Source: a bacterium (lineage in GTDB: Bacteria > Bacillota > Sulfobacillia > UBA995). From it: DNA of 64,000 bases. The position numbers were made by a program, and so were the translations under genes. The notes beneath the pieces are model-generated. The model was not told where the DNA came from. It ran no database searches and saw nothing but the letters and a program-made list of their open reading frames with translations. Shown here piece by piece: positions 1 to 64,000 of the stretch. The DNA lies in NCBI GenBank assembly GCA_031082145.1, contig JAVHLP010000008.1:8818-72817 (forward strand), given 5' to 3'. Positions within the stretch are counted from its first letter, which is position 1. Every line of letters begins with the position of its first letter.

Positions 1-1171
1 TTTCCTGGAGGGCAAGGCCGAGACTGATCGAGACGGCGTCGAGGTCCTGCTCAACATCGGACAAGGGCTGCTGGTGCTGGGAGAGCCGGAAGAAGCCCTG
101 GCCCACTTGAGGGACGCCATGAGACTCGCCCACGATCTGGGGGACAGCCGGCGAATGGCCGGGGTCAGGCACCAGATGGGACTGGTCTACGCCCGCGGCG
201 GGGACCGGCAGCGGGCCCGGGAAGAACTTGAGGCCGCCCGGGAGGCGTTCCGGCAGGCAGACGATCCCGCAGGCCTGGCGGCGGTTGACTTTCAGCTCGG
301 ACTACTCCACCAGCAGGGAGGCAACCTGAAGCGGGCGATCCAGGCCTACCAGCAGGCATTGGAGGCCCTGGAGCAGGTTGACGATCCGGTGCTGGCGATC
401 AAGGTGCGGGGCAATCTGGGAGCTGCCCACTTCGCTCTGGAGGAGTACGAGCAGGGTGCGACCCTCGTCTCTGAGGCCGCCGGTCTGGCGGAAGGGGTGG
501 CCGATCTGGCGTCGCTGGGACGGGATTGCCTCCGCCGGGCTTTGGCCCTGTGGACCGGTGGCGAACTGGAGCGCGCCTTACCGGAATCGCGCCGGGCCTC
601 GCAGATTCTCGAGGCTCTGGACCTCGCCCGGACGGGAGCCGCCCTGCAGGCCAACATGGGGATGGTGGCGGCCGAACAAGGACGCTGGCAGGAGGCGGGC
701 GGTCACTTTGCCCGCTCGCTGGACCTGAACCGGGGTATCGGTGACCGCTGGGGCGAGGCCCAGGCCCTGACCGAGCTGGCCCGGTACCACCAGCAACGAG
801 GCGAACCTGGGCTGGCGATGGAACAAGGTCAGAAGGCGCTGGCGATCGCCTCCGAACTGGAGTCTCGGGCCGATCAGGCCCGGGCCCACTTCGTCCTCGG
901 TGGCGTCTGCCGCCACAACGGGGCCGGCGCGGACGCTCTCACCCACCTTCTGGCCAGCGTCGAGGTTTACGCGAGTCTGGACCGGCCCCGGGAGTTGGCC
1001 AACTGCTACTACGAGCTGGGCGAGCTGCTGGTCGTGCAGGACCGGAAAGAGGAGGCGCTTGAGTACTTCCAGAAATCGGCGTCCCTCCTCCGCCAGAACG
1101 GCGGGCAACTGGCCGAATCCGGTCCGGGGGCCGGCCCCCGCCGGGGGACCACCCTGAACCTCGTCTCATAG
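1..1171 (+). CDS. TPR-repeat protein, 5' end outside window
   Basis: Frame 2 stays open to the window edge upstream of the listed M at 74. The product is made of repeated ~34-aa A/L/E/R-rich helical units (for example AIQAYQQALEALEQVDDPVLAIKVRGNLGAAHFALEEYEQG), typical of tetratricopeptide repeats. The stop at 1171 lies 9 nt before the next gene. Confidence 0.65.
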   Translation, partial: FLEGKAETDRDGVEVLLNIGQGLLVLGEPEEALAHLRDAMRLAHDLGDSRRMAGVRHQMGLVYARGGDRQRAREELEAAREAFRQADDPAGLAAVDFQLGLLHQQGGNLKRAIQAYQQALEALEQVDDPVLAIKVRGNLGAAHFALEEYEQGATLVSEAAGLAEGVADLASLGRDCLRRALALWTGGELERALPESRRASQILEALDLARTGAALQANMGMVAAEQGRWQEAGGHFARSLDLNRGIGDRWGEAQALTELARYHQQRGEPGLAMEQGQKALAIASELESRADQARAHFVLGGVCRHNGAGADALTHLLASVEVYASLDRPRELANCYYELGELLVVQDRKEEALEYFQKSASLLRQNGGQLAESGPGAGPRRGTTLNLVS

Positions 1172-1180
1172 CCTGGTAGC

Positions 1181-2464
1181 GTGGCCAGACGCTGGCGCCT
1201 CCCTTATGGCCCGGGGCAGGTGGAGTTCACGCTGCCACCAGGCGCTGAGGTTAGCCTGTTGGAGCCACCACGGCTTCCCAGGCTTCCCGAGCCGGCCGCG
1301 GCCGTGCGCCAGGCGCTCCAGAGGCCATTGGGTTCACCCCCCCTGGTTGAGATCGTGCGGCCGGGCGGCCGGGTCTGCATCGTCCTCAGTGACCGGACGC
1401 GGGTGACGGGCCACCAGGTATTCCTCCCCGTCCTGCTAGGAGAACTGACACGTGCCGGCTCGGCCGTGCCCGAGGTGATCTTCGCATCCGGCGCCCACCG
1501 GCCGATGCCCGCCCCCGAGATGAGAGCCGCGCTTGGCCGTGTAGCAGGCCGGGTTCGTTTTCAGGCTCACACCGCGACCGGGGCCTGCGAGTGGCTGGGG
1601 GACACCGCCCGGGGAACGCCGGTCCTCATCAACCGGCGGGCCCTGGAGGCCGATCACCTCATCCTGACCGGCAGCGTGGTACACCATTCCTTCGCGGGAT
1701 TCGGGGGGGGCCCCAAGGCGGTCTTTCCCGGCCTGGCAGCTGTGGCTTCTATCGAGGCCAACCACCGCCTGCTCCTGGAGCCAGGAGCCGCCGGCGGCGC
1801 TCTGGAAGGCAACCCGGTGCACGAGGACCTGGCCGAAGCGGCAGCCCTTGCCAGACCCAGCTTCCTGCTGAACACGGTTACGGACCCAGGGGGCAGGCTG
1901 GCCGGGGTCTTCGCCGGCGGGATGGTGGCGGCACACCGGGCAGCCTGCGTGATGGCCCGAACCCGAGAGATGCCGCTGGCCGGCCTGGCCGACCTGGTGG
2001 TGGCCAGCGCCGGTGGGCACCCCCGGGACATCGACTTCTACCAGAGCCAGAAGGCACTTGAGAACGCGGCGCGGGCCGTGCGACCGGGCGGGGTCGTGGT
2101 CCTGGTGGCGGCGTGCCGGGATGGCGTCGGTAGCGCTGCCTTTCGGCGCTGGGCCGGCGATCACCGGTCGCTCCCCGAACTCTCGGCCGCCCTGGCCCGC
2201 CGGTTCGAGTTGGGCGGCCACAAGGCATGGAGCCTGGCCCGGATCGCCTCGCAGGTGTCCGTGATCCTGCTATCCGGACTCGACCCGGCCGTCGTCCGCG
2301 AGTTCGGCCTGCGGCCGGCGGTCTCTCCCCGGGACGCGATCGATCAGGCCCGGGAACTCTCCGGTGATCGGCCCCTGACCTACCTGATGCGGGCTGCTGC
2401 CCTCACCGTCCCCGTGGTTCCGGATCCCGCGTGTGCGGGTGAGCCCGGTCTCGCTCCGCGCTGA
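1181..2464 (+). CDS. LarA-like (lactate racemase / DUF2088 family) nickel-pincer-type isomerase
   Basis: The N-terminus reads LPYGPGQVEFTLP. HSFAGFGGGPKAVFPGLAA matches the LarA HFFAGFSGGRKSVLPGIAS region including the conserved Lys, and VCIVLSDRTR..ASGAHRP matches the SDHTRP..ATGFHRP block. Length is 427 aa. Confidence 0.6.
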   Translation: MARRWRLPYGPGQVEFTLPPGAEVSLLEPPRLPRLPEPAAAVRQALQRPLGSPPLVEIVRPGGRVCIVLSDRTRVTGHQVFLPVLLGELTRAGSAVPEVIFASGAHRPMPAPEMRAALGRVAGRVRFQAHTATGACEWLGDTARGTPVLINRRALEADHLILTGSVVHHSFAGFGGGPKAVFPGLAAVASIEANHRLLLEPGAAGGALEGNPVHEDLAEAAALARPSFLLNTVTDPGGRLAGVFAGGMVAAHRAACVMARTREMPLAGLADLVVASAGGHPRDIDFYQSQKALENAARAVRPGGVVVLVAACRDGVGSAAFRRWAGDHRSLPELSAALARRFELGGHKAWSLARIASQVSVILLSGLDPAVVREFGLRPAVSPRDAIDQARELSGDRPLTYLMRAAALTVPVVPDPACAGEPGLAPR

Positions 2465-2816
2465 GGGGTGTGATCCCCTCGCCTCCGGCCGGATCCAGGA
2501 CCACCTCCGTCCCGTCATCCAGCACCAGCATGAGTTCCTTCCCGTCACTGTGCACCTCGCGGACGGCTTCCTCGCCCAAACCGAAGGTGTTGGCCGCACG
2601 GGTGGAAGACAGGATGAAGGTGGTCAGAGAGTCGGTCGCCCCGCCGGGCCCGCTCGTGATCCGGTCCACCTCCATGCTGAACCGTGCTTCGAGGTTACCG
2701 GCCATCCGGCCGCGCACCTGCACGGTGCCGTGTTCGCGCACGAAGTCTCTGACCTTCGCATAGGTCTCGCCCAAGGTCCTCACCTTCCCCGGGGAATAGT
2801 GTCCCCCGCGCGAGTT
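2403..2816 (-). CDS. hypothetical protein, 138 aa
   Basis: Only the distal part of the 2403..3290 ORF has protein-like composition (MNSRGGHYSPGKVRTLGETYAKVRDFVREHGTVQVRG...). Its ATG is divergent from, and 1 nt away from, the SDR gene. I recognise no family. Confidence 0.35.
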   Translation of the reverse strand, partial: NSRGGHYSPGKVRTLGETYAKVRDFVREHGTVQVRGRMAGNLEARFSMEVDRITSGPGGATDSLTTFILSSTRAANTFGLGEEAVREVHSDGKELMLVLDDGTEVVLDPAGGEGITPLSAERDRAHPHTRDPEPRGR

Positions 2817-2817
2817 C

Positions 2818-3618
2818 ATGCTTTGCAGAGGAGGGGGTTGGACCGTGGAGATCAACGACCGGCTGTTCCGGCTGGACGGCAAGGTAGCAGTGGTGACCGG
2901 CGGTAGCCGGGGCATCGGCAAGGCGATCTGCCTGGGGCTGGCGGCTTTCGGGGCCGATGTCGGCATCCTGGGCATCAGCCCGGAGACGACGGAAACGGTC
3001 CGGGCGATCGAAGAGCTCGGGCGCCGGAGCTTGTTCCTGAAGGTCGACGTGGCGGACGTGGAGCAGGTCAAGCAGGGGATGGCGGAGGCGGAGCGGATCT
3101 TGGGCGGTCCAGACATCCTGGTTAACAACGCCGGCGTGGGTGTGACCGATCCGGCGGAGGACGTCACCATGGATCTATGGCACCGGGTGCTGGGGGTCAA
3201 CCTCCGAGGGACTTTCTTCGCCAGCCAGGCTGCCGGTCGGAGCATGATCCGGCGCGGCCGGGGCGGCCGGATTATCAACATCACCAGCATTTTCGGGATC
3301 GTGGGCAGCGAACTGGGGGCCAGCGTCTACCATGCCTCGAAGGGAGCGGTGATCAACCTCACCCGGGCTCTGGCTTGCGAGTGGGCGAAGCACCGGATCC
3401 TCGTCAACAGCATCGGCCCCGGTTTCATCGTCACCGACATGACCGCACCCATCCACGAGCAGCCCAAACTGGAGGAACTCCTGGAGCGGCGGCACGCGCT
3501 GGGCCGCTTCGGCCGGCCGGAGGAGATCGTGGGCGCCGTCATCTTCCTGGCCTCCGACGCCTCCACCTTCGTGACCGGGGAGAACCTGTTCGTCGACGGC
3601 GGTTACACCGCCTGGTGA
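2818..3618 (+). CDS. short-chain dehydrogenase/reductase (SDR)
   Basis: It carries the classic Rossmann motif KVAVVTGGSRGIGKAI, an NNAG motif and the catalytic Y..K segment (YHASKGAV). Length is about 266 aa. The true start may be the GTG at 2844. Confidence 0.85.
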   Translation: MLCRGGGWTVEINDRLFRLDGKVAVVTGGSRGIGKAICLGLAAFGADVGILGISPETTETVRAIEELGRRSLFLKVDVADVEQVKQGMAEAERILGGPDILVNNAGVGVTDPAEDVTMDLWHRVLGVNLRGTFFASQAAGRSMIRRGRGGRIINITSIFGIVGSELGASVYHASKGAVINLTRALACEWAKHRILVNSIGPGFIVTDMTAPIHEQPKLEELLERRHALGRFGRPEEIVGAVIFLASDASTFVTGENLFVDGGYTAW

Positions 3619-3621
3619 CGG

Positions 3622-4428
3622 TCAGCGGCGCCTGCCCGTCTCCCGTCCCAGGAGTACCATCTGGTCATAACCGTCCTCGAGGACGATCGGACCCAGGCTG
3701 GCGAGTTCCCGGAACCCATGGCGGATAAAGAAGGCTGCCGGTCCGTTGGGGTGGGGGGCAGTCCGTCCAGCCACCACCTGCACCTCGCCGTAGCCGTGGC
3801 GATGAGCCTGCCGGAGAAAGGTCTCCATCACCTGTGGACGGTAGTCGAGACCGTTGCCGCGCGAGTAGACGCAGGTGATGAAGCCGAGGGACGGTTCTTT
3901 CCGGGGCAGCGGGTAGGGGACCAGCCCGGAGGGCAGGTGTTCCAGGGCCGCCACCGGCCGGCCACCGTCGAAGAGCAGGAGACCCAGGTCACCCCCCTTG
4001 ACCCGCAGGGCCATCGCTTCCGCCCACGCCTGCTTCAGGCGCTGGCCGTCGGGGGGGAAGCCGGCCGGCACGCAGACACTGCAGGCCTGGGCCACGGCCC
4101 GAGGTGTCAAGCGCCGCAGGCGATCGCCCTGAACGGCCCGGGACATGCGCTCCGGTAGTTGCACGCAGTGGGAGACGCCGTCGCGGGCCAGTTCAACCAG
4201 GCGCCTGGCGGTGGCCGGAGCGGGAAAGCGGAGGAGTCCGTTGATGACGGTGAGAAAAGGGAAGAACATGTTGTGACGCGCGGCCAGTTCAGGGCGTCCG
4301 GTGACGTCGACTGTCTCGAAGTCCGCACCCAGCAGGCCGGCCGCCTCGCGAGCCTGTTCCTTCATCCATGCCTGCCAGGGACACTGGGCCCCGAAGTGCA
4401 GGAACTGAACCCGCTTGACCTCAAGCAT
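3622..4428 (-). CDS. GNAT-type acetyltransferase-like protein with an N-terminal Cys-containing domain
   Basis: The C-terminal half ends ...HGYGEVQVVAGRTAPHPNGPAAFFIRHGFRE, which resembles a GNAT acetyl-CoA binding fold. The N-terminal FLHFGAQCPWQAW segment is reminiscent of YoaP-like domains. The call is weak. Confidence 0.4.
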   Translation of the reverse strand: MLEVKRVQFLHFGAQCPWQAWMKEQAREAAGLLGADFETVDVTGRPELAARHNMFFPFLTVINGLLRFPAPATARRLVELARDGVSHCVQLPERMSRAVQGDRLRRLTPRAVAQACSVCVPAGFPPDGQRLKQAWAEAMALRVKGGDLGLLLFDGGRPVAALEHLPSGLVPYPLPRKEPSLGFITCVYSRGNGLDYRPQVMETFLRQAHRHGYGEVQVVAGRTAPHPNGPAAFFIRHGFRELASLGPIVLEDGYDQMVLLGRETGRRR

Positions 4429-4508
4429 CTGGCCACCTCCCGGGGGCCCCTGCCGCTCAAGCCCTAAGACGAGCCTGTGCCCCGAGAAGTTCTGTTGCGA
4501 CCATCGGT

Positions 4509-5309
4509 TTACCGCGGATCCCGGCGGGGATGTTGGAATCCCCGGTGGTCAATGTAGAAGTCCTCCCTGCGCACGAGTTCGGAGATGGGGACAACGCGGT
4601 ACCCCCGGGTCTGGAGGGTCTCGATGATGGCCGGCAGGGCGACCGGGGTGTTCTCGGCGTTGTTGTGAAAGAGGATGATGGCGCCGGGGTGAGCCCGATC
4701 CAGCACCCGGGCCGCGATCTGCCGGGCGGTCACGTCTTTCCAGTCCAGGGAGTCCACGCTCCACTGGATGGTCAGGTAGCCCAGTTCCTCCGCCACCTCG
4801 ATGACCTTGTTCGAGTACTCGCCGAAGGGGGGCCGGAACAGGTAGGGCGCCTTGCCGGTGGCCTCCTCCAACTGGCGGTGAACGATCTCCAGTTCGCGTG
4901 CGATCTGCTCCCGGGACAGGGAGTTCAGGTGGGGATGACTGGCCGTGTGGTTGCCCACCTCATGGCCGGCATCCACTATCTGCCGCAAGACCTCCGGGTA
5001 ACGGTCGATCCAGAACCCAACCAGGAAGAACGTGGTCCTTACGTCGTACCTTGCCAGCACCTCGAGTATCTCCGGGGTGCGTTCGGAGCCCCAGGCGGCG
5101 TCGAAGGAGATGGCCAGCACCTGCTCGTCGGTGGCCACGGCGTAGATGGGCAGCCGGCGGTTCACCCCGGCACTGGCGGCGAGGGCGTGCTGCATTCCGG
5201 CCCGGGTGCCGGCGTCGGCGAGGGAGAAGGCGAGGGCGAGCAGGGCCAGCCCCGTCATGACCACCGACCGGCGGCGGAGAACCCGCACCAATGGGGTCAC
5301 CCCCACCAC
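4509..5309 (-). CDS. polysaccharide deacetylase (NodB homology, PdaA/PdaB-like), secreted
   Basis: A signal-peptide-like N-terminus precedes the NodB motifs FDAAWGSERTPEILEVLARYDVRTTFFLVGFWIDRYPEVLRQIVDAGHEVGNHTASHPHL. Confidence 0.85.
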   Translation of the reverse strand: MVGVTPLVRVLRRRSVVMTGLALLALAFSLADAGTRAGMQHALAASAGVNRRLPIYAVATDEQVLAISFDAAWGSERTPEILEVLARYDVRTTFFLVGFWIDRYPEVLRQIVDAGHEVGNHTASHPHLNSLSREQIARELEIVHRQLEEATGKAPYLFRPPFGEYSNKVIEVAEELGYLTIQWSVDSLDWKDVTARQIAARVLDRAHPGAIILFHNNAENTPVALPAIIETLQTRGYRVVPISELVRREDFYIDHRGFQHPRRDPR

Positions 5310-5342
5310 CGAGCCTACGGTGGCCGGGGACGAGTTAGAACC

Positions 5343-6680
5343 TCAGGCGCTGCGAGCCCGGATCGCCTTTCCGGCGTGGAGTTCCTCCACCTCCCGCTTG
5401 ACCTGGGCCAGCCGCTCGCCGTGCAGGGGGTATAGCCACAAGCAAGCATAGGCGATCCCCAGCGCGGCCAGTGGCACTGCCGTCAGCAGCAGCCGGAACA
5501 CGGCGATGGCGCTTCCCGGCTGGACGGCCAGACCGGCGTCATATCTTCCCAGGGTCAACAGCCCCGTCATGACCAGGGCCTGTAGCGATATGGCCAGGCG
5601 GATGAAAAAGCCGTTCACCCCGAAGTACATGCCCTCGCGGCGGGTCCCCGTGCGGAGTTCGTCCTCGTCGCAGACGTCGGCCAGCAAGATGTTGACCAGG
5701 ACGATCAACCCGGCCAGGCCGATCCCGATGAGGCCGGTGGTGACCACCCCGGCGAGGAAGGTGCGGATGAAGCCGAAGGGGAACAGGGCCAGCGAGAACA
5801 GGACCGTCGAAACCATCAGGGCCCACCGCGCACCCCGGCGGACGGCCACCGCCGCCCAACCGTAGACCATGGGCAGGGCGACGACGAAGGTAACCCCCAG
5901 CATCACCGTGGTATGGAGCTCGGTACCGCCCAGAACGTATTTCACGTAGAAGGGTACGGTGGCCGTCAGTATCACAAAGGTGAACTGGATGAAGGTGTTG
6001 GCCAGGACCAGGGTGAGAAAAGAACGATTGCGGAAAGTGTGCCCGAGCGCCTCCCGGAGTCCCAGCGGTTGATCCAGCGAGAACTCCCGGCGTTCGCGAC
6101 CTCCCCAGACCGCCACCGCCAGCGACAAGGCGGTCAGGATCCCGAACAGCGCCCCCAGCGCCCGCCAACCCCAAGCTCCGTAGATGATGGGCGGCAGGGC
6201 GATGCCCAGGATCAGGCCGACGATGGAGAAGGCTTCACGCCAGGCTGCGACCTCGGCCCGTTCGGGCAGGGTGGGGGCGATCTCCGGGAAGAGGGCCGTC
6301 CAGTTGAGGATCACCAGCGTGAACAGGGTGTCGAACAGGAAGATGCTCCCCAGACAGTAGGCAAACAGGAGCATCATCCGCTCCGGGCCCACCGGCGGCG
6401 ACCACACCAGGAAGAAGGAGACGGCCAGGGGCACTGCGCCCAACGCAATGTAAGGCGTCCGGCGGCCCCAGCGGGTACGGGTACGGTCGGAGATCTGCCC
6501 AAACAGGGGGTCGTTGACGGCATTCCATATCCCGTACAAGAAGAAGCCCAGGCCGAACAGAGTGGTGCTTAGCCTCATGACGTCCACGTAGAAGAACATC
6601 ACGTAGGTGCCGAAAGCCTGGTAGGAGAGGGCGGCTGCCAGCGAACCGGCACTGTAGGCGATCTTCTGTACCCGTTTCAC
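5343..6680 (-). CDS. MFS / glycoside-pentoside-hexuronide (MelB-like) cation symporter
   Basis: The product has 12 predicted TM helices and GPH-family motifs (YSAGSLAAALSYQAFGTYVMFFYVDVMRL...GQISDRTRTRWGRRTPY). I chose the GTG start at 6680, 8 nt after a GGAGGG RBS. The upstream extension to 6863 is low-complexity and looks non-coding. Confidence 0.8.
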   Translation of the reverse strand: MKRVQKIAYSAGSLAAALSYQAFGTYVMFFYVDVMRLSTTLFGLGFFLYGIWNAVNDPLFGQISDRTRTRWGRRTPYIALGAVPLAVSFFLVWSPPVGPERMMLLFAYCLGSIFLFDTLFTLVILNWTALFPEIAPTLPERAEVAAWREAFSIVGLILGIALPPIIYGAWGWRALGALFGILTALSLAVAVWGGRERREFSLDQPLGLREALGHTFRNRSFLTLVLANTFIQFTFVILTATVPFYVKYVLGGTELHTTVMLGVTFVVALPMVYGWAAVAVRRGARWALMVSTVLFSLALFPFGFIRTFLAGVVTTGLIGIGLAGLIVLVNILLADVCDEDELRTGTRREGMYFGVNGFFIRLAISLQALVMTGLLTLGRYDAGLAVQPGSAIAVFRLLLTAVPLAALGIAYACLWLYPLHGERLAQVKREVEELHAGKAIRARSA

Positions 6681-6790
6681 TCCAATCCCTCCTCGGTGGG
6701 GCCCCTTTCGGCCCCCGCAGTTGCCATTCCTGCCATGGCAGGGTTTTGCCGGGGGCCGGGGAAAACTTGGCTCGAGGAGGGATCTCCCCC

Positions 6791-7324
6791 ATGGAACGCG
6801 AGACCTACCCCCTGGCGGCTGCCATCGCCAACCGCCGCAGCGTCCGGCAGTTCGAGTCCACACCGGTGCCTGACGAGCACCTCCGTATCCTGCTGGAAGC
6901 AGCCATCTCTGCCCCCAGCGCCGGCAATCGCCAGCCCTGGCGCTTCATCGTGGTCAGGAACCCGGGGCTGCGGCTTCAGCTGGCCCAGGCCGCCGGCGGC
7001 CAGAGCTCAGTGGCCACCGCTCCGGTGGCGATCGTGGTATTGGCCGATCTCGCGAGGACCGAGAGCCGCTACGGCCAGCGGGGCACCGAGCTCTACGCCC
7101 TCCAGGACACGGCCGCCGCCATCGAGAACCTGCTGCTCACAGCTGTGTCCCTGGGCTACGCCACCTGCTGGGTGGGTGCGTTCGACGAAGGCCAGGCGGC
7201 CCGGTCCCTGGAACTGCCGCCGGGACTGCGCCCGGTCGCCATCGTGCCGGTCGGAGTGCCCGCCGGCCAGCCTCGTTCCCCCGATCGGCGACCACTGGCG
7301 GAAGTCGTGGATTACCGCGACTAA
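6791..7324 (+). CDS. nitroreductase family protein
   Basis: A GGAGGG RBS precedes the ATG at 6791. The product has the nitroreductase FMN-binding motifs RRSVRQFESTPV..APSAGNRQPWRFIVV. Confidence 0.8.
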   Translation: MERETYPLAAAIANRRSVRQFESTPVPDEHLRILLEAAISAPSAGNRQPWRFIVVRNPGLRLQLAQAAGGQSSVATAPVAIVVLADLARTESRYGQRGTELYALQDTAAAIENLLLTAVSLGYATCWVGAFDEGQAARSLELPPGLRPVAIVPVGVPAGQPRSPDRRPLAEVVDYRD

Positions 7325-7932
7325 CTGCGGCGTATTCGCCGGCCCAGGGACAGCAGACCGGTCTGGCGGAGGCGCCGGGTGAGCCCGGGCCCGCCCCGCG
7401 CGGGGTAGGTTTCCGCGAAGACCACTTCGTCCAGATCCAGTCGGGGCGGGGGCGCGGGCCGCTCAGCGGGATAACCCAGAGTCACCAGCCCCACGACCGC
7501 CAACCGTTCGGGTATCGCCAGGACTTGCCGGACTCCCCGGGGATCGAAGGCCCCGATCCAGCAGGTCCCTAACCCGAGGGCATGGGCGGCTAGCATCAGG
7601 TTCTGCCCCGCCATAGCGCAATCTACGAGGTGCCACCGGTTCGCCGCCGGGTTGCCCAGGATGACCACCACCACCGGTGCTTGCGCCACGTGCCGCCAGC
7701 GGATGAAGTGCCAGCGGGCATGCCGGCCGAGGGCGCGGCGTAGATCCGGCCGGGTGACCACCAGGAACTGCCATGGCTGGTTGTTGGCGGCACTCGGAGC
7801 CCACCTGGCGGCGTCCAGCGCCTCGCGGAGGATCGCCTGGGGAACGGCCTGATCCTGGTAGCACCTGACGCTGCGCCGCTCCCGGATCGCCCCGAGGACG
7901 GTGGCCTGCTTTTCTGTCAGCTGCTCGGTCAT
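7321..7932 (-). CDS. nitroreductase family protein (paralog, convergent)
   Basis: RRSVRCYQDQAV..APSAANNQPWQFLVV. The start is at MTEQLTEKQ. Its 3' end overlaps the previous gene by 4 nt. Confidence 0.8.
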   Translation of the reverse strand: MTEQLTEKQATVLGAIRERRSVRCYQDQAVPQAILREALDAARWAPSAANNQPWQFLVVTRPDLRRALGRHARWHFIRWRHVAQAPVVVVILGNPAANRWHLVDCAMAGQNLMLAAHALGLGTCWIGAFDPRGVRQVLAIPERLAVVGLVTLGYPAERPAPPPRLDLDEVVFAETYPARGGPGLTRRLRQTGLLSLGRRIRRS

Positions 7933-8046
7933 CTCCTGCTCCCTTCCCGGCACCACCGGGCCTGTTGCCTATGGCTCTTGCCCGTCATCTCACTGTGTGT
8001 CCTTGGAGTGATGATACCACGTGCCAGGCCACCTGGTAACCATCCG

Positions 8047-8102
8047 GGACAATTGTCCTGCTAGAGAGGCGCGCCCGCTGTGTCCAACATAATGTGTGGA
8101 CA
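8047..8102. promoter_or_regulatory. two palindromic candidate operator sites upstream of the ATP-grasp operon
   Basis: A perfect 12-bp palindrome GGACAATTGTCC lies at 8047-8058. An inverted repeat TGTCCA-N10-TGGACA lies at 8081-8102 and shares the GGACA/TGTCC half-site. Both sit in the 175-nt divergent intergenic region. Confidence 0.3.
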
Positions 8103-8131
8103 GAATCCTTCCCCGGCGGGGGTGCCCTCAG

Positions 8132-9478
8132 GTGATCTTCGAGTTCGAGCCGGCGCCCGGCGCAAGTGAGATCTGCCTGCCCTCTACGGTGGGGGTGTCC
8201 CCCGGCAAAACGCTGATCTTGAGGCTGGGCACGGCGCGGGTGACGGCTCGAACCACCGCCGGGCCGGCCACCGGCGCTGCCATGGGGACTGGAGCCGCCC
8301 GCCGGTTGGGGCTATCCCTTCCCGCCCGCCTCCGTGCTCGCTGGCACCCGGACCGGCGTACATTGCGGATCGGGCCGGTAGTCGGCATCCTAGTGCGCAA
8401 GGCCCGGAGCCAGTACGGGCCTTTCGGCCCTCAGGCCGGTTTCATCCGGGAACTAATGGACGCCGCCGGCCAGCTGGGAGTCTTCCTGTACGCTTTCGGT
8501 CCGGGTGACGTCAGCTGGGGCCGCCGTCGGGTCAGAGGTTACCGTTATCGCGGCCAAGGCGTCTGGACGCGCGGCCTGTACCCTTACCCGGACGTCCTGT
8601 GGGACCGTGGCTTTTTCCGGGGAGCCGCCCAGCGCCGCTACTGGGGGACCCGCATGGGCCTGGCCCGGGCCCACCGCCGTATGAGGTTTATCAACGCCAT
8701 CTACGGTAACAAGTGGCGCGTCCATCGCGTCCTGCTCCGCAGCCCCGAGGTGCGGCCCCACCTCCCCGAAACGCGACGGGCCAGCAGCGGGCGAGTCGTC
8801 GCCGCCATGGCTCGCCGCCACGGCACAGTCTACCTGAAACCGGCCGGCGGTCTGAAGGGCCGCGGGATCATGCGCCTGGAACGCGTGGGGCAGGGCCGTT
8901 TCCGGCTGCGGGCCGGCACCCGCTCGCGCGGCGGGAGTCTATCCCGCCTGGCCGCCATCGCCCGTCGCCGCGGCTACCTGGTCCAACAGGGCATCGACCT
9001 CGCGCGGCCTTTCGGCCCAATCGGCGATCTTCGCCTGGTGGTCCAAAAGGATGGCGCCGGCAACTGGAGCGTGACCGGGGGGGCAATGCGAGTGGCGGCC
9101 ACCGGTCACATTACCTCCAATATCCACCGCGGTGGCCATGCCGAACCGCTGGACGCCGCCGTCCGGGCGGTGGTGGGTGAAGGAGGCTACGCCGCCACCG
9201 CCGACCTCATCTCCCGGGTGGCCACCGGAGTTGCCCGGGCGGTGGAACGGGCCAGCGGACCATCGGGTGAGATGGGGGTCGACCTGGCCCTGGACCGCGA
9301 AGGCCGGGTGTGGTTCCTCGAGACCAATTCCAAGCTGGCTAGGAGCATCTTCCTGCAGCTAGGAGAGACCGAGACCCGCCGCCGGTCGATCGAACGCCCC
9401 TTGCTGTGGGCGGCCCGACGCAGCGGGTTCGCCGTACCCGAGGACGAACGGGAGGCGAGCTTCAGATGGCCCGGTTGA
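8132..9478 (+). CDS. YheC/YheD-family ATP-grasp protein
   Basis: ATP-grasp motifs VYLKPAGGLKGRGI, QQGIDL and the HITSNIHRGG block are present, together with the VWFLETNSKLA motif typical of YheC/YheD (the E-x-N of ATP-grasp enzymes). A GTG start at 8132 after a G-rich RBS is more likely than the listed 8096. Confidence 0.7.
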   Translation: MIFEFEPAPGASEICLPSTVGVSPGKTLILRLGTARVTARTTAGPATGAAMGTGAARRLGLSLPARLRARWHPDRRTLRIGPVVGILVRKARSQYGPFGPQAGFIRELMDAAGQLGVFLYAFGPGDVSWGRRRVRGYRYRGQGVWTRGLYPYPDVLWDRGFFRGAAQRRYWGTRMGLARAHRRMRFINAIYGNKWRVHRVLLRSPEVRPHLPETRRASSGRVVAAMARRHGTVYLKPAGGLKGRGIMRLERVGQGRFRLRAGTRSRGGSLSRLAAIARRRGYLVQQGIDLARPFGPIGDLRLVVQKDGAGNWSVTGGAMRVAATGHITSNIHRGGHAEPLDAAVRAVVGEGGYAATADLISRVATGVARAVERASGPSGEMGVDLALDREGRVWFLETNSKLARSIFLQLGETETRRRSIERPLLWAARRSGFAVPEDEREASFRWPG

Positions 9479-10761
9479 GGGTGGGCTTGCTCCGCGGCGC
9501 GGAAGGCGAGATCTCGCTCTCCCGGTTGGCCTGCCGGCGGCTCGACTTCTCCCCCGGCTCTCCGGTGCGCCTGCGGGCAGGCGTGAAGACGACCGAAGCC
9601 CGGATCCGGGCCGGCGCCCGGCCGGGGCATATTTTGCTCGCCCCCGACGTCCGGCAGGCACTCGCGCTGCCGGTGGGTCTTCGCCTGAACCTCTGGCGGA
9701 ACCGGGAAGGCGTCCTGCGCCTGGGCCCGCTGGTAGCAGTCCTGACCTTCCGCGGCACCAGCGGGTGGCGCTGGGGGCCCCAGACCCCATTCGTCCTGGC
9801 GGTGACTAGGCGGGGCGGTTCCGCCGGGGTGGTGGCTTATCTTCTCATGCCAGGGCGGATCGACTGGGAGAACCTCACCGCGCGGGGTACCTACCGGCAG
9901 CGGGGCCGCTGGCGGGGGGCCGTTCTACCCCTGCCCGACGTGGTCTACGACCGCGTATCCAGTCGCCGTCACGAAGGCCTGCCGGAGGTGGCGGAGGCCC
10001 GGCGCCGGCTGGCCGAGGTCGTGCCGGCGGGTTATTTCCCCCCATCTTTCCTGGGCAAGCTCGAAGCCCATAACCTGCTTGCGAGCAGCCCCCGGTTGGC
10101 TCCCTACTTGCCGGCCACCGAGCCGTTCAGTGTCGATAACCTGGAACGGATGCTCAGCCAGTACCGGGTGGTCTACCTGAAGCCGGATGGCGGCAGCCTG
10201 GGACGAGGTATCATCCGGGTGCGGCGGTTGCCCGGCGGGCGGGTGGCCTTCCGCTTCGCCCGGAGAGGCGGGGGGAGGGCCCGGTCGCCCCAGGCCCTGG
10301 CCAACCGCTTGAAAACCCTCGGCCAGCGGCCTTACCTCATCCAACAAGGTGTCCCGGTGGCCACCTGTGGCGGCCGCGTCTACGATGTCCGGGTCTTGGC
10401 CCAGAAGAATAGCCAGGGGCGCTGGCGCGTCACCCGCCACTACGCCCGGGTCGCGCGCCGGGGAAGGGTGGTCTCCAATATCTCGCGAGGAGGGACCGGG
10501 CTGGGAACCTGGCGAGTAGTTCGAGACGCGGGCGCCCGGCAGACCATCCTGCAACTCGGCCAGGATGTCCCCCCGGCGCTGGAGGCGGCTCTGGGCCAAC
10601 CCCTGGGAGAACTGGGCGTCGACCTGGGAGTAACCCGGGATGGGCGGGTCTTCATCATCGAGGTTAACGCCAAGCCCTACCGCGAGACCTGGGGCTGGGG
10701 TTCCGGGCCGACCTTCCGCTATCCCCTGGCCTACGCCCGGCACCTGGCCCGGCAGACCTGA
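9466..10761 (+). CDS. YheC/YheD-family ATP-grasp protein (second copy)
   Basis: The ATG at 9466 follows a GGAGG and overlaps the previous stop by 13 nt. The same motif set is present (VYLKPDGGSLGRGI, VVSNISRGG, VFIIEVNAKP). Confidence 0.7.
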   Translation: MARLRVGLLRGAEGEISLSRLACRRLDFSPGSPVRLRAGVKTTEARIRAGARPGHILLAPDVRQALALPVGLRLNLWRNREGVLRLGPLVAVLTFRGTSGWRWGPQTPFVLAVTRRGGSAGVVAYLLMPGRIDWENLTARGTYRQRGRWRGAVLPLPDVVYDRVSSRRHEGLPEVAEARRRLAEVVPAGYFPPSFLGKLEAHNLLASSPRLAPYLPATEPFSVDNLERMLSQYRVVYLKPDGGSLGRGIIRVRRLPGGRVAFRFARRGGGRARSPQALANRLKTLGQRPYLIQQGVPVATCGGRVYDVRVLAQKNSQGRWRVTRHYARVARRGRVVSNISRGGTGLGTWRVVRDAGARQTILQLGQDVPPALEAALGQPLGELGVDLGVTRDGRVFIIEVNAKPYRETWGWGSGPTFRYPLAYARHLARQT

Positions 10762-10770
10762 GGGGGGACC

Positions 10771-12150
10771 ATGGGCAAGCTCTTCTTACATGCCGAAGAC
10801 GACCCGGGTGGCGAGGAACTCGCCGGCCGGCTCAGCCAGCTGGGCTTCGCCACCGGCACCCGGCCCGGAGACGCCCGGTGGGACGTCCTCGTACGCTGGG
10901 GCCACCTGGGAGGCGAGGACAACTACCCCCTGGTGCTGAACGAGCGCCAGGCTCTCGAGGACCTCTCCTCCCGTGTCCCGGCCTGCCTACGAGCAAACCG
11001 GGTGCGAGTCACTTCGGCGATGGGCGGGAGGGGCCGCTACCGGGTATTTGCCTGTAACCTCCGATCCCTGGCCGTGTACCGGCGCACGGCTCGGGGCTAT
11101 GCCCGGCTGCGCCGCCGGCTCGCGCGCATACGCCGCCGCGCCGTCCGGTCCCTGCACTTCCTGGGACTTGACTTCGGGGCCGTGGATCTTACCGCCGGGG
11201 GCTACGTCTGCGGCGTGGATCCCTCCCCCTCGCTTCCATCCGACCTGGCTGGCCCCTTTGCCCGGGCCCTGGCCGACATGGCGAACGAACTGGAGAAACT
11301 GGCCCAGGCTCGCCGGGCGGGTGACCACCGCCGGTCGGCCGTGCTGGGGGCCGACCCCGAGTTCATGCTGATCAGCCGGCGGACAGGGCGCATGGTCCCG
11401 GCCTCGATCTTCTTCCCACGTTTCGGCTTCGTGGGTTGCGACGAGCGGGCGGTCTGGACCCCTCGTATGCGCCGCGCCCTGGCCGAGATCCGGCCGCGGC
11501 CGCGGGCTGATCCGCGGGAACTGGCGGGAGCCATCCGGGATGGTCTTCGCCGGGCCCTGCGCCGGACCGCCCGGCGGCGGGTCATGGGAGTGGCGGGGAA
11601 CATGCCCGTCCGGGGGTTCCCAACCGGCGGCCACATTCACTTCTCCCGCTGCCGTCTGGGCAGCCGGTTCCTCCGAGCCCTGGACAACTACCTGGCGCTC
11701 TTACTCCTGATGGTGGAGAACGCGCATACCGCTCGCCGCCGGCGGCGCCGCTACGGTTACCTGGCCGATCTGCGGTCCAAGCGGCACGGCTTCGAGTACC
11801 GGACCCCCGGCAGCTGGCTGGTGTCCCAGGACGTTGCCAACGGGGCACTCTGCCTGGCCAAGGTGATCGCCGACGACCACGACTGCCTGAAGGCGGCTCC
11901 CTTGCGTGACCCCGCCCTGGTAAGGGCCTTCTACCAGTGCGACAAGGCAATCCTGGGCCGGGTTGTGCCCTCGCTGTGGCGGGACCTCACCCTGGCCCCC
12001 TCCTACCCCCTGTATCGCCAGGAACTGGAGACCTTCCGAACCCTTATCGAGAGCGGCTGGGAGTGGGGGGAGCGGAGCGACCTTCGCCGCACCTGGGGCC
12101 TGATGCCGGCCGCCTCCACCCGCTCCCGCCGCCGTCGTCGCCGTCGCTAG
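10771..12150 (+). CDS. amidoligase fusion: degenerate ATP-grasp C-lobe plus glutamine-synthetase/GCS2-like (Amidoligase_2-like) domain
   Basis: The N-terminal half has RimK-like C-lobe motifs (RYRVFACNLRSL...LHFLGLDFGAVDL) but no ATP-binding N-lobe. The C-terminal half has LGADPEFMLI (a GS/GCS2-type beta-strand) and GGHIHFS, which resembles the GQHVHVG motif of YbdK-type carboxylate-amine ligases. A paralog lies at 48282. Both domain assignments are from memory and need an HMM check. Confidence 0.5.
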   Translation: MGKLFLHAEDDPGGEELAGRLSQLGFATGTRPGDARWDVLVRWGHLGGEDNYPLVLNERQALEDLSSRVPACLRANRVRVTSAMGGRGRYRVFACNLRSLAVYRRTARGYARLRRRLARIRRRAVRSLHFLGLDFGAVDLTAGGYVCGVDPSPSLPSDLAGPFARALADMANELEKLAQARRAGDHRRSAVLGADPEFMLISRRTGRMVPASIFFPRFGFVGCDERAVWTPRMRRALAEIRPRPRADPRELAGAIRDGLRRALRRTARRRVMGVAGNMPVRGFPTGGHIHFSRCRLGSRFLRALDNYLALLLLMVENAHTARRRRRRYGYLADLRSKRHGFEYRTPGSWLVSQDVANGALCLAKVIADDHDCLKAAPLRDPALVRAFYQCDKAILGRVVPSLWRDLTLAPSYPLYRQELETFRTLIESGWEWGERSDLRRTWGLMPAASTRSRRRRRRR

Positions 12151-15100
12151 CGAAGCCCCGCGTGCCGCCCCAGCGAGTCGGCGGCCCGCAGGGCCCAGTT
12201 CACCCGCTCGGCAAGAGCCTCCTTGGCCGATACCTCCACCAGAAAAGCGTGGACGCCCAGGAACTCCCCGGCGGCCCGGGCCAGGCTCCCCCGCACCGGC
12301 GGGCGAAGCGCCGTCCAGCCGGCCAGAGGCTTGCTGGCCCAGCCGTTGAGATCGGTGACCATGGCGTTGGCGAGCTGGGCCGTACCCGTGTTGGCGTGGT
12401 AGATCACGGTCTGGCCGAACTCGCCCTTCCCCGCCTTGTAGTAGTCGGCTCCCTCGATGAATGTGATGAGATGGGTCACCTTGTGCCTCCCGAGACTCTG
12501 CCAGATAGCTGTGGCCAGGGCTTCGCTGGGAGTCTCCCCCTTGGCCTGCGGGAAGGCCCGGTTGAGGTCACCTTCGCCGGGGGCGGTACGGCTCCCGAGC
12601 TCTACCGCCAAGCGGTTGGCCTGGGGCAGCAGCAAGATGACCCCCTTGGCCGGTAGCTGAGCGGCTTCCAGTAGTGACCCGACAGCCGTAGGGCTCCATT
12701 TCTCATCCCCCCGGATGCCGCCGGCCAGCATCAGCACCGGACCCGGCTTGCCACTGTCCAGCCGGTAAAGCGGAGTGGCGTCCTTGGTCCCGGCGGCCAG
12801 CCATTCGACGGTGACTCCGGGGGGCAAAGACGGCGGAGGGGGAGCCGGGTAGGCGGGCGCGGCCATGCCCAGGGCAACCAGCAAGCCGTCCACCGCCCGG
12901 GCTCCCTGCTCGGCCCGGCCGGCCAAACTCTCTTTCCGGCAGAGTTCCACCAGGAAGGCGGGAATCCCCGCCACCTCCCCCGCGGCCCGCGCCAGGCTGG
13001 TCGGGACGGGATTGCGCAGGGTGGTGAAGCGGGGCAAGGACTTCTCGATGATCTGGTTGGCTGCGACGACCATGGCACCGGCCAGGGGTTCGGCCTTGGT
13101 TACGGGGAAGTAGATCAGAGTCTGGCCGAACTCACCGGTCCGGGCCAGGTAGTAGTCGTTCCCTTCCACAAAGCTGACCACGACGTCCGCCGCCCGGGCC
13201 AGGTCCCAGATGGCCCGGGCCAGGGCGGTGGAAGGAGTCTCGCCGGCCGCCCGGGGGAAAGCCCGGTTGAGGTCGGATCCCCCCGGCGCCGACCGGGTGC
13301 CGGCCGCCAGCGCCGGGCGGTTAGCCTCCGGCAGCACCAACAGCCGGCCCTTGCTTACCTCGCAGTCGGCAATCAGGCGGGCAGCTTCCACCCCGCCCGG
13401 CTCATCACCTCGTAAGCCGCCCACCACCAGCACGGTGGGGCCGGGCTGGCTCCCATTGTACACGTGGAGGGGGGTGGCCTGCGAAGTACCCGGTAGCAGG
13501 GTGTGGGTCTCCCGGGGAGACGGGCCTGAGCTCTTCGGCTTCATGCCCAACTGGACGAGAAGAGAGTCGGCGGCCCGCAGGGCCAGGTCAACCCGGGTCT
13601 CCACCGGCTCCCGGGAGCACAGATCCATCAGTATGGCCTGGGCCCCCAAGAAGTCCCCCGCCGCCCGGGCCAGGCTCCCCGGCGCCGGGTTCCGCAAGGT
13701 GGTGAAACGGGCCACCTCGGCCAGGATGACGGAGTTGAGGTCGGCCGCCATGCCGGCAGCCAGCCCGGCCACTCCGGACGGACCGGCATGGATCAGGGTG
13801 TGCCCGAAGTGTCCGGTCTTCCTCAGGTAGTAGTCGGGGTCTTCGGTGAAAGTGAGCACGTACTGGACCGCCTGGTCCTGCATGGCCCCCCAGATCGCCC
13901 CGGCCAGTTCGTCGGCCGGGCGTCCGGGCTCGCGGGGGAACAAGCGGTTCAGGTCTTCGCCACCGGGAAACGCCCGCTGACCCAGGTCCAGGGCCAGCCG
14001 GTTGGCTCCCGGCAGCACCAGCAGCCGTCCCTTGTCCACTCGCAGGTCACGAGTTGCCAGGGCGGCCAGCACGGTCGCCGGCGCGTCTCCCCGGAGCCCA
14101 CCGGCGATCATGACCGTGGGACCGGGCTGCCCGCTGTCCTGGATGTACAGGGGCGTCGCCAGAGGGGTCCCGGCCAGCAGAACCTGGCGGGTCATCCCCG
14201 GGCCAAGGTCGGGGGGTGGTGGCGGCAGGTAGACCCTTTCCCTCATACCCAGCCGGGCCAGCAGCGAGTCGACCGCCCGGGCCCCGTCGACGGCCCGGCC
14301 GTCCAGTGGCTCCCGGGCCGACAGCTCGATCAGGAAAGCCCGTATGCCGAGGAGTTCACCGGCGGCGCGGGCCAGGCTGGTCGGCACCGGGTTCAGCAGC
14401 ACACTGAAGGCCGCCAGGTTGCGGTCATAGCCCAGGTTCAGGTCAAGCGCCATCCCGTCGGCCAGCACGCTGGCCCCGGGGACGGGGTAGTAGATCACAG
14501 TCTGTCCGCACTCACCGGTCCGCGCCAGGTAGTAGTCGGCTCCCTCCACGAAGGTGACCAGGTGGTTCACCTGGTAGCGCCGGACAACCTGCCAGATGAC
14601 AGTCGCCAGGGCCCCTTCGGGCCGGTTGGCGGTAGTCCGGGGGAAAGCCCGGTTCAGGTCCGCCTCGCCGGGCGCGGTGTGGCTGGCAGCCGCGATGGCC
14701 TGGGGATTAGCCTCCGGCAACACCAGCAGCGTCCCCGAGGTGACCGCGAACTGCCGCACGAGTCCGGCCGCCGCCACCCCGCCGGGTTCGTTGCCCCGCA
14801 GGCCGCCGACCACCATCACCACGGGACCCTCCACCCCGCTATCGTAGGCGAAAAGGGTGGTCTGATCAGGGTGCTCCTCGAGCAGGGTGACCAGGTTCAA
14901 ACCCGGTCCCAGGTCGGGGAAATCGGCCCCCCAGTCATCGTCGTCGTCCCATGCGGGTGGGTCGTCACCGGGAGGAACAGACGTCGGCGGCCCTCCCGCG
15001 CCCGCCATGCCGAGCTCGCGGAGGTAGATCTCTACCATCTGTATCTGGTAGCCGATGCGGGTGGACAGGGCCAGCCGCTGCGATGTCTCGAAGATGGCGG

Positions 15101-15779
15101 AGTTCACGCCGAGATACGCCCCTGTGGCCCGGGCGATGCTGCCCGGCACCGGATAACTGATCAGGGTGAACTTGTGCAGGTTGACGCTTATGCCCTGGTT
15201 GATCTCGCGCACGGCCAAGCGACCCAGCTCGGTGTTCACCGTCCGGGGATAGTGAATGAGGGTCTGCCCCACTGAACTGGTCTTGGGGTTCTTGTAGAAG
15301 TCCGCGGCCTCGTGCAGGTCGAGGTACCAATCCACGTTGAACTCCTTGAAGACGTTCCAGATCTCGAGGGCGATGGGCCGGGTGGGATCGGTGTTGGCGC
15401 TCTGGGGGAACTGCCGGTTCAGATCGAAACCCAGGACCGGGCAGGTACGCTTCCGGGCGGCCACCGCCGGCCGGTTGGCCTCCGGGATGACGATGAAGGT
15501 CCCAGCCCTGATATCGCGGTCGACAAACGTCCAAGCTGCCCTCCAGCCCGCAGTCTCGTTGCCATGCACTCCCCCGGTGACCATGAAGACGGGGCCGGGG
15601 TCGGGGCCCCGGATGATGTACAGGGGGGTCTCGTAGCGGGTACCTTTGGCCAGGTACCTGATTTCTACCGTGCTCTCTGCCCGGGTCGGCGATGGCAGGC
15701 ACACGGACACCAGAGGAGCGAGTACCAGCAGGCAAACCAGTAACTGGCTTAGCCTGCGCCGGAGGATGGAGTTGGGCAC
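12147..15779 (-). CDS. secreted multi-domain M14 carboxypeptidase-like protein: five tandem domains, only the first with intact zinc ligands
   Basis: A signal peptide (MPNSILRRRLSQLLVCLLVLAPLVSVCLPSPTRA) follows a GTG start at 15779 after a GAGGTGGA RBS. Domain 1 has GGVHGNETAG, DLNRQFP and DLHEAAD (the M14 HxxE, N-R and His elements). Domains 2-5 have GGLRGNE, GGLRGDA, GGLRGDE or GGIRGDE, and FVEGADYY in place of the second His. Each domain carries its own DLNRAFP/DLNRLFP motif. Confidence 0.75.
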   Translation of the reverse strand: MPNSILRRRLSQLLVCLLVLAPLVSVCLPSPTRAESTVEIRYLAKGTRYETPLYIIRGPDPGPVFMVTGGVHGNETAGWRAAWTFVDRDIRAGTFIVIPEANRPAVAARKRTCPVLGFDLNRQFPQSANTDPTRPIALEIWNVFKEFNVDWYLDLHEAADFYKNPKTSSVGQTLIHYPRTVNTELGRLAVREINQGISVNLHKFTLISYPVPGSIARATGAYLGVNSAIFETSQRLALSTRIGYQIQMVEIYLRELGMAGAGGPPTSVPPGDDPPAWDDDDDWGADFPDLGPGLNLVTLLEEHPDQTTLFAYDSGVEGPVVMVVGGLRGNEPGGVAAAGLVRQFAVTSGTLLVLPEANPQAIAAASHTAPGEADLNRAFPRTTANRPEGALATVIWQVVRRYQVNHLVTFVEGADYYLARTGECGQTVIYYPVPGASVLADGMALDLNLGYDRNLAAFSVLLNPVPTSLARAAGELLGIRAFLIELSAREPLDGRAVDGARAVDSLLARLGMRERVYLPPPPPDLGPGMTRQVLLAGTPLATPLYIQDSGQPGPTVMIAGGLRGDAPATVLAALATRDLRVDKGRLLVLPGANRLALDLGQRAFPGGEDLNRLFPREPGRPADELAGAIWGAMQDQAVQYVLTFTEDPDYYLRKTGHFGHTLIHAGPSGVAGLAAGMAADLNSVILAEVARFTTLRNPAPGSLARAAGDFLGAQAILMDLCSREPVETRVDLALRAADSLLVQLGMKPKSSGPSPRETHTLLPGTSQATPLHVYNGSQPGPTVLVVGGLRGDEPGGVEAARLIADCEVSKGRLLVLPEANRPALAAGTRSAPGGSDLNRAFPRAAGETPSTALARAIWDLARAADVVVSFVEGNDYYLARTGEFGQTLIYFPVTKAEPLAGAMVVAANQIIEKSLPRFTTLRNPVPTSLARAAGEVAGIPAFLVELCRKESLAGRAEQGARAVDGLLVALGMAAPAYPAPPPPSLPPGVTVEWLAAGTKDATPLYRLDSGKPGPVLMLAGGIRGDEKWSPTAVGSLLEAAQLPAKGVILLLPQANRLAVELGSRTAPGEGDLNRAFPQAKGETPSEALATAIWQSLGRHKVTHLITFIEGADYYKAGKGEFGQTVIYHANTGTAQLANAMVTDLNGWASKPLAGWTALRPPVRGSLARAAGEFLGVHAFLVEVSAKEALAERVNWALRAADSLGRHAGLR

Positions 15780-15828
15780 GGGTCCACCTCTTTCTTCTCG
15801 CCCCAAGACAAGGCGTTATGAGGTCAAA

Positions 15829-15915
15829 CGCCCAGCTCGGGATGATTATGGTGGACCGCCCATTCGCCGGCAGGCTTGGCATCTCCTGCCTGCTCTAGCA
15901 GGTATTTTGTGGCAC
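15829..15915 (-). promoter_or_regulatory. conserved ~87-nt upstream element, copy 1 (before the 5-domain M14 gene)
   Basis: The shared core with the 16848-16935 copy is CGCCCAGCT.GGG...TGGTG.A.CGCCCATTCG.CGGCA.GGCTTGGCATCTCCTG.CT...CAGGTA. It lies 43-49 nt upstream of the start codons of both M14 genes and contains a small hairpin, CCTGC-TCTA-GCAGG. Confidence 0.35.
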
Positions 15916-15960
15916 TTATGGCAGCATAGCTGCGGATCCGCTTGCCAGAAGGGGTTGCAC

Positions 15961-15996
15961 CGACTCAAAGAAGAAGCCGCGCCTTAAGGGCGCGGC
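15961..15996 (-). terminator. rho-independent terminator after the single-domain M14 gene
   Basis: On the minus strand a stem (arms GCCGCGCC and GGCGCGGC, TTAA loop) is followed by TTCTTCTTT. Confidence 0.4.
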
Positions 15997-16024
15997 CGGA
16001 GAGGAAAAGGGCAGGTGCGGGGGG

Positions 16025-16804
16025 TTAGCGGCCCGACATGCCCAGTTCGCGCAAGAAGATCTCCACCACCTGCACCTGGTAGTTAATGCGGGTGGCCAGG
16101 GGCAGTTCGCGCGAGGTCTCCATGATGTAGGAGTTCACCCCGAGATAGTCGCCTGCGGCCCGGGCAATGCTGCCCGGAACCGGGTAGTTCAGCAGGGTGA
16201 ACTTGTGTAGCCGGCGGCTGATCCCCTGGTTCAGCTCCTGAACGGCCAGGTTGCCCATCCGGGTGGCGGTGGGGCCGGGGTAATGGATCAGGGTCTGGCC
16301 GATGGAATCCCGCTTCGGATCGTTGTAGAAGTACACCGCCTCGTGCAGGTCCACGAACCACTCGACCCGGTAGTCGGTGAACACGCTCCAGATCTCGCGG
16401 GCGATGAGGCGGGTGGGGCTGGCGTTAGGACGGGTGGGAAAAGCCCGGTTCAGATCAAAGCGTCCGTCCGGGCACAGTCGAGTCCGAGCTCCCACCGCCG
16501 GCCGGTTCGCCTCGGGAATGACGATGAAGGTGCCAGCCTGGATCTCGCGGTCAGCGAATCGCCCGGCCGCCATCCAGCCGGCGAGCTCGCTGCCGTGCAC
16601 TCCTCCGGTGATCAGGAACACGGGACCGGGGGCGAGGCCCCGGATGATGTACATGGGAGTCTCGTAGATGGAGCCAGCGGCCAGGTACCTGACTTCCACC
16701 GTGCTCCCCGCCCGAGCGGCCGACGGGACCGGCAGGAGCAGGGTCAACGCCAGCAGGGAGACCACCATCAGGCTGGCCCTGGGGCTGACTACTGGGCTGG
16801 ACAC
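16025..16804 (-). CDS. secreted single-domain M14 carboxypeptidase-like protein (intact HxxE and His)
   Basis: A GTG start after GGAGGTGGA gives the signal peptide MSSPVVSPRASLMVVSLLALTLLLPVPSAARA. The product has GGVHGSELAG, DLNRAFP and FVDLHEAVYFY, and is co-linear with domain 1 of the 5-domain protein. Confidence 0.75.
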   Translation of the reverse strand: MSSPVVSPRASLMVVSLLALTLLLPVPSAARAGSTVEVRYLAAGSIYETPMYIIRGLAPGPVFLITGGVHGSELAGWMAAGRFADREIQAGTFIVIPEANRPAVGARTRLCPDGRFDLNRAFPTRPNASPTRLIAREIWSVFTDYRVEWFVDLHEAVYFYNDPKRDSIGQTLIHYPGPTATRMGNLAVQELNQGISRRLHKFTLLNYPVPGSIARAAGDYLGVNSYIMETSRELPLATRINYQVQVVEIFLRELGMSGR

Positions 16805-16847
16805 AAATCCACCTCCGCCTCGACTCGCCCCCGGCGGGCGTACATAC

Positions 16848-16935
16848 GCCCAGCTTGGGGCTGTTTTGGTGAATCGCCCATTCGGCGGCAAGGCTGGCAT
16901 CTCCTGTCTCCGAAGGCAGGTAGATTATGCAAGAC
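16848..16935 (-). promoter_or_regulatory. conserved ~87-nt upstream element, copy 2 (before the single-domain M14 gene)
   Basis: See copy 1. The copies are about 75% identical over ~87 nt, while the flanking non-coding sequence is unrelated. Confidence 0.35.
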
Positions 16936-17023
16936 AGCTAGGCATCGCCGTATGCGGAACCCGGGCAAGGGAAACCGCGGGCGAGCGCAGAAGCGAGACT
17001 GGCTCCTGGAGGCGGGTGAACCC

Positions 17024-18532
17024 ATGAAGGCCAAACGTCCTCGCACCCTCCCGGCGGCGACGGCCCAAGCGGCCGCGCCGGACCCGCCCGTGCTCGTCCT
17101 CGACCTGGGTACCGCCAGCTTACGGGCAGTGCTGGTGGACTCCAGGGGGCGGGCGGGCCACCCCGTGTCACGGCCCTGGGCCGGCAGCCTCCCCGGATCA
17201 TCGCCCGGGCTCATCTGGCGCTACCTGTGCTCGGCCACCCGCGAGGTACTGGACCGGGCAGGTGTCGATCGAGTCGCGGCGATCACCGTCACCGGCCGTC
17301 CGGACGGCCACGTCCTGCTGGACGGGCGGGGCCGGGAGATCCCGCAGGTACCCGACCCGGGCTCACCCCGTGTTCCCCCGGAGGTGAGCGCCCGAGCTTA
17401 CCGGCTCACCGGGCACCGGTCCAGCGCCGCCAGGGAGCGGCTATGGTGGCTGGGACGGGAGCGTCCTGATGTCCTGAAGCGAGCCGCCTGTTTTCTAACT
17501 CTCCCCTCTTGGGTGGTGTTCCGGCTGGCCGGCGAGCCACTGGAAGAGCCCTCGCTGGCTTCGTCCTCGGGTCTCGTGGAGCTCTCCCGTCCCGCCTGGT
17601 CCACCGGCATGTTCGACGAACTGGGGCTCCCGCCCCGGATCGCCCCCCCGCTGGTGCGTGCGGGCCACCGCCTCGCCCTCAGGCCGGGTGCTGCCCGTCA
17701 CCTGGGGATCGCCGCAGGCACGCCGGTGGTGGTGGCCGGAGCCGGATCCCGGTGCGCGGCCGCGGGGTGCGGCGGGCCGCCGGAGAACGAGGCGGCTGCC
17801 ATCCTGGGAGCCACCGCCGTCGTTCAGGTGGCTCTGGATCACCCGGTCACCGCACCCCGCCGGCACCTCCCCGCCGGCCACCACCTGGAGCCGGGACGCT
17901 GGGCTCTGGATAGCCCGGCGGGTCCGGCCGGCCTGGTCTGGGAGTGGTTCAACGAGGCCTTCGGCCCTTCCAGCGGCGACCTGGCCTGGCGATCGGGGCT
18001 CTCGGACCACCAGTGGCTGGAACGCGAGGCCGGCCAGAGCCCCCCCGGTAAGGCCCTCGCTCACCTGGGGCCGACCGTCTGGGGCGAGAGGCGGTCGGAT
18101 CGCCTGGCTCTGGTCTTCCCCGATGGCCCGCCCCCGCCGGTGAGCCGCGGGGCCTTCGCCCGGGCCATCCTGGAGAGCATCGCCTGCGCCGTCCGGGGAA
18201 ACCTGGAGCAGTTGGAGGAGGCGACCGGCGAGGTGGTGAAAACCGTGCGGGTTGGCGGGGGGATGCTCCGCAGCCGGCTGCTCGTCAGCATCGTGGCAGG
18301 GATCACCGGCCGGTCCGTGATCCCCGCCCCCACCCCGGAGACAGCGGCCGTGGGGGCCGCCGCCTGCGCGGCGACGGGCCTGGGGTGGCACTGCTCGGTG
18401 GCTGCGGCCATCGGGGTTATGACCGCCCCGGGTCCACCGATCCCCCCCGACCACGAATCAGGTGCGTACGAAGACCTCTACCGGCGCTGGCGGGAGTTTG
18501 GTGGCCGGCGGCGGCGGGAGGGGAGGGGTTGA
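17024..18532 (+). CDS. FGGY-family carbohydrate kinase
   Basis: GGAGG precedes the ATG at 17024. The product has the N-terminal VLVLDLGTASLRAVLVD motif, C-terminal GGG motifs and is 502 aa. The listed 749-aa ORF is a composite with antisense sequence of the M14 gene. Confidence 0.8.
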   Translation: MKAKRPRTLPAATAQAAAPDPPVLVLDLGTASLRAVLVDSRGRAGHPVSRPWAGSLPGSSPGLIWRYLCSATREVLDRAGVDRVAAITVTGRPDGHVLLDGRGREIPQVPDPGSPRVPPEVSARAYRLTGHRSSAARERLWWLGRERPDVLKRAACFLTLPSWVVFRLAGEPLEEPSLASSSGLVELSRPAWSTGMFDELGLPPRIAPPLVRAGHRLALRPGAARHLGIAAGTPVVVAGAGSRCAAAGCGGPPENEAAAILGATAVVQVALDHPVTAPRRHLPAGHHLEPGRWALDSPAGPAGLVWEWFNEAFGPSSGDLAWRSGLSDHQWLEREAGQSPPGKALAHLGPTVWGERRSDRLALVFPDGPPPPVSRGAFARAILESIACAVRGNLEQLEEATGEVVKTVRVGGGMLRSRLLVSIVAGITGRSVIPAPTPETAAVGAAACAATGLGWHCSVAAAIGVMTAPGPPIPPDHESGAYEDLYRRWREFGGRRRREGRG

Positions 18533-19179
18533 GCTTGAAGCTTGAGCCGGCTACGGCCAGGAAGGCGCTGCTGGAGACTGCGGCTGAGCTCTACCAGGCC
18601 CGGCTACTGACGCCCACCGGCGGCAACATCAGCCTGCGGGCGGAACCCGACGTGATCTGGATAACGCCCCGGGGTCTCTTCAAGGGCGGCCTGCGGGAGG
18701 AGGACCTCATCCTGGTAGATGGTGACGGGCGGGTCCGGCAGGGCCGCCATCCGCCCTCGCGGGAGACCCCCTTGCACATGTCCATCTATGCCGCCCGGCC
18801 GGACGTGGGCGCCATCATCCACTCCCACCCGCCCCTGGCCATCACCTTCGGCCTTTTTGACCTGCCGGTGAAGCCGGTAACAGCCGGCGCGGTTCTGTTC
18901 CGGAACCTGCCCGTCGTGGAGTTCCTGCTCCCCGGCACGCCGGCACTGGCCCGCCGGGCAACGGAGGCCCTGGGGGACGAACCGGCCGCCCTGTTGCGTA
19001 ACCACGGTGCCGTGGTGGTCGGGGCGGATCTCAGGCAGGCTGCCGACCGCACCCACGCCCTGGAGGAAACTTGCCTCACCTTATTGCTGGCCCGTCTGAT
19101 AGCTGCGGAACCGGCGGTCATCCCTGCCGCCCTGGTAGGGAAGCTACTCTCGCCGGGCTACCCCTCCATCGGAGGATAA
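18529..19179 (+). CDS. class II aldolase/adducin-family protein (FucA/AraD-like)
   Basis: A TTG start overlaps the kinase stop after a GGGAGGGGAGGG RBS. Motifs are TPTGGNISLR and HSHPP (zinc His). Confidence 0.75.
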   Translation: MSLKLEPATARKALLETAAELYQARLLTPTGGNISLRAEPDVIWITPRGLFKGGLREEDLILVDGDGRVRQGRHPPSRETPLHMSIYAARPDVGAIIHSHPPLAITFGLFDLPVKPVTAGAVLFRNLPVVEFLLPGTPALARRATEALGDEPAALLRNHGAVVVGADLRQAADRTHALEETCLTLLLARLIAAEPAVIPAALVGKLLSPGYPSIGG

Positions 19180-19241
19180 CGGGTGGAGCCGGGCGAAACA
19201 GGCGTCTCGGCAGGGCGAGCATCGGAGCGGGGGTTGGGGCA

Positions 19242-21101
19242 TTGAGTGATGCGAGCAAGGTACTGCTCTCGGGCAACGAGGCCGTGGCCCTCGGGGCCTT
19301 CGAGGCGGGAGTCCGGGTGGCGGCGGCCTACCCGGGCACGCCCAGTACGGAGATACTGGAGAATCTGGCCGCTTACCCCGGTGTTGATTGCGAGTGGTCC
19401 AGCAACGAGAAAGTGGCCCTGGACGTGGCCATCGGGGCCGCCTACGCCGGGCGGCGGGCCCTGGCCGTCATGAAGCATGTGGGGCTCAACGTGGCTGCCG
19501 ATTCCCTGTTCTACGCGGCCTACACCGGCCTGGGGGGAGGCGGGCTGGTGGTGGCGGTGGCCGACGACCCGGGTATGCATAGCTCTCAGAACGAGCAGGA
19601 CACCCGCCAGTACGCCCGGTTCGCCCGGGTACCGCTTCTGGAGCCCGCCGATAGCGCCGAGGCCCGCGGCTACGTGGAGGAAGCCTTCCGCCTCGGCGAG
19701 CGGTTTGACACCCCGGTACTCCTGCGTCTCACCACTCGCATCGCCCACTCCCGGGGACCGGTGCGGGTAGAAGACCCATCACCGCTGGGCGGGCGAGGGC
19801 GTCCCGCCGTGCGCGACCCCCGGCCGGTGCCCGATCCCCACCACCGTTCGGCCCGGGAGGCCCTGGCAGCACTGGCGAACGATCCCGGCAAGTACGTGAT
19901 GATACCCGGCAACGCCCGCGGCCGCCACCCGGTAGTGGAGAACAGGTTGGCCCGGATAGCCGAGTGGGCGGAGACGTGTTCCCTGAATCGGGTGGAATCC
20001 GGCGGCGGGTCCCTGGGCGTGGTCTCGGCGGGAGTGGCCTACCAGTACGCCCGGGAAGTCCTGGACGACGCGTCCTTCCTGAAGCTGGGCGTTGTGTGGC
20101 CCCTGGCCACGGGTCTGCTGCGGGCATTTGCCGCCGGTGTGGACCGGTTGCTGGTAGTCGAAGAACTCGACCCCTTCCTGGAAGAAGCCCTGTCCCTGAT
20201 GGGATTGAAGGTGGAGGGGAAACGCTATTTCCCGCTCGCCGGCGAGCTCGACCCGGCGACCGTGCGCCGCGGCGCCGCTCAGGCAGGTCTGCTGACTTCC
20301 GAGGGAGAGCCAGAAGCGGTCCCCGGCTTACCTCCCCGTCCCCCCGTGCTGTGCCCCGGCTGCGGCCACCGCCCGGTCTTCTATGCCCTGCGCCGCCTGG
20401 GAGCGGTGGTCTTCGGCGACATCGGCTGCTACACCCTGGGCGCCCTGCCCCCCCTGTCGGCGTTGCATACCTGCGGGTGCATGGGGGCCGGCCTGGGTAA
20501 CCTTCAGGGGGCGCTGAAAGCGCTGGCCGGGGAGGAAGAGGGGGAGATGGAGGGTACCCGCGGCCGGCCGGTGGCCGTGATCGGCGACTCCACGTTCTTC
20601 CACGCCGGACTCCCCGCCCTGGCCAACCTGGCTTACAATCAGGGCGGGGGGCTGGTGGTGATCCTGGACAACCGGACGACGGCCATGACCGGCCACCAGG
20701 ATCACCCGGGGACCGGTCGGACCCTGGCCGGAGAGCCGGGGCCGGCCCTGGATGCCGCCAGTGTAGCCCGCAGCCTGGGAGTAGAACAGGTGACCACGCT
20801 GGACCCCTATGACCTGGAGGGCTTCGTCGCCGTGGCCCGGGGGTACATGACCTCCGGCCGGCCGGCGGTCATCGTGGCTCGCCACCGCTGTGTCCTCCAG
20901 GCCCGGGAGCGCCGGCCGGCGGTCACCGCGGTCGCCGAAGCCTGCAACGGTTGCGGCGTCTGCCTGCGATTGGGCTGCCCCCCACTGGTCCGGGAGGGCA
21001 GTGTGGTGCGGGTTGAGGCGGCGCTATGCACCGGCTGTGGCGTCTGCGCAGCCGTGTGCCCCCGGAGCGCCCTGCTGGCGGAAGGAGCGATCCCCTCGTG
21101 A
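19242..21101 (+). CDS. iorA: indolepyruvate:ferredoxin oxidoreductase alpha subunit
   Basis: GNEAVALGAFEAGVRVAAAYPGTPSTEIL..HSSQNEQDTRQYARFARVPLLEP is followed by two C-terminal 4Fe-4S motifs, CNGCGVCLRLGCP and CTGCGVCAAVCP. I estimate the start at TTG 19242. Confidence 0.8.
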   Translation: MSDASKVLLSGNEAVALGAFEAGVRVAAAYPGTPSTEILENLAAYPGVDCEWSSNEKVALDVAIGAAYAGRRALAVMKHVGLNVAADSLFYAAYTGLGGGGLVVAVADDPGMHSSQNEQDTRQYARFARVPLLEPADSAEARGYVEEAFRLGERFDTPVLLRLTTRIAHSRGPVRVEDPSPLGGRGRPAVRDPRPVPDPHHRSAREALAALANDPGKYVMIPGNARGRHPVVENRLARIAEWAETCSLNRVESGGGSLGVVSAGVAYQYAREVLDDASFLKLGVVWPLATGLLRAFAAGVDRLLVVEELDPFLEEALSLMGLKVEGKRYFPLAGELDPATVRRGAAQAGLLTSEGEPEAVPGLPPRPPVLCPGCGHRPVFYALRRLGAVVFGDIGCYTLGALPPLSALHTCGCMGAGLGNLQGALKALAGEEEGEMEGTRGRPVAVIGDSTFFHAGLPALANLAYNQGGGLVVILDNRTTAMTGHQDHPGTGRTLAGEPGPALDAASVARSLGVEQVTTLDPYDLEGFVAVARGYMTSGRPAVIVARHRCVLQARERRPAVTAVAEACNGCGVCLRLGCPPLVREGSVVRVEAALCTGCGVCAAVCPRSALLAEGAIPS

Positions 21102-21697
21102 TGGAAGCCGACTTCATCCTGGCGGGAGTGGGAGGCCAGGGGATCATCCTGGCCGGCGACATCCTGGCCGGAGTGGGCCTGCAAGCCGGGTCCGACGTCA
21201 AGAAGTCCGAGGTCCACGGTATGGCCCAGCGTGGCGGTGTGGTCACCAGCCACGTCCGCTGGGGGCGGCGAGTCCGCTCGCCGCTAGCCGAGCCAGGCAG
21301 AGTGGGTTTCCTGGTCGGCTTCGAGGCCCTGGAAGCGGCCCGTGCCGCCTCCTACCTGCGACCGGGAGGGCTGGCAGTCGTAAACCGCTACCGGCTGCCG
21401 CCACCGGCCGTAACCGCCGGGGAGGCCGTCTATCCCGCCGACGACCAGGTGGCCGCTGCCATTCAGTCCCGCGGGGCCGCCCTGGAGTGGGTGCCGGCCC
21501 AGGAGGAGGCGCTGCGGCTGGGAAATCCCGCCGTGGCCGGCGTCTACCTGTTGGGGTGGCTCTCGGGGGCCGGTGTCCTGGGCCAGGCGGTGGCCGAAGA
21601 GACCTGGGTCGATGTGCTGGAAGGGCTGGTGCCTCCAGCCCACCGTGACCTCAACCGCCTGGCCTTCCGCCAGGCACGGGCGGCGCGAACGGCCTGA
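21101..21697 (+). CDS. iorB: indolepyruvate oxidoreductase beta subunit
   Basis: The ATG overlaps the iorA stop by 1 nt. The N-terminus MEADFILAGVGGQGIILAGDILA is typical of 2-oxoacid:Fd oxidoreductase gamma-type subunits. Confidence 0.8.
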   Translation: MEADFILAGVGGQGIILAGDILAGVGLQAGSDVKKSEVHGMAQRGGVVTSHVRWGRRVRSPLAEPGRVGFLVGFEALEAARAASYLRPGGLAVVNRYRLPPPAVTAGEAVYPADDQVAAAIQSRGAALEWVPAQEEALRLGNPAVAGVYLLGWLSGAGVLGQAVAEETWVDVLEGLVPPAHRDLNRLAFRQARAARTA

Positions 21698-22358
21698 ACC
21701 CCCGCGCAGCGGGGGGGCTGAGCAGGCGGCCACCGAGCCGGGTGCGGGCAACCGGGCCGAGGAGAGCCAGCCAGAACTGCAGCGCCGGCCCCCCCAGCAG
21801 GGCGCTGATCACCGTGCCGGCCCCCACCGGGCCACCCAGGAGGTAGCCGGTCCCCAGCGCGGCGAGCTCGAGGCCTGTCCTCACTCCCCCCACCGGCCGG
21901 CCGGTGATGCGGGTTAACCCCAGCATCAACGAATCGCGGGGGCCGGCCCCGAAGCCGGCCGACAGGTAGCCGGCCACGCCTAGACCCATGACCACGCTAC
22001 CCAGGAACAGGTAGAGCCAACTCCGGGCCGGTCCCGATGCAGGCGGGAGCAACCCGGCGGCCATCACCAGGTCCAGGAAGTAGCCCACCAGGATCATGTT
22101 AAGCCAGGTGCCGATCCGGGGGCGGACCCCCAGGGCCAGAGCCAGCAGGATCACGGCCAGGCCCACCAACTGGGTAGCCCGGCCCACGGTGAGCGGGAGG
22201 TGGTTGGTCAGCCCGATGTGCAGGGTTACCCAGGGAGCCACGCCCAGCCGGGCTTCGATGATCAAAGCATAGCCATAAGCCAACACGAAGAAGAAGCCAA
22301 TCAGAATGAGGCCCCTGACCAGGATGGTCGCCAGGTCGGACCCGCGGCTCGAACGCAC
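21651..22358 (-). CDS. integral membrane protein (YczE/YitT-like)
   Basis: The product has about 6 TM segments and a GFGAGPRD motif. Upstream of 22358 the listed ORF is low-complexity and not protein-like. The GTG start is an estimate. Confidence 0.4.
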   Translation of the reverse strand: MRSSRGSDLATILVRGLILIGFFFVLAYGYALIIEARLGVAPWVTLHIGLTNHLPLTVGRATQLVGLAVILLALALGVRPRIGTWLNMILVGYFLDLVMAAGLLPPASGPARSWLYLFLGSVVMGLGVAGYLSAGFGAGPRDSLMLGLTRITGRPVGGVRTGLELAALGTGYLLGGPVGAGTVISALLGGPALQFWLALLGPVARTRLGGRLLSPPAARGFRPFAPPVPGGRPGG

Positions 22359-22429
22359 GCTTGCACCTTCTTCCCTGGCAGACGACTTCGTGCCCGCGCC
22401 GCCTTCTCCTCCCCCGGCCCGGCGGCGTC

Positions 22430-22438
22430 TGCTATAAT
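22430..22438 (+). promoter_or_regulatory. extended -10 promoter element (TGCTATAAT) upstream of kbl
   Basis: An exact TGnTATAAT lies about 55 nt upstream of the kbl start. No clear -35 is visible. Confidence 0.3.
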
Positions 22439-22491
22439 GGAAGCAGCTATGAGCCGACCATGGGAGGTGAGGGGCGATCGCTCTTGAGTTC

Positions 22492-23658
22492 TTGCGGGAC
22501 GAACTCGACCGGCTAGGCGACGAGGGGCTCTTGACCACCATTCGTACCATCTCCAGCCCCCAGGGAGCCCACTTCGTGGTAGACGGCCGGCAGGTGCTCA
22601 ACCTCTGTTCCAACAACTACCTGGGTCTTGCCAACCACCCGGCCCTGATCCGGGCGGCCAAGGACGCCGTTGACCGGTTGGGGGTGGGTCCGGGGGCCGT
22701 ACGCAGCATCGCCGGCACCATGTCGCTGCACGTGGAACTGGAAGAACGCCTGGCCGCCTTCAAAGGGGCCGAGGCCACGGTCAGCCTGCAGTCCGGGTTC
22801 ACCGCCAACCTTGCGGTGATACCGGTCTTGGCGGGCGAGGGCGACCTCATCTTCAGCGACGAGCTGAACCACGCCAGCATAATCGACGGCTGCCGGCTGA
22901 GCCGGGCGCGGGTTTTCCGCTACCCGCACTGCGACCCGGCGGGCCTGGACTCTGCCCTGGTCCGGGAATCAGCCCAGGCCCCGGCGGCCCGCCGGCTGGT
23001 GATAACCGACGGCGTCTTCAGCATGGACGGCGATCTGGCCCCGCTCCCCGACATCGTGGCGGTGGCCCGGCGGCACGGCGCAGCCGTGATGGTCGATGAC
23101 GCCCACGGCGAGGGTGTCTTGGGCGACCACGGGCGGGGTATTGTCCACCACTTCGGGCTCACCGGCCAGGTCGAGGTCGAGGTTGGCACCTTGTCCAAGG
23201 CCTTTGGCGTGATGGGTGGGTTCATCGCCGGCCCCCGGGCCTTGATCGACTTCATCCGCCAGCGGGGCCGGCCCTTCATCTTCTCCAGCGCCCTCACGCC
23301 CGCCGATACGGCAGCCGCCATCGCCGCCGTAGACCTCCTGGACGGAGATGACAGCCTGGTCCGGCAACTGTGGGAGAACACGGACTACTTCAAGGCCGGA
23401 CTCCGGCGGCTGGGTTTTGACACCGGCAGGAGCCAGACCCCGATCACCCCGGTGATGATCGGCGAGGCCGGCAAGGCACAAGGATTCTCCCGGTCGCTCT
23501 TCGCGCGGGGCGTCTTCGCCCAGGCCATCGGCTTCCCCACCGTGCCCCGGGGGATGGCCAGGATCCGGGCCATGATCTCCGCCGTCCACTCCCGCCAGGA
23601 TCTCGACTCGGCCCTGGAGGCGTTCCAGGAGGTGGGGCGGGAACTGGCCGTGATCTAG
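22492..23658 (+). CDS. kbl: 2-amino-3-ketobutyrate CoA ligase (glycine C-acetyltransferase)
   Basis: The product is a class-II aminotransferase with the Kbl signature [24 protein letters not shown], and [15 protein letters not shown]. The start is TTG after GGGAGGTGAGGGG. Confidence 0.8.
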
Positions 23659-23727
23659 TCCCGGCAGGCAAGCGACACCGGGCGTCGAATTGAGCCTCCA
23701 AACTCGTCCCCGGGGAGGTCGGATCGC

Positions 23728-24609
23728 TTGGAGTTCATCCTCTGGCTCCAGTCTTTCAGCACACCCCTGCTCGACCGCATTTTTGCCACCATCACGGCCT
23801 TCGGTGATGAAGAGTTCTTCATGGTGGCGGGAGCCCTGGTCCTGTGGCTGGTCGACAAGCGGACCGGATTCTGGGCAGTCTTCATGGTCATCGTATCCGC
23901 CTGGCTGAACGGTTGGCTCAAGGACGTCTTCGGCGTGCCCCGTCCCGATCCGGCCATCGTACGGATCATCCGTCCTGAGCCGGGTCTGTCCTTCCCCAGC
24001 GGTCACGCCCAGAACACGACCGTCTTCTGGGGCTGCCTGGCGCTGGGATTCCGCCGCCCCCGGTTCGCCGGACTGGCGGCGGGGGTGGTCCTCCTCGTGG
24101 CTCTGTCCCGGCCTTACCTGGGGGTTCACTACCCCGTCGACGTGGTGGGGGGCATCTTCGTGGGTCTCCTGCTGCTGGCCGCCTTTCTCACCGTCGGCCG
24201 CCGGGCGGACCTTCAGGGACTTCCCGGCAAGCTCGGCTTCGCCGGTCAACTGGCCTGCGCCGTCGTTCTTCCCTTGGTTCTCCTGCTGATCTTCGTGGGA
24301 CCGGACGGGATCAAGCTGACCGGGTTCCTGGTGGGCGCGGCGGTCGGCCGGGTGCTCGAACTGCACCTGGTGCGCCAGAGCGTCCGGGGGACCATCCCCC
24401 AGCAAGTAGCGCGGGCGATACTCGGCCTGGTGGTCCTCTTTGCCTTGCGTACGGCCTTGAAGGCGATCTTCCCCGACCTTGCCTTCTTCCACTTCCTGCG
24501 TTACTCCGCCATGGCCCTCTGGGGCGTCTTTTTGGCGCCCTGGTGCTTCGTGGCTTTGCGGCTGGCCGGGAGGGAGGACCGGCGTGTCCCTCCGGCCATC
24601 ACGGCCTGA
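23728..24609 (+). CDS. PAP2-family phosphatase (undecaprenyl-PP / PA phosphatase type 2), membrane
   Basis: The PAP2 motifs SFPSGHA and SRPYLGVHYPVDV are present across multiple TM helices. Confidence 0.8.
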   Translation: MEFILWLQSFSTPLLDRIFATITAFGDEEFFMVAGALVLWLVDKRTGFWAVFMVIVSAWLNGWLKDVFGVPRPDPAIVRIIRPEPGLSFPSGHAQNTTVFWGCLALGFRRPRFAGLAAGVVLLVALSRPYLGVHYPVDVVGGIFVGLLLLAAFLTVGRRADLQGLPGKLGFAGQLACAVVLPLVLLLIFVGPDGIKLTGFLVGAAVGRVLELHLVRQSVRGTIPQQVARAILGLVVLFALRTALKAIFPDLAFFHFLRYSAMALWGVFLAPWCFVALRLAGREDRRVPPAITA

Positions 24610-24649
24610 CGGCGGCGGGAGAACCGGCTCTTCCCGCCGGCTCTCCCGC

Positions 24650-24997
24650 TCATGGCCACAGGCGATGCAGCAGGACCCAACTCCCCCCCGGGCTGCCGCT
24701 GCTGGGACGCCGGTCGTAGTAAATGAGGAAGATCTCGCCCGCGGCCCGAACCAGGTAGTAGCAGCGGCCCATGCCGTAAGAACCTCGTCGCGACGCCGTC
24801 CGCTGGTACTCCTCGCCGTAGGACTGCTGCCGGCGGGACTGGCGGTCGAAGTCCCACCACTGCTGGAACACGGCCTCAACCCGGTAGACCCGCCGGCGCC
24901 AGTGGAACTCCTCCGGCGCCGGGGGACTGCGAGCAGGGTGGGCCTCGGGCGGCAGGACCACCTCGATCGGCTCGCCTATGAACTCCCTCCGTTTCAT
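24650..24997 (-). CDS. hypothetical small protein
   Basis: The composition is protein-like (WWDFDRQ..YYLVRAAGEIFLIYYD), the GC bias is moderate and the product is 115 aa. I recognise no family. Confidence 0.35.
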   Translation of the reverse strand: MKRREFIGEPIEVVLPPEAHPARSPPAPEEFHWRRRVYRVEAVFQQWWDFDRQSRRQQSYGEEYQRTASRRGSYGMGRCYYLVRAAGEIFLIYYDRRPSSGSPGGSWVLLHRLWP

Positions 24998-25044
24998 GTC
25001 CGTCGCCTCCGAGCGATGGGTCCGGTGGGGGAGGGGGCCACGAG

Positions 25045-25602
25045 ATGAACTGGGGTGAACTCCTCCCCGGAAGCCAGCTTCCCTTCATCATAGCCAAGCC
25101 GGGGCCGTCCTTCCGTTTCCTGCACGATGTCTACGGTGTCTACCCGTCCCCCACCGGGCCTGCCCTGGTCACTGGGGACATCGTGCAAGGCCTGGCCCAC
25201 CCGGTCCGCATAGACGGCCGGGTCGTCCTCGACCAGGGGCACTACGTTCTTCGCCACGACTTCCTTGACCAGTGGTACAACCTGTGCCTGTTCTTCGCCC
25301 CTCGGGGGCGCCTCGCCGGCTACTACTGCGACCTGCAGACCCCGCTCCGCCTGGAGGGCGGCGCCGCCCATTGCACCGATCTGCTCCTGGATCTCTGGGT
25401 GTTTCCCGGGGAAGTCCAGGCCCGAGTCCTTGACCGCGACGAGTACGGGGAGGCGGTACGCGGGGGCTGGATCCCGGCAGACCGGCGCCGCATGGCGGCT
25501 TGCGCCCTCCGCCATCTCCTGGCCGCCGTGCGGGGGCGCCGCTTCCCCACGGCCCTCACGGGGACCCGGGTGCCCGGGTCCTTCCTGCGGCCCCGGCCCT
25601 AG
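25045..25602 (+). CDS. DUF402-like protein (YgaC / nucleoside di- or triphosphatase-like)
   Basis: YYCDLQTP...DLLLDLWVFPGEVQARVLDRDEY matches the DUF402 pattern. The call is from memory. Confidence 0.4.
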   Translation: MNWGELLPGSQLPFIIAKPGPSFRFLHDVYGVYPSPTGPALVTGDIVQGLAHPVRIDGRVVLDQGHYVLRHDFLDQWYNLCLFFAPRGRLAGYYCDLQTPLRLEGGAAHCTDLLLDLWVFPGEVQARVLDRDEYGEAVRGGWIPADRRRMAACALRHLLAAVRGRRFPTALTGTRVPGSFLRPRP

Positions 25603-26306
25603 AGCGACAGCGACCCGCCCGGGCGGAGGACGACAACCTCCACCCCCGGAGCCTTCTCCCGGGCCAGCCGGACGAACCCGTCCGCCGCCGGCACCAGCGT
25701 GGGAAAAGTCCCATAGTGCATGGGGATGACCTTGGCCGGCCGGAGGAGAGTCAGGGCCACCGCCGCCTGCAGGGGGTCCATGGTGAAGACGCTACCGATC
25801 GGAAGCAGCGCCAGGTCCAAGTGGTAGATCTCACCCACCAGGGTCATGCTCTCGAACAGCCCAGTATCGCCGGCGTGGTAGATCGTCTTGCCGTCCTCCA
25901 GGGTGAGCACAAAACCACAGGGCGATCCGGCCGCCGCCGAGTGGGCGGCTTGGGTCATGGTCACCTTGAGGTCACCGATGGCCACCGTGCCCCCGATGTT
26001 CATGTTGACGATGTTGCGGTCCTCCACCCCGGACCGCTTTAACACGGTGGCAACCTCGGGCTGAACGGCGACGATGGTGCCCTCCCCCTTGACCAGGGTC
26101 GGAATGTCGGTTCCGAGGTGGTCACCGTGGTCGTGGGTGACCAGGATGGCATCAGGCCCCTTGAGTTCGGCTGCCACCACGGGGCAACTGGGGTTGCCGG
26201 TGAGCCAGGGGTCGATGAGGACCGTCTTGCCGGCCGCGGTGCTGATCGCAAAGGACGCGTGACCCAGCCAGCGCACTTGGTGCGGCAAGTACTTCACTCC
26301 CTCCAT
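25599..26306 (-). CDS. UPF0173-family metallo-beta-lactamase-fold hydrolase
   Basis: VRWLGHASFAISTAAGKTVLIDPWLTGNP...ILVTHDHGDHLG...HAGDTG. Length is 235 aa. Confidence 0.8.
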   Translation of the reverse strand: MEGVKYLPHQVRWLGHASFAISTAAGKTVLIDPWLTGNPSCPVVAAELKGPDAILVTHDHGDHLGTDIPTLVKGEGTIVAVQPEVATVLKRSGVEDRNIVNMNIGGTVAIGDLKVTMTQAAHSAAAGSPCGFVLTLEDGKTIYHAGDTGLFESMTLVGEIYHLDLALLPIGSVFTMDPLQAAVALTLLRPAKVIPMHYGTFPTLVPAADGFVRLAREKAPGVEVVVLRPGGSLSL

Positions 26307-26408
26307 CGGCGTCTCCTCGCTTCCTGATTACTCCACCCGGGCCCGGTTCGCCTGCCGGCGGCGGGGAAGGGGAGTCAGCGCCTCCTGCCGGATCCGGCCG
26401 GGGACGGC

Positions 26409-27395
26409 CTAGCCCGGCGAGACGCGACGCGCGGACGCCGTCCCGCCGGGAACGGCCCCTGCCCCTCCTCCCCTCCCCTGCCCCAGCGCCCGCAGGGCGT
26501 AGAAGGTGGCCCACTTGCTTGGCCGGCCTCGCCGGCCCGGGTTGACCGGCGGGCGCCGGGGGACGCGGTCCAGAATCCAGCGGCCGTCGGCCCGCCGACG
26601 CCCGGCCAGACGATCGATGGCCTGCCGCAGGCGGTGGTCGCCGGCCGGCTCCCCTGCCGCCAGCAGGGCCTCTACCGCCATGCCGGCGTCGTAGGCGTAA
26701 CGGGGGTAGGTGAAGACGTCCCACAGGGTCTCCATGTGGTAGCCCGCGGCCGGCAGGCCGAGCCGGCCGAGGACGAAGCCGGCCGCCCGCCGGTGGGCGG
26801 AACCGCCGCGAAAGGCCGGGATCTCCCCCAGGGCGGCCAGGCTCCAGATGGCGCAACCCAGGCACCCCCTGGCGCTCCGGTAGCCGGGCGGTCCGGCAAC
26901 CCCCTCGCAGGACCAGGCGCCATCCGGCCGCTGCAAGCTCTCCAGCCAGCCGGCCGAGCCGAGGACCCGGGAGTCCCCGGCGTAGCCCAGCCGGGCCAGG
27001 GCCCAGGCGGAACGCGCGGTGACACAGGGCACCGGCCAGCGTCCGGGGCGGCGGCGGCCGGCGGGGCGCCGCATCTGGTAGAACTCCCCCTCCGGTCCCT
27101 GGAAGGCCAACGCGAACTCCGCCGCCCGCTCCACCCAAGACTGGGTCCGGTCCAGCCCCCAGTCGGCCAGCAGCAGCAACACGAAGAAGGTGGCTCTATG
27201 TTTGGGTACGTAATATCCTGGCCCGTGCCAGGATCCGTCCGCCGCCTGGCTGTGCCGCAGTCTGGTCACGGCCAGCGAACGGAGCAGGTCGTCCCGTGCC
27301 CCAGCGGCATTTGGATCGCCCAGCAGGTCGGCCAGGGTGCGGTAGCGCACGGCGGGGTCGGCCGGCTCGGCCAGCCAGGCCAGAACCTCGTTCAT
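26409..27395 (-). CDS. prenyltransferase / squalene-oxidase-repeat (alpha/alpha-toroid) family protein
   Basis: Repeated DG[SAR]W segments are present (AADGSWHGPGYY, RPDGAWSCEG, RADGRWILD). The ATG at 27395 overlaps the stop of the upstream HAD-like ORF in an ATGA arrangement. The listed 473-aa ORF is a composite. Confidence 0.5.
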   Translation of the reverse strand: MNEVLAWLAEPADPAVRYRTLADLLGDPNAAGARDDLLRSLAVTRLRHSQAADGSWHGPGYYVPKHRATFFVLLLLADWGLDRTQSWVERAAEFALAFQGPEGEFYQMRRPAGRRRPGRWPVPCVTARSAWALARLGYAGDSRVLGSAGWLESLQRPDGAWSCEGVAGPPGYRSARGCLGCAIWSLAALGEIPAFRGGSAHRRAAGFVLGRLGLPAAGYHMETLWDVFTYPRYAYDAGMAVEALLAAGEPAGDHRLRQAIDRLAGRRRADGRWILDRVPRRPPVNPGRRGRPSKWATFYALRALGQGRGGGAGAVPGGTASARRVSPG

Positions 27396-27676
27396 GGCTC
27401 TCCCCCTTCGAGCTGGCGCAGCACCCGGGGCAGTTCCGCTAGCGAGGCGATCTCCCGGGGGCCGCCCCCTCCTCCTGGCCGCAGCCATATCGCCTTCAGG
27501 CCGGCCCGCCGCGCCCCGGCCACGTCGGCCCGGTAGTCGTCCCCCACACTGACCGTCGCTTCCGCCGGCGCCCCAATGGCGGTCACCGGCCGTTGGAAGA
27601 CGGGCAGGACCGCGGCTGCTCCCTCCATCGCCTCTACCCGCGGCCCCCAGTCGAAGACGACCGCCCGGATGGTCAA
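27392..27676 (-). pseudogene. HAD-like hydrolase remnant (motif I-like and motif IV only, 94 aa)
   Basis: MTIRAVVFDWGP is a degenerate HAD motif I (it lacks the second Asp). GDDYRADVAGARRAGLKAIWL is HAD motif IV. The roughly 130 aa that normally separate these motifs are missing. Confidence 0.3.
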
Positions 27677-27730
27677 GGTCGCCCCCCTTGCGTCCCGGAA
27701 AAGGAGTCTGGAGCCGGTCCGGCGAGAGTC

Positions 27731-28936
27731 TCAGCCGCCCGTGCCCGGGAGCTCCACCCGGCGAAAGCGCCAGCCGCTCTCCGCCCACTCCAGGTAGTAG
27801 ACCTCGCGGCCCACCAGGCCAAGCAGGCACAGCGGGCGCTCCGAGACCGCCACCTCGGTCAGGCTACCGGTCTCCACCTGGCAGCAGACCAGGCGGCAGT
27901 TGCCCTCGTCGCCTCGCAAGGCCAGGATCAGGCATCCCGGCGGGCCGGCCATGGCGGTCGCGGCCCACACTCCTTCGGCAATGATGCGGGCGGAACCGGA
28001 GAAGAGATCCCTCACCAGAATCCGCCGCCCCTCGCCGGTGAAGGCGTGCGCTACCTGGCCGAGTACAAGGCTGGTGCCCGGCAAGAGGGACAGCAGACGC
28101 CAACCCTGTAGAGGATCGGTCTCCAGGATGGTCACCGTCCCGGTGCCGGCGTCCAGCACCCCGAAGCCGTGGGTGTGCCCCCCGCCGGTCCCGATGGCGC
28201 CCAACTCGACCACCAGCCGGTCGGGAGTCCACCAGCCCCAGGGGTAGTAGCCCCGTCCATCGGCGGTCAGCCGCTCGAGTCCCCCCGCCCGCCAGTCCCA
28301 GACCCAAAGGTCTTCTTCCAGGTCGTCATCAAACAGCGTGAAGTACACCCGCCCCCCGTCGGGCGAGAACAGCGGGCTTCTCACCTCCGCCGTCTCGGCC
28401 AGGGGGGCGATCCAGGTCTCGCCGGTCAGGGGATTGAGCGTGGCCAGCGGGCGGCCGAGGACCAGCCAGACCCCGTCATCCGACCAGGCCAGGGGGCCGA
28501 CCCGGCCTTCGGCCAGGCGTACCAGGCTCCCGTCGATACCGCCCCGGTAGACGCCGGGGGGGTCCTCCATCACCACCGCGAAAGCGTCTCCCCGGGGGCT
28601 CCAGAGCAACTCCCAGGGCCCGGCTGCACCGGTGTCGAAGCAGGCCCGCTCCTCCAGTCCGGGCAGTCCCAGCAGCCGGAGGCGATCCCCGGCCACTCCC
28701 AGCAGGAACCCGCCGCCGGGCGAGATGGCCGGTGGCGGCCGGTCGGCCAACTCCAGGTCTCCGGCCGGAGACAGCGCCGGCGGGGGGCCCGGTGGCCGGG
28801 GAGCAGGAGTGACGGTCGGGCTGCCGCAGCCGGACAAGGCCAGCACCAGCATGAGCGGGAACACAAGCGGCCGGAGGTCGGGCAAGCGCGTTCCTCCCTC
28901 TGAAAAGAGTTTAGTGCGCCGGGCGGGAAAGCTCAA
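27731..28936 (-). CDS. lipoprotein with TolB-like beta-propeller repeats
   Basis: The signal peptide ends LVLALSGCGS (lipobox). Several SPDGGRVYF / WSDDGVWLV-type repeats follow. Confidence 0.6.
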   Translation of the reverse strand: MSFPARRTKLFSEGGTRLPDLRPLVFPLMLVLALSGCGSPTVTPAPRPPGPPPALSPAGDLELADRPPPAISPGGGFLLGVAGDRLRLLGLPGLEERACFDTGAAGPWELLWSPRGDAFAVVMEDPPGVYRGGIDGSLVRLAEGRVGPLAWSDDGVWLVLGRPLATLNPLTGETWIAPLAETAEVRSPLFSPDGGRVYFTLFDDDLEEDLWVWDWRAGGLERLTADGRGYYPWGWWTPDRLVVELGAIGTGGGHTHGFGVLDAGTGTVTILETDPLQGWRLLSLLPGTSLVLGQVAHAFTGEGRRILVRDLFSGSARIIAEGVWAATAMAGPPGCLILALRGDEGNCRLVCCQVETGSLTEVAVSERPLCLLGLVGREVYYLEWAESGWRFRRVELPGTGG

Positions 28937-29084
28937 GGGGTGCTCCCCGGCGCCGGCAGGACCGCCGGGCCGGGGCCGGACTCCCGTCCTGTGGTCACTG
29001 GGGGACCGCGATCACCCACCAGACCTTCGTGGGGCGGTCACGCTCATGGTTGCCCGGCGGGCGATGAAAGAGCCTGGAACGGCG

Positions 29085-29118
29085 GGCGGACCCGGCAACC
29101 TTGCCGGATCCGCCCTCG
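29085..29118 (-). terminator. stem-loop immediately 3' of rnpB
   Basis: GGGCGGAUCCGGCAA-GG-UUGCCGGGUCCGCCC (15-bp stem, one mismatch) directly follows the P1 3' strand. Confidence 0.35.
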
Positions 29119-29120
29119 TG

Positions 29121-29489
29121 GCGACCAGATCGATAAGCCGAGTTCAGTCGAGGATGGTCATCTCTCTGGGACCAGGGTTGCCCCATGGCCTCATGCGACC
29201 AACCCGAGGGGTCGGCGGGCCGCGTCATTCCCCTCCTATTTGGTCTTGCTCCGGGTGGGGTTTGCCTAGCCGGCCCGTCACCGGACCGCTGGTGAGCTCT
29301 TACCTCACCGTTGCACCCTTGCCCGTCAGGGACGGGCGGTACGTTTTCTGTGGCACTTTCCTTGGGGTCGCCCCCACTGGGTGTTACCCAGCACCCTGCC
29401 CTGCGGAGCTCGGACTTTCCTCGGGCACGGCCTCGCGGCGCTTGTGCCCGCGACCACCTGATCTGGTCAGCCGATCGGCTTATACTCGC
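29121..29489 (-). ncRNA. rnpB: RNase P RNA (bacterial type A)
   Basis: The minus strand carries the universally conserved GAGGAAAGUCCGAGCUCC...CAGGGUGCUGGGUAACACCCAGUGGGGGCGACCCCAAGGAAAGUGCCACAGAAAACGUACCGCC P4 region, ...GGUAAGAGCUCACCAG..., ...ACCCGGAGCAAGACCAAAUAGG... and the 3' ...GAACUCGGCUUAUCGAUCUGGUCGCC, which pairs with the 5' GCCGAUCGGCUGACCAG as helix P1. This is nearly colinear with E. coli M1 RNA. The 5' end sits ~7 nt downstream of a -10 box. Confidence 0.9.
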
Positions 29490-29495
29490 CCCTTC

Positions 29496-29524
29496 ATGTT
29501 AGCATGGCTAAAGCGACCCGTCAA
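29496..29524 (-). promoter_or_regulatory. sigma-A-type promoter of rnpB
   Basis: On the minus strand, TTGACG (-35), a 17-nt spacer and TAACAT (-10) lie 7 nt upstream of the predicted RNA 5' end. Confidence 0.45.
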
Positions 29525-29630
29525 CAAATCGCCTTGGTCGCAACTCGGCCGGCCGTGGGGAGGCATCAACTTGACCCCGGCGGGTCCTTTGGGTCAGCTC
29601 GGCCCGGGGAACGTTGCCCCGGGGAAGAGC

Positions 29631-31031
29631 TCAGAAGATGATCGTGAAGACGGCTCCCTTTCCGGTGTTGCCGGCCTCAATCTTGCCGTTGTGCTGCTCA
29701 ATGATGGACTCCACAATGGAAAGCCCGATGCCGTGCTTGCCCCCGCTGCCTTTGTAGAAGCGATCAAAAATGCGGGGAAGGTCTTCGCCTGCTATGCCGT
29801 CACCGTCGTCGATCACCGAGACGGTTGTCCTGCCGTTCTCCTGACGGCAGGCAAGGGTGATGGTGCTTCTTGCGTACCTGAGCGCGTTTGAGATGAGGTT
29901 TGAGAAGGCACGGGACATGCGCTTTTCATCGCATAGCAGGTTTACCGGCTCGCCATCAAACTCGAAGATGAACTGGAGATTCCGCTCCGCCGCCAGGCTT
30001 CTCTGACGCTCGGCGCAGTTTGAGAGGAGTTCGCGCAGGTCATGCTGTTCAGTTCTGCCGCTCGGGGTTATGCTATCAATCCGCGAGAGGTAAAGCAAGT
30101 CCTCAACCATCTCGCTGAGCCGATCGGTTTCGCCCATTATCACCCGGCTCGATCGCCTGGGGTCCAGAATCCCGTGTGCGATGCCTTCGGCGTTGCACCT
30201 GATAGTCTGCAGCGGAGTCCTGAGCTCATGGGACACGTTTTGGAAGAAGGTCTTCTGCTCCTTGTCGTAGGCATCAAGCTGAGCGGCCGCTTTGTTCATG
30301 CTCTCGGCAAGCTCTGCGAGTTCCCTATCCCTGTAGTTCAAGGCGCTGGTCGCGAAGTCTCCCTTCCCTATTCTCACTGCAAGCCGTTTGAGCTCTCTGA
30401 CCGGTGCCGCGATCCTGTCCGACAGAAACATGGCGATGCCGAAGGCCAGAACCCCGGCCACACCCATGACCACCGAGAGCACGGTGTTTAGGCGATCGGA
30501 GAAGGAGGTGATGGCCGTCATGTCGATGTAGTATACCAGGTAGGACAGCCCCCCCGGCATCGGCACCGAGACCAGGTAATACTCCCTGTCGGAGACCTTG
30601 AGCCGCAGGATCTCGGCCTTCCGCAGATCCACCCCCTCGGCCTCCAACTGCGCCACGACGGCGCTTATCTCATCATGATTGGGGATGAAGTTCAGGCCGG
30701 GATCGGGGAACAGGAGTTCGTAGTCTTCGGACACGATTACCGCCTCGGCCCTGCCGATCGGGCCCCTCGGCAGCCTTCTCATGTCGGGGATGAACTCCGG
30801 CCTGTGGTCCGGCGGAGGCTGGCTCACGGGTGGGGGGCCTTGGACGTTCCCCATGTCACTTAGCACTTGGAGGGCCTCTCTCAGCTGTTCGTTCACGCTG
30901 GCCTTGATGTACTCGCCGACCAGCAGGTTGAAGACCGCCAGGACAACCAGGAAGATGGCGGCGATCAGAGACAGCACCATGACCAGAATCCGGGTGCGGA
31001 TGCTGATCTTAAGCGTGCGGGTCTTACTCAC
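29631..31031 (-). CDS. sensor histidine kinase (HAMP-HisKA-HATPase)
   Basis: Two TM helices, a HisKA H-box (NVSHELRTPLQTI) and N/G1/G2 ATPase motifs (SNALRYA, DDGDGIAGEDLPRIFDRFYKG, GIGLSIV). GC is lower than the surroundings. Confidence 0.8.
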   Translation of the reverse strand: MSKTRTLKISIRTRILVMVLSLIAAIFLVVLAVFNLLVGEYIKASVNEQLREALQVLSDMGNVQGPPPVSQPPPDHRPEFIPDMRRLPRGPIGRAEAVIVSEDYELLFPDPGLNFIPNHDEISAVVAQLEAEGVDLRKAEILRLKVSDREYYLVSVPMPGGLSYLVYYIDMTAITSFSDRLNTVLSVVMGVAGVLAFGIAMFLSDRIAAPVRELKRLAVRIGKGDFATSALNYRDRELAELAESMNKAAAQLDAYDKEQKTFFQNVSHELRTPLQTIRCNAEGIAHGILDPRRSSRVIMGETDRLSEMVEDLLYLSRIDSITPSGRTEQHDLRELLSNCAERQRSLAAERNLQFIFEFDGEPVNLLCDEKRMSRAFSNLISNALRYARSTITLACRQENGRTTVSVIDDGDGIAGEDLPRIFDRFYKGSGGKHGIGLSIVESIIEQHNGKIEAGNTGKGAVFTIIF

Positions 31032-31725
31032 CGGCCGGGCGTTCCTTAAGGCGAAAACCAAAGCCCCACACCGTCTCAATGAGAGTCCTGCTGCCCGATA
31101 GTTTCTTCCGCAGCCGCCGCACGGTGTCGTCGGCGGCTCGCGTTTCCACTTCGCTATTGTACCCCCATATCTTGTTCAACAGTTCCTCCCGGGATATGGC
31201 TCTGTCTTTGTGCTGGATGAGATAACACAAGAGATTGTACTCATTCGGCGTGAGCTCCAAGGGAGCGCCCTCAAGCACTGCGGTCTTGTTGTTAAGGTCC
31301 ACTCGAACACCGGCATGCTCAAGAACAAGCGGCAGCGGAGTCTTCTTCTCCTTCGTATCGAATTCCATCCGGCGGAATATCGCCTTCACTCTCATGACAA
31401 GCGATATGGCCGAGAATGGCTTGGTGAAGTAGTCGTCGCTGCCGAGGTTTATCCCGGTGGCATATTCCAGCTCACCCTCACGAGCCGTGAGCATGATGAT
31501 GGGAACGGTGCTGATCTTGCGCAATTCCGAGCATACGGCAAACCCACTGGACCCCGGCATCATCACGTCGAGGATCACCAGGTCGCTTGGCCTCTCCCGG
31601 AAGGCGGCGAGCAACTGGTCGCCGTCCTCGAAGGCGCTGACGCAATACCCCTCACTCTCCAAGAAAGACTTGACCACCTCGCGTATGTTCTGCTCGTCGT
31701 CGGCAATGTAGATGCGCTCGTTCAT
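31024..31725 (-). CDS. OmpR-family response regulator
   Basis: The receiver domain has the phospho-acceptor context (DLVILDVMMPG). The winged-helix region reads TPNEYNLLCYL...WGFGFRL. The start is at MNERIYIADDE. Confidence 0.85.
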   Translation of the reverse strand: MNERIYIADDEQNIREVVKSFLESEGYCVSAFEDGDQLLAAFRERPSDLVILDVMMPGSSGFAVCSELRKISTVPIIMLTAREGELEYATGINLGSDDYFTKPFSAISLVMRVKAIFRRMEFDTKEKKTPLPLVLEHAGVRVDLNNKTAVLEGAPLELTPNEYNLLCYLIQHKDRAISREELLNKIWGYNSEVETRAADDTVRRLRKKLSGSRTLIETVWGFGFRLKERPAGE

Positions 31726-31798
31726 GCCCTTGTCCACCTCCCCTTCTATCGTTGCCCAGCCGGCAGCCAGCTTCACCCCGGGGAAGGCAGGGCTCTCC

Positions 31799-33535
31799 TC
31801 AGGGACCACCGGCTGCCACGTGTCTCCGGCCCTTGAAAGACGCGGCCAGGATGACGCCGGCAGTCATGACAAGGCCCCATGCCAGCAAGGGAGCCGCCGA
31901 GTTGCCTTCGCCGGTCGCCGTGAGGCCGGGCTCTTCTCCCGGCCGGATGCCGGGTGCGGGCTCACCGCGGCCACCCGGGAGAGGTCCCGGCGGCAGCACG
32001 GCCCCGGGTTGGCGGCCGGCACCCTCCCCGGGAGGCCTCACCGCGTCGCCACGGGGAAGCTGCGGCGCGAGGGGCCCACCCCCACCCAGGTTCGGCACTC
32101 TACCTCCGGCCATTCCCATGCCGCTACCGGCGTTGGTGGAGGGCAATTCCCCGCTGAGCTGCCGGTGAATTGACGTGGACATTGCGGCAGCGAGTTCAAG
32201 CAGCCCGGGGACGTTTCCGCCCAGGCCCGGCACTCCGCCTATCTGGAAGCCCTGGCGGCCCGGTTGGGCGGCCACCCCTGGCAGCTGCGGCAACACTCCT
32301 GCTTGATCTGCGTCACCCATGGCGCCGCCGGCAACGGTGCCGGAGATGCTCATCACAAACTGCTCGTAGGTGTAGAAGGCGGTGGGATCGGTCCTGACGT
32401 ATTCCGAGATGAGTTCAAAGAGCCGCGCGGTTTCCGCTTCCAGATAGCCCCCGCTCAGGTACTCGGTGGCGACCCATTCGAGGTAGGCATGATAGGTCTC
32501 AAGACGTCGCTCATCCTTTAGGAGTTCGGCGATGAGGGGTCTATCGGCCAGTGGCCCCTGGGTCGGCTCGTCGATGTACACGCTCTGAGCATCGCCGTTG
32601 AAGCCGAAACCACCGAAGGCCATGTTCAGGTCCCATGGCAGGATGGTGAACACCCCGCTTCGCTCGTACAAGTAGTAGTTGTGGGCAAAGTTGCCCTGGT
32701 AGCTGTCGAAGTTGACGAGGGCCGTGCTGACGGCAATGTACCTCAGGGCCGCGTCGACGTCCAGGTACCTCTCGATGTCGCCACCGTTGTTCAGCGCGTC
32801 CAGCATCCTCGTGAGCTTGGACCAGTCGGCCTTCTTCAGCGTACTCTTCACCTCGAGGCTCGAATAGCCTGCCGGATCGGTGCCGTTGTACTTCAAGGTA
32901 TTCCCCACCGACTTGTACAGATCTCCGGTAAGGTCCCCGAAGTTCCGCTCGAGATAGGGCTCAAGTATGCTCTCAACCGCGAGGTAGAGCCCGAAGTACT
33001 CGCCGTTCACATATACGGCGGCAGGGGCGAAGGCCGGCACGGCCACCCCCATCTCCTCGAATATCTGGTAGGAGAGATACTCCCGCATGTAGGAGGGATC
33101 GGAGAAGCCGTTGTTCAGGTTCAACTGGGTCAACCCCGCCAGGGTCTGGTTCTCTATTAGGCCGTTGAAGTTGAGCTTGAAGCTGTAGCGGTTGCCGCCG
33201 CTGCGGGCGACCGTCATGAGGCTGGAATTGCCCTTGGGCCGGATCTTCACGAACGGGTAGACGTCGCCGTTGACGGTAACCGTCGCGATCCGGAACTCCT
33301 CCTGGCGAGCATTTTCTATCATGTACGCCCAATCGGCTTCGCTCATCTCAATGCGGATGTCCATGACCTCGTCGCGCTGGAAATACCGGGTCACGTACTC
33401 GTCACCGTAAACGGTGACGACACCGGTGCCGAACATCCTGAAGCCGGCGATGAAGAGGGTCACCAGCCCGGCCATCACCAGGGACAGGGCCGCGATCTTC
33501 ACGTCGACCGTTCGCTCAGGATGCATATTCACCAC
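31799..33535 (-). CDS. CotH-family protein (spore-coat-protein-H-like atypical kinase), membrane-anchored
   Basis: An N-terminal TM anchor precedes the CotH domain (NGDVYPFVKIRPKGNSS...NLNNGFSDPSYMREYLSYQIFEEMG...NFDSYQGNFAHNYYLYE) and a Gly/Pro-rich tail with a C-terminal TM. GC is lower. Confidence 0.75.
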   Translation of the reverse strand: MVNMHPERTVDVKIAALSLVMAGLVTLFIAGFRMFGTGVVTVYGDEYVTRYFQRDEVMDIRIEMSEADWAYMIENARQEEFRIATVTVNGDVYPFVKIRPKGNSSLMTVARSGGNRYSFKLNFNGLIENQTLAGLTQLNLNNGFSDPSYMREYLSYQIFEEMGVAVPAFAPAAVYVNGEYFGLYLAVESILEPYLERNFGDLTGDLYKSVGNTLKYNGTDPAGYSSLEVKSTLKKADWSKLTRMLDALNNGGDIERYLDVDAALRYIAVSTALVNFDSYQGNFAHNYYLYERSGVFTILPWDLNMAFGGFGFNGDAQSVYIDEPTQGPLADRPLIAELLKDERRLETYHAYLEWVATEYLSGGYLEAETARLFELISEYVRTDPTAFYTYEQFVMSISGTVAGGAMGDADQAGVLPQLPGVAAQPGRQGFQIGGVPGLGGNVPGLLELAAAMSTSIHRQLSGELPSTNAGSGMGMAGGRVPNLGGGGPLAPQLPRGDAVRPPGEGAGRQPGAVLPPGPLPGGRGEPAPGIRPGEEPGLTATGEGNSAAPLLAWGLVMTAGVILAASFKGRRHVAAGGP

Positions 33536-34196
33536 TGAAGCTCATCAGGGCCGCGTTGGTGACCCCCGGGATTATCGACAGCTCGTTCACAAACCTGGTC
33601 TCACCGGTTTTCAGGCGTATCTCGAAGACGAGTTCAATGCCTCTCGCCGCCGAGACCGTCTTGGACTTGACGCGGTACCGGGAGACGTTCCTCCTCATCA
33701 GATCCACGGCATCGCCTTCCGCCCCCTCGTCCGCGCAGTTGATGATCACGATGTAGGGAGTCTCGATCACGTTCTGGCTGACAAAGGCGATGAGGATAAT
33801 GCCGATGATCACCGAACCCAGCACGGCCAGCGGGATCAGCCCCGCGCCCAGGACGATTCCCGCGCCGATGGACCAGAAGAGGAACACCAGGTCCATGGGG
33901 TCTCTTATGGCGGTGCGGAAGCGGATGATGGACAACGCGCCCACCATCCCCAGAGAGAGAACGACGTTGGAGGTCACGGCCAGGATGATGAGCGTCGTGA
34001 GCATGGTCAGAGCCACCAGCGAGACGTTGAAGGGACGCGAGTACATGACGCCCGAGAAAGTCTTCTTGTAGATCAGATAGACAAACATGCCCACGAGGAA
34101 CGCGGCCACCAGGGCCAGCACGGCGTCGGTGAAGGAGAACCCGGTCACCTTCTCCAGGAAGCTGGACTTGAAGATGTCGTTGAACGTGAACCGCAT
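33516..34196 (-). CDS. DUF4956-like membrane protein
   Basis: A polytopic N-terminal half is followed by a soluble C-terminal domain, the architecture that typically accompanies CotH and VTC proteins. The call is from memory. Confidence 0.55.
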   Translation of the reverse strand: MRFTFNDIFKSSFLEKVTGFSFTDAVLALVAAFLVGMFVYLIYKKTFSGVMYSRPFNVSLVALTMLTTLIILAVTSNVVLSLGMVGALSIIRFRTAIRDPMDLVFLFWSIGAGIVLGAGLIPLAVLGSVIIGIILIAFVSQNVIETPYIVIINCADEGAEGDAVDLMRRNVSRYRVKSKTVSAARGIELVFEIRLKTGETRFVNELSIIPGVTNAALMSFSGEYAS

Positions 34197-34217
34197 TGGA
34201 TCGGCTCCTCTCGCAGA

Positions 34218-34904
34218 CTACGTGTAGACTCGGCAGGCGGCGTACTTCGAGACTGCCACCGGCGAGCATTTTCCCAGCTGGATGATGTCCTGGACCACTT
34301 CCGGCAGGAACCCGTCGAACTTCACCTCCAGGATGCAGATGCCGGGTTCCAGGGCCGGTGCGGTTGGGAGATCGGCATCAAACAGGTCGGTGGCGTTTAT
34401 CGACGCCCTGACGTCACTGTCCAGGGTCACCCGCACGTTGCCGGGGCGGTGGAGGTAGGCCTCCCGCAAGTAATCCACAACCGTTCTGGGGAGCCAGCGT
34501 TCCGTCCTGACCTTCAGGTAGAACTCCCTCAATAGCACCTGATCCGAGTCTCTCAGGAAGGCGACCTCACCCCTGCAGATGTCCTGCACCTCTTCCCTGG
34601 TCACTCTGGCTCCGAGCTTCGCGGCCTTGCCGTAGTGCTTGACCTTCTTCTCCAGCCGGATGAAGCTATGGTCGTGATTGTACAAGCGGATGCGGAATTT
34701 CTCCTTCATGGGCGCCCCGTCGATCTTGTCCCGGAGTGCACGGTCCTCGGGGGTGTCGAAATACAGGCTCCGGACATGATAGCTGCCTTCCGGCCGGGCA
34801 TGGGGGTCCAGGCGCAGGACGCAGGACAGCCTGCTCCTGAGAACTGCCGCGTCGGCCACGGTGATGATGTGTTTGAACTCGTTCCGATACGCCAGGTTGG
34901 TCAC
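34218..34904 (-). CDS. VTC-domain (CYTH-like, polyphosphate-polymerase-type) protein
   Basis: The product has the EFKHII, RSLYFDT and LEVKFDG elements of the CYTH/VTC triphosphate-tunnel fold and is 228 aa. Confidence 0.6.
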   Translation of the reverse strand: MTNLAYRNEFKHIITVADAAVLRSRLSCVLRLDPHARPEGSYHVRSLYFDTPEDRALRDKIDGAPMKEKFRIRLYNHDHSFIRLEKKVKHYGKAAKLGARVTREEVQDICRGEVAFLRDSDQVLLREFYLKVRTERWLPRTVVDYLREAYLHRPGNVRVTLDSDVRASINATDLFDADLPTAPALEPGICILEVKFDGFLPEVVQDIIQLGKCSPVAVSKYAACRVYT

Positions 34905-35117
34905 TCGGCGCCACCTCGCTTCCTCGCCCTGGCGGCCTTCTCACCTTGATTCTAACCGGGAACGGGGGTGGGAAGCTCCGAAAAGCAGCGGCGGTAATGC
35001 CGCGGAACTGCCGCAACCCCGCCCCCGCCCGGGAGGACCCTGGCGAAGCAGGATGGGAGAGCCGATCCGGCGAAAGGGAGGCCGCGTACGGTGGCCGGGA
35101 AAGGCCCACAATAGGCA

Positions 35118-36911
35118 ATGGGCCCGCGGCCGTCTAAACGAACCCAGGGGTCAGGAGGCAGGCCGGTGGAAGATGTAGGTTGCGGCAGCGCGATCAACTT
35201 CATCCAGAGCATCATTGACAAGGACCGGGCCGAGGGCTGGAATGACGGCCGGGTGCATACCCGGTTCCCTCCTGAACCAAATGGGTACCTGCATATCGGT
35301 CATGCCAAGGCCGTCATCCTCAATTACGGGCTGGCCGTAAGGAACAACGGTCTGTTCAACCTGCGCTTTGACGATACCAACCCTGCAACCGAGAACGAGG
35401 AGTTCGTGGAGTCGATCATCCGCGATGTCAAGTGGCTGGGAGCGGACTGGGGCGATCGGTTGTTCTTCGCCTCCGACTACTTCGATCAGTTCTATGACTT
35501 TGCCGTTCAGCTGATTGAGAAAGGGAAAGCCTACGTCTGTGACCTGAGCCAGGACGAGATGCGCGAGCACCGGGGGACTCTCACCCGGCCGGGGCGGGAG
35601 AGCCCTCACCGCGATCGCCCGATTGAGGAGAACCTCGACCTGTTCAAACGGATGCGAGCCGGTGAGTTCGCAGCCGGCTCACGAACCTTGAGGGCGAAGA
35701 TCGACATGGCCTCGGCCAACATGAACCTGCGGGACCCCGTGCTCTACCGCATCCTGCACGCGCGTCACCACCGGACCGGGGACCGCTGGTGCATCTACCC
35801 GATGTATGACTACGCCCATCCCCTGGGCGATGCCCTGGAGAGCATCACCCATTCCATCTGTACCCTGGAATACTGCGACCACCGGCCGCTCTATGACTGG
35901 GTGCTCGACAACGTGGATTATCAGCTGGTGCCGGGCGTTCGAGGACGGCCCAAGCAAATCGAGTTCGCCCGGCTGAACACCAACTACACCGTCATGAGCA
36001 AACGCAAGCTCCGGCGGCTGGTTGAGGAGGGCCACGTGAGCGGGTGGGACGACCCCCGCATGCCCACCATTGCCGGTATCCGCCGGCGAGGGTATACTCC
36101 CGAGGCCATCCGCTCCTTCTGCGATCAGATCGGGGTGGCCAAGAGCGATAGCGTGGTGGACCTGGCCTTCCTGGAGCACTGCGTCCGGGAGGACCTGAAC
36201 CGAAAGGCCCCGCGGGTGATGGCCGTCCTCCGGCCCCTGAAGCTGACCATCGTCAACTACCCCGAGGGCCAGACGGAGTGGTTGGAGGTCGAGAACAACC
36301 CGGAGGATCCCGCCGGCGGCAGCCGCCGGGTACCGCTGGCCCGGGAGTTGTACGTCGAGCAGGATGACTTCCGGGAGGATCCGCCTCCCAAATTCTTCCG
36401 CCTGGCGCCCGGCCGCGAGGTTCGCCTCAAGGGCGCGTACATCATCAAATGCGAGCGCGCCCTGAAGGATCCGTCCACCGGGGCGATCATCGAGTTGCAG
36501 TGTACCCATGACCCGGAGACCAGGAGCGGGGGGCCCGGCAGCGACCGAAAGGTCAAAGCCACCATCCACTGGGTGTCGGCGACGCACAGCCTTCCCGCCA
36601 CGGTCCGCCTCTATGACAAGCTGTTTCTGACCGCGGACGCCGAGGCGGGCCCGGAGGACCAGGACTTCACGGCCAACCTCAACCCGGAATCGATCGAGGT
36701 CCTCAACCAGTGCCGGGTGGAACCCGCGGTGGCCCACGCCACCGCCGGGAGCCGCTACCAGTTCCTACGGCAGGCCTACTTCCATGCCGATCCTGAGGAC
36801 TCCCGGGAAGGCCACCCCGTCTTCAACCGCATAGTCAGCCTGCGCGACGACTGGGCCCGGGCACAGAAGGCGCGGTCACCCGATGGACCCGGCGACGGGA
36901 CGGCAAGGTAG
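35118..36911 (+). CDS. glnS: glutaminyl-tRNA synthetase
   Basis: [35 protein letters not shown] is near-identical to the E. coli GlnRS block. KMSKS (VMSKRK) and the C-terminal anticodon-binding domain are present. Confidence 0.9.
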
Positions 36912-37318
36912 TCCCTCGTCGCGACTTCAGCGGCCGGCCTCCCTGGCTTCCAGCCGCCAGACCGTACCCCGCTTGGAGGGACAGGAGATCAACCAGACCC
37001 GCTTGTCAGTCTCCCAGGATGGCGCTCCTAACGAGCACAGGATGGCAGGGACCATGATGGATTGGATCAGGGCCCCGCACATCCCCGGCGGAGGTCTCCC
37101 CGTCCACTCGAAGGTCTGCCCCAGTTCATACTCACACTCTCCCCGCTTCTCCACCATATGACGATGTCCACCGGCACCCTTACTCCCCTGGCGACGCTCA
37201 CCGGCCATCACCCCGGTCTCGCGTTCGCCGGGCCTGGCCGCGTTACCTCCCGCGTCCGACCGGGCCGGCATGCCGTTGGCAAAGGTGAACTCCCCTGCCG
37301 TGGCCAATCCCCCCCGGG

Positions 37319-37987
37319 GTGATGGCGGTGAGCAGTGGCGAGGTCTTCCCCCGGGCCGGCACCGACGAGTCGGGCAAGGGCGACTACTTCGGGCCCCTGG
37401 TGGTCGCCGCAGTGGCGATCGACGAGCCGTCGGCGGAATCCCTCCGGCAGGCAGGAGTGCGGGATTCCAAGCGCCTCTCCGACCGCTCGGCCCGGGATCT
37501 GGCCGGCCGGATACGTAGTTCTTGCCCCAGCGAGGTCGTGGCCATCGGGCCGGTGAAGTACAACGAGCTGTACGAACGCCTGGGCAACCTCAACCGGCTG
37601 CTGGCGTGGGCCCACGCCCGGGCCATTGAGAACTTGCTGGCCAGGACCCAGTGCCACCTGGTGGTGACCGATCAGTTCGGGGATGAGCGCTACGTCCGGG
37701 CGGCCTTGATGGCCCGCGGCCGGCAGGTAGAGCTCAGGCAGTTCCCGGGAGCGGAGGCCGACCTGGCGGTGGCGGCCGCGTCGGTGGTCGCCCGGGCCGG
37801 TTTCCTGGACCGCCTGGAGAGGTTGGCCGGGCGGGCGGGAACGGTCCTGCCCAAAGGGGCCGGCCCCGCGGTGGAAGCCGCGGCCCTGCTAATAGCCAGG
37901 GAAAGAGGGCGCGAGGGGCTCGAACAAGTCGCGAAGCTCCACTTCCGCACGACAGTACGGATCCTGCGACGGGCCGGGATGGCCTAG
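37319..37987 (+). CDS. rnhC: RNase HIII-type ribonuclease H, catalytic domain only
   Basis: GTDESGKGDYFGPLVVAAV is the RNase HIII signature GSDESGKGDxFGP. The C-terminal LPKGAGPAVEAAALLIARE...KLHFRTT matches B. subtilis RnhC LPKGAGPHVDEAAAKLI...KLHFANT. No N-terminal TBP-like domain lies in frame. Confidence 0.7.
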   Translation: MMAVSSGEVFPRAGTDESGKGDYFGPLVVAAVAIDEPSAESLRQAGVRDSKRLSDRSARDLAGRIRSSCPSEVVAIGPVKYNELYERLGNLNRLLAWAHARAIENLLARTQCHLVVTDQFGDERYVRAALMARGRQVELRQFPGAEADLAVAAASVVARAGFLDRLERLAGRAGTVLPKGAGPAVEAAALLIARERGREGLEQVAKLHFRTTVRILRRAGMA

Positions 37988-38709
37988 CCTTCGACCCAGC
38001 AGAGTATGCGCCCGCAACTCTCGCACTTCACAAGCCGGCCTTGCCGTGCCTGGCCCAGGAGGACTGGGGGCACTGCCACCCGGCAGCCCTCGCAGATGCC
38101 CCGGGCCAGCCGTACCGCCGCCACACCCCCGCGGCGAGGGCGGATTCGCTCATACTCCGCCAGCAACGGGGGGGCGATCGAGCCGGCCAGGGCCTGGCGC
38201 CGCTCGGGGATGGTTTCCAGGGCCTCTTCGACGGCCGCCCGCCGCTCGGCGTTGGCCTGCTCCGCCAGTCGCAGGGCGGCGCGCTCCTCCTCCAGGGTCC
38301 GGTTCGCCTCCGCCAGAGCGGGCTTGAGCGTCTCCAGCTCTTCCATGGCCGTCAGGGCCTGGTCGTCCAGGGATCCAATGGTGCCGGCGACTGACTCCAG
38401 CTTCCGGCGCATCTGATCCAGTTCCTTGGGGTTGCCGATCTCGCCGCTGTACAACTTCCGGTCCAATTCGCCCTGCTTGCGTTTGAGTTCGGCCGCCTCT
38501 TTCTCGGCCCAACCGAGTTCGCGGGTGAGTACGACCTGTCGCTCAAGGAGCTGTCTCACTCTCTCCTGCCGGGACTCGACGCGGCGGCGGGGCTCGTCTA
38601 CTTCAGGAGCTTCCCGCAGGGACGCCAGCTCCCGCTCCAGGGCCGCCTGTTCCGAGTCCACTTCCTGCAGCCGCAGGAGAACGTCGCAGCCCCCGTTGCC
38701 TTGGGTCAA
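37984..38709 (-). CDS. COG1579-type zinc-ribbon / coiled-coil protein
   Basis: A long coiled-coil is followed by a C-terminal C4 ribbon (CEGCRVAVP...CESCGRILC). It is translationally coupled to the upstream Nif3 gene, the conserved yqfO-type gene pair. Confidence 0.6.
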   Translation of the reverse strand: MTQGNGGCDVLLRLQEVDSEQAALERELASLREAPEVDEPRRRVESRQERVRQLLERQVVLTRELGWAEKEAAELKRKQGELDRKLYSGEIGNPKELDQMRRKLESVAGTIGSLDDQALTAMEELETLKPALAEANRTLEEERAALRLAEQANAERRAAVEEALETIPERRQALAGSIAPPLLAEYERIRPRRGGVAAVRLARGICEGCRVAVPPVLLGQARQGRLVKCESCGRILCWVEG

Positions 38710-39821
38710 CAGCCTACCCCCCTCGTCACGAACAGCTTCGCCGGGGGAACCTCTTCTACCTCCAGCCTCCCGCCCAAGCGGCTGCGCAGGGCGGCGGCGA
38801 CCCGGGGGACAAAGCCGGCCTCGCTGGCGGCATGGCCCGGGTCCACCACGGACAGCCCCGCCTCGACGGCCGCGAGGGCCCGGTGATGGTCTACGTCCCC
38901 GGTCACCAGGACCTCGGCTCCCGCGGCCAGAGCCTCAGGCCAGAAGCGGCCGCCGGACCCGGGCACTGCGGCCACCCGGGTCAGACTGCCGGTCGACCCC
39001 GCCGCGACCCGAACCTCGGTTCCAAGAGCCTGGGCCACTGCCCCGGCGAAGGACTCCAGTGACCGGGGGCCACTGAGCCGGCCCAGCCGGCCCGGTCCAG
39101 CCCAGGGCGCGGGTGGGTTGGCCAGGGGATACAGATCGTAGGCGACCTCCTCGTAGGGATGCACCCGCAGCATGGCGCTGACAGCCCTGCCCGCCAGGTC
39201 CTCGGGCACAACGGTCTCCAGCCGGAGCTCGCGGGCGCGTTCCAACTCCCCCACCCTGCCGGCATAGGGCTGGGCGCCCTCTCGGGGCAGAAAAGTGCCG
39301 GTACCCGCCACTTGGAAGGTACAGTGGCTGTAGCGGCCGATGCAGCCCGCGCCGGCGGCCGCCCAGGCATCACGGATGGCCTCCTCGTGTCCCCGGGGCA
39401 CGAACACCACCAGTTTCAGTAAGTGGCGAGGGCGGCCGGGGCCCAACACCTCTACCTCTTCCAACCCCAGGGTCCCGGCCAGCCAGTCGGCCAGGCCGCC
39501 GCGAGCCACGTCATAGTTGGTGTGGCAAGCGAACACGGCCGCGCCCGTGCGGGCCAGAGCGGCGATCGCCCGGCCGGGAGGAGAATCCGCCCGCAAGGAG
39601 GCAAGCGGCCGGTAGATCGGGGGATGATGGACCACCAGGAGCACGCCTTCCGCAGCCCGGTCAAGCACCCGGCGGTCGACCTCCAGGGCCACCACAAGCC
39701 GCAGGACCTCACCCTCGGGGTGGCCGAGCTGCAACCCCACGTTATCCTCCGGATCGGCCAGGGCCGGTGGGGCAAGTTCGTCCAGCACGGTGACGATCTC
39801 TCTCACCCGCATTCCTTCCAT
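38706..39821 (-). CDS. Nif3-family (YqfO/YbgI-like) dinuclear-metal-centre protein
   Basis: GGAGG precedes the ATG at 39821. The product has DNVGLQLG, LLVVHHP and FACHTNYD motifs and is about 372 aa. The listed ORF is over-extended upstream. Confidence 0.75.
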   Translation of the reverse strand: MEGMRVREIVTVLDELAPPALADPEDNVGLQLGHPEGEVLRLVVALEVDRRVLDRAAEGVLLVVHHPPIYRPLASLRADSPPGRAIAALARTGAAVFACHTNYDVARGGLADWLAGTLGLEEVEVLGPGRPRHLLKLVVFVPRGHEEAIRDAWAAAGAGCIGRYSHCTFQVAGTGTFLPREGAQPYAGRVGELERARELRLETVVPEDLAGRAVSAMLRVHPYEEVAYDLYPLANPPAPWAGPGRLGRLSGPRSLESFAGAVAQALGTEVRVAAGSTGSLTRVAAVPGSGGRFWPEALAAGAEVLVTGDVDHHRALAAVEAGLSVVDPGHAASEAGFVPRVAAALRSRLGGRLEVEEVPPAKLFVTRGVGC

Positions 39822-40016
39822 CTCTCCTCCAGCGGCCGGAGCAGCCGCACCTCCCGCCTGGCCAAGTCCATGGGCTCCACCTCCGGTGCGGGTAGCTTCG
39901 GCGGGGCGGAAAGGGCTTCCTCCGTCGCCTCTGTTGTGCCACTCGGGACTGACGGCTATCCCCACGGCAGGAATCGGAGCCGGGAGGACAAAGCATGCAG
40001 GCGGGAGGTGGAGTCC

Positions 40017-40688
40017 GTGGTTTCCTATAGCAGCGACGTCACTCCTTTCGCGCAGGCCCGGCAGCGTTACCTCGCCGCCCGGGGCAAGGCGGCGGTGAAA
40101 GCCCTGGCGGAGAACGCGTTCGATGCCCGCTTCCTGGCCACCGCCGAGCACGCCGTGGCTGCCGTGCTGGAGTTGATCCCCGCCGGCGCCCGAGTCGGGC
40201 TCGGCGGCAGCCTTACCCTGCGCCAGTTGGATCTACCGGCAGCGCTTGAGCGGCGGGGGGACCGGATCGTCCAGCATTGGCAGACCGGCCTTTCCTCGGA
40301 GGAGAGCTTGCGCCTCCGGCGCGAGCAGCTACTGGCCGACGTCTTCTTGACCAGTGCCAATGCCATCACCCTGGAGGGCGAACTGGTCAACGTGGACGCG
40401 GCGGGCAACCGGGTGGGCGCCATGATCTTCGGCCCTGGCAAGGTGATAGTGGTCGCCGGCGCTAACAAGGTGGTCAAGGATGTCCAGGAGGGGCTGGCCC
40501 GGACCCGCAACCTGGCCGCGCCCATAAACGCTTTGAGGCTGGGCGTGGCCACTCCCTGCGCGGAGCTTGGCTACTGCGTGGACTGCGCCCGGCCGGAACG
40601 GATCTGTCGCGTTGTCACCATAGTCGAGCGCCGTCCCACGCTCACCGACCTGACGGTCCTGGTGGTGGGGGAGGAGCTGGGTCTCTAG
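40017..40688 (+). CDS. LUD-domain (LutC/YkgG-like) protein
   Basis: The product is about 224 aa. GGSLTLRQL..ITLEGELVNVDAAGNRVGA..GPGKVIVVAGANKVV fits DUF162/LUD. The GTG start follows GGGAGG. Confidence 0.55.
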   Translation: MVSYSSDVTPFAQARQRYLAARGKAAVKALAENAFDARFLATAEHAVAAVLELIPAGARVGLGGSLTLRQLDLPAALERRGDRIVQHWQTGLSSEESLRLRREQLLADVFLTSANAITLEGELVNVDAAGNRVGAMIFGPGKVIVVAGANKVVKDVQEGLARTRNLAAPINALRLGVATPCAELGYCVDCARPERICRVVTIVERRPTLTDLTVLVVGEELGL

Positions 40689-40764
40689 GGCTGGCTGAAC
40701 CTGGCAGGGGGCTCTTGGCAGGACTGGCAGCTAGAGGGGTGAATCTCCCTTTCCCGAGGGGGAG

Positions 40765-42525
40765 ATGGACTCGCGCCGCACCGTCGCCCTGCTGGTTCTC
40801 TGCCTGGCGCTGACCCTTGCCTTGCGGGCAGCCGGTCCCGATGCTCATCCCCCGGCCTGCCCGGTGGCGGGCGGGGCGGCCGCTCCCGTCCCGCCGGATC
40901 CCCTCGAGCTGTATGCCCGGCTGGGACTGGCCGATCCCGCCGCCCCCGAGGACCGGGCCTGGCTGGAGGAGTTGGCGGGGGGACTGGACGGTCTGGCTTA
41001 CCATGCCTGCGTCCTTCTGGCCCGTTCGGGAGCAGAGGCCACTTACTTCCAACGCGCTCTGGACCTCCGCTACACTCCCGCGATCCAGCTTGAGTATGCT
41101 CGAGCCCTGGAGTCCGAGGGGCGGTCGGAGGAAGCCCTCATGGCCTGGCTGCGCATCCTGGCCCCGGGCGAGGCGCTTGAAGCCCTCCGCCGCCTGGAGC
41201 CGGATCCCGTGAAGCGGGCCGGCCACCTGAACCAGCGCCGGCTGGCGACGCAGGCCCTGGCAGAGTTGGGCGGCGAACAAGGGGCCACCGCGGCCCGCGA
41301 GCGAGCCCTGGCCCTGGCCCGGCTGGGCCGGCACGTCGAGGCTCTCCCCCACTTCCGGGCTTGGCTGGCGGGGAGCCCGGAGGACGCGGCGGTACTCCTC
41401 GCCCATGCCGCCTCCTTGGAGGCAGCAGGCCGCCTTACGGACGCCGCGAGGGAGTACCGGGCGTCAGGACCGGCGGGAGGCCTGGGGCTGGGGCGGATGC
41501 TGGAGCGCTCCGGGCGGCCGGCGGAAGCGGCCGAGGCCTACCTGTCCTCGTCCGATGTCAATGCCCACTGGCAGGCAGCCTTGATCCTGGAGCGCCGCGG
41601 GAGGGCAGCGGAAGCCCTCATCATCTACGGGGATCTGGCGTCCGGTAGCAGCCGGCTCGCTGGGGACGCCGCCTTCCGGGGAGTCGTGGTCGCCCGCCGT
41701 CTTGGGCAACCCGAAGGACCTTTTCGGGCGCTGATCGCCCCCACCTCGCACTGGGCCTGGCGGCTGGGATGGCGCGAGGACCCGGCCCCCCCGCCCCCGG
41801 TGGAGCCGGTGGAACCGGCCGCCCTGACCCTGGCCTCCCAGTTGGCGGCCGGCGCCCCGGGGCCGGGGACACCCCTGGAGTTAGCCCACCTGGAACTGGA
41901 GATAGCCCTGCCCCGGCTTGAAGACCCCGAAGCACTGGCCGTAGGCAACTGGTACCTGGAGAGGGGCGACTACCGCCGGGCCGCCCGGATCGGGATGGCC
42001 CTCCTTCCCCGCTTGCCGACCCGCGACGTGTACTTGCTGGCCTATCCCCTTGCCTACCGCGACCTGGTGGTGGACGCGGGGGTCGCCTTCGGCGTCGAGC
42101 CCTACCTGCTGTGGGCGGTCATGCGGGAGGAGAGCCACTACTCACCCTCCGCCCTCTCGGTAGCGGGAGCCCGGGGCCTCATGCAGGTTATGCCGGCTAC
42201 CGGGAGTTGGCTGGCGGGGCGGATGGGGATCGCCTACGTGGGGCCCGAGGATCTCTACCAGCCCGCCGTCAGCGTGCGCATGGGCGCCTGGTACCTTGGG
42301 TACCTCCTGAGCCGCTTCGAGGGGTCGCTAGATCTGACCCTGGCCGCTTACAACGGGGGGGAAGGCAGTGTGCTCGGCTGGCTCGAGAGCCCTCTCTACC
42401 GGGATCCCCACGATTTTCCGGCCGTCATCACCTTCACCGAGACGCGTGAGTACCTGACCAAGGTGCTGGACACGTTGCTCGTTTACCGGTGGCTATACCC
42501 GGAGCTCACTGGGCCAGCGAGTTGA
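40765..42525 (+). CDS. soluble lytic murein transglycosylase (Slt family 1) with N-terminal superhelical domain, secreted
   Basis: A signal peptide and a TPR-like alpha-superhelix precede the catalytic motifs MREESHYSPSALSVAGARGLMQVMP and AAYNGGEG. Confidence 0.8.
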   Translation: MDSRRTVALLVLCLALTLALRAAGPDAHPPACPVAGGAAAPVPPDPLELYARLGLADPAAPEDRAWLEELAGGLDGLAYHACVLLARSGAEATYFQRALDLRYTPAIQLEYARALESEGRSEEALMAWLRILAPGEALEALRRLEPDPVKRAGHLNQRRLATQALAELGGEQGATAARERALALARLGRHVEALPHFRAWLAGSPEDAAVLLAHAASLEAAGRLTDAAREYRASGPAGGLGLGRMLERSGRPAEAAEAYLSSSDVNAHWQAALILERRGRAAEALIIYGDLASGSSRLAGDAAFRGVVVARRLGQPEGPFRALIAPTSHWAWRLGWREDPAPPPPVEPVEPAALTLASQLAAGAPGPGTPLELAHLELEIALPRLEDPEALAVGNWYLERGDYRRAARIGMALLPRLPTRDVYLLAYPLAYRDLVVDAGVAFGVEPYLLWAVMREESHYSPSALSVAGARGLMQVMPATGSWLAGRMGIAYVGPEDLYQPAVSVRMGAWYLGYLLSRFEGSLDLTLAAYNGGEGSVLGWLESPLYRDPHDFPAVITFTETREYLTKVLDTLLVYRWLYPELTGPAS

Positions 42526-43651
42526 CCAAGGCTTCGAGGTCGCCTGGGGTATTGTAGAAGTGCGGCGAGACCCTCAGGCAAGGTCCCCGGGCGTCGACCA
42601 CGATGCCGTCCTCTAACAGCCGCTGGGCCAGGGCGGCGGGGCGGTCGGACTGGATGAAGACCGCCCCTCCCCTTTCGGCGCGATCCAGTGGCGACCGCAA
42701 GATCCAGCCCCGGTCCAGGCACTCCGCCGTCAAGTAGTCGGTCAGGTCGGCCACCCGGTCCCGGATGGCGGCGACCCCAGCTTCCAGGATGATCTCCAGC
42801 CCGGCGTGGGCCGCGTAGATGGAGCCCACCGCCGGTGATCCGGAGTGGAAGCGGGCGGCATCGGGGGCATAGTCCAACTCGGTTGAGAAGGCAAAGGGAT
42901 CCGCGTGGGCCAACCAGCCGGTCACGGTGGGGAACAGCGCCTGCACCAGATCTCGCCGCACGTACAGGAAGGCCGTTCCCGGGCCCCCGCAGAGCCACTT
43001 CAGGGAGCCGCCGACGGCGAAGTCTGCGCCCATGGCAATGAGATCCACCGGCACCACCCCGGCCGAGTGGTATACGTCCACGAGCAGGTAGGCCCCTCGG
43101 GCATGGGCCATGCGGGCCAGGGCGGAGATATCCTGCAGCCAATGGGACGAGTAGAGCACGTGGGAAACGGCTACCAGGGCCGTGCGGTCATCGATCAACT
43201 GCTCGTACTCCTCCAGCGGGATCCGCACGCCGTCGGGAGTGGCCGCCCGCACCAGTTGCACCGCCGGGGCCTTGGCTTGCCACTGGTAGAGCAGTGTCGG
43301 GAAATCGAGGTCGGAGCTGACCACCCGGGGCCGGGCCCGGTAGTCCAGGCAGGAGGCAATCGCCGACAGGGCCCCGGACACGCTGGGGACAATGGCGATC
43401 TCCGGCGGCGTGACGCCCAGAAGCTTGGCGTAGAACTCGCGGAGCCGGGTGAGCTTCTTCAGCCAGCGTTCCCAGGCGGCGGCGCCGTCCATAGCCCACT
43501 CGTCCAGAAAGGCCTGGACGGCGGCCATCCCGGCCCGCGGCAACGCCCCCAGCGAACAGCTGTTAAGGTACACCTTCCGCTCCAGGATAGGGAACTCACT
43601 CCGGTATGAGACCAACCGCTGCACCTGAACCGCCTCCCCCCGCACAGGCAA
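42506..43651 (-). CDS. class-V aminotransferase-fold PLP enzyme (kynureninase / cysteine-desulfurase-like)
   Basis: DFAVGGSLKWLCGGPG is a Lys-containing PLP motif resembling the kynureninase DFAxWCSYKYLNAG block. The product is 381 aa and its 3' end overlaps slt by 20 nt. Confidence 0.65.
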   Translation of the reverse strand: MPVRGEAVQVQRLVSYRSEFPILERKVYLNSCSLGALPRAGMAAVQAFLDEWAMDGAAAWERWLKKLTRLREFYAKLLGVTPPEIAIVPSVSGALSAIASCLDYRARPRVVSSDLDFPTLLYQWQAKAPAVQLVRAATPDGVRIPLEEYEQLIDDRTALVAVSHVLYSSHWLQDISALARMAHARGAYLLVDVYHSAGVVPVDLIAMGADFAVGGSLKWLCGGPGTAFLYVRRDLVQALFPTVTGWLAHADPFAFSTELDYAPDAARFHSGSPAVGSIYAAHAGLEIILEAGVAAIRDRVADLTDYLTAECLDRGWILRSPLDRAERGGAVFIQSDRPAALAQRLLEDGIVVDARGPCLRVSPHFYNTPGDLEALVNSLAQ

Positions 43652-43703
43652 CGGGGCCTGGAAGCCCTTCCAGGCCCCGGGGATCCCCGATCCCGCTCCC
43701 TAT

Positions 43704-44906
43704 TCAGCCCTTCCTGGCCTGCTTGACGGCCTCGGACAGCGCGGGGAGCACCTGGAAGAGATCACCCACCACGCCGTAGGTGCAGATCTTGAAGATGGGC
43801 GCATCGGGGTCCTTGTTGATGGCCACTATGATGTCGGACGAACTCATGCCGGCCAGGTGCTGGATGGCGCCCGAGATCCCGCAGGCCACGTACACCTTGG
43901 GGGATACCGTCTTCCCGGTCTGCCCCACCTGGTGGGAGTAAGGTATCCAGCCGGCGTCCACCGCGGCCCGGGACGCTCCGACGGCCGCTCCCATCGCCTT
44001 GGCCAGGTCGGACACGTACTTGAAGTTCTTGGGATCGCCCAGGCCACGGCCGCCCGAGACGATGATGTCCGCGTCCTCCAGGTTCACCGTCTCAACGTCC
44101 TCCCGGACGAACTCCAGGACCCGGGTGCGGAACACCATCCGGGAAGGATCCACCGTATGGCGGACCAGTTCGCCCGTCCGGCCGGGTTGGGGCTCCGCCT
44201 TCTTCATCACCCGGGGCCGCACGGTGGCCATCTGCGGCTTGCCGTGGCGGCAGTAGATGGTGGCCATGATGTTGCCGCCGAAGGCGGGCCGGGTCTGAAC
44301 CAGCAGGCGCTCCTCCTTCAGGATGTCCAGCCCGGTGCAGTCGGCAGTGAGACCGGTGCGCAGCCTGGCCGCAATCCGGGGAGCAAGTGAGCGTCCGGTT
44401 GACGTCGCCCCGAACAAGCAGACTTCAGGCCGGTAGCTGGCCACGAGTTCGACAAACACCTGGGTATAGGGATCGTCCCGGAAATCGGCCAACTGGGGGT
44501 GGTCGGCCAGGTACACGATGTCCGCCCCGTGCTCGAAGAGGACGCCAACCTTCTCCTCCAGGTCGCGCCCTATCGCCACCACCGCCAGCGGGTCACCCAG
44601 AGTGTCGGCCAGCTTGCGGCCTTCTCCCAGCAACTCATAGACGACGGTGGCGAACTCTGCCTCCCGTTGTTCCCCGAAGACCCAGACACCACGGGCTGGA
44701 GCTCCCGCCTGCTCGGGGCGCTTCTCCTCTTTCTCCAGCAGGATAGCCTCGTACGGGCACTCGCCGACACACGCCCCGCAGAAGTTGCAGCTATCGAGGT
44801 CTATGACGGCCAGGCCGGCTTCCATGCGGATGGCGCCGAAGGGACACGCCGCGACGCAAGCTTCACAGCCCAGGCAATCATCTTGGTTGACCCGTATCTC
44901 AGCCAC
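43704..44906 (-). CDS. etfA: electron-transfer flavoprotein alpha subunit with N-terminal 2x[4Fe-4S] ferredoxin domain (FixB-type)
   Basis: [12 protein letters not shown] and [12 protein letters not shown] are followed by the ETF alpha FAD-binding region ([15 protein letters not shown]). Confidence 0.85.
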
Positions 44907-44920
44907 CGGCGTCCCCTCCC

Positions 44921-45715
44921 TCAGAGCACTCCGGCTCGCAAGAGCCGGTCCACCAAGGCATCCACCTGTTCGGCAACCTCACCGGACAAGATCTCCCCGC
45001 CGGCCCTCACCTCCGGGGTGAACACGCGGATGACCTCGGTGGGCGATCCGGTCAGGCCAATGCGGTCGGGGTCGACGTTGAGATCGGCGGCGGTCCAGAC
45101 GGTTATCTCCTGCCGCCTGGCCCGCATCAGACCTTTCATGGATGGCAGCCGCGGCTCGTTGATCTCCTTGACCACGGTGATCAGGACCGGCAAGGTGGTC
45201 TCCACGACCTCGTAGCCACCCTCGACCATGCGTTCCACGCGGATGTGGCCGGGGCCCAACTCCGCGACCTTGCGCACGTACGTGATGTGGGGAATATCCA
45301 GCTGCTCGGCGATGCCGGGACCGACCTGGGCGGTGTCGCCGTCGATCGCCTGCTTGCCGCAGATGATCAGGTCCACCTCGCCGATCTTGCGGATCCCCTC
45401 GGCCAGGGTGTACGACGTGGCCAGGGTGTCCGAACCGGCGAAAGCTCTATCGGAGAGCAAGATCGCATCGTCCGCCCCCATGGCGATGGCCTCCTTGAGC
45501 GCCTCCTTGACCTGGGGCGGGCCCATACTGAGGATGGTTACCTTGCCCTCCAGCCGTTCCTTGATGCGGATGCCTTCCTCGATGGCGTAGGCGTCAAACG
45601 GGTTGATGATGCTGGGTACTCCCTCGCGAATCAGGGTCTTGGTCTCGGGATGGATCTTGACTTCGGTGGTATCGGGAACTTGCTTCATGCACACGACGAC
45701 GTTGAGTCCAGCCAA
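44921..45715 (-). CDS. etfB: electron-transfer flavoprotein beta subunit (FixA-type)
   Basis: NVVVCMKQVPDT..INPFDAYAIEEGIRIKE..LSMGPPQ. Confidence 0.85.
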   Translation of the reverse strand: MAGLNVVVCMKQVPDTTEVKIHPETKTLIREGVPSIINPFDAYAIEEGIRIKERLEGKVTILSMGPPQVKEALKEAIAMGADDAILLSDRAFAGSDTLATSYTLAEGIRKIGEVDLIICGKQAIDGDTAQVGPGIAEQLDIPHITYVRKVAELGPGHIRVERMVEGGYEVVETTLPVLITVVKEINEPRLPSMKGLMRARRQEITVWTAADLNVDPDRIGLTGSPTEVIRVFTPEVRAGGEILSGEVAEQVDALVDRLLRAGVL

Positions 45716-45915
45716 TACGCGCCCTCCTCAACCGGCATGGTCCACCCCGCGGCGCCTTGACCCGCGGAGGTCTTGCGGGATCTCGCTGGACCGGCACCTG
45801 TACTTTCAACGACCAGGCGTCTACTCCTCCTTCAGTGCCGGCAACCGCGCTGCACCATGCGCCCCGGCTTTACATAAACATGAAGAAAGCTCCCGCCACG
45901 TCTGGGGGAAGGGAT

Positions 45916-48285
45916 ATGGGTTTTCCCTGGGCGGAGGTGACCGAACTCCTCTCCCGGCAACCATCTGGGACCCTGGACCGGCCAGTCGCCGTACCCGTCT
46001 TGCCCGGGAGCTGCGGGGAGAAGCCGCTGGCGCTGATCGGGCAGGCCATCCGGGCGGGCCGCTACCAGGCGGCCCTTGGCCTCCTGGCCCGGGAAGGGGA
46101 GCGGTCGGGAGCCGCCGGTCCCGCCCTTGACCACGCTCAGTTTCAACTCCGGCTGGCAATGGCCCTCGCGTATGGGAGCCGGCCCGGCCGGCGTTGGCAG
46201 GCGCGAGCCCTGGCCCAACTCCAAGAGGCGACGCGGCTAGAACCAGCAGGCGAACCCGGCCGTCGCCTGAGGGCCGTGGTCGCACTCTACGGCGGTAACG
46301 CCGGCGAGGCACTCGCCCTGTACCCGGAACGGCCGCCGCCGGGGCTGGATCGGGCCCGGTGGGCGGTCGAGCATACCCTGATCGCGCTGGCGGCCGGCCG
46401 GCCGGAGGAGGTGAGACCCCGGCTGGAGAGTGCGGAACGGCCGGCGGGCTGGCCCTTGGAGCAGAATCTGGCCGAATGCCTGGGTGCCTGCTACTGGCAC
46501 CGGGGGGACTGGGCGGCCGCCCTCACCTGGTGGGAGAAGGCCGTTGCCCTGGGCGTCCGCCGCCTGGTCGGTCCCCTGGGCCTGTGCTATCACCGGGCGG
46601 CGGCCGCCTGCCAGGATAGCGATCCCGAGCAGGCCCTGGCCTGGTGGGAAGCTGCGGCGCGGCTGCGGCCGATCCGGCCCCCGGGGAGGGCTGCCAGGCG
46701 ATGGGCCCTGCGTCTGCGCTTGTTTCTTGCCTGGCGGGCCTGGGAGGCGAGCGACACCCGGACCGCCCTCTTGCACTGGCAGCGGGCCCGGGAGCTCATC
46801 CCCGGCCACCGGGGTGCCCGCCGGGGCGTGACCCTGGCCCACCTGGCCTTGGGCGACGGCAAGGCCGCGGCCAGGGTGGCAGGGGCGGGAAAGGCAACTG
46901 CCGGCGGGCGGAGTGGCGTCTACCTGCACCTCCTCCGGGCCAGCGCCCTGATCCTGTCCGGAGAGGTTGAGCCGGCCGCCGCCGACACCCTCCGGCTGGC
47001 CCGGGAGGGTGCGGCAGACGTCCGGGTGGACACCATGTGCGTGCTCTTGTTGCTCGCAACGGGCTGGGCGACCGATGCCGTCCGGCGCCTGGCGCCCTTG
47101 CTGGAACGCGATCCCGCCCCACCCTTGGCCGTCAAGGCCGCTGTCCTGGCCGCCCGCGCAACCGGAGACGTTAACCAGGCCGTTAACCTTCTGGGAGGGC
47201 TGCTGACGGCCGATCCCGCCGACCCCTGGGCCCTCTGTCAGTGGCGGGAACTCATGTTGGAGCAGGGCATCCGGGCGGCGGAGGAAGGCCGGCCGGGCGA
47301 CGCTCGCAAGTACTTTGCCAGCGTTCTGCTTCAGAACCATGATGACCCTGAGGCGTGGTTCCAGACCGGGGTCTCCCACCTGGTGGAAGGAGACCCCGAG
47401 GCGGCCGAGGATTGCTTCTCGGAGGCGGTGCGCCACTCGCCTCGGCCGGCCCGCGTGCTCCTGGCGGTCTGTGACCGGCTCCTGCGGGCGGGCGAGACCG
47501 GCGCCGCCCGTCGTTACCTCCGACAGGCCCGCCGGTGCGAGACTTCGTCTTCCTTCGCCGTCGACGCCGCCCATCTCTGCCTGGCCGCCGGCGCCGACGA
47601 CTGGGCGCTGGAAGTGCTCCGCGAGGCGGTGGCCGGCGGGGCAGAACCTGTGGGAACGGTTCACCAGATCCTGGCCAGCCTTCACGACAACGGCTGTCTG
47701 GACCGGGCCGTTCCCTTCCTGGAGGCGGCTCCCCGGTCCGTCTTCTCGGCCCGTACCTGGCTGCTGCTGACCCTTCTCTATATTGAGAAGCACAACTGGG
47801 CGGCGGCTGAGCGGGCACTGGACCGGGCCAGAACGGGGCCGAGGGAGGCGGCGTCCCAGCTGGCCGAAATCCATGCCTTCCTATCCCAGGCGGTGATCCT
47901 GGGCCGTGCCGTGGGCAGTCCGGATCGGGCGAACCTCGCCCGCAGCAAGGCCATCCTGCTCGAGGGTGTCCCTCGCGACAGTGCCGCCACCATCCCGTCC
48001 GGACAGGCGGTGAGCCTGGCCGCCCTGGGGATCCTCCGCGAACAGGCCCGGTGCGGCTGGGGTGTACCTCCCCCGGAACCCGGCCCCGAGCCTCCTCCGC
48101 AACCCCCGGCCGGGGATTACCGGGGGCCACGGCGGCCCCTGCTGGCCTGGTGGCTACAGGTGGAAGGGCGGACCGCGACCAGCAACCACGGAGACTGCCT
48201 AAAGGCCCTGGCCGCCCTGGGATCCGTCCCCGCATCGACCGTGACCGATGGGGAGGCGAGCCCGTCACGGGAGACCTTGCCATGA
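45916..48285 (+). CDS. large TPR-like alpha-helical repeat protein
   Basis: The ATG at 45916 follows GGGGGAAGGG (the listed 45757 start is less likely). The product is about 790 aa of W/A/L/R-rich helical repeats. Its stop overlaps the next start (ATGA). Confidence 0.55.
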   Translation: MGFPWAEVTELLSRQPSGTLDRPVAVPVLPGSCGEKPLALIGQAIRAGRYQAALGLLAREGERSGAAGPALDHAQFQLRLAMALAYGSRPGRRWQARALAQLQEATRLEPAGEPGRRLRAVVALYGGNAGEALALYPERPPPGLDRARWAVEHTLIALAAGRPEEVRPRLESAERPAGWPLEQNLAECLGACYWHRGDWAAALTWWEKAVALGVRRLVGPLGLCYHRAAAACQDSDPEQALAWWEAAARLRPIRPPGRAARRWALRLRLFLAWRAWEASDTRTALLHWQRARELIPGHRGARRGVTLAHLALGDGKAAARVAGAGKATAGGRSGVYLHLLRASALILSGEVEPAAADTLRLAREGAADVRVDTMCVLLLLATGWATDAVRRLAPLLERDPAPPLAVKAAVLAARATGDVNQAVNLLGGLLTADPADPWALCQWRELMLEQGIRAAEEGRPGDARKYFASVLLQNHDDPEAWFQTGVSHLVEGDPEAAEDCFSEAVRHSPRPARVLLAVCDRLLRAGETGAARRYLRQARRCETSSSFAVDAAHLCLAAGADDWALEVLREAVAGGAEPVGTVHQILASLHDNGCLDRAVPFLEAAPRSVFSARTWLLLTLLYIEKHNWAAAERALDRARTGPREAASQLAEIHAFLSQAVILGRAVGSPDRANLARSKAILLEGVPRDSAATIPSGQAVSLAALGILREQARCGWGVPPPEPGPEPPPQPPAGDYRGPRRPLLAWWLQVEGRTATSNHGDCLKALAALGSVPASTVTDGEASPSRETLP

Positions 48286-49676
48286 CCTCGGTGGTCATCT
48301 GCCGTGACCGCGCCTTCGCCGACCAGCTGTCGCCGCTCCTGCCCGGGGTAACGGTGACGACCGCACCCGACCCGGCCGTCAAGTGGGACGTCGCCGTCCA
48401 CTGGACTCCAGGCTTCGCGCCCGTCAACGCTCTCCGCCATCTCAACCCACCGGCAGCTCTTGAGCGGCTGGCCTCGTTGCCGACGGCCCGGAAAGTGCTC
48501 CGGCTAAACGGGTTGCGAACCCTACCCGGCTTCGGGCAAGCCTCCACCCCTTCCCTCGGGGGGGGCTTCTGCCGGGTACACCTCTTCGACGGCGCGGCCA
48601 TCTCCGTCAGGGCCCCTGGGGGCCGGTACCACCGGCAGAATCTGGTGTCAATGGCGCTCCGGGCCCTGTACTGCCTGGGCCTGGATTTCGGCGCCGTCGA
48701 CCTGCGCCCCCGCCGGTTGACGGCGACCGTCCTGCGCATCGACCCCGCCCCGGCTGTCGATGCTCCCCTGGCCGAAGCCTATGCCAGGGCGATGCTGCCG
48801 CGGCTGGCCGGCGAAACCGGCGACGGGGGGCCGGTCAAGATCGGGGCCGATCCGGAGTTCATCGTGTTCCGCCGGCGGGATGGCAGGCGCGTTCCGGCAT
48901 CCCGCTTCTTCCGCCGTCACGCGGGGATCGGTTGCGACTGGGCCCCGGGGTTCCGTGGCTTCCCCCTAGGCGAACTCCGGCCCTCGCCGTCCGAGTGCCC
49001 TCTCCGGCTCACGGAAACCCTGGCCGTCCAGATCGAGAGGGCGAGGCGCCATGTCGGCGGCGATTTCGGTCTGGTCGCCGGAAGCCGTCCTTACCCGTCC
49101 TTGTACATCGGCGGCCACGTTCACTTCTCCGGCGTGGTTCTGACCGCCGACCTCCTGCGGGCCCTGGATACGTACGTCGCCCTGCCTGTGCTGCTGCTGG
49201 AAGCGGCCTCGCCGGCCAGCAGCCGCCGGAGGCGCTACGGATTCCTGGGCGATTGCCGCCGCAAGCGGCACGGCGGCTTCGAGTACCGCACCCTACCCAG
49301 TTGGCTGGTGTCCCCGGAGGTGACCGCCGCCGTCCTCTGCCTGGCCTACCTGGTAGTCCTGGAGCACCGGCGGCTCAGGGGGCGACTGCTGGTAGACCCT
49401 GAACGGCAGGAAGCGTTCTACCAGGCGGACAAGGAGACCCTCCGCCCGCTCTGGCCCAGGCTCTGGGCCGATCTCAGGGCGACGCCATCGTATTCTCGCT
49501 TCCGCAGTCCCCTCCGGATCCTCCCCGACCTGATCGAGCGGCGGGTGACCTGGGATGAACGGCTTGAACTGGGAGCAGCGTGGTCCCAGTACAAGCCCGA
49601 CCAGGTGAAGGCCGAGCCGGCCATCACGGCTCTGGCCATGGCCCTCCGGCTCTTCACCCGCCGCGCCACAAAGTAG
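48282..49676 (+). CDS. amidoligase fusion paralog (ATP-grasp C-lobe remnant plus GS/GCS2-like domain)
   Basis: It is the paralog of 10771..12150. Shared motifs are LYCLGLDFGAVDL, KIGADPEFIVF, YIGGHVHFSG and RRYGFLGDCRRKRHGGFEYRT. Confidence 0.5.
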   Translation: MTSVVICRDRAFADQLSPLLPGVTVTTAPDPAVKWDVAVHWTPGFAPVNALRHLNPPAALERLASLPTARKVLRLNGLRTLPGFGQASTPSLGGGFCRVHLFDGAAISVRAPGGRYHRQNLVSMALRALYCLGLDFGAVDLRPRRLTATVLRIDPAPAVDAPLAEAYARAMLPRLAGETGDGGPVKIGADPEFIVFRRRDGRRVPASRFFRRHAGIGCDWAPGFRGFPLGELRPSPSECPLRLTETLAVQIERARRHVGGDFGLVAGSRPYPSLYIGGHVHFSGVVLTADLLRALDTYVALPVLLLEAASPASSRRRRYGFLGDCRRKRHGGFEYRTLPSWLVSPEVTAAVLCLAYLVVLEHRRLRGRLLVDPERQEAFYQADKETLRPLWPRLWADLRATPSYSRFRSPLRILPDLIERRVTWDERLELGAAWSQYKPDQVKAEPAITALAMALRLFTRRATK

Positions 49677-49685
49677 GAATCGGGT

Positions 49686-52130
49686 TCAGGCCGAGGCCAG
49701 GCGGCCTCGAGCCAGCCACTCCTCAACATCCAGGGGTTGACCGAACCGGATCGCCTCCGCCTGCAGGCGCGGGGACGGCAGTTCGGCGCCCGCCGGAGAC
49801 ACTTCGGTGGCCGCTATCCCTTGCAGGATGGCCTCCAATTCCTCCCGTGCCCAGGCTTGCCATTTCCTGGCCGGTTCGGGCTCGGGCGGCGACTTCTCCA
49901 GCATCCAGCTGTCCAGGATACTCCCAACGGCGCCCTCGAACTGGCGTTGATCGGTTGACCCCACCGTTCGCAGGAGGATCAGGGCCTGCGAGAGCTGGAC
50001 AGCCGCCGTCGCCAGGATCTGATCTCCCCCTCCGTCGGCTGGAATGCGATCGAGGGCCTCCTGGGCCCTACGCCAGGCGCCGGCACGGATATGCTGGACG
50101 GCCACCAGGAGGTGGACCCGGGGGCTACCGGAAGTCACCTCCAGGGCATCATCGAGGACGGTCAAGGTCTTGCCGACATCGCCAATCCGGATGACCAACC
50201 GCAAGATGAGGGGAAGCTCCCGGGCGCCGGCGTCGCATTGACGCAGGCCGGCCTGAAGGCGTTCAAAGGCCAGTTCCGGCCATTTGTTCTCCAGACAGGT
50301 CTCGGCTATCAGCAGTTCCGTGGCCGCGGTGGGATCCAGTTCCAGGGCGCGGTCGAAGTAGGCGCGGGCCTCCTCCCGCCGGCCGACCAGGAGCTGGCAG
50401 CCGCCGACTTTCACCAGTGTCTCAGCAGAACCCGGCCGCACCCGGACCGCTTCGTCGAGGCAGTCCTTGGCGGCGGCCTCATTGCCCTGTTGGAGGTGTA
50501 GTAGCCCGCACCATATCCAACCATCGGCATCCTCCCGGTCCTGAAGCAGCAGCGCGGCGAAGGTCTGCATGGCCTCCTTCCAGTTGCCGGCCTTCCAGGC
50601 ATTGATGCCGACTTCGAGGGAGTGCTGCCGCCACCGGGCGGCGGTCTCCGGGTCCGGCCGCAGCACCATTGCCCGCTTCCAGCCTTCGGCCTTCTCGCCG
50701 GGGGGCCGGCCGCCCAGGTCCACGGCCAAGGCCCAGCCCAGCGCGAGCTGGGGATCTCCGGGATGCTGGCCGTGCGCGGCTTCAAAGGCCGCCCGAGCCC
50801 CCTCGAGGTCTCCCCCCAACAGGCAGATGAAACCCTGGATCCGGCCCAAGGTGGCATCGGCCGGCAGTTCTCTCACCTGCCGGAGGGCGTTGACAGCCTC
50901 GCCAGCCTTGCCCTGGCGGGCCAGAGCTATCCCCCGGTGAACAGCGCTCAGCGCCCTCACGTGGCCATCTCCCGCCGCCCGCGCCAGTTCACCGGCCTGG
51001 CGCCACCACTCACCCGCCTCCCGCCACTCTTCCGCGGACTCGTGAACCAGCGCGAGATTGCCGGCGGCGGCGGCGGATTTCCGGGTCTCGAAGGAACGCC
51101 TCCAGGTATCCCCCGCCTCCTGCCGCCGCCCCTCCTGCCACTGCGCGTTGCCGGCCAGGAGCTCGGCGGTGGCCAGGAGATCGGTCATCACCGGCTCTCC
51201 GGGCTTGAGTTCCAACGCTTGCCGGCAAGCCCGGACGGCTGGCGCGTGATCACCACCGGCGAGGGCGGCCAAAGCCTGCTCTTCGTAGGCAGCCAGCAGT
51301 TTGACAACACTGGCGCCACCGGCTGCCCGGCGGTACTGGTCCGCTTCTTCCATCCGGCCAAGGGCCTCGCAGACATCGCCCAGCAGGCCCGCAACCTTGG
51401 TGGCCTCTCCGGGGAAGCCGTTCTCGGCCAGGACCTGGTACTGCTCAGCCAGCCAGTCCCGGAGCCAGGCGGCCGGCTCAACCGACCGGCTCAGATCGAG
51501 GACGTCGGCCCACCAGATCTCGGGGGGAGTTGTGGCCGGATCGAGAGGCTCTAGCGCCTCTTCCGGCCGGCCCAGGGCGGCCAGGGCCAGGGCCCGCAGG
51601 CGGGCCCAACCCCACCGGGGAATGGAGTTCTCCGCCGCCGCTTCGGGGGCCGTTAGCAGGTCCAGGGCACCGGAAGGGTCTCCCTGCCGGAGGCGAGCAA
51701 GGACGCAGTAGTAGCGCGTCTCCGGGGCGGCTCCATCCAGGTCTAACCCCCGGGCCAGGTCGGCCGCGGCGCCCGCCAGGTCCCCCATGCGGTAGCGGCA
51801 CATCCCGAGCTCGTGAGCGTAGCGAGCGCTCGCGGCGTCCCACTGCACCGCCTCTTGGAGCGCAGCCAGGGCTCTCGCCATGGCCTGGGCAGTGGGCTTT
51901 CCCCGCAGGAAGGCTCGGCTTCTCTGGTAGTAGGCCCTACCCATGCGCTGCTTGACCGCGTCCACCAGTGGGGACTCGAGGTCCTGATTATTCGCCAGGA
52001 AGCCGCGCCAGACCTTGATCGCCGCGGCGGGACTGCCCTTTGCCATAAGCCTGTCGCCCCTGGCTACGAGTTGGGGAAGCTGCCCGGTAGACACGGAGGA
52101 GTGGCCCCCTTTTTCATTGGGTTGGACCAC
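49686..52130 (-). CDS. large TPR-repeat protein
   Basis: The product is 814 aa of tandem TPR-like units and is convergent with the amidoligase paralog. Confidence 0.6.
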   Translation of the reverse strand: MVQPNEKGGHSSVSTGQLPQLVARGDRLMAKGSPAAAIKVWRGFLANNQDLESPLVDAVKQRMGRAYYQRSRAFLRGKPTAQAMARALAALQEAVQWDAASARYAHELGMCRYRMGDLAGAAADLARGLDLDGAAPETRYYCVLARLRQGDPSGALDLLTAPEAAAENSIPRWGWARLRALALAALGRPEEALEPLDPATTPPEIWWADVLDLSRSVEPAAWLRDWLAEQYQVLAENGFPGEATKVAGLLGDVCEALGRMEEADQYRRAAGGASVVKLLAAYEEQALAALAGGDHAPAVRACRQALELKPGEPVMTDLLATAELLAGNAQWQEGRRQEAGDTWRRSFETRKSAAAAGNLALVHESAEEWREAGEWWRQAGELARAAGDGHVRALSAVHRGIALARQGKAGEAVNALRQVRELPADATLGRIQGFICLLGGDLEGARAAFEAAHGQHPGDPQLALGWALAVDLGGRPPGEKAEGWKRAMVLRPDPETAARWRQHSLEVGINAWKAGNWKEAMQTFAALLLQDREDADGWIWCGLLHLQQGNEAAAKDCLDEAVRVRPGSAETLVKVGGCQLLVGRREEARAYFDRALELDPTAATELLIAETCLENKWPELAFERLQAGLRQCDAGARELPLILRLVIRIGDVGKTLTVLDDALEVTSGSPRVHLLVAVQHIRAGAWRRAQEALDRIPADGGGDQILATAAVQLSQALILLRTVGSTDQRQFEGAVGSILDSWMLEKSPPEPEPARKWQAWAREELEAILQGIAATEVSPAGAELPSPRLQAEAIRFGQPLDVEEWLARGRLASA

Positions 52131-52278
52131 TATATTCCGCTAGCGGCCAACGGGTGACGAGAGTCCCGGGTCGCCCGGCCCAGAGCGCCGGGGCCCGAAC
52201 AATGGCCGCTTACCCAGTCTCTCCACGGCGCCACCATCGATTGACCACATCTCCCCGCTAAACTCTCTCGGGAGGGGG

Positions 52279-53655
52279 ATGCTGGTGAAGCCGAGGCCAC
52301 TGCCCTGGCAGCCGATCGCCCGAAACCTCACCCAGCTCGGCTTCTTAATCGCGGTCCTCTACGCGGGGATTGGCCGCCACTTGGGCTGGCGGCTGCCCAC
52401 GGTGGACGCCATCTGCCCCTTCGGCGCCCTGGAAGGGGCCTGGCACCTGATCGCCCATGGCCGGTACCTGGGCAAGCTCTTCCCTTCTAACCTCGTCGTG
52501 GCCGGAGCCGTCGCCGCCTCCGTCTTGCTGGCCGGGGCGGCCTTCTGCGGCTGGATCTGCCCCCTGGGGACGCTCCAGGATTGGCTGTCCCGGCTGGGGC
52601 GACGCCTCCGGCTGCCTGTTCTCCGGGTGGCACCGGCGGTTGAGCGCCGCCTGGCCCACCTTCGCTTCCTCACCCTGGCCGTGATCCTCGGGCTCACGAT
52701 CCACGCCACCGAACTGGTCTTCAGCGAGGTCTGCCCTTACCGGGCCATCTTCAGCGCCACCTGGCTGTTTTCGCCGGCTTGGCGGGACTGGCCGGCCTAC
52801 GCCCTGGCCGGCGCCATCCTCCTGGCCGCCCTGTTTGTGGGCAGGGCCTGGTGCCGCTTCCTCTGCCCCCTGGGGGCTGTCTTGTCCGTGGTCTCCCGGC
52901 TCAGCCTGGCCCGAGTCAGGTGCAACCCGGAAGCCTGCACCGGTTGCGGGATCTGCCGGCAGGCCTGCCCCATGAACCTCGATCCCCAGGCTGCCCCTGG
53001 CCCCGCTCCTTCCTGCCTGGCGTGCCTGGAGTGCGTCAGGGCTTGCCCGCGACCGGAGGCCCTGGCCCTCTCCTGCCGCAGGCCGTGGCTGTTGCCCCGG
53101 CCTGCCCAGCCGCTGCTGCCGTTGGCTGCCGTTCTCGTCTTCGCCGGGGTGATCGCCCTCGCCAGCACTACCGGGGTCTGGGCCACCTCCGGCATGGGGC
53201 AGGCCTACCACTCCGCCCTGGCCTCGGGCGAACGCCTGGCCCCGGAGGATATCCGGGGCTGGATGACCCTGGCCGACGTCTCGCGGGCCACCGGCGTACC
53301 GCTCGAGCACCTCTACGCGGCGGGACAACTCCCCCCGGACCTCTCCCCTACCACTCCCCTGCGGGAGTTGGAGCAGCGGCTGGGATTTGAAACGCAGGAT
53401 GCCCGGCAGATAGTGGCCGACTACTACCGGGAACACCCCGACACCCGCATCGAGCCTGCCGGCCCCGCCCCGGTCAGGCTCAGGGGCCGTACGACGTTGG
53501 ACGAGATCGCCACCGGGTACGGGATCCCCGGGGACAGACTACTGGGGCTCCTGGGCCTACCCGCCACCACTCCGGGCTCCGCCTCCCTGACATCGCTGGG
53601 GCTCAACCCGTCAAGGGTGCAAAGGATGGTGGAAGCCGGCCTGGGCGACCGGTAG
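52279..53655 (+). CDS. NapH/MauN-like polyferredoxin membrane protein
   Basis: GGGAGGGGG precedes the ATG. The product has TM helices with two CxxCPxG motifs (CGWICPLG, CRFLCPLG) plus two C-terminal 4Fe-4S motifs (CTGCGICRQACP, CLACLECVRACP). Confidence 0.7.
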   Translation: MLVKPRPLPWQPIARNLTQLGFLIAVLYAGIGRHLGWRLPTVDAICPFGALEGAWHLIAHGRYLGKLFPSNLVVAGAVAASVLLAGAAFCGWICPLGTLQDWLSRLGRRLRLPVLRVAPAVERRLAHLRFLTLAVILGLTIHATELVFSEVCPYRAIFSATWLFSPAWRDWPAYALAGAILLAALFVGRAWCRFLCPLGAVLSVVSRLSLARVRCNPEACTGCGICRQACPMNLDPQAAPGPAPSCLACLECVRACPRPEALALSCRRPWLLPRPAQPLLPLAAVLVFAGVIALASTTGVWATSGMGQAYHSALASGERLAPEDIRGWMTLADVSRATGVPLEHLYAAGQLPPDLSPTTPLRELEQRLGFETQDARQIVADYYREHPDTRIEPAGPAPVRLRGRTTLDEIATGYGIPGDRLLGLLGLPATTPGSASLTSLGLNPSRVQRMVEAGLGDR

Positions 53656-53676
53656 GGCGAGGCGAGCCGTCTCTCG

Positions 53677-54558
53677 TCACCCTCCCCCCGCCTGCCACCG
53701 GAAGCGGAACAGGCAGCGTTGATCGCCCCGGGCCAGCAGTTCCGGACGTTCCAGGACCATGTCGGCGTTGAAGGCCCTCACCCGCTCGATGTCGGCCGCG
53801 CAGAAGAGCGGCTCCGTTGCCCCGGGCAGTCCCCGCTGGGCCAAGTGTAGTGCTAGCGGGCAGCGGCTGACCTCCACCTCCACCCCGTCATCGTCCAGCC
53901 TGAGGGTCCGGTAGACGAAGCCCCGCTCCTCATCGGAGGGGTTGAACAGGAAGCGATGGAGAGCCTCCATGTCTCTGGCCTCGCCACGGGCAGCCATCTC
54001 GCCGGCGCGCGTTTCGGCAGCGTCGGCCGCTTGGCGATGGTATATGGCGGCCAGGACTTCCAGCGCGCGGTCGTCGCCCGCCTGCTGGAGCGCGGCCAGG
54101 AGACGGAACAACAGGTCCCGGTAGTAGAAGCCGGCATCCACTTCCCCTCTCTGGCCGCCGGTCGGAAGGGAAAACCCGTCTAACAGATCCTGAAGATCTG
54201 CCGTCCGGTGGTAAAAACGCACCACCCTGGCGATACCCCGCAAGGTGTCGCTGACGTCCGCTCCGGTCACCGCCACAACGAAGACCGGCTTGCCGAGAGC
54301 ATGCCCGTACCCTGCCTCGATGCCTAACCCCACCCCCTTCTCGGAGAGCTCGACCAGGACGACATCCGAGGCCTGGATGAGGTCAACCGTCCTCGCCATC
54401 AGGTCCCGACAGGAGTATCGGCGGCCTCCCCATTCTTCCAGGTCGCGGGCCACGCACACGACCCGGTGCCCGCGAGCCCCCAGGGTAGCGATGATCTCCT
54501 CCACCAGCCCCCGGTTGCGGTGGTCGGCGTGATACTTGATGCTCAGGAAGATCTGCAC
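53677..54558 (-). CDS. two-domain protein: YtoQ / nucleoside-2-deoxyribosyltransferase-like N-domain plus ATC-hydrolase-like C-domain
   Basis: The GTG at 54558 follows GGGGAGGG. The N-domain reads IFLSIKYHADHRNRGLVEEI...VVLVELSEKGVGLGIEAGYGHALGKPVFVV. The C-domain ends ...DQRCLFRFRW, as in L-2-amino-thiazoline-4-carboxylate hydrolase-family proteins. The call is from memory. Confidence 0.45.
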   Translation of the reverse strand: MQIFLSIKYHADHRNRGLVEEIIATLGARGHRVVCVARDLEEWGGRRYSCRDLMARTVDLIQASDVVLVELSEKGVGLGIEAGYGHALGKPVFVVAVTGADVSDTLRGIARVVRFYHRTADLQDLLDGFSLPTGGQRGEVDAGFYYRDLLFRLLAALQQAGDDRALEVLAAIYHRQAADAAETRAGEMAARGEARDMEALHRFLFNPSDEERGFVYRTLRLDDDGVEVEVSRCPLALHLAQRGLPGATEPLFCAADIERVRAFNADMVLERPELLARGDQRCLFRFRWQAGGG

Positions 54559-54855
54559 CCCGATCCCTCCCCCGGCCCCCCCCAAGCCCGGTGCAGGCCG
54601 GCGTCCCTCACTTCGCCGCTCGGATCGCACTGTCCTCGGGCCGGAGGCTGAAGCCGGGCTAGCGGGGTGTCCCACGTTGCCCCTGCCGACGCACAGCCGC
54701 ATTCTTCTGCATTTTTCGCCTTCCCCCGGCAGGAATGGCAGCATCGGGCACGAAGTAACATCGCGGTATGCGGTTTCTTTTTTGGCCTCCCTTCCTCATC
54801 AGAGATGAGTGGTGGTGAGGAGCGGGAACACGGGTGGCCGATGGGAGGGTTGCTC

Positions 54856-55875
54856 ATGCCTGAGCTCTGCAAGGTGTCAGACGTGGTCCTGGCCCTGGAC
54901 CGGATCACCGGTGGCCGCGTCGTGACGGAGACGGCTGATCTGTTCTCGGGTACCAACCGGTTTGTGGTCACCAAGTCGTCCGGAATCCCCGGCAAGGCGG
55001 TCACCGAGACTCCAGGCTTGGTCTTCGGCGACCCCGCACAAGCGGTGAGGCGCCTGGCGGTCAGCATGACGCTGACCGAGTCCCAACTGGAACTGGCCGG
55101 TGCCACCGGCATCGACGCCATCGTGGCCCACCATCCGGTGGCGGACGCCGCCAACTCGGGGGGAGTCCCCCTCAAGAGCTACGTTTCGCTTTACAGCATC
55201 GCCATCCTTGAGCTCCACGAGGCTTTCCACGGGCTGCACCCAGGCCTCCCCTTCATCCACGGTCACCGCAGCTTCCGGGTTGACGTAGCTTACGGCGGCA
55301 TACCGGGCAACGTCATGTATGTGGGTACCGCCCTGGAGGGTGTCAGCACGGCCGGCGATGTCCTGACCCGGCTGGAGTCTTTCGGGGGCTTTGACGTCGA
55401 ACATGCCTTGCTCCAACAGGAGCGGGAACTCAGGGGCAACGACAACATCCAGGAGACCAACGCGGCCACGGGAGCCTGCATCCTGAACGGAAGCCCCGCA
55501 AGCCCCGTGAAGACCATCCTGCACATCTTCCCGCACACTGGGTTCAGCGTGGCCCATCTCGAGCAGGCCCTGCAGGAGCACCCGGAGATCGACACCGTGG
55601 TCGCTTCCATCAGCCGCGTCCGGCCCGGTCACCCCCTTGTCGAGAAGGCAAACGAGCGGGGCCTGACCTTTGTCCTGGGCAACACTCACGCCCTCGAGAT
55701 CCTGGAGAACGGGATGCCCCTGGCGGTGGCCCTGGAAGCCCTGTTGCCGGGAGTAGAAGTGCTGCTCCTCCGGGAGAGAGCGACGCTGGTACCCCTGGTT
55801 GCGGCCGGGACGCCGGCAATTCGCACCTACGCTCGCGATATTGCGGAGCGCTTCCTGATCCCCGACCGATCCTGA
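54856..55875 (+). CDS. Nif3-family protein (second paralog)
   Basis: GGAGGG precedes the ATG at 54856. The product has GIDAIVAHHPV and is about 339 aa. Confidence 0.6.
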   Translation: MPELCKVSDVVLALDRITGGRVVTETADLFSGTNRFVVTKSSGIPGKAVTETPGLVFGDPAQAVRRLAVSMTLTESQLELAGATGIDAIVAHHPVADAANSGGVPLKSYVSLYSIAILELHEAFHGLHPGLPFIHGHRSFRVDVAYGGIPGNVMYVGTALEGVSTAGDVLTRLESFGGFDVEHALLQQERELRGNDNIQETNAATGACILNGSPASPVKTILHIFPHTGFSVAHLEQALQEHPEIDTVVASISRVRPGHPLVEKANERGLTFVLGNTHALEILENGMPLAVALEALLPGVEVLLLRERATLVPLVAAGTPAIRTYARDIAERFLIPDRS

Positions 55876-55949
55876 CGGGAGGTGAGATGCCAAGCGAACC
55901 CGATTCCCCAAAGAGTCACAACACGCCTTCATCAGAGGAGGTAAGGTGC

Positions 55950-57023
55950 GTGAGCAAGCCTGCCAAGCGACCCTTCTCCAACATTGAGATTGTCGGCTTC
56001 TGTGTTCTGGGCCTGGTCCTCCTGGGGCTCTTCTTCAACCCGGGCTTCGTGGGCGGCATCTTCAACGCCATGGTGAACCGGGTGAAGGCGGTCGTGGTGG
56101 ACATCTACCTCATGGGCACGCTGGCCGTAGCCATCATCACTAGCGTGATCATGGGCCGGGTCCTGGAGCGGCTCGGCCTCACCGACGCCTTGCTGCGGGT
56201 GTTCATGCCGGTCGCCTCGTGGCTGAACATCAACCCCACGGTGGTCGTGCCCGGGGTGTACAATATCCTGGGTGACATCAACGCCGCCGGCCGTATCGCG
56301 GCTCCGGTGCTCAAGAAGGCAGGAGCGACCAAGGACGAGCAGAAGATCGCCGTCGCTACCATGGTCAACTCCCAGCAGTCCTTCTCCACTTTCATGCTCG
56401 GCCTGATCGCCCTCACCGCTGCGGGCATCTGGGCCTTCCCGGTCGTCATCATCGCCATCTTTGGTCCTCTCGTCATCGTACCCTTGCTTCTCGGCAAGAC
56501 CATCTACCGCAAGACGAAGCGGGTGGAGCTGGCCGAACTCCCCGCCTTTACCCCGAAGACCGGCGCCCTGCCAACCTTGTTTGGCGCCGGCCGGGAAGGG
56601 GCCGAGCTTGTGTTCCTGCTGATCATCCCCGCGGCCACGGTCGTCTTCGCCATCATCGGCGCCCTGGACTTCATCGGGATCTGGAAGTCCATCGAGGCCG
56701 GGCTGACCAGCGGGCTGCAGGCACTGTCCATTGACCCCCAGACCGGCATTCTGTCCGTGCTGGCCTCGCCCACCCTGGCCATGAGTATCTTGAAGGACAA
56801 CGCCGCCAACCTCGCCCCGGCCATGGTGCTGGGGTCGTTCGTGCTGGCGGCGTCCGGCCTGCCCCTGCAGGTCGTGTTTGGCCAGGTCCCGGCCGTATGG
56901 GCGGCCAACTCCGATCTCAACGAGCGGGAGGCCATGGAGGCCGCCGTCATCGGCAGCGTGTTCCGCGTGATCACTGCCGTGGTGCTGGCCCTGGTCCTGA
57001 CCCCGCTACTCATGATCCGCTAG
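55950..57023 (+). CDS. polytopic membrane protein (nucleoside-recognition / Gate-domain-like transporter)
   Basis: The GTG start follows AGAGGAGGT. The product has about 10 TM helices. The family call is tentative. Confidence 0.45.
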   Translation: MSKPAKRPFSNIEIVGFCVLGLVLLGLFFNPGFVGGIFNAMVNRVKAVVVDIYLMGTLAVAIITSVIMGRVLERLGLTDALLRVFMPVASWLNINPTVVVPGVYNILGDINAAGRIAAPVLKKAGATKDEQKIAVATMVNSQQSFSTFMLGLIALTAAGIWAFPVVIIAIFGPLVIVPLLLGKTIYRKTKRVELAELPAFTPKTGALPTLFGAGREGAELVFLLIIPAATVVFAIIGALDFIGIWKSIEAGLTSGLQALSIDPQTGILSVLASPTLAMSILKDNAANLAPAMVLGSFVLAASGLPLQVVFGQVPAVWAANSDLNEREAMEAAVIGSVFRVITAVVLALVLTPLLMIR

Positions 57024-57035
57024 CCGGATACGCAA

Positions 57036-57073
57036 GAACGCCCCCTCCTTCAAGAGGGGGCGTTCTGTCTTCC
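57036..57073. terminator. bidirectional rho-independent terminator between convergent genes
   Basis: GAACGCCCCCTC-CTTCAA-GAGGGGGCGTTC is a perfect 12-bp stem, followed by TGTCTTCC on the plus strand and flanked by T-containing sequence on the minus strand. Confidence 0.55.
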
Positions 57074-57080
57074 TCCGAAC

Positions 57081-57542
57081 TCAGTGCAGCAGGGGCTCGA
57101 GATCCACCACGAACGCTCCCCGTGACTCCCAGTCTATCCTGACGTCCGGTCGCCCCAAGGGTATGTCCAGCGATCGGCCCTGCTCGGGATCGGTGATCCG
57201 CAACGAGAACTCGCTGCCGAAGAGCCCCACGTCGAGCACGGCGTTGGTGTCGACGTGTAGCTTGAGCCCCCGGTAGTTGTCGCCAATCTCGCTGCTGACG
57301 GCAGGCAACGCTTCCAGCGGCCCCAACCCCAGCCCGGCAGCAGTTGACTCGTGGCCATAGGCCGCCTCCCGCCCACAGGCGGCCACCCGCTTGCCCAGGA
57401 TGACCATTCCGTTTATCAGGTAGCGATCCAACCCCCGGCTGCCCGCCACCGGCTCGCCCGACCGGGTCAGGTGGAGTTCGAACCGGGTAGTGTCGTCCAC
57501 CGACAACGAGGTCTCGGTATAGAGCTCCACGCCCAGCTTCAC
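57081..57542 (-). CDS. hypothetical protein downstream of the MNIO gene
   Basis: The GTG at 57542 follows GGAAGGGGGTGAGG. The product is 154 aa. I recognise no family. It could be an MNIO partner protein. Confidence 0.35.
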   Translation of the reverse strand: MKLGVELYTETSLSVDDTTRFELHLTRSGEPVAGSRGLDRYLINGMVILGKRVAACGREAAYGHESTAAGLGLGPLEALPAVSSEIGDNYRGLKLHVDTNAVLDVGLFGSEFSLRITDPEQGRSLDIPLGRPDVRIDWESRGAFVVDLEPLLH

Positions 57543-57621
57543 CTGCCTCACCCCCTTCCGCTGGCCGCGTTCCAGGCTATGCGGGACATCTGTCAGGGGT
57601 GAGCGGGCGGGCCGATGGGAC

Positions 57622-58422
57622 TCAGTCCAGCAGCTCGCGCAGTCGCCCCATCTGACGCCGGAGTGCCCCGGGATCACTGCGGATCTGATCCTGCTCTCTC
57701 ATGCCGCCGTACTCCAGGGTCAACACCCGCGGCCGGCACCGATGCAGCGCCCACCGCAGCAGTTCGTAGCCTTCGCCGCCGATCTCCTCGTGCCAGTCAT
57801 CCAGCACGCCGTCGACGACCGCCGGCCCGGAGATATGGATCTCCTCCACGCGATCCAGCGGCAGCCAGGAGAGGTAGTCCCCCACGGTTTCGCCCCGGTA
57901 CCACGATGTGACCTGCGCATGAGCCAGGTCCAAGAGGAACTGGCAGCCGGCGGCGTCCACCACCCGGCTGATGAACCGGGGGTCACCGGTGAAGGCGGGG
58001 AATGCGGGTTGCCCCAGGGCGGGCACGCCCACCGGCTCGTTCTCCAGGTGCACGGGCAGGAGGGTGGTCGCCTCCAGGATTCGCACGTCGGCAACGATCC
58101 GCTCTAGGACGATGTCGGCGCCGACGGCTTCGAGATCCATCGCCGGGTAGCCGAGATGTACGGAGAGATAGCGGGAACCGGCCAGCTTAATAGCTTGCAG
58201 CAGGCTATGCGGGTCGAACTCCCCGGCGAAACGGTCATCTCCGGGGCTCGAGGTCTGGACTAGCCCATGAAGCAGTATTCTCCCCGCTTGGTAGAGCCCT
58301 CGAAGAGCGTCCTGGTGGGCGAGCAAGGTCCGGGGGTACATTTTGACCAGGTCAACCAGGTCCGGTTCTCTCTCCAGCAGGGCCAAGAGCGCCGGCGAGC
58401 AGTTTGCGGCAAGCAGGGTCAC
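57622..58422 (-). CDS. DUF692 / MNIO (MbnB/TglH-like multinuclear non-heme iron oxidative enzyme)
   Basis: The product is colinear with MbnB blocks: LENEPVGVPA matches LYLENYPSI, FLLDLAHAQVTSWYRG matches VLFDASNAICAQNNTG, EIHISG matches HFHVAGYG, and TLEYGGMREQD matches TYERDFD. Its start overlaps the stop of the permease fragment (ATGA). Confidence 0.7.
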   Translation of the reverse strand: MTLLAANCSPALLALLEREPDLVDLVKMYPRTLLAHQDALRGLYQAGRILLHGLVQTSSPGDDRFAGEFDPHSLLQAIKLAGSRYLSVHLGYPAMDLEAVGADIVLERIVADVRILEATTLLPVHLENEPVGVPALGQPAFPAFTGDPRFISRVVDAAGCQFLLDLAHAQVTSWYRGETVGDYLSWLPLDRVEEIHISGPAVVDGVLDDWHEEIGGEGYELLRWALHRCRPRVLTLEYGGMREQDQIRSDPGALRRQMGRLRELLD

Positions 58423-58709
58423 GGCATCAACCTCCCGGGACTATATGACGGAATCGGGGGCACAACGGTCTCGACGGTCAGGGAGGCCGGTACTCGACCC
58501 GGCGACTCATACCGCAAGGCCGCCACCGGCTCCATGCGCGCGGCCCGCCGGGCCGGCCACATCCCGAAGAACAGCCCCACCGCCAGTGAGAAGCCGAAGG
58601 CTAGTCCTATCCCCCACCACGATGTGGCCACGGGCAGGTGGCGGATGAGCCGGGCGGCCAGCCTGGCTCCCCCGATCCCCACGGCGATCCCGATCAGCCC
58701 GCCGGCCAC
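58419..58709 (-). pseudogene. displaced 3' fragment of the FtsX-type ABC permease gene
   Basis: The 96-aa ORF is about 95% identical to the C-terminus of the intact permease (62082..63260) but continues ...ALRYESPGRV... into the MNIO start. Confidence 0.7.
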
Positions 58710-58727
58710 GGAGAGAACGGCGGCCTC
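58516..58727. repeat. direct repeat, left copy (~210 bp), flanking the inserted island
   Basis: It matches 62094-62306 at about 96% identity, with about 7 mismatches and one 1-nt indel by eye. Confidence 0.8.
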
Positions 58728-59039
58728 CAGTCTTTGCTGCCGTTACTCCTTCGGCCGTGAGCACGATGGGTCCGACGGCATTACGTACCACCAACCCCGG
58801 GAGAGATGACGATGTCAGCATCTGTCTCCCCTGCGGCGTACGGCGCACGCTGGACGCTGGGCAGGAGGACTACTAGTGCTGACTTCGAGACCAGAACCAT
58901 CTCCCTCCTCTCGCGTGGGAAGGGCTTGGCCCAACCCCTCGGCCTAACGGCACCTGAGGAGCGGGGTATGGCGCGACGCCGCGTCATACCCCTCGCTCTC
59001 CATGCGCTTGTTCGGCACACCGAGATCGCGCCCGGCACC

Positions 59040-59390
59040 TCACTTCTGCTTCTCCGCCGCCCCTTCCATCCGCAGTTTCTGCAAGAGTGGCGCAGCTTCC
59101 ATAATGCTCTTCAGTCCTGCCTGCGGGACACAAGCGAGTCGCGAGAGCATGTCAAGGTCGTCACGATGGGCAAGTTTCCCATCACATGCACAACGGGAGT
59201 TGCATGGGCACTGGCTGCCGTTCCGTGAATCACAAGGGCAGTGACCCTCACAGCATTTCGATGCAGCTGATATGTCGAAGGTGGGTAGCTTCGCCGCTGC
59301 GAGGGCCGGCACCACTGCGAGTGATAGCTGCTCAGCAATGCTCTTCGCCAGCGCGCTCAACTCCTCCGTCCTGAGGACCTCTGACATCAT
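59040..59390 (-). CDS. Cys-rich 117-aa protein (candidate RiPP precursor or metal-binding peptide)
   Basis: An AAAGGAG RBS lies 6 nt before the ATGATG at 59390. The core CCEGHCPCDSRNGSQCPCNSRCACDG has 8 Cys in 26 residues, with predicted helical leader-like N- and C-terminal flanks. The listed ORF start at 59501 is less likely. Confidence 0.5.
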   Translation of the reverse strand: MMSEVLRTEELSALAKSIAEQLSLAVVPALAAAKLPTFDISAASKCCEGHCPCDSRNGSQCPCNSRCACDGKLAHRDDLDMLSRLACVPQAGLKSIMEAAPLLQKLRMEGAAEKQK

Positions 59391-59439
59391 CGCCAGCTCC
59401 TTTCGTTCGAAGGCTCCTCCCTTTCCCGTCACAGCCGCG

Positions 59440-60912
59440 TCACACCAAAGCATCACCTCCTCCCGTCTGGCTGGGGGCAAACAGAGTGCATAGCAGCTCA
59501 TCGGCCGTGATATTGCGGGTGAGGAAGCATCGTTGCAGTGCCTCGGAGCCTATCACAGCCTGCAAGCCGCCCAGCGCCGCTTTGGCGATGCAGTCGCCGC
59601 CGCAGTTCCACTTCACGAAACAGTCTCGACACCGCTCAATCCCTGTGACGTCGAGGCTCCTGAGCCGGCGCACCTTGTTGTTGTCAAGGACGAACGCATT
59701 CAACGATGGGTCGTAGCACCCATAGATGAACATGTCCCCACGAGGATCTGATAGGTCAAGAACTTCGTAACAAGAGGACACGAATCCGTCCGTTGAGACG
59801 CAGAAGTTCAAGTCGGGTCCGTAGGCGCTACAGAAGCTCGATCGGAGACCATCCAACCGGCAACTTGACAGGCCGATCTGCATTCCGTTCTGGCGTCCAA
59901 ACGCACTGGCTTCTCGGAAATGGATCAAGAACTTCGACATGAGATCGGAGTCTGCCAGACCAGCGTCACGAGCACGCCCGGTCTCGCACACCGGCTCGAA
60001 GTTGATGTACCGGCATTTCGTCTTCTCGCGGACAAACACGGCAAAGTCCTTCATGCTCTGTACGCCGATGGAAGTGACCGTGCTGCGGATGCAGTAGTCC
60101 ACATGGTGCTCCTCCAGCAGCCTCAGTGAGCGCATGAGCGTCTCAAAGCTGCTCGCGCCGCTCCGCAATGGCCGCTGGACGTCCATGATCTCTTGTAGGC
60201 CATCCATTGAGATACCGACACGGAAGCCATGCTCTGCGAGGAATGATGCTTTGGCCGTGCTCAGAATGCCATTAGTTACCAACGAGAACCGCGGGGTTAG
60301 CCCCTCTCGATCGCAGAGGTCTTCTGCCAAGAGCACCGATTGGCGGAGAAGGGGCCAATTGGCCGTGGGCTCTCCCTGGCCGTGAAACTCGACCTCAAAC
60401 GTGTCCTTCGATCTGGCAACCGAATTGTCGAAGACAGTGCGCAGGGCCGCTTCTGCCGTCTTCCAAGACATTGCGCGGGGGCTGTCGCCACCGTGAATGT
60501 AGCAGTAGATGCAGGCCATTTGGCAAGCCGATGTAAGCGAGAGCGTAAGCTGTGTGGGGAGAAAATCATCTTCTTGATGCCCATTGCACATGCGAGGGTG
60601 CAGTCTTGCCTTCGTATCGAGGAGACGGATCAAGTCCTCATCGGGCTTGATCTCACATTCCGAGAGGCACGTCGACATTGAGGCGGTCGGATTGAGCAAG
60701 ATGCTGGCGAGACCCGCGCCGGTAATGAGGACCAGCAAACCCTGAAGGGGAGAATACAGCAGATACCCGTCGAGATAAGGTATGGCAAACAGGTCGTCTC
60801 CTACCACGAACCAGGAGTCGCTACCGTGGTACCGAACGCACTCACTCAGCCGTGCTTGGAGTGCAGCCTCGGTTGAGAGTTGTTGCAGCGACAACGGAGC
60901 GCGCTGTGCCAT
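59440..60912 (-). CDS. radical SAM enzyme with C-terminal SPASM domain
   Basis: CQMACIYC is a CxxxCxxC motif about 130 aa from the N-terminus. The C-terminal Cys cluster reads CRLDGLRSSFC...CYE...CRDCFVKWNCGGDC. Length is 490 aa. Confidence 0.8.
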   Translation of the reverse strand: MAQRAPLSLQQLSTEAALQARLSECVRYHGSDSWFVVGDDLFAIPYLDGYLLYSPLQGLLVLITGAGLASILLNPTASMSTCLSECEIKPDEDLIRLLDTKARLHPRMCNGHQEDDFLPTQLTLSLTSACQMACIYCYIHGGDSPRAMSWKTAEAALRTVFDNSVARSKDTFEVEFHGQGEPTANWPLLRQSVLLAEDLCDREGLTPRFSLVTNGILSTAKASFLAEHGFRVGISMDGLQEIMDVQRPLRSGASSFETLMRSLRLLEEHHVDYCIRSTVTSIGVQSMKDFAVFVREKTKCRYINFEPVCETGRARDAGLADSDLMSKFLIHFREASAFGRQNGMQIGLSSCRLDGLRSSFCSAYGPDLNFCVSTDGFVSSCYEVLDLSDPRGDMFIYGCYDPSLNAFVLDNNKVRRLRSLDVTGIERCRDCFVKWNCGGDCIAKAALGGLQAVIGSEALQRCFLTRNITADELLCTLFAPSQTGGGDALV

Positions 60913-61448
60913 TGAGTGTCACTTGCCTTTCTGTCCTGTACCTGCCGGAGGAAACGCTCTGAGCGGCTTGAAAACCACCGAACCCTGGCTCCGCGACGTC
61001 GCAGCCCATGCCTGCTGCCAATATCTGGGTTCACCGTGTACGCGGTGACTCCTCTTTGTAGCCCGCTGGTTGGGTCGACACCGTCAACGCTTCTGCGCGC
61101 TCCCGAGTCCCGCGAAGGACATGGGCCAACAAGGAGGTCGCTTCCTCCAGGTTCATGGGCGGGAGGGGAGACTGGAACCTACCTGGGCATGCCGCCGCGA
61201 CTCCTGCGGTGTTGGCTGTCTGAGTGAACCGAGTCCCCACCGAGAGTGCCCGCCAGTATGTCGGTTCCGAGGGCACGATAGTGGCAGCTGCCCGTGAGCC
61301 CCGTGACATCGAGCGTTCACTGCGGCGGGCCGACGGTTGGCCGCGCTAACCTGCGTCAACCGTAGTGCATCGGACTGGGCACCGACGGCCGGTGTCAGGT
61401 GGAGCGGATGTCAGCCTGTCGTCTTCCCGGCAAGGGACGCTGGTGAGG

Positions 61449-62060
61449 TTACCACGAGTAGCAGCGGAGCTCGACGTTCACCTCATCGAGGCTGAAGTGG
61501 TCAGGGTCCCACGGCCCGCCAAGCCACGCCACCATCTCGTCGTGCTCCTCGCGGGCGGGATCGGCGATGATCTCCAGTAGGCGGTAATAACCCCCGATGC
61601 CGCCGCAGTCCTCGGGCGGGCAGGCTCGCCGCCCGGCCAGGCAGGTCGGGCAGGTCACACTCTCCTGGGCCGGCAGGATCCGCTCCACCTTGACCGAGTG
61701 CCTCCAGCCGTCCCCGTAGTCATACTCGTACAGGAACGTGCTCCCCTCGAAAGGGACCAATCGCTGCAGCACCGCCCTTGTGGCCTCGCGCATGTCGAAC
61801 CAGGGATCGTCCTCGAGTTCCTCACCGTACTCCTCGCCGGCAATCCTGAAACGGTACAGATGGCAGTTCAGCCACCCCATGGCGATCTGAATGGCCATGT
61901 GCAGCCCGGCCAGGGTAATGTTACCCGGCACCTGGAGCCGCCGCCAGATCGGGGGCTTGCTGCCGCCGAGAGTGACTTTGAGCTGGTAGACACGCCTGGG
62001 TGAGGCCCGCCGCGTCCGCTGCGGACCCGCTTGCCGCCCGATCTCCTGTTGCCGTGACAA
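61449..62060 (-). CDS. pRiA4b ORF-3-like family protein
   Basis: VYQLKVTLGGSKPPIWRRLQVPGNITLAGLHMAIQIAMGWLNCHLYRF matches the PF07929-type N-terminal signature, a family often seen on plasmids and transposon-like elements. Confidence 0.6.
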   Translation of the reverse strand: MSRQQEIGRQAGPQRTRRASPRRVYQLKVTLGGSKPPIWRRLQVPGNITLAGLHMAIQIAMGWLNCHLYRFRIAGEEYGEELEDDPWFDMREATRAVLQRLVPFEGSTFLYEYDYGDGWRHSVKVERILPAQESVTCPTCLAGRRACPPEDCGGIGGYYRLLEIIADPAREEHDEMVAWLGGPWDPDHFSLDEVNVELRCYSW

Positions 62061-62081
62061 ATCTATCCCATCCTCTGCCGC

Positions 62082-63260
62082 TTAGTCGTGTCGAAGGGCC
62101 GCCACCGGCTCCATGCGCGCGGCCCGCCGGGCCGGCCACACACCGAAGAACAGCCCCACCGCCAGTGAGAAGCCGAAGGCCAGTCCTATCCCCCACCACG
62201 ATGTGGCGACGGGCAGGTGGCGGATGAGCCGGGCGGCCAGCCTGGCTCCCCCGATCCCCACAGCAATCCCGATCAGGCCGCCGACCACGGAGAGAACGGC
62301 GGCCTCGACCAGGAACTGTAACAGCACGTCCCGGTCGCGAGCGCCGACGGCCTTGCGGATCCCGATCTCGTGGGTGCGCTCGGTGACGGTTGCCAGCATG
62401 ATATTCATGATCCCGATCCCGCCGACGATCAGCGAGATGCTGGCTATCCCGGTCAGGACCCCGGTCAGGATGGTGAGGACGGAGTCGATGGCGTCGATCA
62501 TGGCCTGCTGGTGCAGGACCCCGACCCCCGCGCCGCTGTGGCGTTCCTTCAGGAGGCTCTCGATCTCGTCCGCCAGCGCGGCGACCTTGGCCGTGCTCTC
62601 CGCTCTCACGGCGATGTGGCCTAGCTCGGTCCGCAGGCCCAGCTCATCGGCAGCTTCCAGGCTGATATAACTACGCCGGTCGAAGTTGTACATGAGAACC
62701 GACGGCTGCGGGGCAAGCACGCCGCGGACCGTGAAGGCGGTATCGGCCAGCAGTACCTCCTGGCCGACGGCGCTCCCACCGGGGAACAGGGAGACCGACA
62801 GTCTGGCTCCCAGGACGATCCCCCGGCGGTCACCGGCTGCCAGGAAGCAGCCGTCGGCCAGGGACAGGCGGAAGGCCGCCTCCGCAGCCGGTTCGGTCGC
62901 CACCACGGTGCCGGTCACCCGCAAATCCCCGGCCGCCAGTTCACCTGAGGAATCCGCCACCGAGCAGGCTGCCAGGACACCCTCCAGCCGGGAGATGGCA
63001 GCGGTATCGGCCGGGGTGAGCCGGGCCGGGGGCCGGGAGCCGCGGGGCGCCGGCCCCATGCCCCCGCCGGTCACCATCAGGTGGTCGGGGGACATATCGC
63101 CCAACCGCCCGGTGGCCTCCTCCCTCGCCCCCTGGCCAATGGACACCAATGACACCACGGCGGCCACGCCGATGATGACGCCCAGCATGGTGAGACCCGA
63201 GCGGAGCTTGTTGGCCCCCATTCCATCCAGGGCCAGCCTGGCATAAGCCAGCAAGGTCAT
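62082..63260 (-). CDS. ABC transporter permease, FtsX/MacB-like
   Basis: It has an N-terminal TM segment, a periplasmic domain and three C-terminal TM helices with the ...IGIRKAVGA motif. Its start overlaps the ATPase stop by 4 nt. Confidence 0.85.
62094..62306. repeat. direct repeat, right copy (~210 bp), forming the 3' end of the intact permease gene
   Basis: It matches 58516-58727. The junction with the island falls exactly after the ...AALR codon, and island sequence supplies the last residues HD and the stop. Confidence 0.8.
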
Positions 63261-63955
63261 AGGCCCGCCCTCCTCTCGTCCCGGCTCACGCGGCCATCCC
63301 GGACCTCTATAATCCGGGGGGCGGCGGCGGCGATCTCGGGGTTGTGGGTAACAAGGATCAGCGTCCGGCCCTGCCGGTTGAGTGAGCCGAACAGGTCCAG
63401 GATCTCCCGGCCGGTACGGGTGTCCAGGTTGCCCGTGGGTTCGTCGGCCAGTATGAGACCGGGGTCGTTGACCAGCGCCCGGGCTATGGCCACCCGCTGC
63501 TGCTCGCCCCCGGACAGCTCACCGGGGCGGTGGGTCAGCCGATCCCCCAAGCCGACCTGCTCCAGGACACCCCCGGCCCGCTGCCGGGCCGCCCGCGGCG
63601 CTACCCCGGCATAGGTCAGGGGAAGAACCACGTTGTCCAGCGCGGCCAGGCGGCTCAGCAGGTTGAAGGTCTGGAAGACGAACCCCAGCCGCCGGTTCCT
63701 CAGCCGGGCCAGACCATCACCGGTCAGAGCAGTCACGTCTTGGCCGTCAAAGCGGTACCGGCCCGATGATGGCCGGTCCAAACACCCCAGGATATGCATC
63801 AAAGTTGACTTACCCGAACCCGACGGCCCGATGATGGAGACGAACTCGCCGGCATCAACGGCGAGGTTGACCCCCCGCAGGGCGTCAACGCTACCCCGTC
63901 CCTGGCCGTATACCTTGGTGAGCTCCTCCACTTCCAAGAGAGGCATCAGCCGCAT
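63257..63955 (-). CDS. ABC transporter ATP-binding protein (MacB/LolD-like)
   Basis: Walker A GPSGSGKST, the signature LSGGEQQRVAIARAL, Walker B ILADEPTGNLD and the H-loop are all present. Confidence 0.9.
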   Translation of the reverse strand: MRLMPLLEVEELTKVYGQGRGSVDALRGVNLAVDAGEFVSIIGPSGSGKSTLMHILGCLDRPSSGRYRFDGQDVTALTGDGLARLRNRRLGFVFQTFNLLSRLAALDNVVLPLTYAGVAPRAARQRAGGVLEQVGLGDRLTHRPGELSGGEQQRVAIARALVNDPGLILADEPTGNLDTRTGREILDLFGSLNRQGRTLILVTHNPEIAAAAPRIIEVRDGRVSRDERRAGL

Positions 63956-64000
63956 CCCTCCGTCCAGCCTCGGATTTCCCTCTGGACCGCCGTTATCCTG

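Follow-up and report, generated by a model that had tools for sequence, protein, structure and literature searches.

A cluster of YheC/D-type and COOH-NH2 ligase genes convergent with genes for exported AstE/AspA-Csd4-like proteins

Introduction

Two ligases of the locus described here belong to the same family (PF14398, with strong scores) as the endospore coat-associated proteins YheC and YheD of Bacillus subtilis, and their catalytic residues are intact. The B. subtilis genes, unlike those studied here, have neither a COOH-NH2 ligase nor an M14-like peptidase gene next to them. As no activity is known for YheC/D, this comparison yields no substrate, and a search of the literature and of solved structures found no member of PF14398 or PF14395 (COOH-NH2_lig) with a structure or an assayed activity. 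On the hydrolytic side, AstE/AspA, DoeB, Csd4/Pgp1, and MpaA are amide-cleaving enzymes that release a residue bearing an alpha-carboxylate, and the bond they cut is often a gamma-glutamyl or an N-acyl one. Iyer, Abhiman, Burroughs, and Aravind (Mol Biosyst, 2009) reportedly predicted peptide-ligase systems of the spore wall or capsule that combine YheC/D with a COOH-NH2 ligase (phiEco32-like type 2), and the same two families share one operon here. The ATP-grasp/COOH-NH2 ligase linkage had been observed in Iyer et al. 2009, as recorded in PMC4431377.

Results and Discussion

Organization of the locus

The window, i.e., the whole 64-kb stretch of DNA that was analyzed, holds five confirmed genes at positions 8096 to 16900, three for ligases on the forward strand and two convergent ones for peptidase-like proteins on the reverse strand (Table 1). 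No gene begins at position 8047, where the original prediction set the left end of the locus, and 16805 to 16935 is noncoding and corresponds to a promoter and 5' UTR. The ORF of YheCD_A extends from 8096 to 9478, with the GTG at 8132 as the likely true start. YheCD_B has the same boundaries as the NCBI gene model P0158 and, given that start, overlaps YheCD_A by exactly 13 nt (9466 to 9478). The gene of the third ligase (10771 to 12150) starts 9 nt past YheCD_B, and its stop overlaps that of the five-domain peptidase gene by 4 nt. Profile searches and gene models bore out the expected order of two YheC/YheD ATP-grasps overlapping by 13 nt and followed by an amidoligase. On the other strand, the ORFs (12147 to 15806 and 16025 to 16900) are likely to start at GTG codons at 15779 and 16804, respectively; the public gene model of the short one begins at 16768. 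A terminator-like hairpin splits these two genes into separate transcription units.

Table 1. Coordinates of the features of the locus within the window
Feature	Position	Strand	Remarks
CATAATGTG, sigma-E/K-type -10-like motif 5' of the ligase operon	8088..8096	+	
YheC/D-type ATP-grasp ligase A (YheCD_A)	8132..9478	+	PF14398; ORF open from 8096
YheC/D-type ATP-grasp ligase B (YheCD_B)	9466..10761	+	PF14398
Third ligase, N-terminal catalytically degenerate ATP-grasp domain	10771..11340	+	
Third ligase, COOH-NH2 ligase (GCS2/GS-like) catalytic domain, poly-Arg C terminus	11344..12150	+	
Exported five-domain AstE/AspA-Csd4-like protein	12147..15779	-	PF24827, PF17033, signal peptide
SigH-type promoter AGGAGAT-N-CGAAT of the five-domain peptidase gene	15862..15887	-	
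Terminator-like hairpin 3' of the short peptidase gene	15975..15997	-	9-bp stem, T-rich tail
Exported single-domain AstE/AspA-Csd4-like zinc carboxypeptidase (predicted), 259 aa	16025..16804	-	PF24827, PF17033
SigH-type promoter of the short peptidase gene	16880..16905	-	

Ligases

YheCD_A (E = 1.4e-65, 221.6 bits) and YheCD_B (7e-60, 202.9 bits) both match PF14398 (cut-off, 26.8 bits). They have the ATP-grasp fold with the ATP/Mg residues intact (two Lys, and Asp/Glu/Asn in the C-terminal strands), and in the alignment YheCD_A keeps every invariant ATP-grasp residue. YheC/D proteins carry an additional CDC48-N/AbrB-like barrel at the N terminus, and the nearest structural neighbors of both ligases are RimK, LysX, and GshB. 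In the third ligase, residues 192 to 444 match PF14395 over the full model (positions 1 to 254 of 254) at 2.1e-89 and 299.5 bits (cut-off, 25). This GS/GCS2-like domain, which resembles GCS2 and PafA, conserves its acidic, His, and Arg active-site residues, i.e., its catalytic residues are intact, and the ATP-grasp domain that precedes it is degenerate and, by its residues, catalytically dead. The original prediction was right about this fusion and about the superfamily but not about the family accession: Amidoligase_2 (PF12224) gave no match to the third ligase at E ≤ 0.01, and PF14395 is its sole family.

Per 100 aa, the three ligases have a net charge of +9 to +10; 16 other proteins of the window, a second PF14395 paralogue (+5.3) among them, range from -4 to +6, and the median for YheC/D homologues is +7.2. 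YheCD_A has a total net charge of +45 and no hydrophobic segment. An N-terminal signal sequence is absent from all three ligases (3/3), which are accordingly predicted from sequence to be cytoplasmic.

Peptidase-like proteins

Both proteins encoded on the reverse strand belong to the M14 clan (AstE/AspA-Csd4-like) and have an N-terminal hydrophobic signal sequence. The large one (1219 aa) matches the AstE_AspA_cat family PF24827 in five stretches (3.4e-53, 180.5 bits; cut-off, 25) and Peptidase_M99, PF17033 (2.4e-27, 96.5 bits; cut-off, 27); for the short one, the values are 1.2e-13 and 51.4 bits with PF24827 and 4.3e-08 and 33.4 bits with PF17033 (same cut-offs). Neither matches the classical M14 family PF00246 at E ≤ 0.01. 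Of the two convergent, secreted M14-like proteins that had been proposed, the position, the export signals, and the clan therefore hold, and the classical family does not.

The large protein consists of five tandem domains. Domain 1 (ca. 14991 to 15674) has the zinc ligands HxxE...H, and domains 2 to 5 (ca. 12150 to 14909) are without them: the alignment opposes GGVHGNE/DLHE in the former to GGLRG../TF[VTI]E in the latter, in which the first His has become Arg and the second Val, Thr, or Ile. The motif DLNR is present in all five. Peptidase domains of this type occur in tandem arrays whose copies are mostly devoid of the zinc ligands, and peptidase relatives bear Fn3 or lipoprotein-type surface modules. 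The short peptidase retains the HxxE motif together with the second His and the catalytic Glu, and its PDB sequence matches are 3cdx (6.7e-15), DoeB (6twl, 1.9e-09), and Csd4 (4wcm, 1.3e-06), the last aligned over residues 92 to 288, i.e., the whole catalytic domain. The nearest relatives had been expected among MpaA and AstE/AspA-type enzymes. At the level of families this is confirmed, as AstE/AspA and Csd4 families match, but no equivalog cut-off of NCBIfam was reached (DoeB, 121.9 versus 402.7; MpaA, 43.2 versus 157; aspartoacylase, 34.4 versus 180). With the best scores well under the cut-offs, DoeB, MpaA, aspartoacylase, and AstE were rejected as named identities.

Promoter-like motifs

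The rule for the sigma-K -35 element was taken from PMC517825 and the SigH consensus from PMC12456013. The motif CATAAnnTG is conserved 5' of the ligase operon in the related loci L002 and L003. In the window, the ligase promoter comprises only the -10 element, CATAATGTG, and as the -35 "AC" is missing, it is a partial sigma-E/K match. In the Syntrophomonadaceae, CATAttATG lies 16 to 17 nt past GCAC, so that the sigma-K-type pattern GCAC-N16/17-CATAnnnT[AG] is found at 17 of 23 ligase loci, versus a background of 0.026 per 170 nt. For the peptidases, AGGA-N17/18-GAAT has three matches in the window (1.6 expected by chance), two of which precede the peptidase genes. The remaining one is located 5' of an SLT lytic transglycosylase gene. 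The motif ahead of the five-domain peptidase gene occupies the same aligned position in L001 to L003 and, read off an alignment, is present in 19/24 Syntrophomonadaceae peptidase leaders; it thus precedes peptidase genes in both lineages. The two promoter copies in Table 1 are ca. 85% identical, with diverging flanks. Since the predicted sigma factors differ (SigH for the peptidases, sigma-E/K for the ligases), different timing of the two gene sets is suggested.

Distribution in other genomes

We counted neighbors at 80 related genome loci. The ligase is flanked by YheC/D genes at 53 of them, by the coat morphogenetic gene cotE at 36, and has a convergent gene of the same peptidase subfamily downstream at 28. 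The genes do co-occur in other genomes, as had been anticipated, and the 53 and 28 loci run against their being scattered. Peptidase linkage is seen in two separate ligase clades; the linked loci are not independent events, as most come from one family, the Syntrophomonadaceae, and many of the 80 ligase loci are without a peptidase. A third arrangement, one with cotE, is that of L126 (beyond the 80 loci), where cotE, two COOH-NH2 ligases, three YheC/D genes, and a peptidase are found together, and in L124 an Fn3-bearing peptidase is convergent with a ligase pair. Peptidase homologues without ligases exist in Paenibacillus and in one other Bacillota genome. The gene order miaB-ymcA-cotE-ligase-mutS is found in Paenibacillus and Lihuaxuella, and the CotE proteins of cotE-linked loci end in D/E-rich tails. 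No CotE match and no acidic-tailed protein were found among the ORFs of the 64-kb window, and the closest relatives (L006 and L023) have a second, cotE-linked ligase cluster located elsewhere. The window further contains a CotH gene. The cluster has no conserved exporter. The adjacency of cotE and the sigma-K-type promoters of the Syntrophomonadaceae loci strengthen the link to spores first drawn from YheC/YheD.

Possible function

Our preferred reading, which we put forward tentatively, is that of a sporulation-linked envelope module, in which the ligases would extend an acidic acceptor with amino acids and the exported carboxypeptidases, acting outside the membrane, would take off C-terminal residues. 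The ligase operon would be a paralogue of the cotE-adjacent ligase cluster of many other Firmicutes and would encode three ATP-dependent amide ligases, cytoplasmic and unusually basic, each of which would convert a carboxylate into an acyl-phosphate for coupling with an amine. The two RimK/LysX-like ATP-grasps may recognize the acceptor via their N-terminal barrel, and the dead ATP-grasp domain probably docks the GCS2/PafA-like ligase to its partner enzymes. Their joint product could be a short (iso)peptide branch or amino acid tail, most likely of the Glu/Asp type, on an acidic macromolecule of the spore envelope as it develops; where the cluster is linked to cotE, the candidate acceptor that first suggests itself is the strongly acidic tail at the C terminus of CotE. 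The convergent genes would provide Sec-exported zinc carboxypeptidases of the AstE/AspA-Csd4 type, whose amide hydrolysis, releasing a residue with a free alpha-carboxylate, would reverse the ligase chemistry in the cell wall or in the intermembrane space/cortex. In the large protein, a single catalytic domain would be accompanied by four zinc-less copies that retain the carboxylate-binding Arg and are probably binding modules. That ligase and hydrolase chemistries are complementary, as originally proposed, agrees with the families found, RimK/LysX/GshB and GCS2/PafA versus AstE/AspA, DoeB, and Csd4. As the two sets of enzymes are predicted on opposite sides of the membrane, any substrate common to both must be exported.

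The two parts might instead have no substrate in common, the peptidases being SigH-driven trimmers of peptidoglycan stem peptides and the ligases late mother-cell coat enzymes. Cleavage would then be at gamma-D-Glu-mDAP, as by Csd4/Pgp1 and MpaA, while the wall is remodeled at the onset of sporulation, and adjacency would reflect a shared developmental program or inherited synteny rather than a write/erase pair. This would suit the alignment of Csd4 over the entire catalytic domain, the PF17033 scores above the cut-off, the weak MpaA match, the signal peptides of both proteins, the different promoter types, the ligase-free peptidase homologues, and the lytic transglycosylase gene behind the third SigH-like motif of the window. 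We consider it rather unlikely, given that the peptidase subfamily stands directly beside ligases in three arrangements and at least two ligase clades, that in L126 it sits within the cotE-ligase cluster, and that genes without a functional connection are seldom conserved in this way over class-level distances.

A product not specific to spores, i.e., an anionic envelope peptide resembling teichuronopeptide or polyglutamate that is made, exported, and then trimmed or degraded by the secreted enzymes, with the zinc-less repeats anchoring the large protein to the polymer, appears improbable. The topology fits an exported product, the strongly basic ligases are as expected of polyanion binders, and some peptidase relatives carry the surface modules mentioned above. 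SigH is a transition-phase factor and not strictly sporulation-specific, and TupA, which functions in teichuronopeptide synthesis, is said to belong to the YheC/D family (so, reportedly, Iyer et al. in 2009), both of which favor such a polymer. Yet the cluster is without a conserved exporter or glycosyltransferase, the MFS and deacetylase neighbors are common to close relatives only, and the family is restricted to endospore-forming lineages and tightly cotE-linked, with a sigma-K-type promoter on the Syntrophomonadaceae ligase operons. There is very little to recommend a peptide natural product. In that case, a ribosomal or small peptide would be the target of the ligases, the adjacent nitroreductases would serve as dehydrogenases like SagB, and maturation would fall to the exported peptidases. 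Two nitroreductase genes do flank the cluster, are kept in L002 and L003, and match the SagB family weakly, and the RiPP ATP-grasps PsnB, MdnC, and CdnC are among the structural neighbors; but the nearest of these neighbors are RimK/LysX/GshB rather than RiPP cyclases, there is no gene for a precursor peptide, the nitroreductases are missing from the Syntrophomonadaceae and cotE-linked clusters, and the whole neighborhood is simply syntenic among close relatives.

Comparison with known systems

The pairing of YheC/D with a COOH-NH2 ligase has already been predicted computationally (Iyer et al. 2009). This analysis also describes the peptidase linkage, the array of zinc-less repeats, and the split in promoter types, none of which turned up in the literature that could be searched. 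RimK, LysX/ArgX, and GshB share 13 to 19% sequence identity with YheC/D, which have the barrel in addition. The third ligase resembles GCS2/YbdK and PafA/Dop in structure, yet its sequence gives no detectable match among PDB chains, and its ATP-grasp fusion is without a counterpart among the matched solved structures; no Pup-like gene is present at the locus. In Pfam, NCBIfam, and the PDB, the peptidases match AstE/AspA, DoeB, Csd4/Pgp1, and MpaA best, and their active domains have the zinc site HxxE...H, a catalytic Glu, and an Arg that binds carboxylate in common with the AstE/AspA-Csd4 type. The AstE/AspA and Csd4 chains that were matched have 330 to 439 aa, whereas the short peptidase ends directly after the catalytic domain; here, this type is exported and also occurs in tandem arrays with mostly zinc-less copies. 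The original prediction had likened the locus to eukaryotic tubulin TTLL/CCP and to the RimK system. Signal peptides on both peptidases and on none of the ligases speak against a writer and an eraser acting in one compartment, and the TTLL/CCP analogy is weakened by the different compartments predicted and by promoters apparently of different sigma factors. The peptidases of this locus, moreover, represent the AstE/Csd4 branch and not the CCP branch.

Ligase operon and its genomic setting

The original prediction of two YheC/YheD-type ATP-grasps with a 13-nt overlap was borne out by strong PF14398 matches, the overlap being obtained if the second gene starts at the ATG of the public gene model. 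The third ligase gene begins nine bases past the second ATP-grasp ORF. Its amidoligase domain, first taken for PF12224, belongs instead to PF14395 (phiEco32-like COOH-NH2 ligase type 2), and the “degenerate ATP-grasp lobe” described for it is correct, since residues 1 to 190 contain no invariant Lys, Glu, or Asn. This last question was decided by fold search and not by profile comparison, in which just 18 columns of the domain matched YheC/D, nonsignificantly. In the catalytic half, 31 columns are invariant, with Asp, Glu, His, and Arg prominent among them, and all the invariant ATP-grasp residues are kept in both YheC/D proteins of the window. Confident AlphaFold models were obtained for the third ligase (73 homologues; pLDDT, 94.6; pTM, 0.93) and for the second ATP-grasp (30 homologues; pLDDT, 91.6). 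The N terminus of one YheC/D homologue matches the MazE/AbrB family (1.7e-6). None of the three ligases has a hydrophobic segment. They are strikingly basic, with net charges of +9 to +10 per 100 residues versus −4 to +6 in 16 other window proteins (including +5.3 in a second PF14395 paralogue), and the basic charge is also seen in their homologues. The fused ligase ends in an arginine run, where Syntrophomonadaceae homologues (e.g., locus L021, 9623-11224) have Ser/Thr/Arg-rich tails of 60 to 100 residues instead. A PDB sequence search matched no chain to YheC/D or to the COOH-NH2 ligase family; for PF14395, there is no solved structure and we found no reported assay.

An uncultured “bacterium” MAG encodes a protein identical to the third ligase (locus tag RDU89_08575), and the closest relatives of this ligase (ca. 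64% identity) come from a Clostridiales MAG, a Bacillota MAG, and a MAG labeled Symbiobacterium thermophilum. The window has a G+C content of ca. 70%, and the module is flanked by genes for nitroreductases, an MFS transporter, a polysaccharide deacetylase, an FGGY kinase, and an aldolase, all rejected as module parts because their synteny is limited to the closest relatives. The convergent nitroreductase-family pair directly upstream of the operon is kept in L002 and L003 (loci of such relatives), not in other lineages. The second PF14395 ligase (38% identity to the first) is flanked by two large TPR proteins, lies away from any YheC/D, cotE, or peptidase gene, and clusters in a distance tree with the cotE-linked ligases of loci L007 and L015. 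A CotH kinase-family gene lies within a stretch of lower G+C (ca. 0.61 at 30 to 36 kb versus ca. 0.70 elsewhere). RNase P RNA was the sole Rfam match in the window at the gathering threshold.

Features of the window (coordinates are window positions)
Feature	Position	Strand	Match or remark
Nitroreductase-family gene	6746-7324	+	Weak matches to BluB, FbiB C-terminal, and SagB families
Nitroreductase-family gene	7321-7956	-	Weak matches to BluB, FbiB C-terminal, and SagB families
YheC/D-like ATP-grasp A, ORF	8096-9478	+	PF14398, 1.4e-65
YheC/D-like ATP-grasp B, ORF	9466-10761	+	PF14398, 7e-60
Third (fused) ligase, 459 aa	10771-12150	+	PF14395 over residues 192-444, 2.1e-89
C terminus of fused ligase	12103-12150	+	RSRRRRRRR
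Long peptidase-like ORF, 1,219 aa	12147-15806	-	PF24827 and PF17033
Complementary sites, long peptidase	15850-15857 with 15781-15788	-
Short peptidase-like ORF, 291 aa	16025-16900	-	PF24827 and PF17033
Complementary site, short peptidase	16868-16875 region		With Shine-Dalgarno sequence before 16804
RNase P RNA, bacterial class A	29118-29469	-	294.6 bits
CotH kinase-family gene	31799-33535	-	PF08757, 4.8e-64
AGGA-N17/18-GAAT, third match	40720-40744	+
TPR and SLT lytic transglycosylase gene	40765-42525
Large TPR protein	45757-48285	+
Second COOH-NH2 ligase	48315-49676	+	PF14395, 6.6e-81
Large TPR protein	49686-52130	-

Exported peptidase-like proteins

The stop end of the long peptidase-like ORF lies 4 nt inside the ligase gene. 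Both convergent proteins had been described as secreted M14-type peptidases; this holds as far as their signal peptides and their AstE_AspA_cat (PF24827) and Peptidase_M99 (PF17033) matches go, but neither gives a classical PF00246 match. The public gene model starts the short peptidase at 16768; GTG 16804, behind a good Shine-Dalgarno sequence, yields a classical signal peptide, and the start of the long one is most plausibly GTG 15779. By sequence, their nearest relatives are the AstE/AspA-family structure 3cdx, the deacetylase DoeB, and the Helicobacter cell-shape carboxypeptidase Csd4, whose alignment spans the whole peptidase domain, and every score against the NCBIfam equivalogs was far under its cutoff. 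When the five tandem domains of the long protein were aligned with the short peptidase and a Syntrophomonas orthologue, the HxxE...H zinc ligands were found in domain 1 only. Domains 2 to 5 carry Arg and Val/Thr/Ile at these positions, retain the arginine of DLNR, and have mostly preserved the position of the catalytic Glu; from the alignment, they are best read as inactive binding copies. Some relatives are tandem proteins that pair a degenerate domain with an intact one; others carry additional Fn3 domains or a lipoprotein signal. The peptidase gene of Syntrophomonadaceae-type loci is directly preceded by a small DUF503 gene in the same orientation (e.g., L021, 12121-12441, minus strand; L124, 1735-2025, plus strand).

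Conservation of the gene neighborhood

A genome scan recovered at least 580 loci with the fused ligase, 80 of which were fetched and searched by tblastn with the window proteins and CotE. Most of the sampled loci are from spore-forming Firmicutes. YheC/D genes were present in the flanks of 53 of the 80 loci, immediately upstream of the fused ligase in 39 of the 69 with sequence available, and a convergent peptidase gene lay just downstream in 28 (27 of 72 when only loci with 1 kb or more of downstream sequence are counted). By these counts the genes co-occur elsewhere and are not scattered; only two of the 80 loci lack YheC/D, cotE, and peptidase alike. The gene cotE was found in 36/80 loci, often directly preceding the fused ligase, which makes the spore link stronger than the original prediction could know. 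The order miaB-ymcA-cotE-ligase-mutS-mutL is found in Paenibacillus, Lihuaxuella, and other Bacilli; in Limnochordales-type loci, two YheC/D genes are separated from the ligase by cotE. Two clusters are present in the closest relatives of the window, one linked to the peptidase (L002 and L003) and one to cotE (L023 and L006). The window and Syntrophomonadaceae groups, both peptidase linked, form separate clades in a distance tree without support values.

A survey from the peptidase side found two homologues standing alone, one Fn3-bearing homologue convergent with a ligase pair, and a two-domain homologue within a cluster of cotE, two COOH-NH2 ligases, and three YheC/D genes. This last locus, L126 (positions 1791-10703, a 9-kb stretch of Bacillota MAG GCA_003387785), encodes a COOH-NH2 ligase, CotE, a second COOH-NH2 ligase, two YheC/D proteins, a divergent two-domain AstE/Csd4-like peptidase, and a third YheC/D; it is the sole locus seen with cotE and peptidase together.

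Predicted promoters

A block of ca. 85 nt is conserved before both peptidase genes and in the related loci L001 to L003. The sequence just past its SigH-like −10 element, GGTCCACC, complements that of the Shine-Dalgarno region, GGTGGACC, a pairing not kept in Syntrophomonadaceae. A riboswitch or leader RNA was rejected, there being no Rfam match and no conserved structure in Syntrophomonadaceae: RNAalifold on 24 of their leaders gave no structure, and pairing of the 5' untranslated region with the Shine-Dalgarno sequence was no better than in shuffled sequences (mean z, 0.08). Among five copies of the block, two of the eight helix pairs are compensatory, and part of the anti-Shine-Dalgarno strand probably lies at or before the transcription start. 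A metagenome pattern scan for the block gave 38 chance matches, none adjoining a peptidase gene. The block is more readily explained as a SigH-type promoter, its invariant core AGGA-N17/18-GAAT matching the SigH consensus given in PMC12456013. Sigma-54 and sigma-A readings were rejected by eye for misfits of spacing or second hexamer, and the one sigma-70-like site found is unrelated to the block. The core occurs three times in the window versus 1.6 expected by chance, two of them before the peptidase genes. The third match lies ca. 20 nt before the SLT transglycosylase gene and hints at a small SigH-type cell wall regulon. In our reading of the alignment of Syntrophomonadaceae peptidase leaders (A9), the core is at the aligned position in 19 of 24, over a background of 0.022 per 140 nt.

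CATA---TA is the −10 consensus of sigma-E/K-type promoters. Upstream of the ligase operon, GCAC-N16/17-CATAnnnT[AG] is found in 17 of 23 Syntrophomonadaceae loci. In the window lineage, CATAAnnTG lies ca. 38 nt before the likely start codon, and the −35 AC is present in L002 only. In B. subtilis, yheC and yheD belong to the sigma-E/SpoIIID genes, and YheD is a coat protein of the basement layer. Sigma-K promoters are distinguished from sigma-E promoters by a C at the fourth position of the −35 element (PMC517825). All these promoter assignments are motif matches, not measurements.

A proposed sporulation-linked envelope module

The findings are most economically read as a sporulation-linked envelope module, in which late mother-cell ligases would put amino acids on an acidic acceptor, exported AstE/Csd4-type carboxypeptidases would run the reverse chemistry outside the membrane, and the zinc-less copies would act as binding modules. 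The difficulty is that ligases and peptidases are on opposite sides of the membrane and, judging from the motifs, apparently under different sigma factors, and that their linkage is not universal. These three points give substantial weight to the alternative that they share no substrate, the peptidases being trimmers of peptidoglycan stem peptides at the onset of sporulation.

YheC and YheD have appeared in lists of spore-coat proteins for some twenty years. We found no report of their activity in the searchable literature, and no experimental work beyond listings on PF14395, PF14398, or TupA. According to PMC4431377, Iyer et al. (2009) had already described computationally that ATP-grasp and COOH-NH2 ligases are paired in operons. 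The searchable literature yielded no mention of the recurrent linkage of the ligases to an exported AstE/Csd4-like subfamily, of the pseudoenzyme repeat arrays in this subfamily, of the locus uniting cotE, ligases, and peptidase, or of a promoter split between SigH and sigma-K. The fused ligase family is widespread, and if the ligases modify coat or cortex components, they represent an unrecognized step in spore envelope assembly. If the genes are linked for developmental reasons alone, the peptidases still represent a new family of wall remodeling at sporulation onset, with an unusual pseudoenzyme repeat array. The analysis yields items that can be tested, namely, the acidic tails of CotE as candidate acceptors, the exported peptidases as a candidate reverse activity, and the predicted promoters.

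Neither cotE nor an acidic-tailed candidate substrate ORF was found in the window. In the CotE homologues adjoining the ligase in other loci (L005, L006, L012, L016, L024, and L062, among others), the last 25 to 40 residues are almost all Asp/Glu. We infer that these tails are a natural candidate acceptor, because the ligases are basic and have a RimK/LysX-like fold. A fuller version, which we consider rather unlikely as a whole, is a “tail code” of spore-forming Firmicutes: RimK/TTL-like and PafA-like ligases would add amino acids to the acidic C termini of coat morphogenetic proteins (e.g., CotE) or to some other acidic acceptor of the envelope, the dedicated exported AstE/Csd4-type family would be the erasers, with zinc-less copies as readers or anchors, and each side would be controlled by its own sporulation sigma factor (SigH or sigma-K). 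The likeness to tubulin polyglutamylases and deglutamylases (TTLL/CCP) that had been drawn for the locus serves as a description of the chemistry and is no evidence of membership; it does not extend to topology, with ligases and peptidases separated by the membrane. The acidic tails of CotE are reminiscent of those of tubulin and S6, the substrates of TTL- and RimK-type ligases.

Follow-up and report, generated by a model that had tools for sequence, protein, structure and literature searches.

A predicted exported protein with one complete and four zinc-less carboxypeptidase-like domains, encoded beside ATP-grasp ligase genes

The locus

The window (the whole 64,000-nt stretch of DNA analysed here) comes from a Symbiobacterium-like bacterium and carries a gene for a protein of five tandem domains of ~225 aa, hereafter the array. 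Three ligase genes adjoin it on one side and a single-domain paralog on the other:

8096..9478, forward strand: YheC/D-type ATP-grasp ligase 1 (Pfam ATPgrasp_YheCD, E 1.4e-65; start codon uncertain)
9466..10761, forward strand: YheC/D-type ATP-grasp ligase 2 (Pfam ATPgrasp_YheCD, E 7.9e-60)
10771..12150, forward strand: COOH-NH2 ligase (PF14395, E 2.1e-89), of conserved adjacency
12147..15779, reverse strand: array gene (P0001), 1210 aa, five AstE/AspA-M99-like domains
15678..15779, reverse strand: signal-peptide-like N-terminus (MPNSILRRRLSQLLVCLLVLAPLVSVCLPSPTRA, then ES), read from the sequence
15780..15915, reverse strand: conserved 5' leader preceding the array gene; a helix in it sequesters the Shine-Dalgarno sequence
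15975..15997, reverse strand: terminator-like hairpin right after the paralog stop codon
16025..16804, reverse strand: intact single-domain secreted paralog of the D1 type, with a GGAGG-like ribosome-binding site before GTG 16804
16805..16935, reverse strand: second copy of the array-gene leader, upstream of the paralog

Read from its first TTG, the array gene would span 12147..15806 on the reverse strand. GTG 15779, the start used in the original prediction, is the better start codon, because it is preceded by a ribosome-binding site, AAGAGGTGG, and because the deposited 1210-aa protein (P0001, an NCBI entry from a metagenome-assembled genome) is identical to the resulting product; all residue numbers below are counted from this GTG. 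By inspection, the N-terminus shows a basic n-region and a hydrophobic core of 17 residues, with T-R-A ahead of domain 1, and a similar N-terminus is present in all array homologues, from which we infer that the array protein is exported.

The ligase operon runs towards the array gene and is not co-transcribed with it, and the stop codons of the COOH-NH2 ligase and array genes share the palindrome CTAG at 12147–12150. The likely start of ligase 2 is ATG 9466, with a 13-nt overlap with ligase 1 as in another array locus, L001; its longest ORF begins at 9406. A polysaccharide deacetylase gene lies near the array both in the window and in L001.

Family and fold

The protein was originally predicted to contain five tandem M14 domains. 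Five tandem domains of the zinc-carboxypeptidase-like superfamily are indeed present, but 'M14' is a loose label for them: neither the array protein nor the paralog matches Peptidase_M14 (PF00246) at E ≤ 0.01, and among the relatives there are faint precomputed matches in two and matches at E ≤ 1e-3 in 4 of 62. The best Pfam model is AstE_AspA_cat (PF24827), which scores 180.5 bits (cut-off 25; E 3.4e-53) over five stretches; Peptidase_M99, the Csd4 profile, scores 96.5 bits (cut-off 27) over three. The AstE/AspA family (succinylglutamate desuccinylase, aspartoacylase, DoeB/EutE; 3cdx, 3na6, 6twm) shares with D1, the first array domain, an H-x-x-E...H zinc site and an Asn-Arg carboxylate clamp. 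Unlike the array, however, these enzymes are cytoplasmic and single-domain, carry a C-terminal hybrid beta-domain and act on small N-acyl amino acids. No match to that second Pfam domain is found in the array protein at E ≤ 0.01, and the protein falls under every NCBIfam equivalog cut-off (DoeB, 121.9 against 402.7; ASPA, 34.4 against 180; AstE, 26 against 170).

Csd4/Pgp1 (MEROPS M99), the muramyl-tripeptide-trimming D,L-carboxypeptidase of Helicobacter and Campylobacter, is the best PDB sequence match for D1 (4wcm/4wck/4q6m; E 1.3e-09, ~20% identity). It has the same fold and catalytic layout (metal triad, R86, N93/R94, E222), and by analogy the array may likewise be an exported envelope enzyme that cuts beside a free carboxylate. 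The Q-x-x-E...H metal motif is strictly conserved in Csd4 homologues (PMC4220969), whereas the position of the Gln ligand is His in D1 and Arg in D2–D5. In addition, Csd4 carries a beta-barrel and an Ig-like domain after its single catalytic domain, and the array has no room for these, because the next copy follows each ~225-aa domain after 5–27 residues. Csd4 further differs in having no tandem or dead copies, in belonging to Campylobacterota and in being unlinked to ATP-grasp ligases.

D4, the one domain modelled, has a carboxypeptidase-like alpha/beta fold in its AF2 model (pLDDT 79, pTM 0.83). Foldseek matched this model with probability 1.0 to 3na6, 6twm, 3cdx and Csd4 (TM 0.58–0.63) and, widening the TM range to 0.54–0.63, to MpaA and CPA/CPB; AstE-family proteins, DoeB and CphZ are also matched, and the AstE/AspA family gives the best matches.

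Catalytic and binding residues

The domains lie in the protein as follows, joined by linkers of 27, 10, 5 and 10 residues:

15003..15677, reverse strand: D1, catalytically complete by its residues (35–259; H72, E75, R111, N121, R122, H156, E231)
14922..15002, reverse strand: D1–D2 linker (GAGGPPTSVPPGDDPPAWDDDDDWGAD), Pro- and Asp-rich, 27 residues
14241..14921, reverse strand: D2, zinc-less (residues 287–513; R328, E331, H367, N376, R377, V411, E485)
13539..14210, reverse strand: D3, zinc-less and most degenerate (residues 524–747; R563, A566, R602, N611, R612, T645, D719)
12861..13523, reverse strand: D4, zinc-less (residues 753–973; R790, E793, R829, N838, R839, V871, E945)
12150..12830, reverse strand: D5, zinc-less (residues 984–1210; R1023, E1026, R1064, N1073, R1074, I1108, E1182)

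D1 is 33–38% identical to D2–D5, which are 46–55% identical among themselves. In line with the original prediction, the first zinc motif reads GGVHGNE in D1 and GGLRGNE, GGLRGDA, GGLRGDE and GGIRGDE in D2 to D5, the second-His motif reads DLHEAADFY in D1 and TFVEGADYY, TFTEDPDYY, SFVEGNDYY and TFIEGADYY in D2 to D5, and DLNRxFP occurs in all five. The zinc triad (His-x-x-Glu...His) is complete in D1 (H72, E75, H156) and in the paralog, and is missing from D2–D5 (R/E/V, R/A/T, R/E/V, R/E/I), where the first zinc His is Arg and the second V, T, V and I, respectively. Only D1 thus holds the complete metal and catalytic set, in keeping with the proposed competence of repeat 1 alone, and the paralog, also thought to be intact, keeps 8 of 8 positions. 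Aligned unambiguously to solved structures, the Arg of D2–D5 faces the first zinc His (3cdx, GGvHGDE) and a D2–D5-type Val stands opposite the second (6twl, DFHSG); this was the check on which the prediction might have failed, and it places no metal His in D2–D5. Nor does any column among 17 aligned pseudo-domains have a His conserved at 70% or more that could serve as an alternative ligand.

D1 aligns to Csd4 at Q46H/E49/R86/N93/R94/H128/E222 (Csd4 residues from PMC4220969). The general-base Glu (Csd4 E222, CPA E270) is E231 in D1, Glu in D2, D4 and D5 and Asp in D3; the oxyanion Arg (Csd4 R86, CPA R127) is R111 in D1, His in D2 and Arg in D3–D5; and the E72 position is lost in D3 (A566). The carboxylate-binding Asn-Arg pair is kept in all of D2–D5.

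Judged from these residues, D2–D5 are without both zinc His and would be unable to hydrolyse. A metal-free hydrolysis, in which the guanidinium of Arg replaces Zn2+ as electrophile and the protein has five active sites, would draw on the invariance of this Arg and on D4 and D5, which hold E72, the oxyanion Arg, Asn-Arg and the general-base Glu. Arg or Lys in place of a catalytic metal is known elsewhere, e.g. in bacterial PI-PLC as against Ca2+-dependent PLC. We nevertheless think such chemistry very unlikely here. D2 has no oxyanion Arg and D3 no E72, and the general base, Asp in D3, is replaced by Val in the D2 and D3 orthologues from four-domain proteins (P0003, L007, P0007); its variation among E, D and V in orthologous dead domains argues against catalysis there. 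Other array lineages, moreover, are inactivated by different, lineage-specific substitutions (e.g. E72 to G/Q, E270 to R/S/T), pointing to a common loss of catalysis.

Selection on the zinc-less domains

Catalytically dead duplicates could simply be decaying without function, or could be an artefact of assembly or annotation; the source is a metagenome-assembled genome and one orthologue, L009, appears split. However, five independent assemblies show this architecture, the identity among the repeats marks them as neither recent copies nor a repeat-collapse artefact, and the reading frame stays open over 3.6 kb at 70% G+C. Decay of D2–D5 is also contradicted by orthologue identity (P0001 versus P0002: 66% for D1; 67, 64, 68 and 62% for D2–D5) and by dN/dS (L006 versus L007: 0.11 for D1; 0.09, 0.15 and 0.10 for the dead domains). 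D2–D5 are under purifying selection, like D1, and we give decay or artefact hardly any credence.

Selection on the four substituted repeats had been suggested from the sequence of the window, and it is borne out by the dN/dS range of 0.09–0.15, the retained Asn-Arg and an Arg that, in 17 of 17 copies from five loci, fills the first metal position. At the second position any hydrophobic residue seems to do, so it is the Arg itself that is selected and not just the loss of His. D3 is missing from the four-domain orthologues; domain order is otherwise conserved. On present sequence evidence, D2–D5 would qualify as pseudopeptidase domains, their catalytic residues gone, their fold retained and purifying selection acting on them.

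Arrays in other bacteria

We surveyed the best 150 of 355 close relatives, drawn from 1.84 billion (1.84e9) representative proteins. Within these best 150, each of the 14 complete arrays has one canonical domain and no more, located N- or C-terminally, along with one to four dead domains; 147 other domains are canonical. At least one clade (P0004/5/11) degenerated independently. Across all arrays, degenerate domains keep R145 in 28 of 29 cases and N144 in 26 of 29. That the clamp is spared while the routes to inactivation differ points to selection for binding without hydrolysis. This one-active-plus-dead rule across lineages was absent from the original prediction, as was the gene neighbourhood described below (YheC/D and COOH-NH2 ligases, with CotE in three loci).

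Dead enzyme domains under selection are well documented in eukaryotes, while their bacterial counterparts have been little charted; the M14 cases in a 2024 review on pseudoenzymes among metallopeptidases are all eukaryotic (PMC11266112). Like the array, metazoan carboxypeptidase D, which has three M14B domains in tandem and an inactive third one, is a tandem exported protein with a conserved inactive member, although it has two active domains and one dead where the array has one and four. Other M14 pseudopeptidases (AEBP1, CPXM1/2, Ecm14) resemble D2–D5 in being retained by selection (PMC11266112). The eukaryotic pseudo-domains, however, keep H69 and lose R145 and usually E270, whereas D2–D5 lose both His and keep R145; they are also of the M14B type with a transthyretin-like domain, and have no link to ligases.

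A bacterial precedent is found in the degenerate LytM (M23) domains of EnvC, NlpD and SpoIIQ, which have lost their zinc ligands and play non-catalytic roles in the envelope or in sporulation: EnvC and NlpD are regulators of amidases, and SpoIIQ serves as a channel scaffold. These are single dead domains of an unrelated fold that act by protein–protein contact, whereas the array fuses its dead copies to a live one. By extension, D2–D5 could be scaffolds or regulators that organise a layer of the spore envelope, or activate or inhibit D1 or the paralog. Consistent with this are the conserved domain order, the active single-domain paralog encoded next door, the coat morphogenetic protein CotE adjoining the array in three loci, and the common involvement of pseudopeptidases in protein–protein interactions (PMC11266112). 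We still judge this role unlikely, as the invariant residues of the dead domains belong to the substrate pocket (DLNR, second Arg, E72, E197, GQT) and not to surface patches, and as R145, nearly always kept in the degenerate domains of independent lineages, is replaced in five eukaryotic protein-binding M14 pseudopeptidases (PMC11266112).

Ligase neighbours and proposed function

A YheC/D ATP-grasp gene (PF14398) lies within 6 kb of the array in 12 of 13 distinct loci, with the ligase 1 orthologue adjoining the array in L001, L006 and L007, and the COOH-NH2 ligase (PF14395) is near it in nine of the 13. Neither ligase occurs within 10 kb of any of six single-domain relatives. The link holds across lineages, down to 36–39% identity, and is specific to arrays. 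CotE, present in three of the 13 loci, adjoins the cluster neither in the window nor in its close relatives, and a sporulation link of the array in the Symbiobacterium-like host is suggested by analogy with other lineages. One array locus (L040) has genes for GGT, a SleB-like cortex hydrolase, SpoIIP, Germane and GerAC nearby. The ligases have no relatives of solved structure detectable by sequence.

We favour, with a probability of roughly 0.55, an envelope hydrolase whose four zinc-less domains read carboxylates and tether it to a sporulation-linked peptide or isopeptide polymer. The protein would be exported to the envelope, where only the N-terminal D1 would work as a zinc amidase or carboxypeptidase of the AstE-AspA/Csd4 (M99) type, cleaving an amide bond beside a free carboxylate in the way that gamma-D-Glu-mDAP is cut by Csd4 and MpaA, and N-acyl amino acids by AstE and DoeB. 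D2–D5 would have lost hydrolysis, kept the substrate-carboxylate clamp (Asn-Arg, with the second Arg in three of four) and gained an invariant Arg at the metal position, so that they can be read as four ligand-binding modules. Together they could give the enzyme a multivalent grip on a repetitive substrate that bears carboxylates, so that the one active site would see a higher local substrate concentration or work more processively. Probably, the neighbouring cytoplasmic YheC/D ATP-grasp and COOH-NH2 ligases make that substrate or act on it; in other Bacillota, this ligase system is linked with the spore envelope. Against this reading, signal peptides are missing from the ligases and the cluster conserves no exporter, although a ligase product would have to meet an exported protein. 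The convergent arrangement of array gene and ligase operon also counts against it, as do the lack of a consistent charge signature in the domains, the His replacing the oxyanion Arg in D2 and the loss of E72 in D3.

The binding function of D2–D5, the identity of their ligand and any cooperation between domains are our inferences. The originally proposed 'capture domains feeding one active site' would be one among the allowed non-catalytic roles, alongside anchoring, scaffolding and regulation, and the pocket residues could also be kept for fold stability alone. Gamma-glutamyl peptides are suggested as a substrate solely by analogy with Csd4, MpaA and AstE.

A peptidoglycan substrate deserves separate consideration. 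D1 would then be a Csd4/MpaA-like gamma-D-Glu-mDAP carboxypeptidase acting on stem peptides of the wall or spore cortex, the dead domains would be wall-binding repeats that read stem-peptide carboxylates in the manner of LysM, SH3b or PG_binding repeats, and the ligase neighbours would be unrelated or loosely related. In favour are the Csd4 sequence match and the M99 score above cut-off, the PG_binding_1 repeats in three single-domain relatives and SH3_3 in one, the SleB-like hydrolase and SpoIIP near the array in L040, and the nearby polysaccharide deacetylase in the window and L001. Identity to Csd4 is low, however, its Gln ligand and two C-terminal domains are missing here, and the array-specific ligase link is beyond coincidence, so we find this reading doubtful.

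A related case is CphZ, the cyanophycin dipeptide hydrolase (8ein/8eip), whose AstE-like fold matches the D4 model (TM ~0.55). CphZ breaks down an isopeptide made by a synthetase that contains an ATP-grasp domain, a pairing of ligase and hydrolase of the kind we propose; it differs in being cytoplasmic and single-domain, in having no dead copies and in its ligase family.

The occurrence of arrays beside ligase genes in many spore-forming bacteria points to an unstudied envelope-remodelling system. Arrays offer a clean system for testing the reuse of catalytic pockets as binding modules, and their link to YheC/D, the COOH-NH2 ligase and CotE a way into the chemistry of widespread spore-coat-associated ligases.

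As a more tentative extension, arrays, YheC/D ligases, COOH-NH2 ligase and, in some lineages, CotE might form one spore-envelope system. In it, a repetitive peptide or isopeptide polymer or modification rich in carboxylates would be assembled by the ligases, read by the zinc-less domains of the exported array and trimmed by its single live domain, with the new Arg (its side-chain position assumed) making the old metal site an extra carboxylate clamp. If true, this would be the first bacterial metallopeptidase domain repeatedly turned, in independent lineages, into a multivalent ligand-binding repeat, and the long-orphan coat proteins YheC and YheD would gain a biochemical role. The paralog, 67.6% identical to D1 of P0001 and 68–72% to D1 domains generally, is preceded by the second copy of the array-gene leader, and the Shine-Dalgarno-sequestering leader RNA before the array gene may sense the same metabolite.

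A tandem hydrolase with one zinc-competent domain

The array gene lies in an open reading frame of 1219 codons counting from the first TTG, and its product P0001 (1210 aa as deposited) begins at a GTG with AAGAGGTGG just upstream; residues are numbered here from that GTG, the start also used in the original prediction.

12147..15806, minus strand, open reading frame of the array gene
15779, minus strand, GTG start of P0001
16025..16804, minus strand, intact single-domain paralog (GTG start at 16804)

The protein is deposited under a generic family name, 'MAG: succinylglutamate desuccinylase/aspartoacylase family protein [bacterium]'. By inspection, its N-terminus, MPNSILRRRLSQLLVCLLVLAPLVSVCLPSPTRA followed by ES, is arranged like a Sec signal peptide, and P0001 is probably exported. 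Pfam places AstE_AspA_cat on five stretches of the protein (E 3.4e-53) and Peptidase_M99, the family of the peptidase Csd4, at 96.5 bits against a cut-off of 27. The 'M14' label originally attached to these repeats is loose, there being no Peptidase_M14 match in Pfam at E<=0.01, and P0001 scored far under every cut-off of the NCBIfam equivalogs for DoeB, MpaA, aspartoacylase and AstE. We therefore regard it as a member of the zinc-carboxypeptidase-like superfamily that corresponds to no named enzyme of that group. A Pro/Asp-rich linker of 27 residues follows the first domain, and the next three linkers measure 10, 5 and 10 residues.

Active-site positions were transferred from Csd4 using PDB alignments and the Csd4 structure paper, in which the metal ligands are Q46, E49 and H128, the oxyanion is stabilised by R86, the C-terminal carboxylate is clamped by N93/R94, and E222 is the general base (PMC4220969).

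Domains of P0001 (residue ranges) and residues at the mapped positions: first metal ligand; Glu; oxyanion; carboxylate clamp; third metal ligand; general base
D1 (35-259): H72; E75; R111; N121/R122; H156; E231
D2 (287-513): R328; E331; H367; N376/R377; V411; E485
D3 (524-747): R563; A566; R602; N611/R612; T645; D719
D4 (753-973): R790; E793; R829; N838/R839; V871; E945
D5 (984-1210): R1023; E1026; R1064; N1073/R1074; I1108; E1182

D1 and the neighbouring paralog are complete at all mapped positions, so that the paralog is indeed intact. The motifs quoted in the original prediction were all located in the domains of P0001, and its central claim, that only the first repeat is metal-competent while all five keep the Asn-Arg pair, is borne out: D1 has the His/Glu/His set, D2-D5 carry Arg for the first His and V, T, V and I for the second, and the clamp is present throughout. 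Both His positions align unambiguously (GGLRGDE over GGVHGDE of 3cdx; SFVEG over DFHSG of 6twl). A hidden His/Glu pair in D2-D5 was sought by alignment to structures and is absent, and an alignment of 17 zinc-less ('dead') domains has no column with His at 70% or more. Structure prediction, one of the checks originally suggested, was run on D4 and gave a carboxypeptidase-like fold: the AlphaFold model (pLDDT 79, pTM 0.83) matches AstE-family proteins, DoeB, Csd4, CphZ, MpaA and classical carboxypeptidases with a Foldseek probability of 1.0, and the fold of D4, as modelled, is intact. Pocket residues invariant across live and dead domains comprise GG-x-x-G-x-E, DLNR-x-FP, A-x-x-IW, E197, GQT and S-x-AR.

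Maintenance of the dead domains

D2-D5 are 46-55% identical among themselves and 33-38% identical to D1, so the duplications behind them are old. Orthologous arrays occur in four further assemblies.

Assemblies with orthologous arrays
DYFO01, a MAG labelled Symbiobacterium thermophilum: five domains, 63% identity
L007, a Bacillota MAG: four domains
L006, a JGI metagenome contig: four domains
L009, Clostridiales bacterium UBA8125

The L009 array gene is split into two overlapping reading frames, 2498-3271 (a D1 fragment) and 3157-5166 (three dead domains), by either a frameshift or an assembly error.

Between P0001 and its five-domain orthologue P0002, identity is 66% in D1 and 67, 64, 68 and 62% in D2-D5. 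In the closer pair L006 and L007, the three dead domains have Nei-Gojobori dN/dS values of 0.09, 0.15 and 0.10, next to 0.11 for D1. The dN/dS values rule out neutral decay of the repeats and, together with the domain identities, leave decay or artefact a very improbable explanation overall. The first metal position is Arg in 17 of 17 dead copies, whereas the second His position varies (V/T/I/L), as does the general base (E/D/V); therefore the Arg itself is under selection and the catalytic base is not.

One live domain per array

A search of 1.84 billion representative proteins with a profile built from the six window domains returned 5947 matches at E<=1e-3. At the stricter limit of E<=1e-30 there were 355, of which the best 150 were parsed into domains. 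Within these best 150 of 355, the canonical H/E/H/E set is present in 147 domains, and all 14 complete multi-domain proteins, with two, three, four or five domains, have exactly one canonical domain. This domain stands at the N-terminus in some lineages and at the C-terminus in others, and the pattern of degeneration also differs by lineage.

Substitutions in dead copies, by lineage (CPA numbering)
Symbiobacterium clade: H69 to R with H196 to V, T, I or L
P0008, P0012: H69 to R with E270 to S
P0004, P0005, P0011: E72 to G
P0010, P0014, P0016: E72 to Q with E270 to T or A
P0006: H196 to Q with E270 to R

These differences bear on whether the Arg-bearing domains might catalyse without a metal. 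We consider this improbable, as the general base is variable in the dead domains and other lineages inactivate their extra copies in very different ways. What the degenerate domains of the parsed arrays do retain is the clamp, with R145 in 28 of 29 and N144 in 26 of 29; R145 is replaced in all five eukaryotic M14 pseudopeptidases tabulated by a 2024 review (PMC11266112).

In a neighbour-joining tree the dead domains of P0004, P0005 and P0011 cluster with their own live domains, which indicates that they arose independently. The remaining dead groups branch basally, a position that may reflect shared ancestry or long-branch attraction, so that only the P0004/P0005/P0011 group is clearly independent. 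Our literature searches found no account of bacterial tandem AstE/M99 arrays, of the one-live-domain rule, or of the association with YheC/D ligases described below. The concept itself is already known: in metazoan carboxypeptidase D, as in the arrays, one of several tandem carboxypeptidase-like domains is inactive yet conserved, and LytM proteins provide examples of peptidase domains that lack zinc and have roles in the envelope. That the dead domains are protein scaffolds or regulators is a rather unlikely alternative in our estimation.

Among the longer single-domain relatives, 28 of 62 (P0055-P0154) have a C-terminal class-I glutamine-amidotransferase-like domain (BPL_N/ThuA/DJ-1 matches), a different and apparently widespread fusion of the hydrolase domain; the single-domain relatives at L012 and L013 (Verrucomicrobiota) are about 500 aa, the length of this fusion group. 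PG_binding_1, SH3_3, fn3 or VWA domains occur in a few further relatives.

Association with ligase and spore-coat genes

In the window the array gene converges on a plus-strand operon of three ligase genes.

8096-9478, plus strand, YheC/D-type ATP-grasp ligase (PF14398)
9466-10761, plus strand, second YheC/D-type ATP-grasp ligase
10771-12150, plus strand, COOH-NH2 ligase (PF14395)

The stop codons of the COOH-NH2 ligase and array genes share the palindrome CTAG (12147-12150, TAG on both strands), a 4-bp overlap that is not kept in the related locus L001, where a 10-nt gap separates the two genes. A five-gene block of single-domain paralog, array, ligase and two ATP-grasps is common to the window, L001, L007 and L009; L006 has the same block, its contig starting at the array gene so that the paralog position is off the contig. 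Distant arrays (36-39% identity, low G+C) likewise adjoin these ligase families, in some cases beside CotE, a coat morphogenetic protein.

Neighbours of distant arrays
P0004: COOH-NH2 ligase, YheC/D
P0006: YheC/D
P0008: three YheC/D, CotE, COOH-NH2 ligase
P0010: three YheC/D
P0012: two YheC/D, CotE, COOH-NH2 ligase
P0014: three YheC/D, two COOH-NH2 ligases, CotE
P0015: gamma-glutamyltranspeptidase, SleB-like cortex hydrolase, SpoIIP, Germane, GerAC, one YheC/D

YheC/D genes are nearby in 12 of 13 distinct array loci, the sole exception, P0005, being on a 6-kb contig; around single-domain relatives, neither YheC/D nor COOH-NH2 ligases were found within 10-kb flanks (0/6). The link to the ligases is specific and ancient, which makes the ligase product or target the favoured ligand of the dead domains. 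Any roles of PF14398 and PF14395 beyond their Pfam names are predictions that we take as an assumption. Neither the COOH-NH2 ligase nor the ATP-grasp ligase used as a query matched any sequence in the PDB. In B. subtilis, YheC and YheD belong to the spore coat, YheD residing in the basement layer (PMC7725329), and in the present organism the array may be deployed at sporulation.

P0015 is a two-domain array, set among sporulation and germination genes, with the gamma-glutamyltranspeptidase gene directly upstream (L040, 651-2306, minus strand), a weak hint that the substrate could be a gamma-glutamyl compound. At a separate locus of the window, 48051-49676 (plus strand), lies another COOH-NH2 ligase gene (PF14395, E 6.6e-81), whose product has a longer N-terminal extension; it is flanked by genes for TPR proteins of about 800 aa at 45757-48285 (plus strand) and 49686-52130 (minus strand).

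A proposed function for the array

The most economical reading is that P0001 combines an exported D1 amidase or carboxypeptidase with four ligand-binding dead domains. D1 would be a zinc enzyme that cuts beside a free carboxylate, as its nearest characterised relatives do: gamma-D-Glu-mDAP is the substrate of Csd4 and MpaA, N-acyl amino acids are cleaved by AstE and DoeB, and beta-Asp-Arg by CphZ. D2-D5, predicted to be unable to hold zinc, keep the carboxylate clamp and have gained an Arg that presumably occupies the old metal site; each of the four could bind one unit of a peptide or isopeptide with repeated carboxylates. Such multivalent attachment would keep the enzyme on its substrate, and the modules might also present neighbouring units to D1, as in the 'feeding' idea of the original prediction.

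Several points weaken this proposal. The ligases look cytoplasmic, with no conserved exporter in the ligase/array cluster; the array gene and ligase operon converge instead of being co-transcribed; and the domains have no consistent basic or acidic signature, in net charge or pI, to suggest a polyanionic ligand. The main alternative for the ligand is peptidoglycan or cortex stem peptides. P0001 would then be a wall- or cortex-trimming enzyme whose dead domains bind the wall, the ligases being unrelated; given the recurrence of those ligases beside arrays we think this unlikely.

A conserved leader and the history of the paralog

The array genes of the window, L001, L007 and L009 are preceded by a conserved leader of about 135 nt, and a further copy precedes the window paralog.

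15780-15915, minus strand, leader of the array gene
16805-16935, minus strand, leader of the paralog
15975-15997, minus strand, terminator-like hairpin directly 3' of the paralog stop

Elsewhere the leader lies at 6148-6284 in L001, 9765-9900 in L007 and 2452-2587 in L009. In the consensus fold and in four single-sequence folds (z-scores -2.9, -2.1, -2.2 and +0.3), the Shine-Dalgarno region, GGUGGACC, is base-paired to an anti-Shine-Dalgarno segment, GGUCCACC, in a helix that two compensatory changes support. The leader matched no Rfam family, and two metagenome pattern scans for further copies returned either nothing or 19 unrelated coding matches. We regard it as a candidate translational riboswitch or leader.

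The window paralog resembles D1, with 68-72% identity to the D1 domains across all orthologues, and has the array-gene leader in front of it, whereas the paralogs that occupy this position in L001, L007 and L009 are only 47-56% identical to D1 domains and leaderless. This pattern suggests that, in this lineage, the 5' end of the array gene was duplicated or took part in gene conversion. The strong hairpin after the paralog stop consists of 9 pairs, 8 being G-C, and leads into a T-rich tail; therefore the paralog and array gene, though on the same strand, are probably separate transcription units.

Other features of the window

The window contains no tRNA genes. A bacterial class A RNase P RNA (294.6 bits) lies at 29118-29469 (minus strand). 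In the stretch at 29631-34904 (minus strand), with a G+C content of 0.61 against about 0.70 in the rest of the window, DUF4956 and VTC-domain genes come after a CotH kinase-family gene (31799-33535), and this cluster adjoins a gene pair for a HAMP histidine kinase and an OmpR-type response regulator.

What the first reader, a model, noticed from the sequence alone, without database searches (positions are those of the whole stretch)
57081..58422. MbnB-like DUF692 (MNIO) enzyme embedded in an ABC-exporter operon with no recognisable precursor or partner gene
The 266-aa protein is colinear with MbnB/TglH-type multinuclear non-heme iron oxidases, which act on Cys-containing RiPP precursors. Before the island insertion it was translationally coupled to the ATPase-permease pair, and it is followed by an unrecognised 154-aa protein with its own RBS. 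Known MNIO systems need a partner (MbnC/TglI-like) and a precursor peptide, and neither is recognisable here. Either the 154-aa protein is a novel partner, or the substrate is encoded elsewhere (possibly beyond 64 kb, upstream of the ATPase), or the island-borne Cys-rich peptide now sits in the same transcriptional neighbourhood.
Basis: partly seen in the sequence, partly recalled or inferred. Interest (0 to 1): 0.6.

Follow-up and report, generated by a model that had tools for sequence, protein, structure and literature searches.

The report
Solo MNIO-type iron enzyme, no partner
The 266-residue protein is a genuine relative of the iron enzymes that tailor peptide natural products, but it belongs to a little-studied branch whose genes stand alone, with no helper protein or substrate peptide next to them, so its target is unknown.

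Summary
Window 57622-58422 (-) encodes an intact 266-aa DUF692/MNIO protein: PF05114 49 bits (cut-off 25), profile match to TglH 7e-22, AF2 pLDDT 91.6 with TglH and MbnB as best folds.

It belongs to a distinct clade, about 314 clusters at 50% identity, found in Deinococcota, Chloroflexota, Bacillota and others. Members are single-domain and keep all nine metal ligands. The site-3 Asn of canonical MNIOs is an invariant His here.

Across 84 clade loci no neighbour is conserved. There is no DUF2063/MbnC/TglI-like partner and no conserved small ORF, and many downstream genes are convergent.

The downstream ORF is 153 aa, not 154, and is not a partner. Relatives keep it next to the same NIF3-like and Gate-like genes with no MNIO or ABC genes nearby, and its model is all-beta.

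The MNIO lies at the end of an accessory MacB-type ABC operon. That operon is split by a 3.4-kb low-GC insertion carrying a radical-SAM plus 8-Cys peptide cassette. This cassette normally occurs without an MNIO (about 10 distinct loci). It was nevertheless also acquired directly beside a clade MNIO in an Anaerolineae MAG, which I cannot explain.

Verdict: a real member of an uncharacterised, partner-less MNIO branch. The substrate is unknown and interest is moderate.

The parts
57622..58422 (-). 266-aa solo MNIO/DUF692 enzyme (GTG start, own GGGAGG RBS). Predicted metal ligands: H52 H89 E127 D165 H168 H196 D209 H211 E237.
   Evidence: PF05114 49.3 bits. All 17 aligned clade members hit PF05114. 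Profile against PDB: TglH 7e-22, HS_1138 1e-13, MbnB 1e-8. AF2 pLDDT 91.6. Foldseek: TglH TM 0.75, MbnB 0.71. Ligands 92-100% conserved in 139 clade representatives.
57081..57542 (-). 153-aa protein of unknown family with its own RBS. It is a resident backbone gene, co-directional with the MNIO but not a dedicated partner.
   Evidence: No Pfam or NCBIfam hit. Only two homologue clusters exist, both without an adjacent MNIO and syntenic with NIF3-like and Gate-like genes. AF2 model is all-beta, pLDDT 65, with no significant PDB match.
57036..57065 (.). GC-rich hairpin between the convergent 153-aa gene and the Gate-like membrane protein gene. Likely a bidirectional terminator that ends the operon.
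   Evidence: Read directly from the sequence. The terminator-like site was flagged at 57044-57060.
58419..58727 (-). 3' remnant of a MacB/FtsX permease gene, about the last 72 codons plus a 30-codon read-through tail. Its stop overlaps the MNIO start (GTGA).
   Evidence: FtsX C-terminal hit at 26.4 bits. Direct repeat 58513-58727 against 62092-62306 at 95% identity.
58728..62091 (-). Inserted segment of about 3.4 kb. It carries a PRiA4_ORF3 protein (62060-61449), a radical-SAM/SPASM maturase (60912-59440) and an 8-Cys precursor peptide (59501/59387-59040).
   Evidence: Pfam and NCBIfam hits. Cassette GC is 0.575-0.589 against 0.66-0.69 in the flanks. It is bounded by the 215-nt repeat. The cassette family always has the peptide gene adjacent.
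62082..63260 (-). Intact MacB-type permease (MacB_PCD + FtsX), 392 aa. Its last about 215 nt form the second copy of the repeat.
   Evidence: PF12704 107 bits and PF02687 75 bits.
63257..63955 (-). ABC ATPase (MacB/LolD-like), 232 aa. It overlaps the permease start by 4 nt.
   Evidence: PF00005 112 bits. NCBIfam MacB N-terminal region 269 bits.

Best explanation
The 266-aa gene encodes a functional, partner-independent member of the MNIO (DUF692) superfamily.

It belongs to a distinct 'solo' clade spread through Deinococcota, Chloroflexota, Bacillota, Armatimonadota and neighbouring phyla. Clade members are single TIM-barrel domains of about 270 aa. They carry a complete nine-residue trinuclear metal site, in which the site-3 Asn of characterised MNIOs is replaced by an invariant His (D-x-x-H).

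Their genes have no conserved neighbours, so neither a leader-binding partner nor a substrate peptide is encoded alongside.

Most likely mechanism (inferred, not shown): like its nearest characterised relatives TglH and ApyH, the enzyme uses a multi-iron centre and O2 to oxidise a residue of a peptide or protein. That substrate would be encoded elsewhere in the genome and recognised directly rather than through an RRE-type partner.

In this genome the gene is host-like in composition. It forms the distal end of an accessory MacB-type ABC operon, a lineage-specific arrangement. The operon was later split by integration of a foreign radical-SAM/Cys-rich-peptide cassette through homology in the permease 3' end. 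The 153-aa gene downstream is an unrelated backbone gene.
For: Superfamily membership:
- Sequence.
- Fold.

Clade size and single-domain lengths: 314 clusters at E<=1e-30, lengths 232-322 aa.

Metal site:
- Ligands are invariant or near-invariant in 139 representatives.
- H168 aligns with the Asn of TglH, MbnB and HS_1138.
- That Asn (HvfB N175) is a predicted site-3 ligand required for activity (paper 10.64898/2026.07.17.739211).

No conserved neighbour in 84 loci:
- The largest non-self neighbour cluster is FabG, in 14 loci.
- Contexts include fabK-fabD-fabG/lgt, pilin-like/GNAT/M29, HlyIII/M14, CysG-like/R-M, IMPDH-like and GNAT.
- The downstream gene is convergent in 26 of 70 scored loci.
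- None of 19 sampled co-directional downstream neighbours of clade loci has a DUF2063, MbnC or RRE signature.

The 153-aa gene occurs without an MNIO in relatives.

Host-like composition: MNIO GC3 is 0.81, against 0.64-0.69 for the cassette.

Repeat structure fits a single-crossover integration.
Against: - No substrate was identified, so 'peptide or protein substrate' rests only on analogy with characterised MNIOs.
- All characterised MNIOs except MovX (and possibly ChrH) need a partner (Antoine et al. 2025, PMC12452194).
- The D-x-x-H pattern and the housekeeping-type contexts fit equally well with a non-RiPP role, acting on a small molecule or nucleic acid.
- The second co-location with the radical-SAM cassette (L051) hints that the adjacency here may not be accidental.
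- DNA upstream of the ATPase, beyond 64 kb, could not be inspected.
Confidence: 0.55

Rival explanations
1. Hybrid pathway: the MNIO acts together with the adjacent radical-SAM enzyme on the island-borne 8-Cys peptide, and the ABC transporter exports the product. The adjacency would then be functional, not accidental.
For: - In L051 (Anaerolineae MAG) a clade MNIO is followed directly by a homologous rSAM (38% identity over 440 aa). Two homologous Cys-rich peptide genes come next.
- In both genomes the cassette has foreign, low GC: 0.56-0.58 against 0.63-0.69. Two independent acquisitions therefore ended up beside this rare enzyme.
- The rSAM family is very rare, with 22 clusters at E<=1e-20 in 5.8 billion. 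Chance adjacency is therefore improbable.
- Most known MNIO chemistry targets Cys (PMC12257519).
- MNIO plus rSAM combinations exist in the apy and pbs clusters.
Against: - 15 fetched cassette loci (about 10 distinct) all have the peptide adjacent but no MNIO within the available flanks. One of them lies on a contig that also carries plasmid replication and mobilisation genes, in a Methylomicrobium MAG.
- 82 of 84 MNIO loci lack the cassette.
- The window MNIO and the L051 MNIO are only 32% identical and fall in different sub-clades. Siblings of each lack the cassette.
- In the window a permease remnant separates the cassette from the MNIO.
Confidence: 0.15
2. Not a peptide-modifying enzyme: the clade is a housekeeping metalloenzyme of the xylose-isomerase/Endo IV TIM-barrel superfamily. 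It would act on a small molecule, lipid or nucleic acid, perhaps hydrolytically, using an Endo IV-like H/H/E-D/H/E-H/D/H trinuclear site.
For: - Genomic contexts are housekeeping and unrelated to RiPPs.
- The site-3 residue is His, as in endonuclease IV (my own knowledge of the E. coli Nfo ligands), not the MNIO Asn.
- 7 of 17 members also hit PF01261, best E 1.6e-7.
- Endo IV structures give TM 0.56-0.65 at 20-22% identity.
Against: - By sequence, only MNIOs are significant in the PDB: TglH 7e-22 against Endo IV E 1.3-1.7.
- PF05114 is hit by all members, up to 5e-31.
- The best NCBIfam models are ApyH, BufB and HvfB.
- No characterised PF05114 member has a non-peptide substrate.
Confidence: 0.22
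3. Canonical MNIO RiPP cluster whose precursor, and perhaps partner, lie upstream of the ATPase beyond the window edge.
For: Only 45 nt of sequence remain upstream of the ATPase start at 63955. The ABC exporter and the overlap with the MNIO start suggest an export-linked function.
Against: - In known systems the order precursor-MNIO-partner is tight (PMC12452194).
- None of 84 homologous loci shows such genes within +/-5 kb.
- The own contig could not be retrieved, and the genome is not among the GTDB representatives.
Confidence: 0.06
4. The 153-aa downstream protein is a new type of MNIO partner.
For: It is co-directional, 80 nt downstream, ahead of a shared terminator, and has no known family.
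Against: - Its homologues occur without an MNIO in conserved synteny with NIF3-like and Gate-like genes.
- No other clade MNIO locus has a homologue of it.
- The predicted fold is all-beta, unlike the helical DUF2063/RRE partners (PMC12452194).
Confidence: 0.02

Closest known systems
TglH (Pseudomonas syringae 3-thiaglutamate pathway; PDB 8HI7/8HCI)
   Same: It is the best solved-structure relative by sequence (E 7e-22 over residues 16-264) and by fold (TM 0.75). It has the same TIM barrel, and eight of nine metal ligands align identically.
   Different: TglH works as a TglHI heterodimer on a C-terminal Cys added to TglA, and its genes are clustered. Here there is no TglI-like gene, no precursor, about 20% identity, and the site-3 Asn is His.
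ApyH (aminopyruvatide MNIO, Burkholderia thailandensis; NCBIfam NF050151)
   Same: It is the best-scoring NCBIfam model for all 17 clade members (up to 6.6e-30; 67 bits for the window protein).
   Different: The score is far below the equivalog cut-off (67 against 400). ApyH needs ApyI, and its gene overlaps apyI and apyD in a dedicated BGC. None of that is present here.
MbnB / HvfB / BufB (Cys-to-oxazolone/thioamide or thiooxazole MNIOs)
   Same: Same Pfam family, fold (TM about 0.7) and ligands for iron sites 1 and 2.
   Different: These enzymes have obligatory MbnC or DUF2063 partners and an upstream precursor gene (PMC12452194). Their site-3 ligand is Asn (HvfB N175), whereas here it is His168.
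MovX (Vibrio methanobactin-like cluster)
   Same: It is the only clearly reported partner-independent MNIO (PMC12452194).
   Different: MovX carries an extra winged-helix domain that may replace the partner, and it sits in a BGC. The clade here is single-domain (232-322 aa) and unclustered.
Endonuclease IV / AP_endonuc_2 TIM barrels (PF01261)
   Same: Same superfamily fold. The order and type of all nine metal ligands are identical, including D-x-x-H (Endo IV ligands are from my own knowledge).
   Different: There is no significant sequence match for the window protein (Pfam none at E<=0.01; PDB profile E 1.3). No evidence of DNA-binding loops was sought.

Membership tests
MNIO / DUF692 superfamily (PF05114 MbnB_TglH_ChrH) | Significant match to the family HMM above the curated threshold | tested here: met
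   49.3 bits against a gathering score of 25, E 5.3e-13. All 17 aligned clade members match, best 5.2e-31.
MNIO / DUF692 superfamily (PF05114 MbnB_TglH_ChrH) | TIM-barrel fold closest to solved MNIOs | tested here: met
   AF2 pLDDT 91.6 and pTM 0.91. The top Foldseek hits are TglH (TM 0.75), MbnB (0.71) and HS_1138.
MNIO / DUF692 superfamily (PF05114 MbnB_TglH_ChrH) | Ligands of iron sites 1 and 2 (His, His, Glu; Asp, His, Glu) | tested here: met
   H52, H89, E127, D165, H196 and E237 align with the TglH and MbnB residues. They are 97-100% conserved in 139 clade representatives.
MNIO / DUF692 superfamily (PF05114 MbnB_TglH_ChrH) | Site-3 ligands Asn/Asp/His (HvfB N175, D242, H244) | tested here: not met
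   The Asp and His are present (D209, H211). The Asn position is an invariant His (H168; 137 of 139). This is a clade-specific variant; whether it matters functionally is unknown.
Canonical MNIO RiPP system | Adjacent partner protein (DUF2063/PME-type 1 or 2, MbnC, TglI, Anthrone_oxy) | tested here: not met
   None is present in the window. There is no conserved neighbour in 84 loci. 26 of 70 downstream genes are convergent. None of 19 sampled downstream proteins from clade loci has such a domain. Very divergent PME-type 2 proteins could escape HMMs, but none recurs.
Canonical MNIO RiPP system | Precursor peptide gene next to the MNIO (usually directly upstream) | tested here: not met
   Upstream here is a permease remnant. 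No conserved small ORF of >=40 aa appears across the loci. Isolated small ORFs (L004 76 aa, L107 82 aa, L024 74 aa) are not conserved.
Canonical MNIO RiPP system | Iron- and O2-dependent oxidation of a peptide residue | not testable with these tools
   This needs biochemistry.
ApyH equivalog (NF050151) | Score above the equivalog cut-off | tested here: not met
   67.1 bits against a cut-off of 400.
Endonuclease IV / PF01261 | Significant sequence match to the family | tested here: not met
   The window protein has no PF01261 hit at E<=0.01. The clade profile against Endo IV in the PDB gives E 1.3-1.7. 7 of 17 clade members do reach 1.6e-7 or weaker.
rSAM / 8-Cys peptide cassette (as an accessory enzyme of it) | Regular co-occurrence with the cassette | tested here: not met
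   0 of about 10 distinct cassette loci have an MNIO. 1 of 83 other MNIO loci has the cassette.

The most novel reading that the evidence does not exclude
The solo D-x-x-H MNIO clade is a partner-independent protein/peptide oxidase. Mobile radical-SAM/8-Cys-peptide cassettes recruit it in trans. Their repeated landing next to the MNIO gene in two phyla would then reflect selection for a hybrid rSAM + MNIO maturation route, here coupled to a MacB-type exporter. That would be a new logic for RiPP biosynthesis: a resident tailoring enzyme combined with a mobile minimal cassette.
Probability: 0.12. Interest if true: 0.7.

Novelty: new variant of a known kind. Interest (0 to 1): 0.4.

Why it matters
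MNIOs are currently mined as markers of RiPP clusters, on the assumption of a precursor-MNIO-partner arrangement. A sizeable, phylogenetically broad clade breaks that assumption. It keeps the full metal site but has no partner and no linked substrate, and it carries a His in place of the site-3 Asn.

The clade could reveal how an MNIO recognises a substrate without an RRE-type partner. Alternatively, it could show that the family has non-RiPP functions. Isolate genomes that carry it (Calidithermus chliarophilus DSM 9957, Piscibacillus salipiscarius JCM 13188) make this testable.

For this window specifically, the practical message is that the gene should not be annotated as part of a RiPP cluster, and that the 153-aa neighbour is unrelated.

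Tried and rejected
- Retrieving the window's own contig to look upstream of the ATPase. The exact-protein look-up found nothing, and the genome is not among the GTDB species representatives.
- The 153-aa ORF as partner. Rejected on synteny and predicted fold.
- A conserved neighbour or precursor of the clade. All-vs-all clustering of ORFs >=40 aa within +/-5 kb of 84 loci found only lineage-specific synteny. Pfam on 19 downstream neighbours of clade loci found no partner-type domain.
- Conserved linkage of the MNIO to MacB-type ABC genes. Only L032 has a related ATPase and permease, 3.4 kb away on the other strand.
- Shared non-coding borders between the window island and other cassette loci. 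None found.
- Plasmid-borne relatives. There was one weak Streptomyces DUF692 hit, which was uninformative.
- Literature search for a description of partner-less clades in Chloroflexota or Deinococcota. The MNIO landscape paper mentions neither phylum in its main text. It leaves open which MNIOs work without partners.
Full report
**Anatomy**

Reading the minus strand from high to low coordinates, the region holds:

- an ABC ATPase (63955-63257);
- a MacB_PCD/FtsX permease (63260-62082);
- a PRiA4_ORF3 protein (62060-61449);
- a radical-SAM/SPASM maturase (60912-59440);
- a Cys-rich 115-153-aa ORF (59501/59387-59040);
- a 96-codon ORF that is only the C-terminal piece of an FtsX permease (58709-58419);
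- the 266-aa ORF of the finding (58422-57622);
- a 153-aa ORF (57542-57081);
- a GC-rich hairpin (about 57065-57036), facing a convergent membrane-protein gene.

The MNIO start GTG overlaps the stop of the permease remnant (GTGA) and has its own GGGAGG 8 nt upstream. The 153-aa ORF starts at a GTG behind GGAAGGGGGTGAGG. Both gene models coincide with the NCBI proteins of the source MAG (P0001 and P0034).

**Is it an MNIO?**

Yes.

- Pfam PF05114 scores 49.3 bits (cut-off 25), although only residues 147-238 align. The best NCBIfam model is ApyH, at 67 bits against an equivalog cut-off of 400.
- A profile of 17 relatives matches TglH across almost the full length (E 7e-22). It also matches HS_1138 (1e-13) and MbnB (1e-8), whereas endonuclease IV is not significant (E 1.3-1.7).
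- An AlphaFold model built with that alignment is confident (pLDDT 91.6, pTM 0.91). Its best structural matches are TglH (TM 0.75) and MbnB (0.71), ahead of sugar epimerases and Endo IV.
- Nine residues are invariant in the 17-sequence alignment: H52, H89, E127, D165, H168, H196, D209, H211 and E237. They are 92-100% conserved in 139 representatives.
- Eight of them align with the same residue in TglH and MbnB. H168 falls where TglH, MbnB and HS_1138 have Asn (D-x-x-N). In HvfB that Asn (N175) is a predicted ligand of the third iron site and is needed for activity (bioRxiv 10.64898/2026.07.17.739211).
- D-x-x-H is the pattern I recall for endonuclease IV. The clade may therefore retain an ancestral third-site His.

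**The clade**

- An exhaustive HMM search finds 314 clusters (50% identity) at E<=1e-30, against 4627 at E<=1e-3. The latter presumably represents the wider family.
- Listed members are 232-322 aa, so they are single-domain with no fused winged-helix or RRE.
- In GTDB representative genomes the clade occurs in Deinococcales, Meiothermus, Calidithermus, Truepera, many Anaerolineae and other Chloroflexota, Bacillota (including Limnochordia, Halobacteroidaceae and Bacillaceae), Armatimonadota, Rubrobacter, Sumerlaeota and a Planctomycetales MAG.
- The closest relatives of the window protein are only 36-44% identical.

**Genomic context of the clade**

I clustered all ORFs >=40 aa within +/-5 kb of 84 loci (80 genome loci, three metagenome contigs and the window).

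- Apart from the MNIO itself and its antisense shadows, the most widespread neighbour is FabG, in 14 loci. Everything else is lineage-specific synteny.
- An Anaerolineae group has fabK-fabD-fabG-MNIO-lgt.
- Deinococcales have pilin-like genes-MNIO-GNAT-M29 aminopeptidase.
- The window's nearest relatives sit between HlyIII and an M14 carboxypeptidase, after a CysG-like gene and before an R-M system, after a tRNA-binding protein, after a GNAT, or next to an IMPDH-like gene.
- In 26 of 70 scored loci the downstream gene is convergent.
- Pfam on 19 co-directional downstream neighbours of clade loci gave an ICMT-like protein, an ECF sigma factor, an RF-1 domain, HigB, an HD domain, an acyltransferase, DedA, a histidine kinase and DUF1801, or nothing. 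None gave DUF2063, MbnC or an RRE-type domain.
- For comparison, in the published MNIO landscape about 72% of downstream genes are DUF2063, and the order precursor-MNIO-partner is the rule. That paper leaves open which MNIOs can act alone (PMC12452194).

**The 153-aa protein**

- It has no Pfam or NCBIfam hit and only two homologue clusters in 5.8 billion (63-68% identity).
- In those genomes it lies, as here, convergent to a Gate-like membrane protein (80-84% identical to the window's) and a NIF3-like protein (76-80%). Upstream is ValRS, or FUR and rubrerythrin.
- No MNIO, permease or ATPase lies within 10 kb.
- It is therefore a backbone gene, and the ABC/MNIO block is accessory DNA inserted upstream of it.
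- Its model (pLDDT 65) is an all-beta sandwich with no significant PDB match, unlike the helical DUF2063/RRE partners.

**The island**

- The last 215 nt of the intact permease (62092-62306) recur at 58513-58727 with 95% identity. Sequence immediately upstream of the remnant copy is unrelated to the permease.
- This is what a single crossover would produce between the resident permease 3' end and a circular DNA carrying a near-identical permease 3' fragment plus PRiA4_ORF3, the rSAM gene and the peptide gene.
- The rSAM and peptide genes are compositionally foreign (GC 0.575-0.589, GC3 0.64-0.69). The MNIO, permease, ATPase and backbone genes have GC3 of 0.78-0.88.
- The remnant reads 30 codons past the point where the intact copy stops. 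Ancestral stop/start overlap with the MNIO is therefore plausible but unproven.

**The cassette and an unexplained coincidence**

- The rSAM belongs to a rare family, with 22 clusters at E<=1e-20.
- In 15 fetched loci (about 10 distinct) it is always followed, and sometimes also preceded, by a 94-137-aa peptide with eight invariant Cys in CxC-type pairs. One locus sits on a contig with plasmid replication and mobilisation genes in a Methylomicrobium MAG. No MNIO is detectable in any of these loci. The cassette is thus self-sufficient.
- Yet among the 83 other MNIO loci, one has the same cassette. In L051 (Anaerolineae MAG) the rSAM is 38% identical over 440 aa. It is followed by two tandem peptide genes, and the cassette sits immediately downstream of the MNIO.
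- There too the cassette is low-GC (0.56 against 0.63-0.67). Sibling loci have lgt or other genes at that position.
- Two independent acquisitions of a very rare cassette right beside a rare enzyme are hard to ascribe to chance. The reciprocal absence in most loci of both kinds argues against an obligatory partnership. I leave this as a minority hypothesis at about 0.15.

**Conclusion**

The gene is not part of a recognisable MNIO RiPP cluster, and its closest relatives never are.

The best reading is a partner-independent 'solo' MNIO with a variant third metal site and an unlinked substrate. Here it is carried at the end of an accessory ABC operon that was later split by a foreign RiPP cassette.

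Whether the substrate is a peptide or protein (by analogy with TglH and ApyH) or something else cannot be decided in silico. I put the non-peptide alternative at about 0.2.

Noticed in passing
window 59040-60912 (-); also L051:11051-13301, L100:10001-11813, L104:1396-3284, L106:2852-5131: A rare two-gene RiPP-like cassette: a radical-SAM/SPASM maturase (closest NCBIfam models PapB, nif11 and SCIFF-type, all far below cut-off) plus a 94-137-aa peptide with eight invariant Cys (CxC pairs) and a conserved C-terminal follower region. Only 22 rSAM clusters were found at E<=1e-20. One copy lies on a contig with Rep3, MobA and T4SS coupling-protein genes in a Methylomicrobium MAG. The peptide gene is often duplicated.
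   Followed up: partly
window 58513-58727 and 62092-62306: A 215-nt direct repeat (95% identity) of the permease 3' end brackets the 3.4-kb insertion. This fits a single-crossover (Campbell-type) integration of DNA that carried a near-identical permease fragment. No integrase or transposase is present, only a PRiA4_ORF3 protein.
   Followed up: partly
window 61449-62060 (-): PRiA4_ORF3 family protein (PF07929, 226 bits), first gene of the inserted segment. No homologue was seen next to the cassette in other loci.
   Followed up: no
window 57081-57542 (-); L007:10001-10462; L010:3155-3610: The 153-aa orphan protein has a stretch (about residues 40-80, ...NGMVILGKRVAACGREA.YG...AGLGLGPLEA.P) that is almost invariant among its three known homologues. 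AlphaFold nevertheless predicts this stretch with pLDDT <50. The gene is always convergent to a Gate-like membrane protein and a NIF3-like gene.
   Followed up: partly
L016/L017/L020/L021/L022/L025/L015 (about 140-240 nt downstream of the MNIO); L109:1308-2261; L004:7948-9530; L005:3966-4571; L107:2091-3338: GNAT acetyltransferase genes recur near clade MNIO genes in several unrelated lineages. Peptidase genes (M14, M29, M3) also turn up. This may be chance, since GNATs are abundant, or a weak functional hint.
   Followed up: no
L036, L039, L055, L057, L061, L069 (about 100-aa ORF ending about 10-330 nt upstream of the MNIO): A conserved small membrane protein of about 100 aa (2-3 predicted TM segments, no Pfam hit) lies directly upstream of the MNIO in six Chloroflexota loci. 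It is the only recurrent small upstream ORF seen, and it is restricted to one lineage.
   Followed up: partly
L024:637-861: In a Rubrobacter MAG a 74-aa ORF beginning MCGLCYGEVCIWC... overlaps the MNIO start. It is not conserved elsewhere and may be a spurious high-GC ORF.
   Followed up: no
window 29001-36000: GC drops to 0.60-0.63 against about 0.69 for the rest of the window, suggesting another horizontally acquired block.
   Followed up: no
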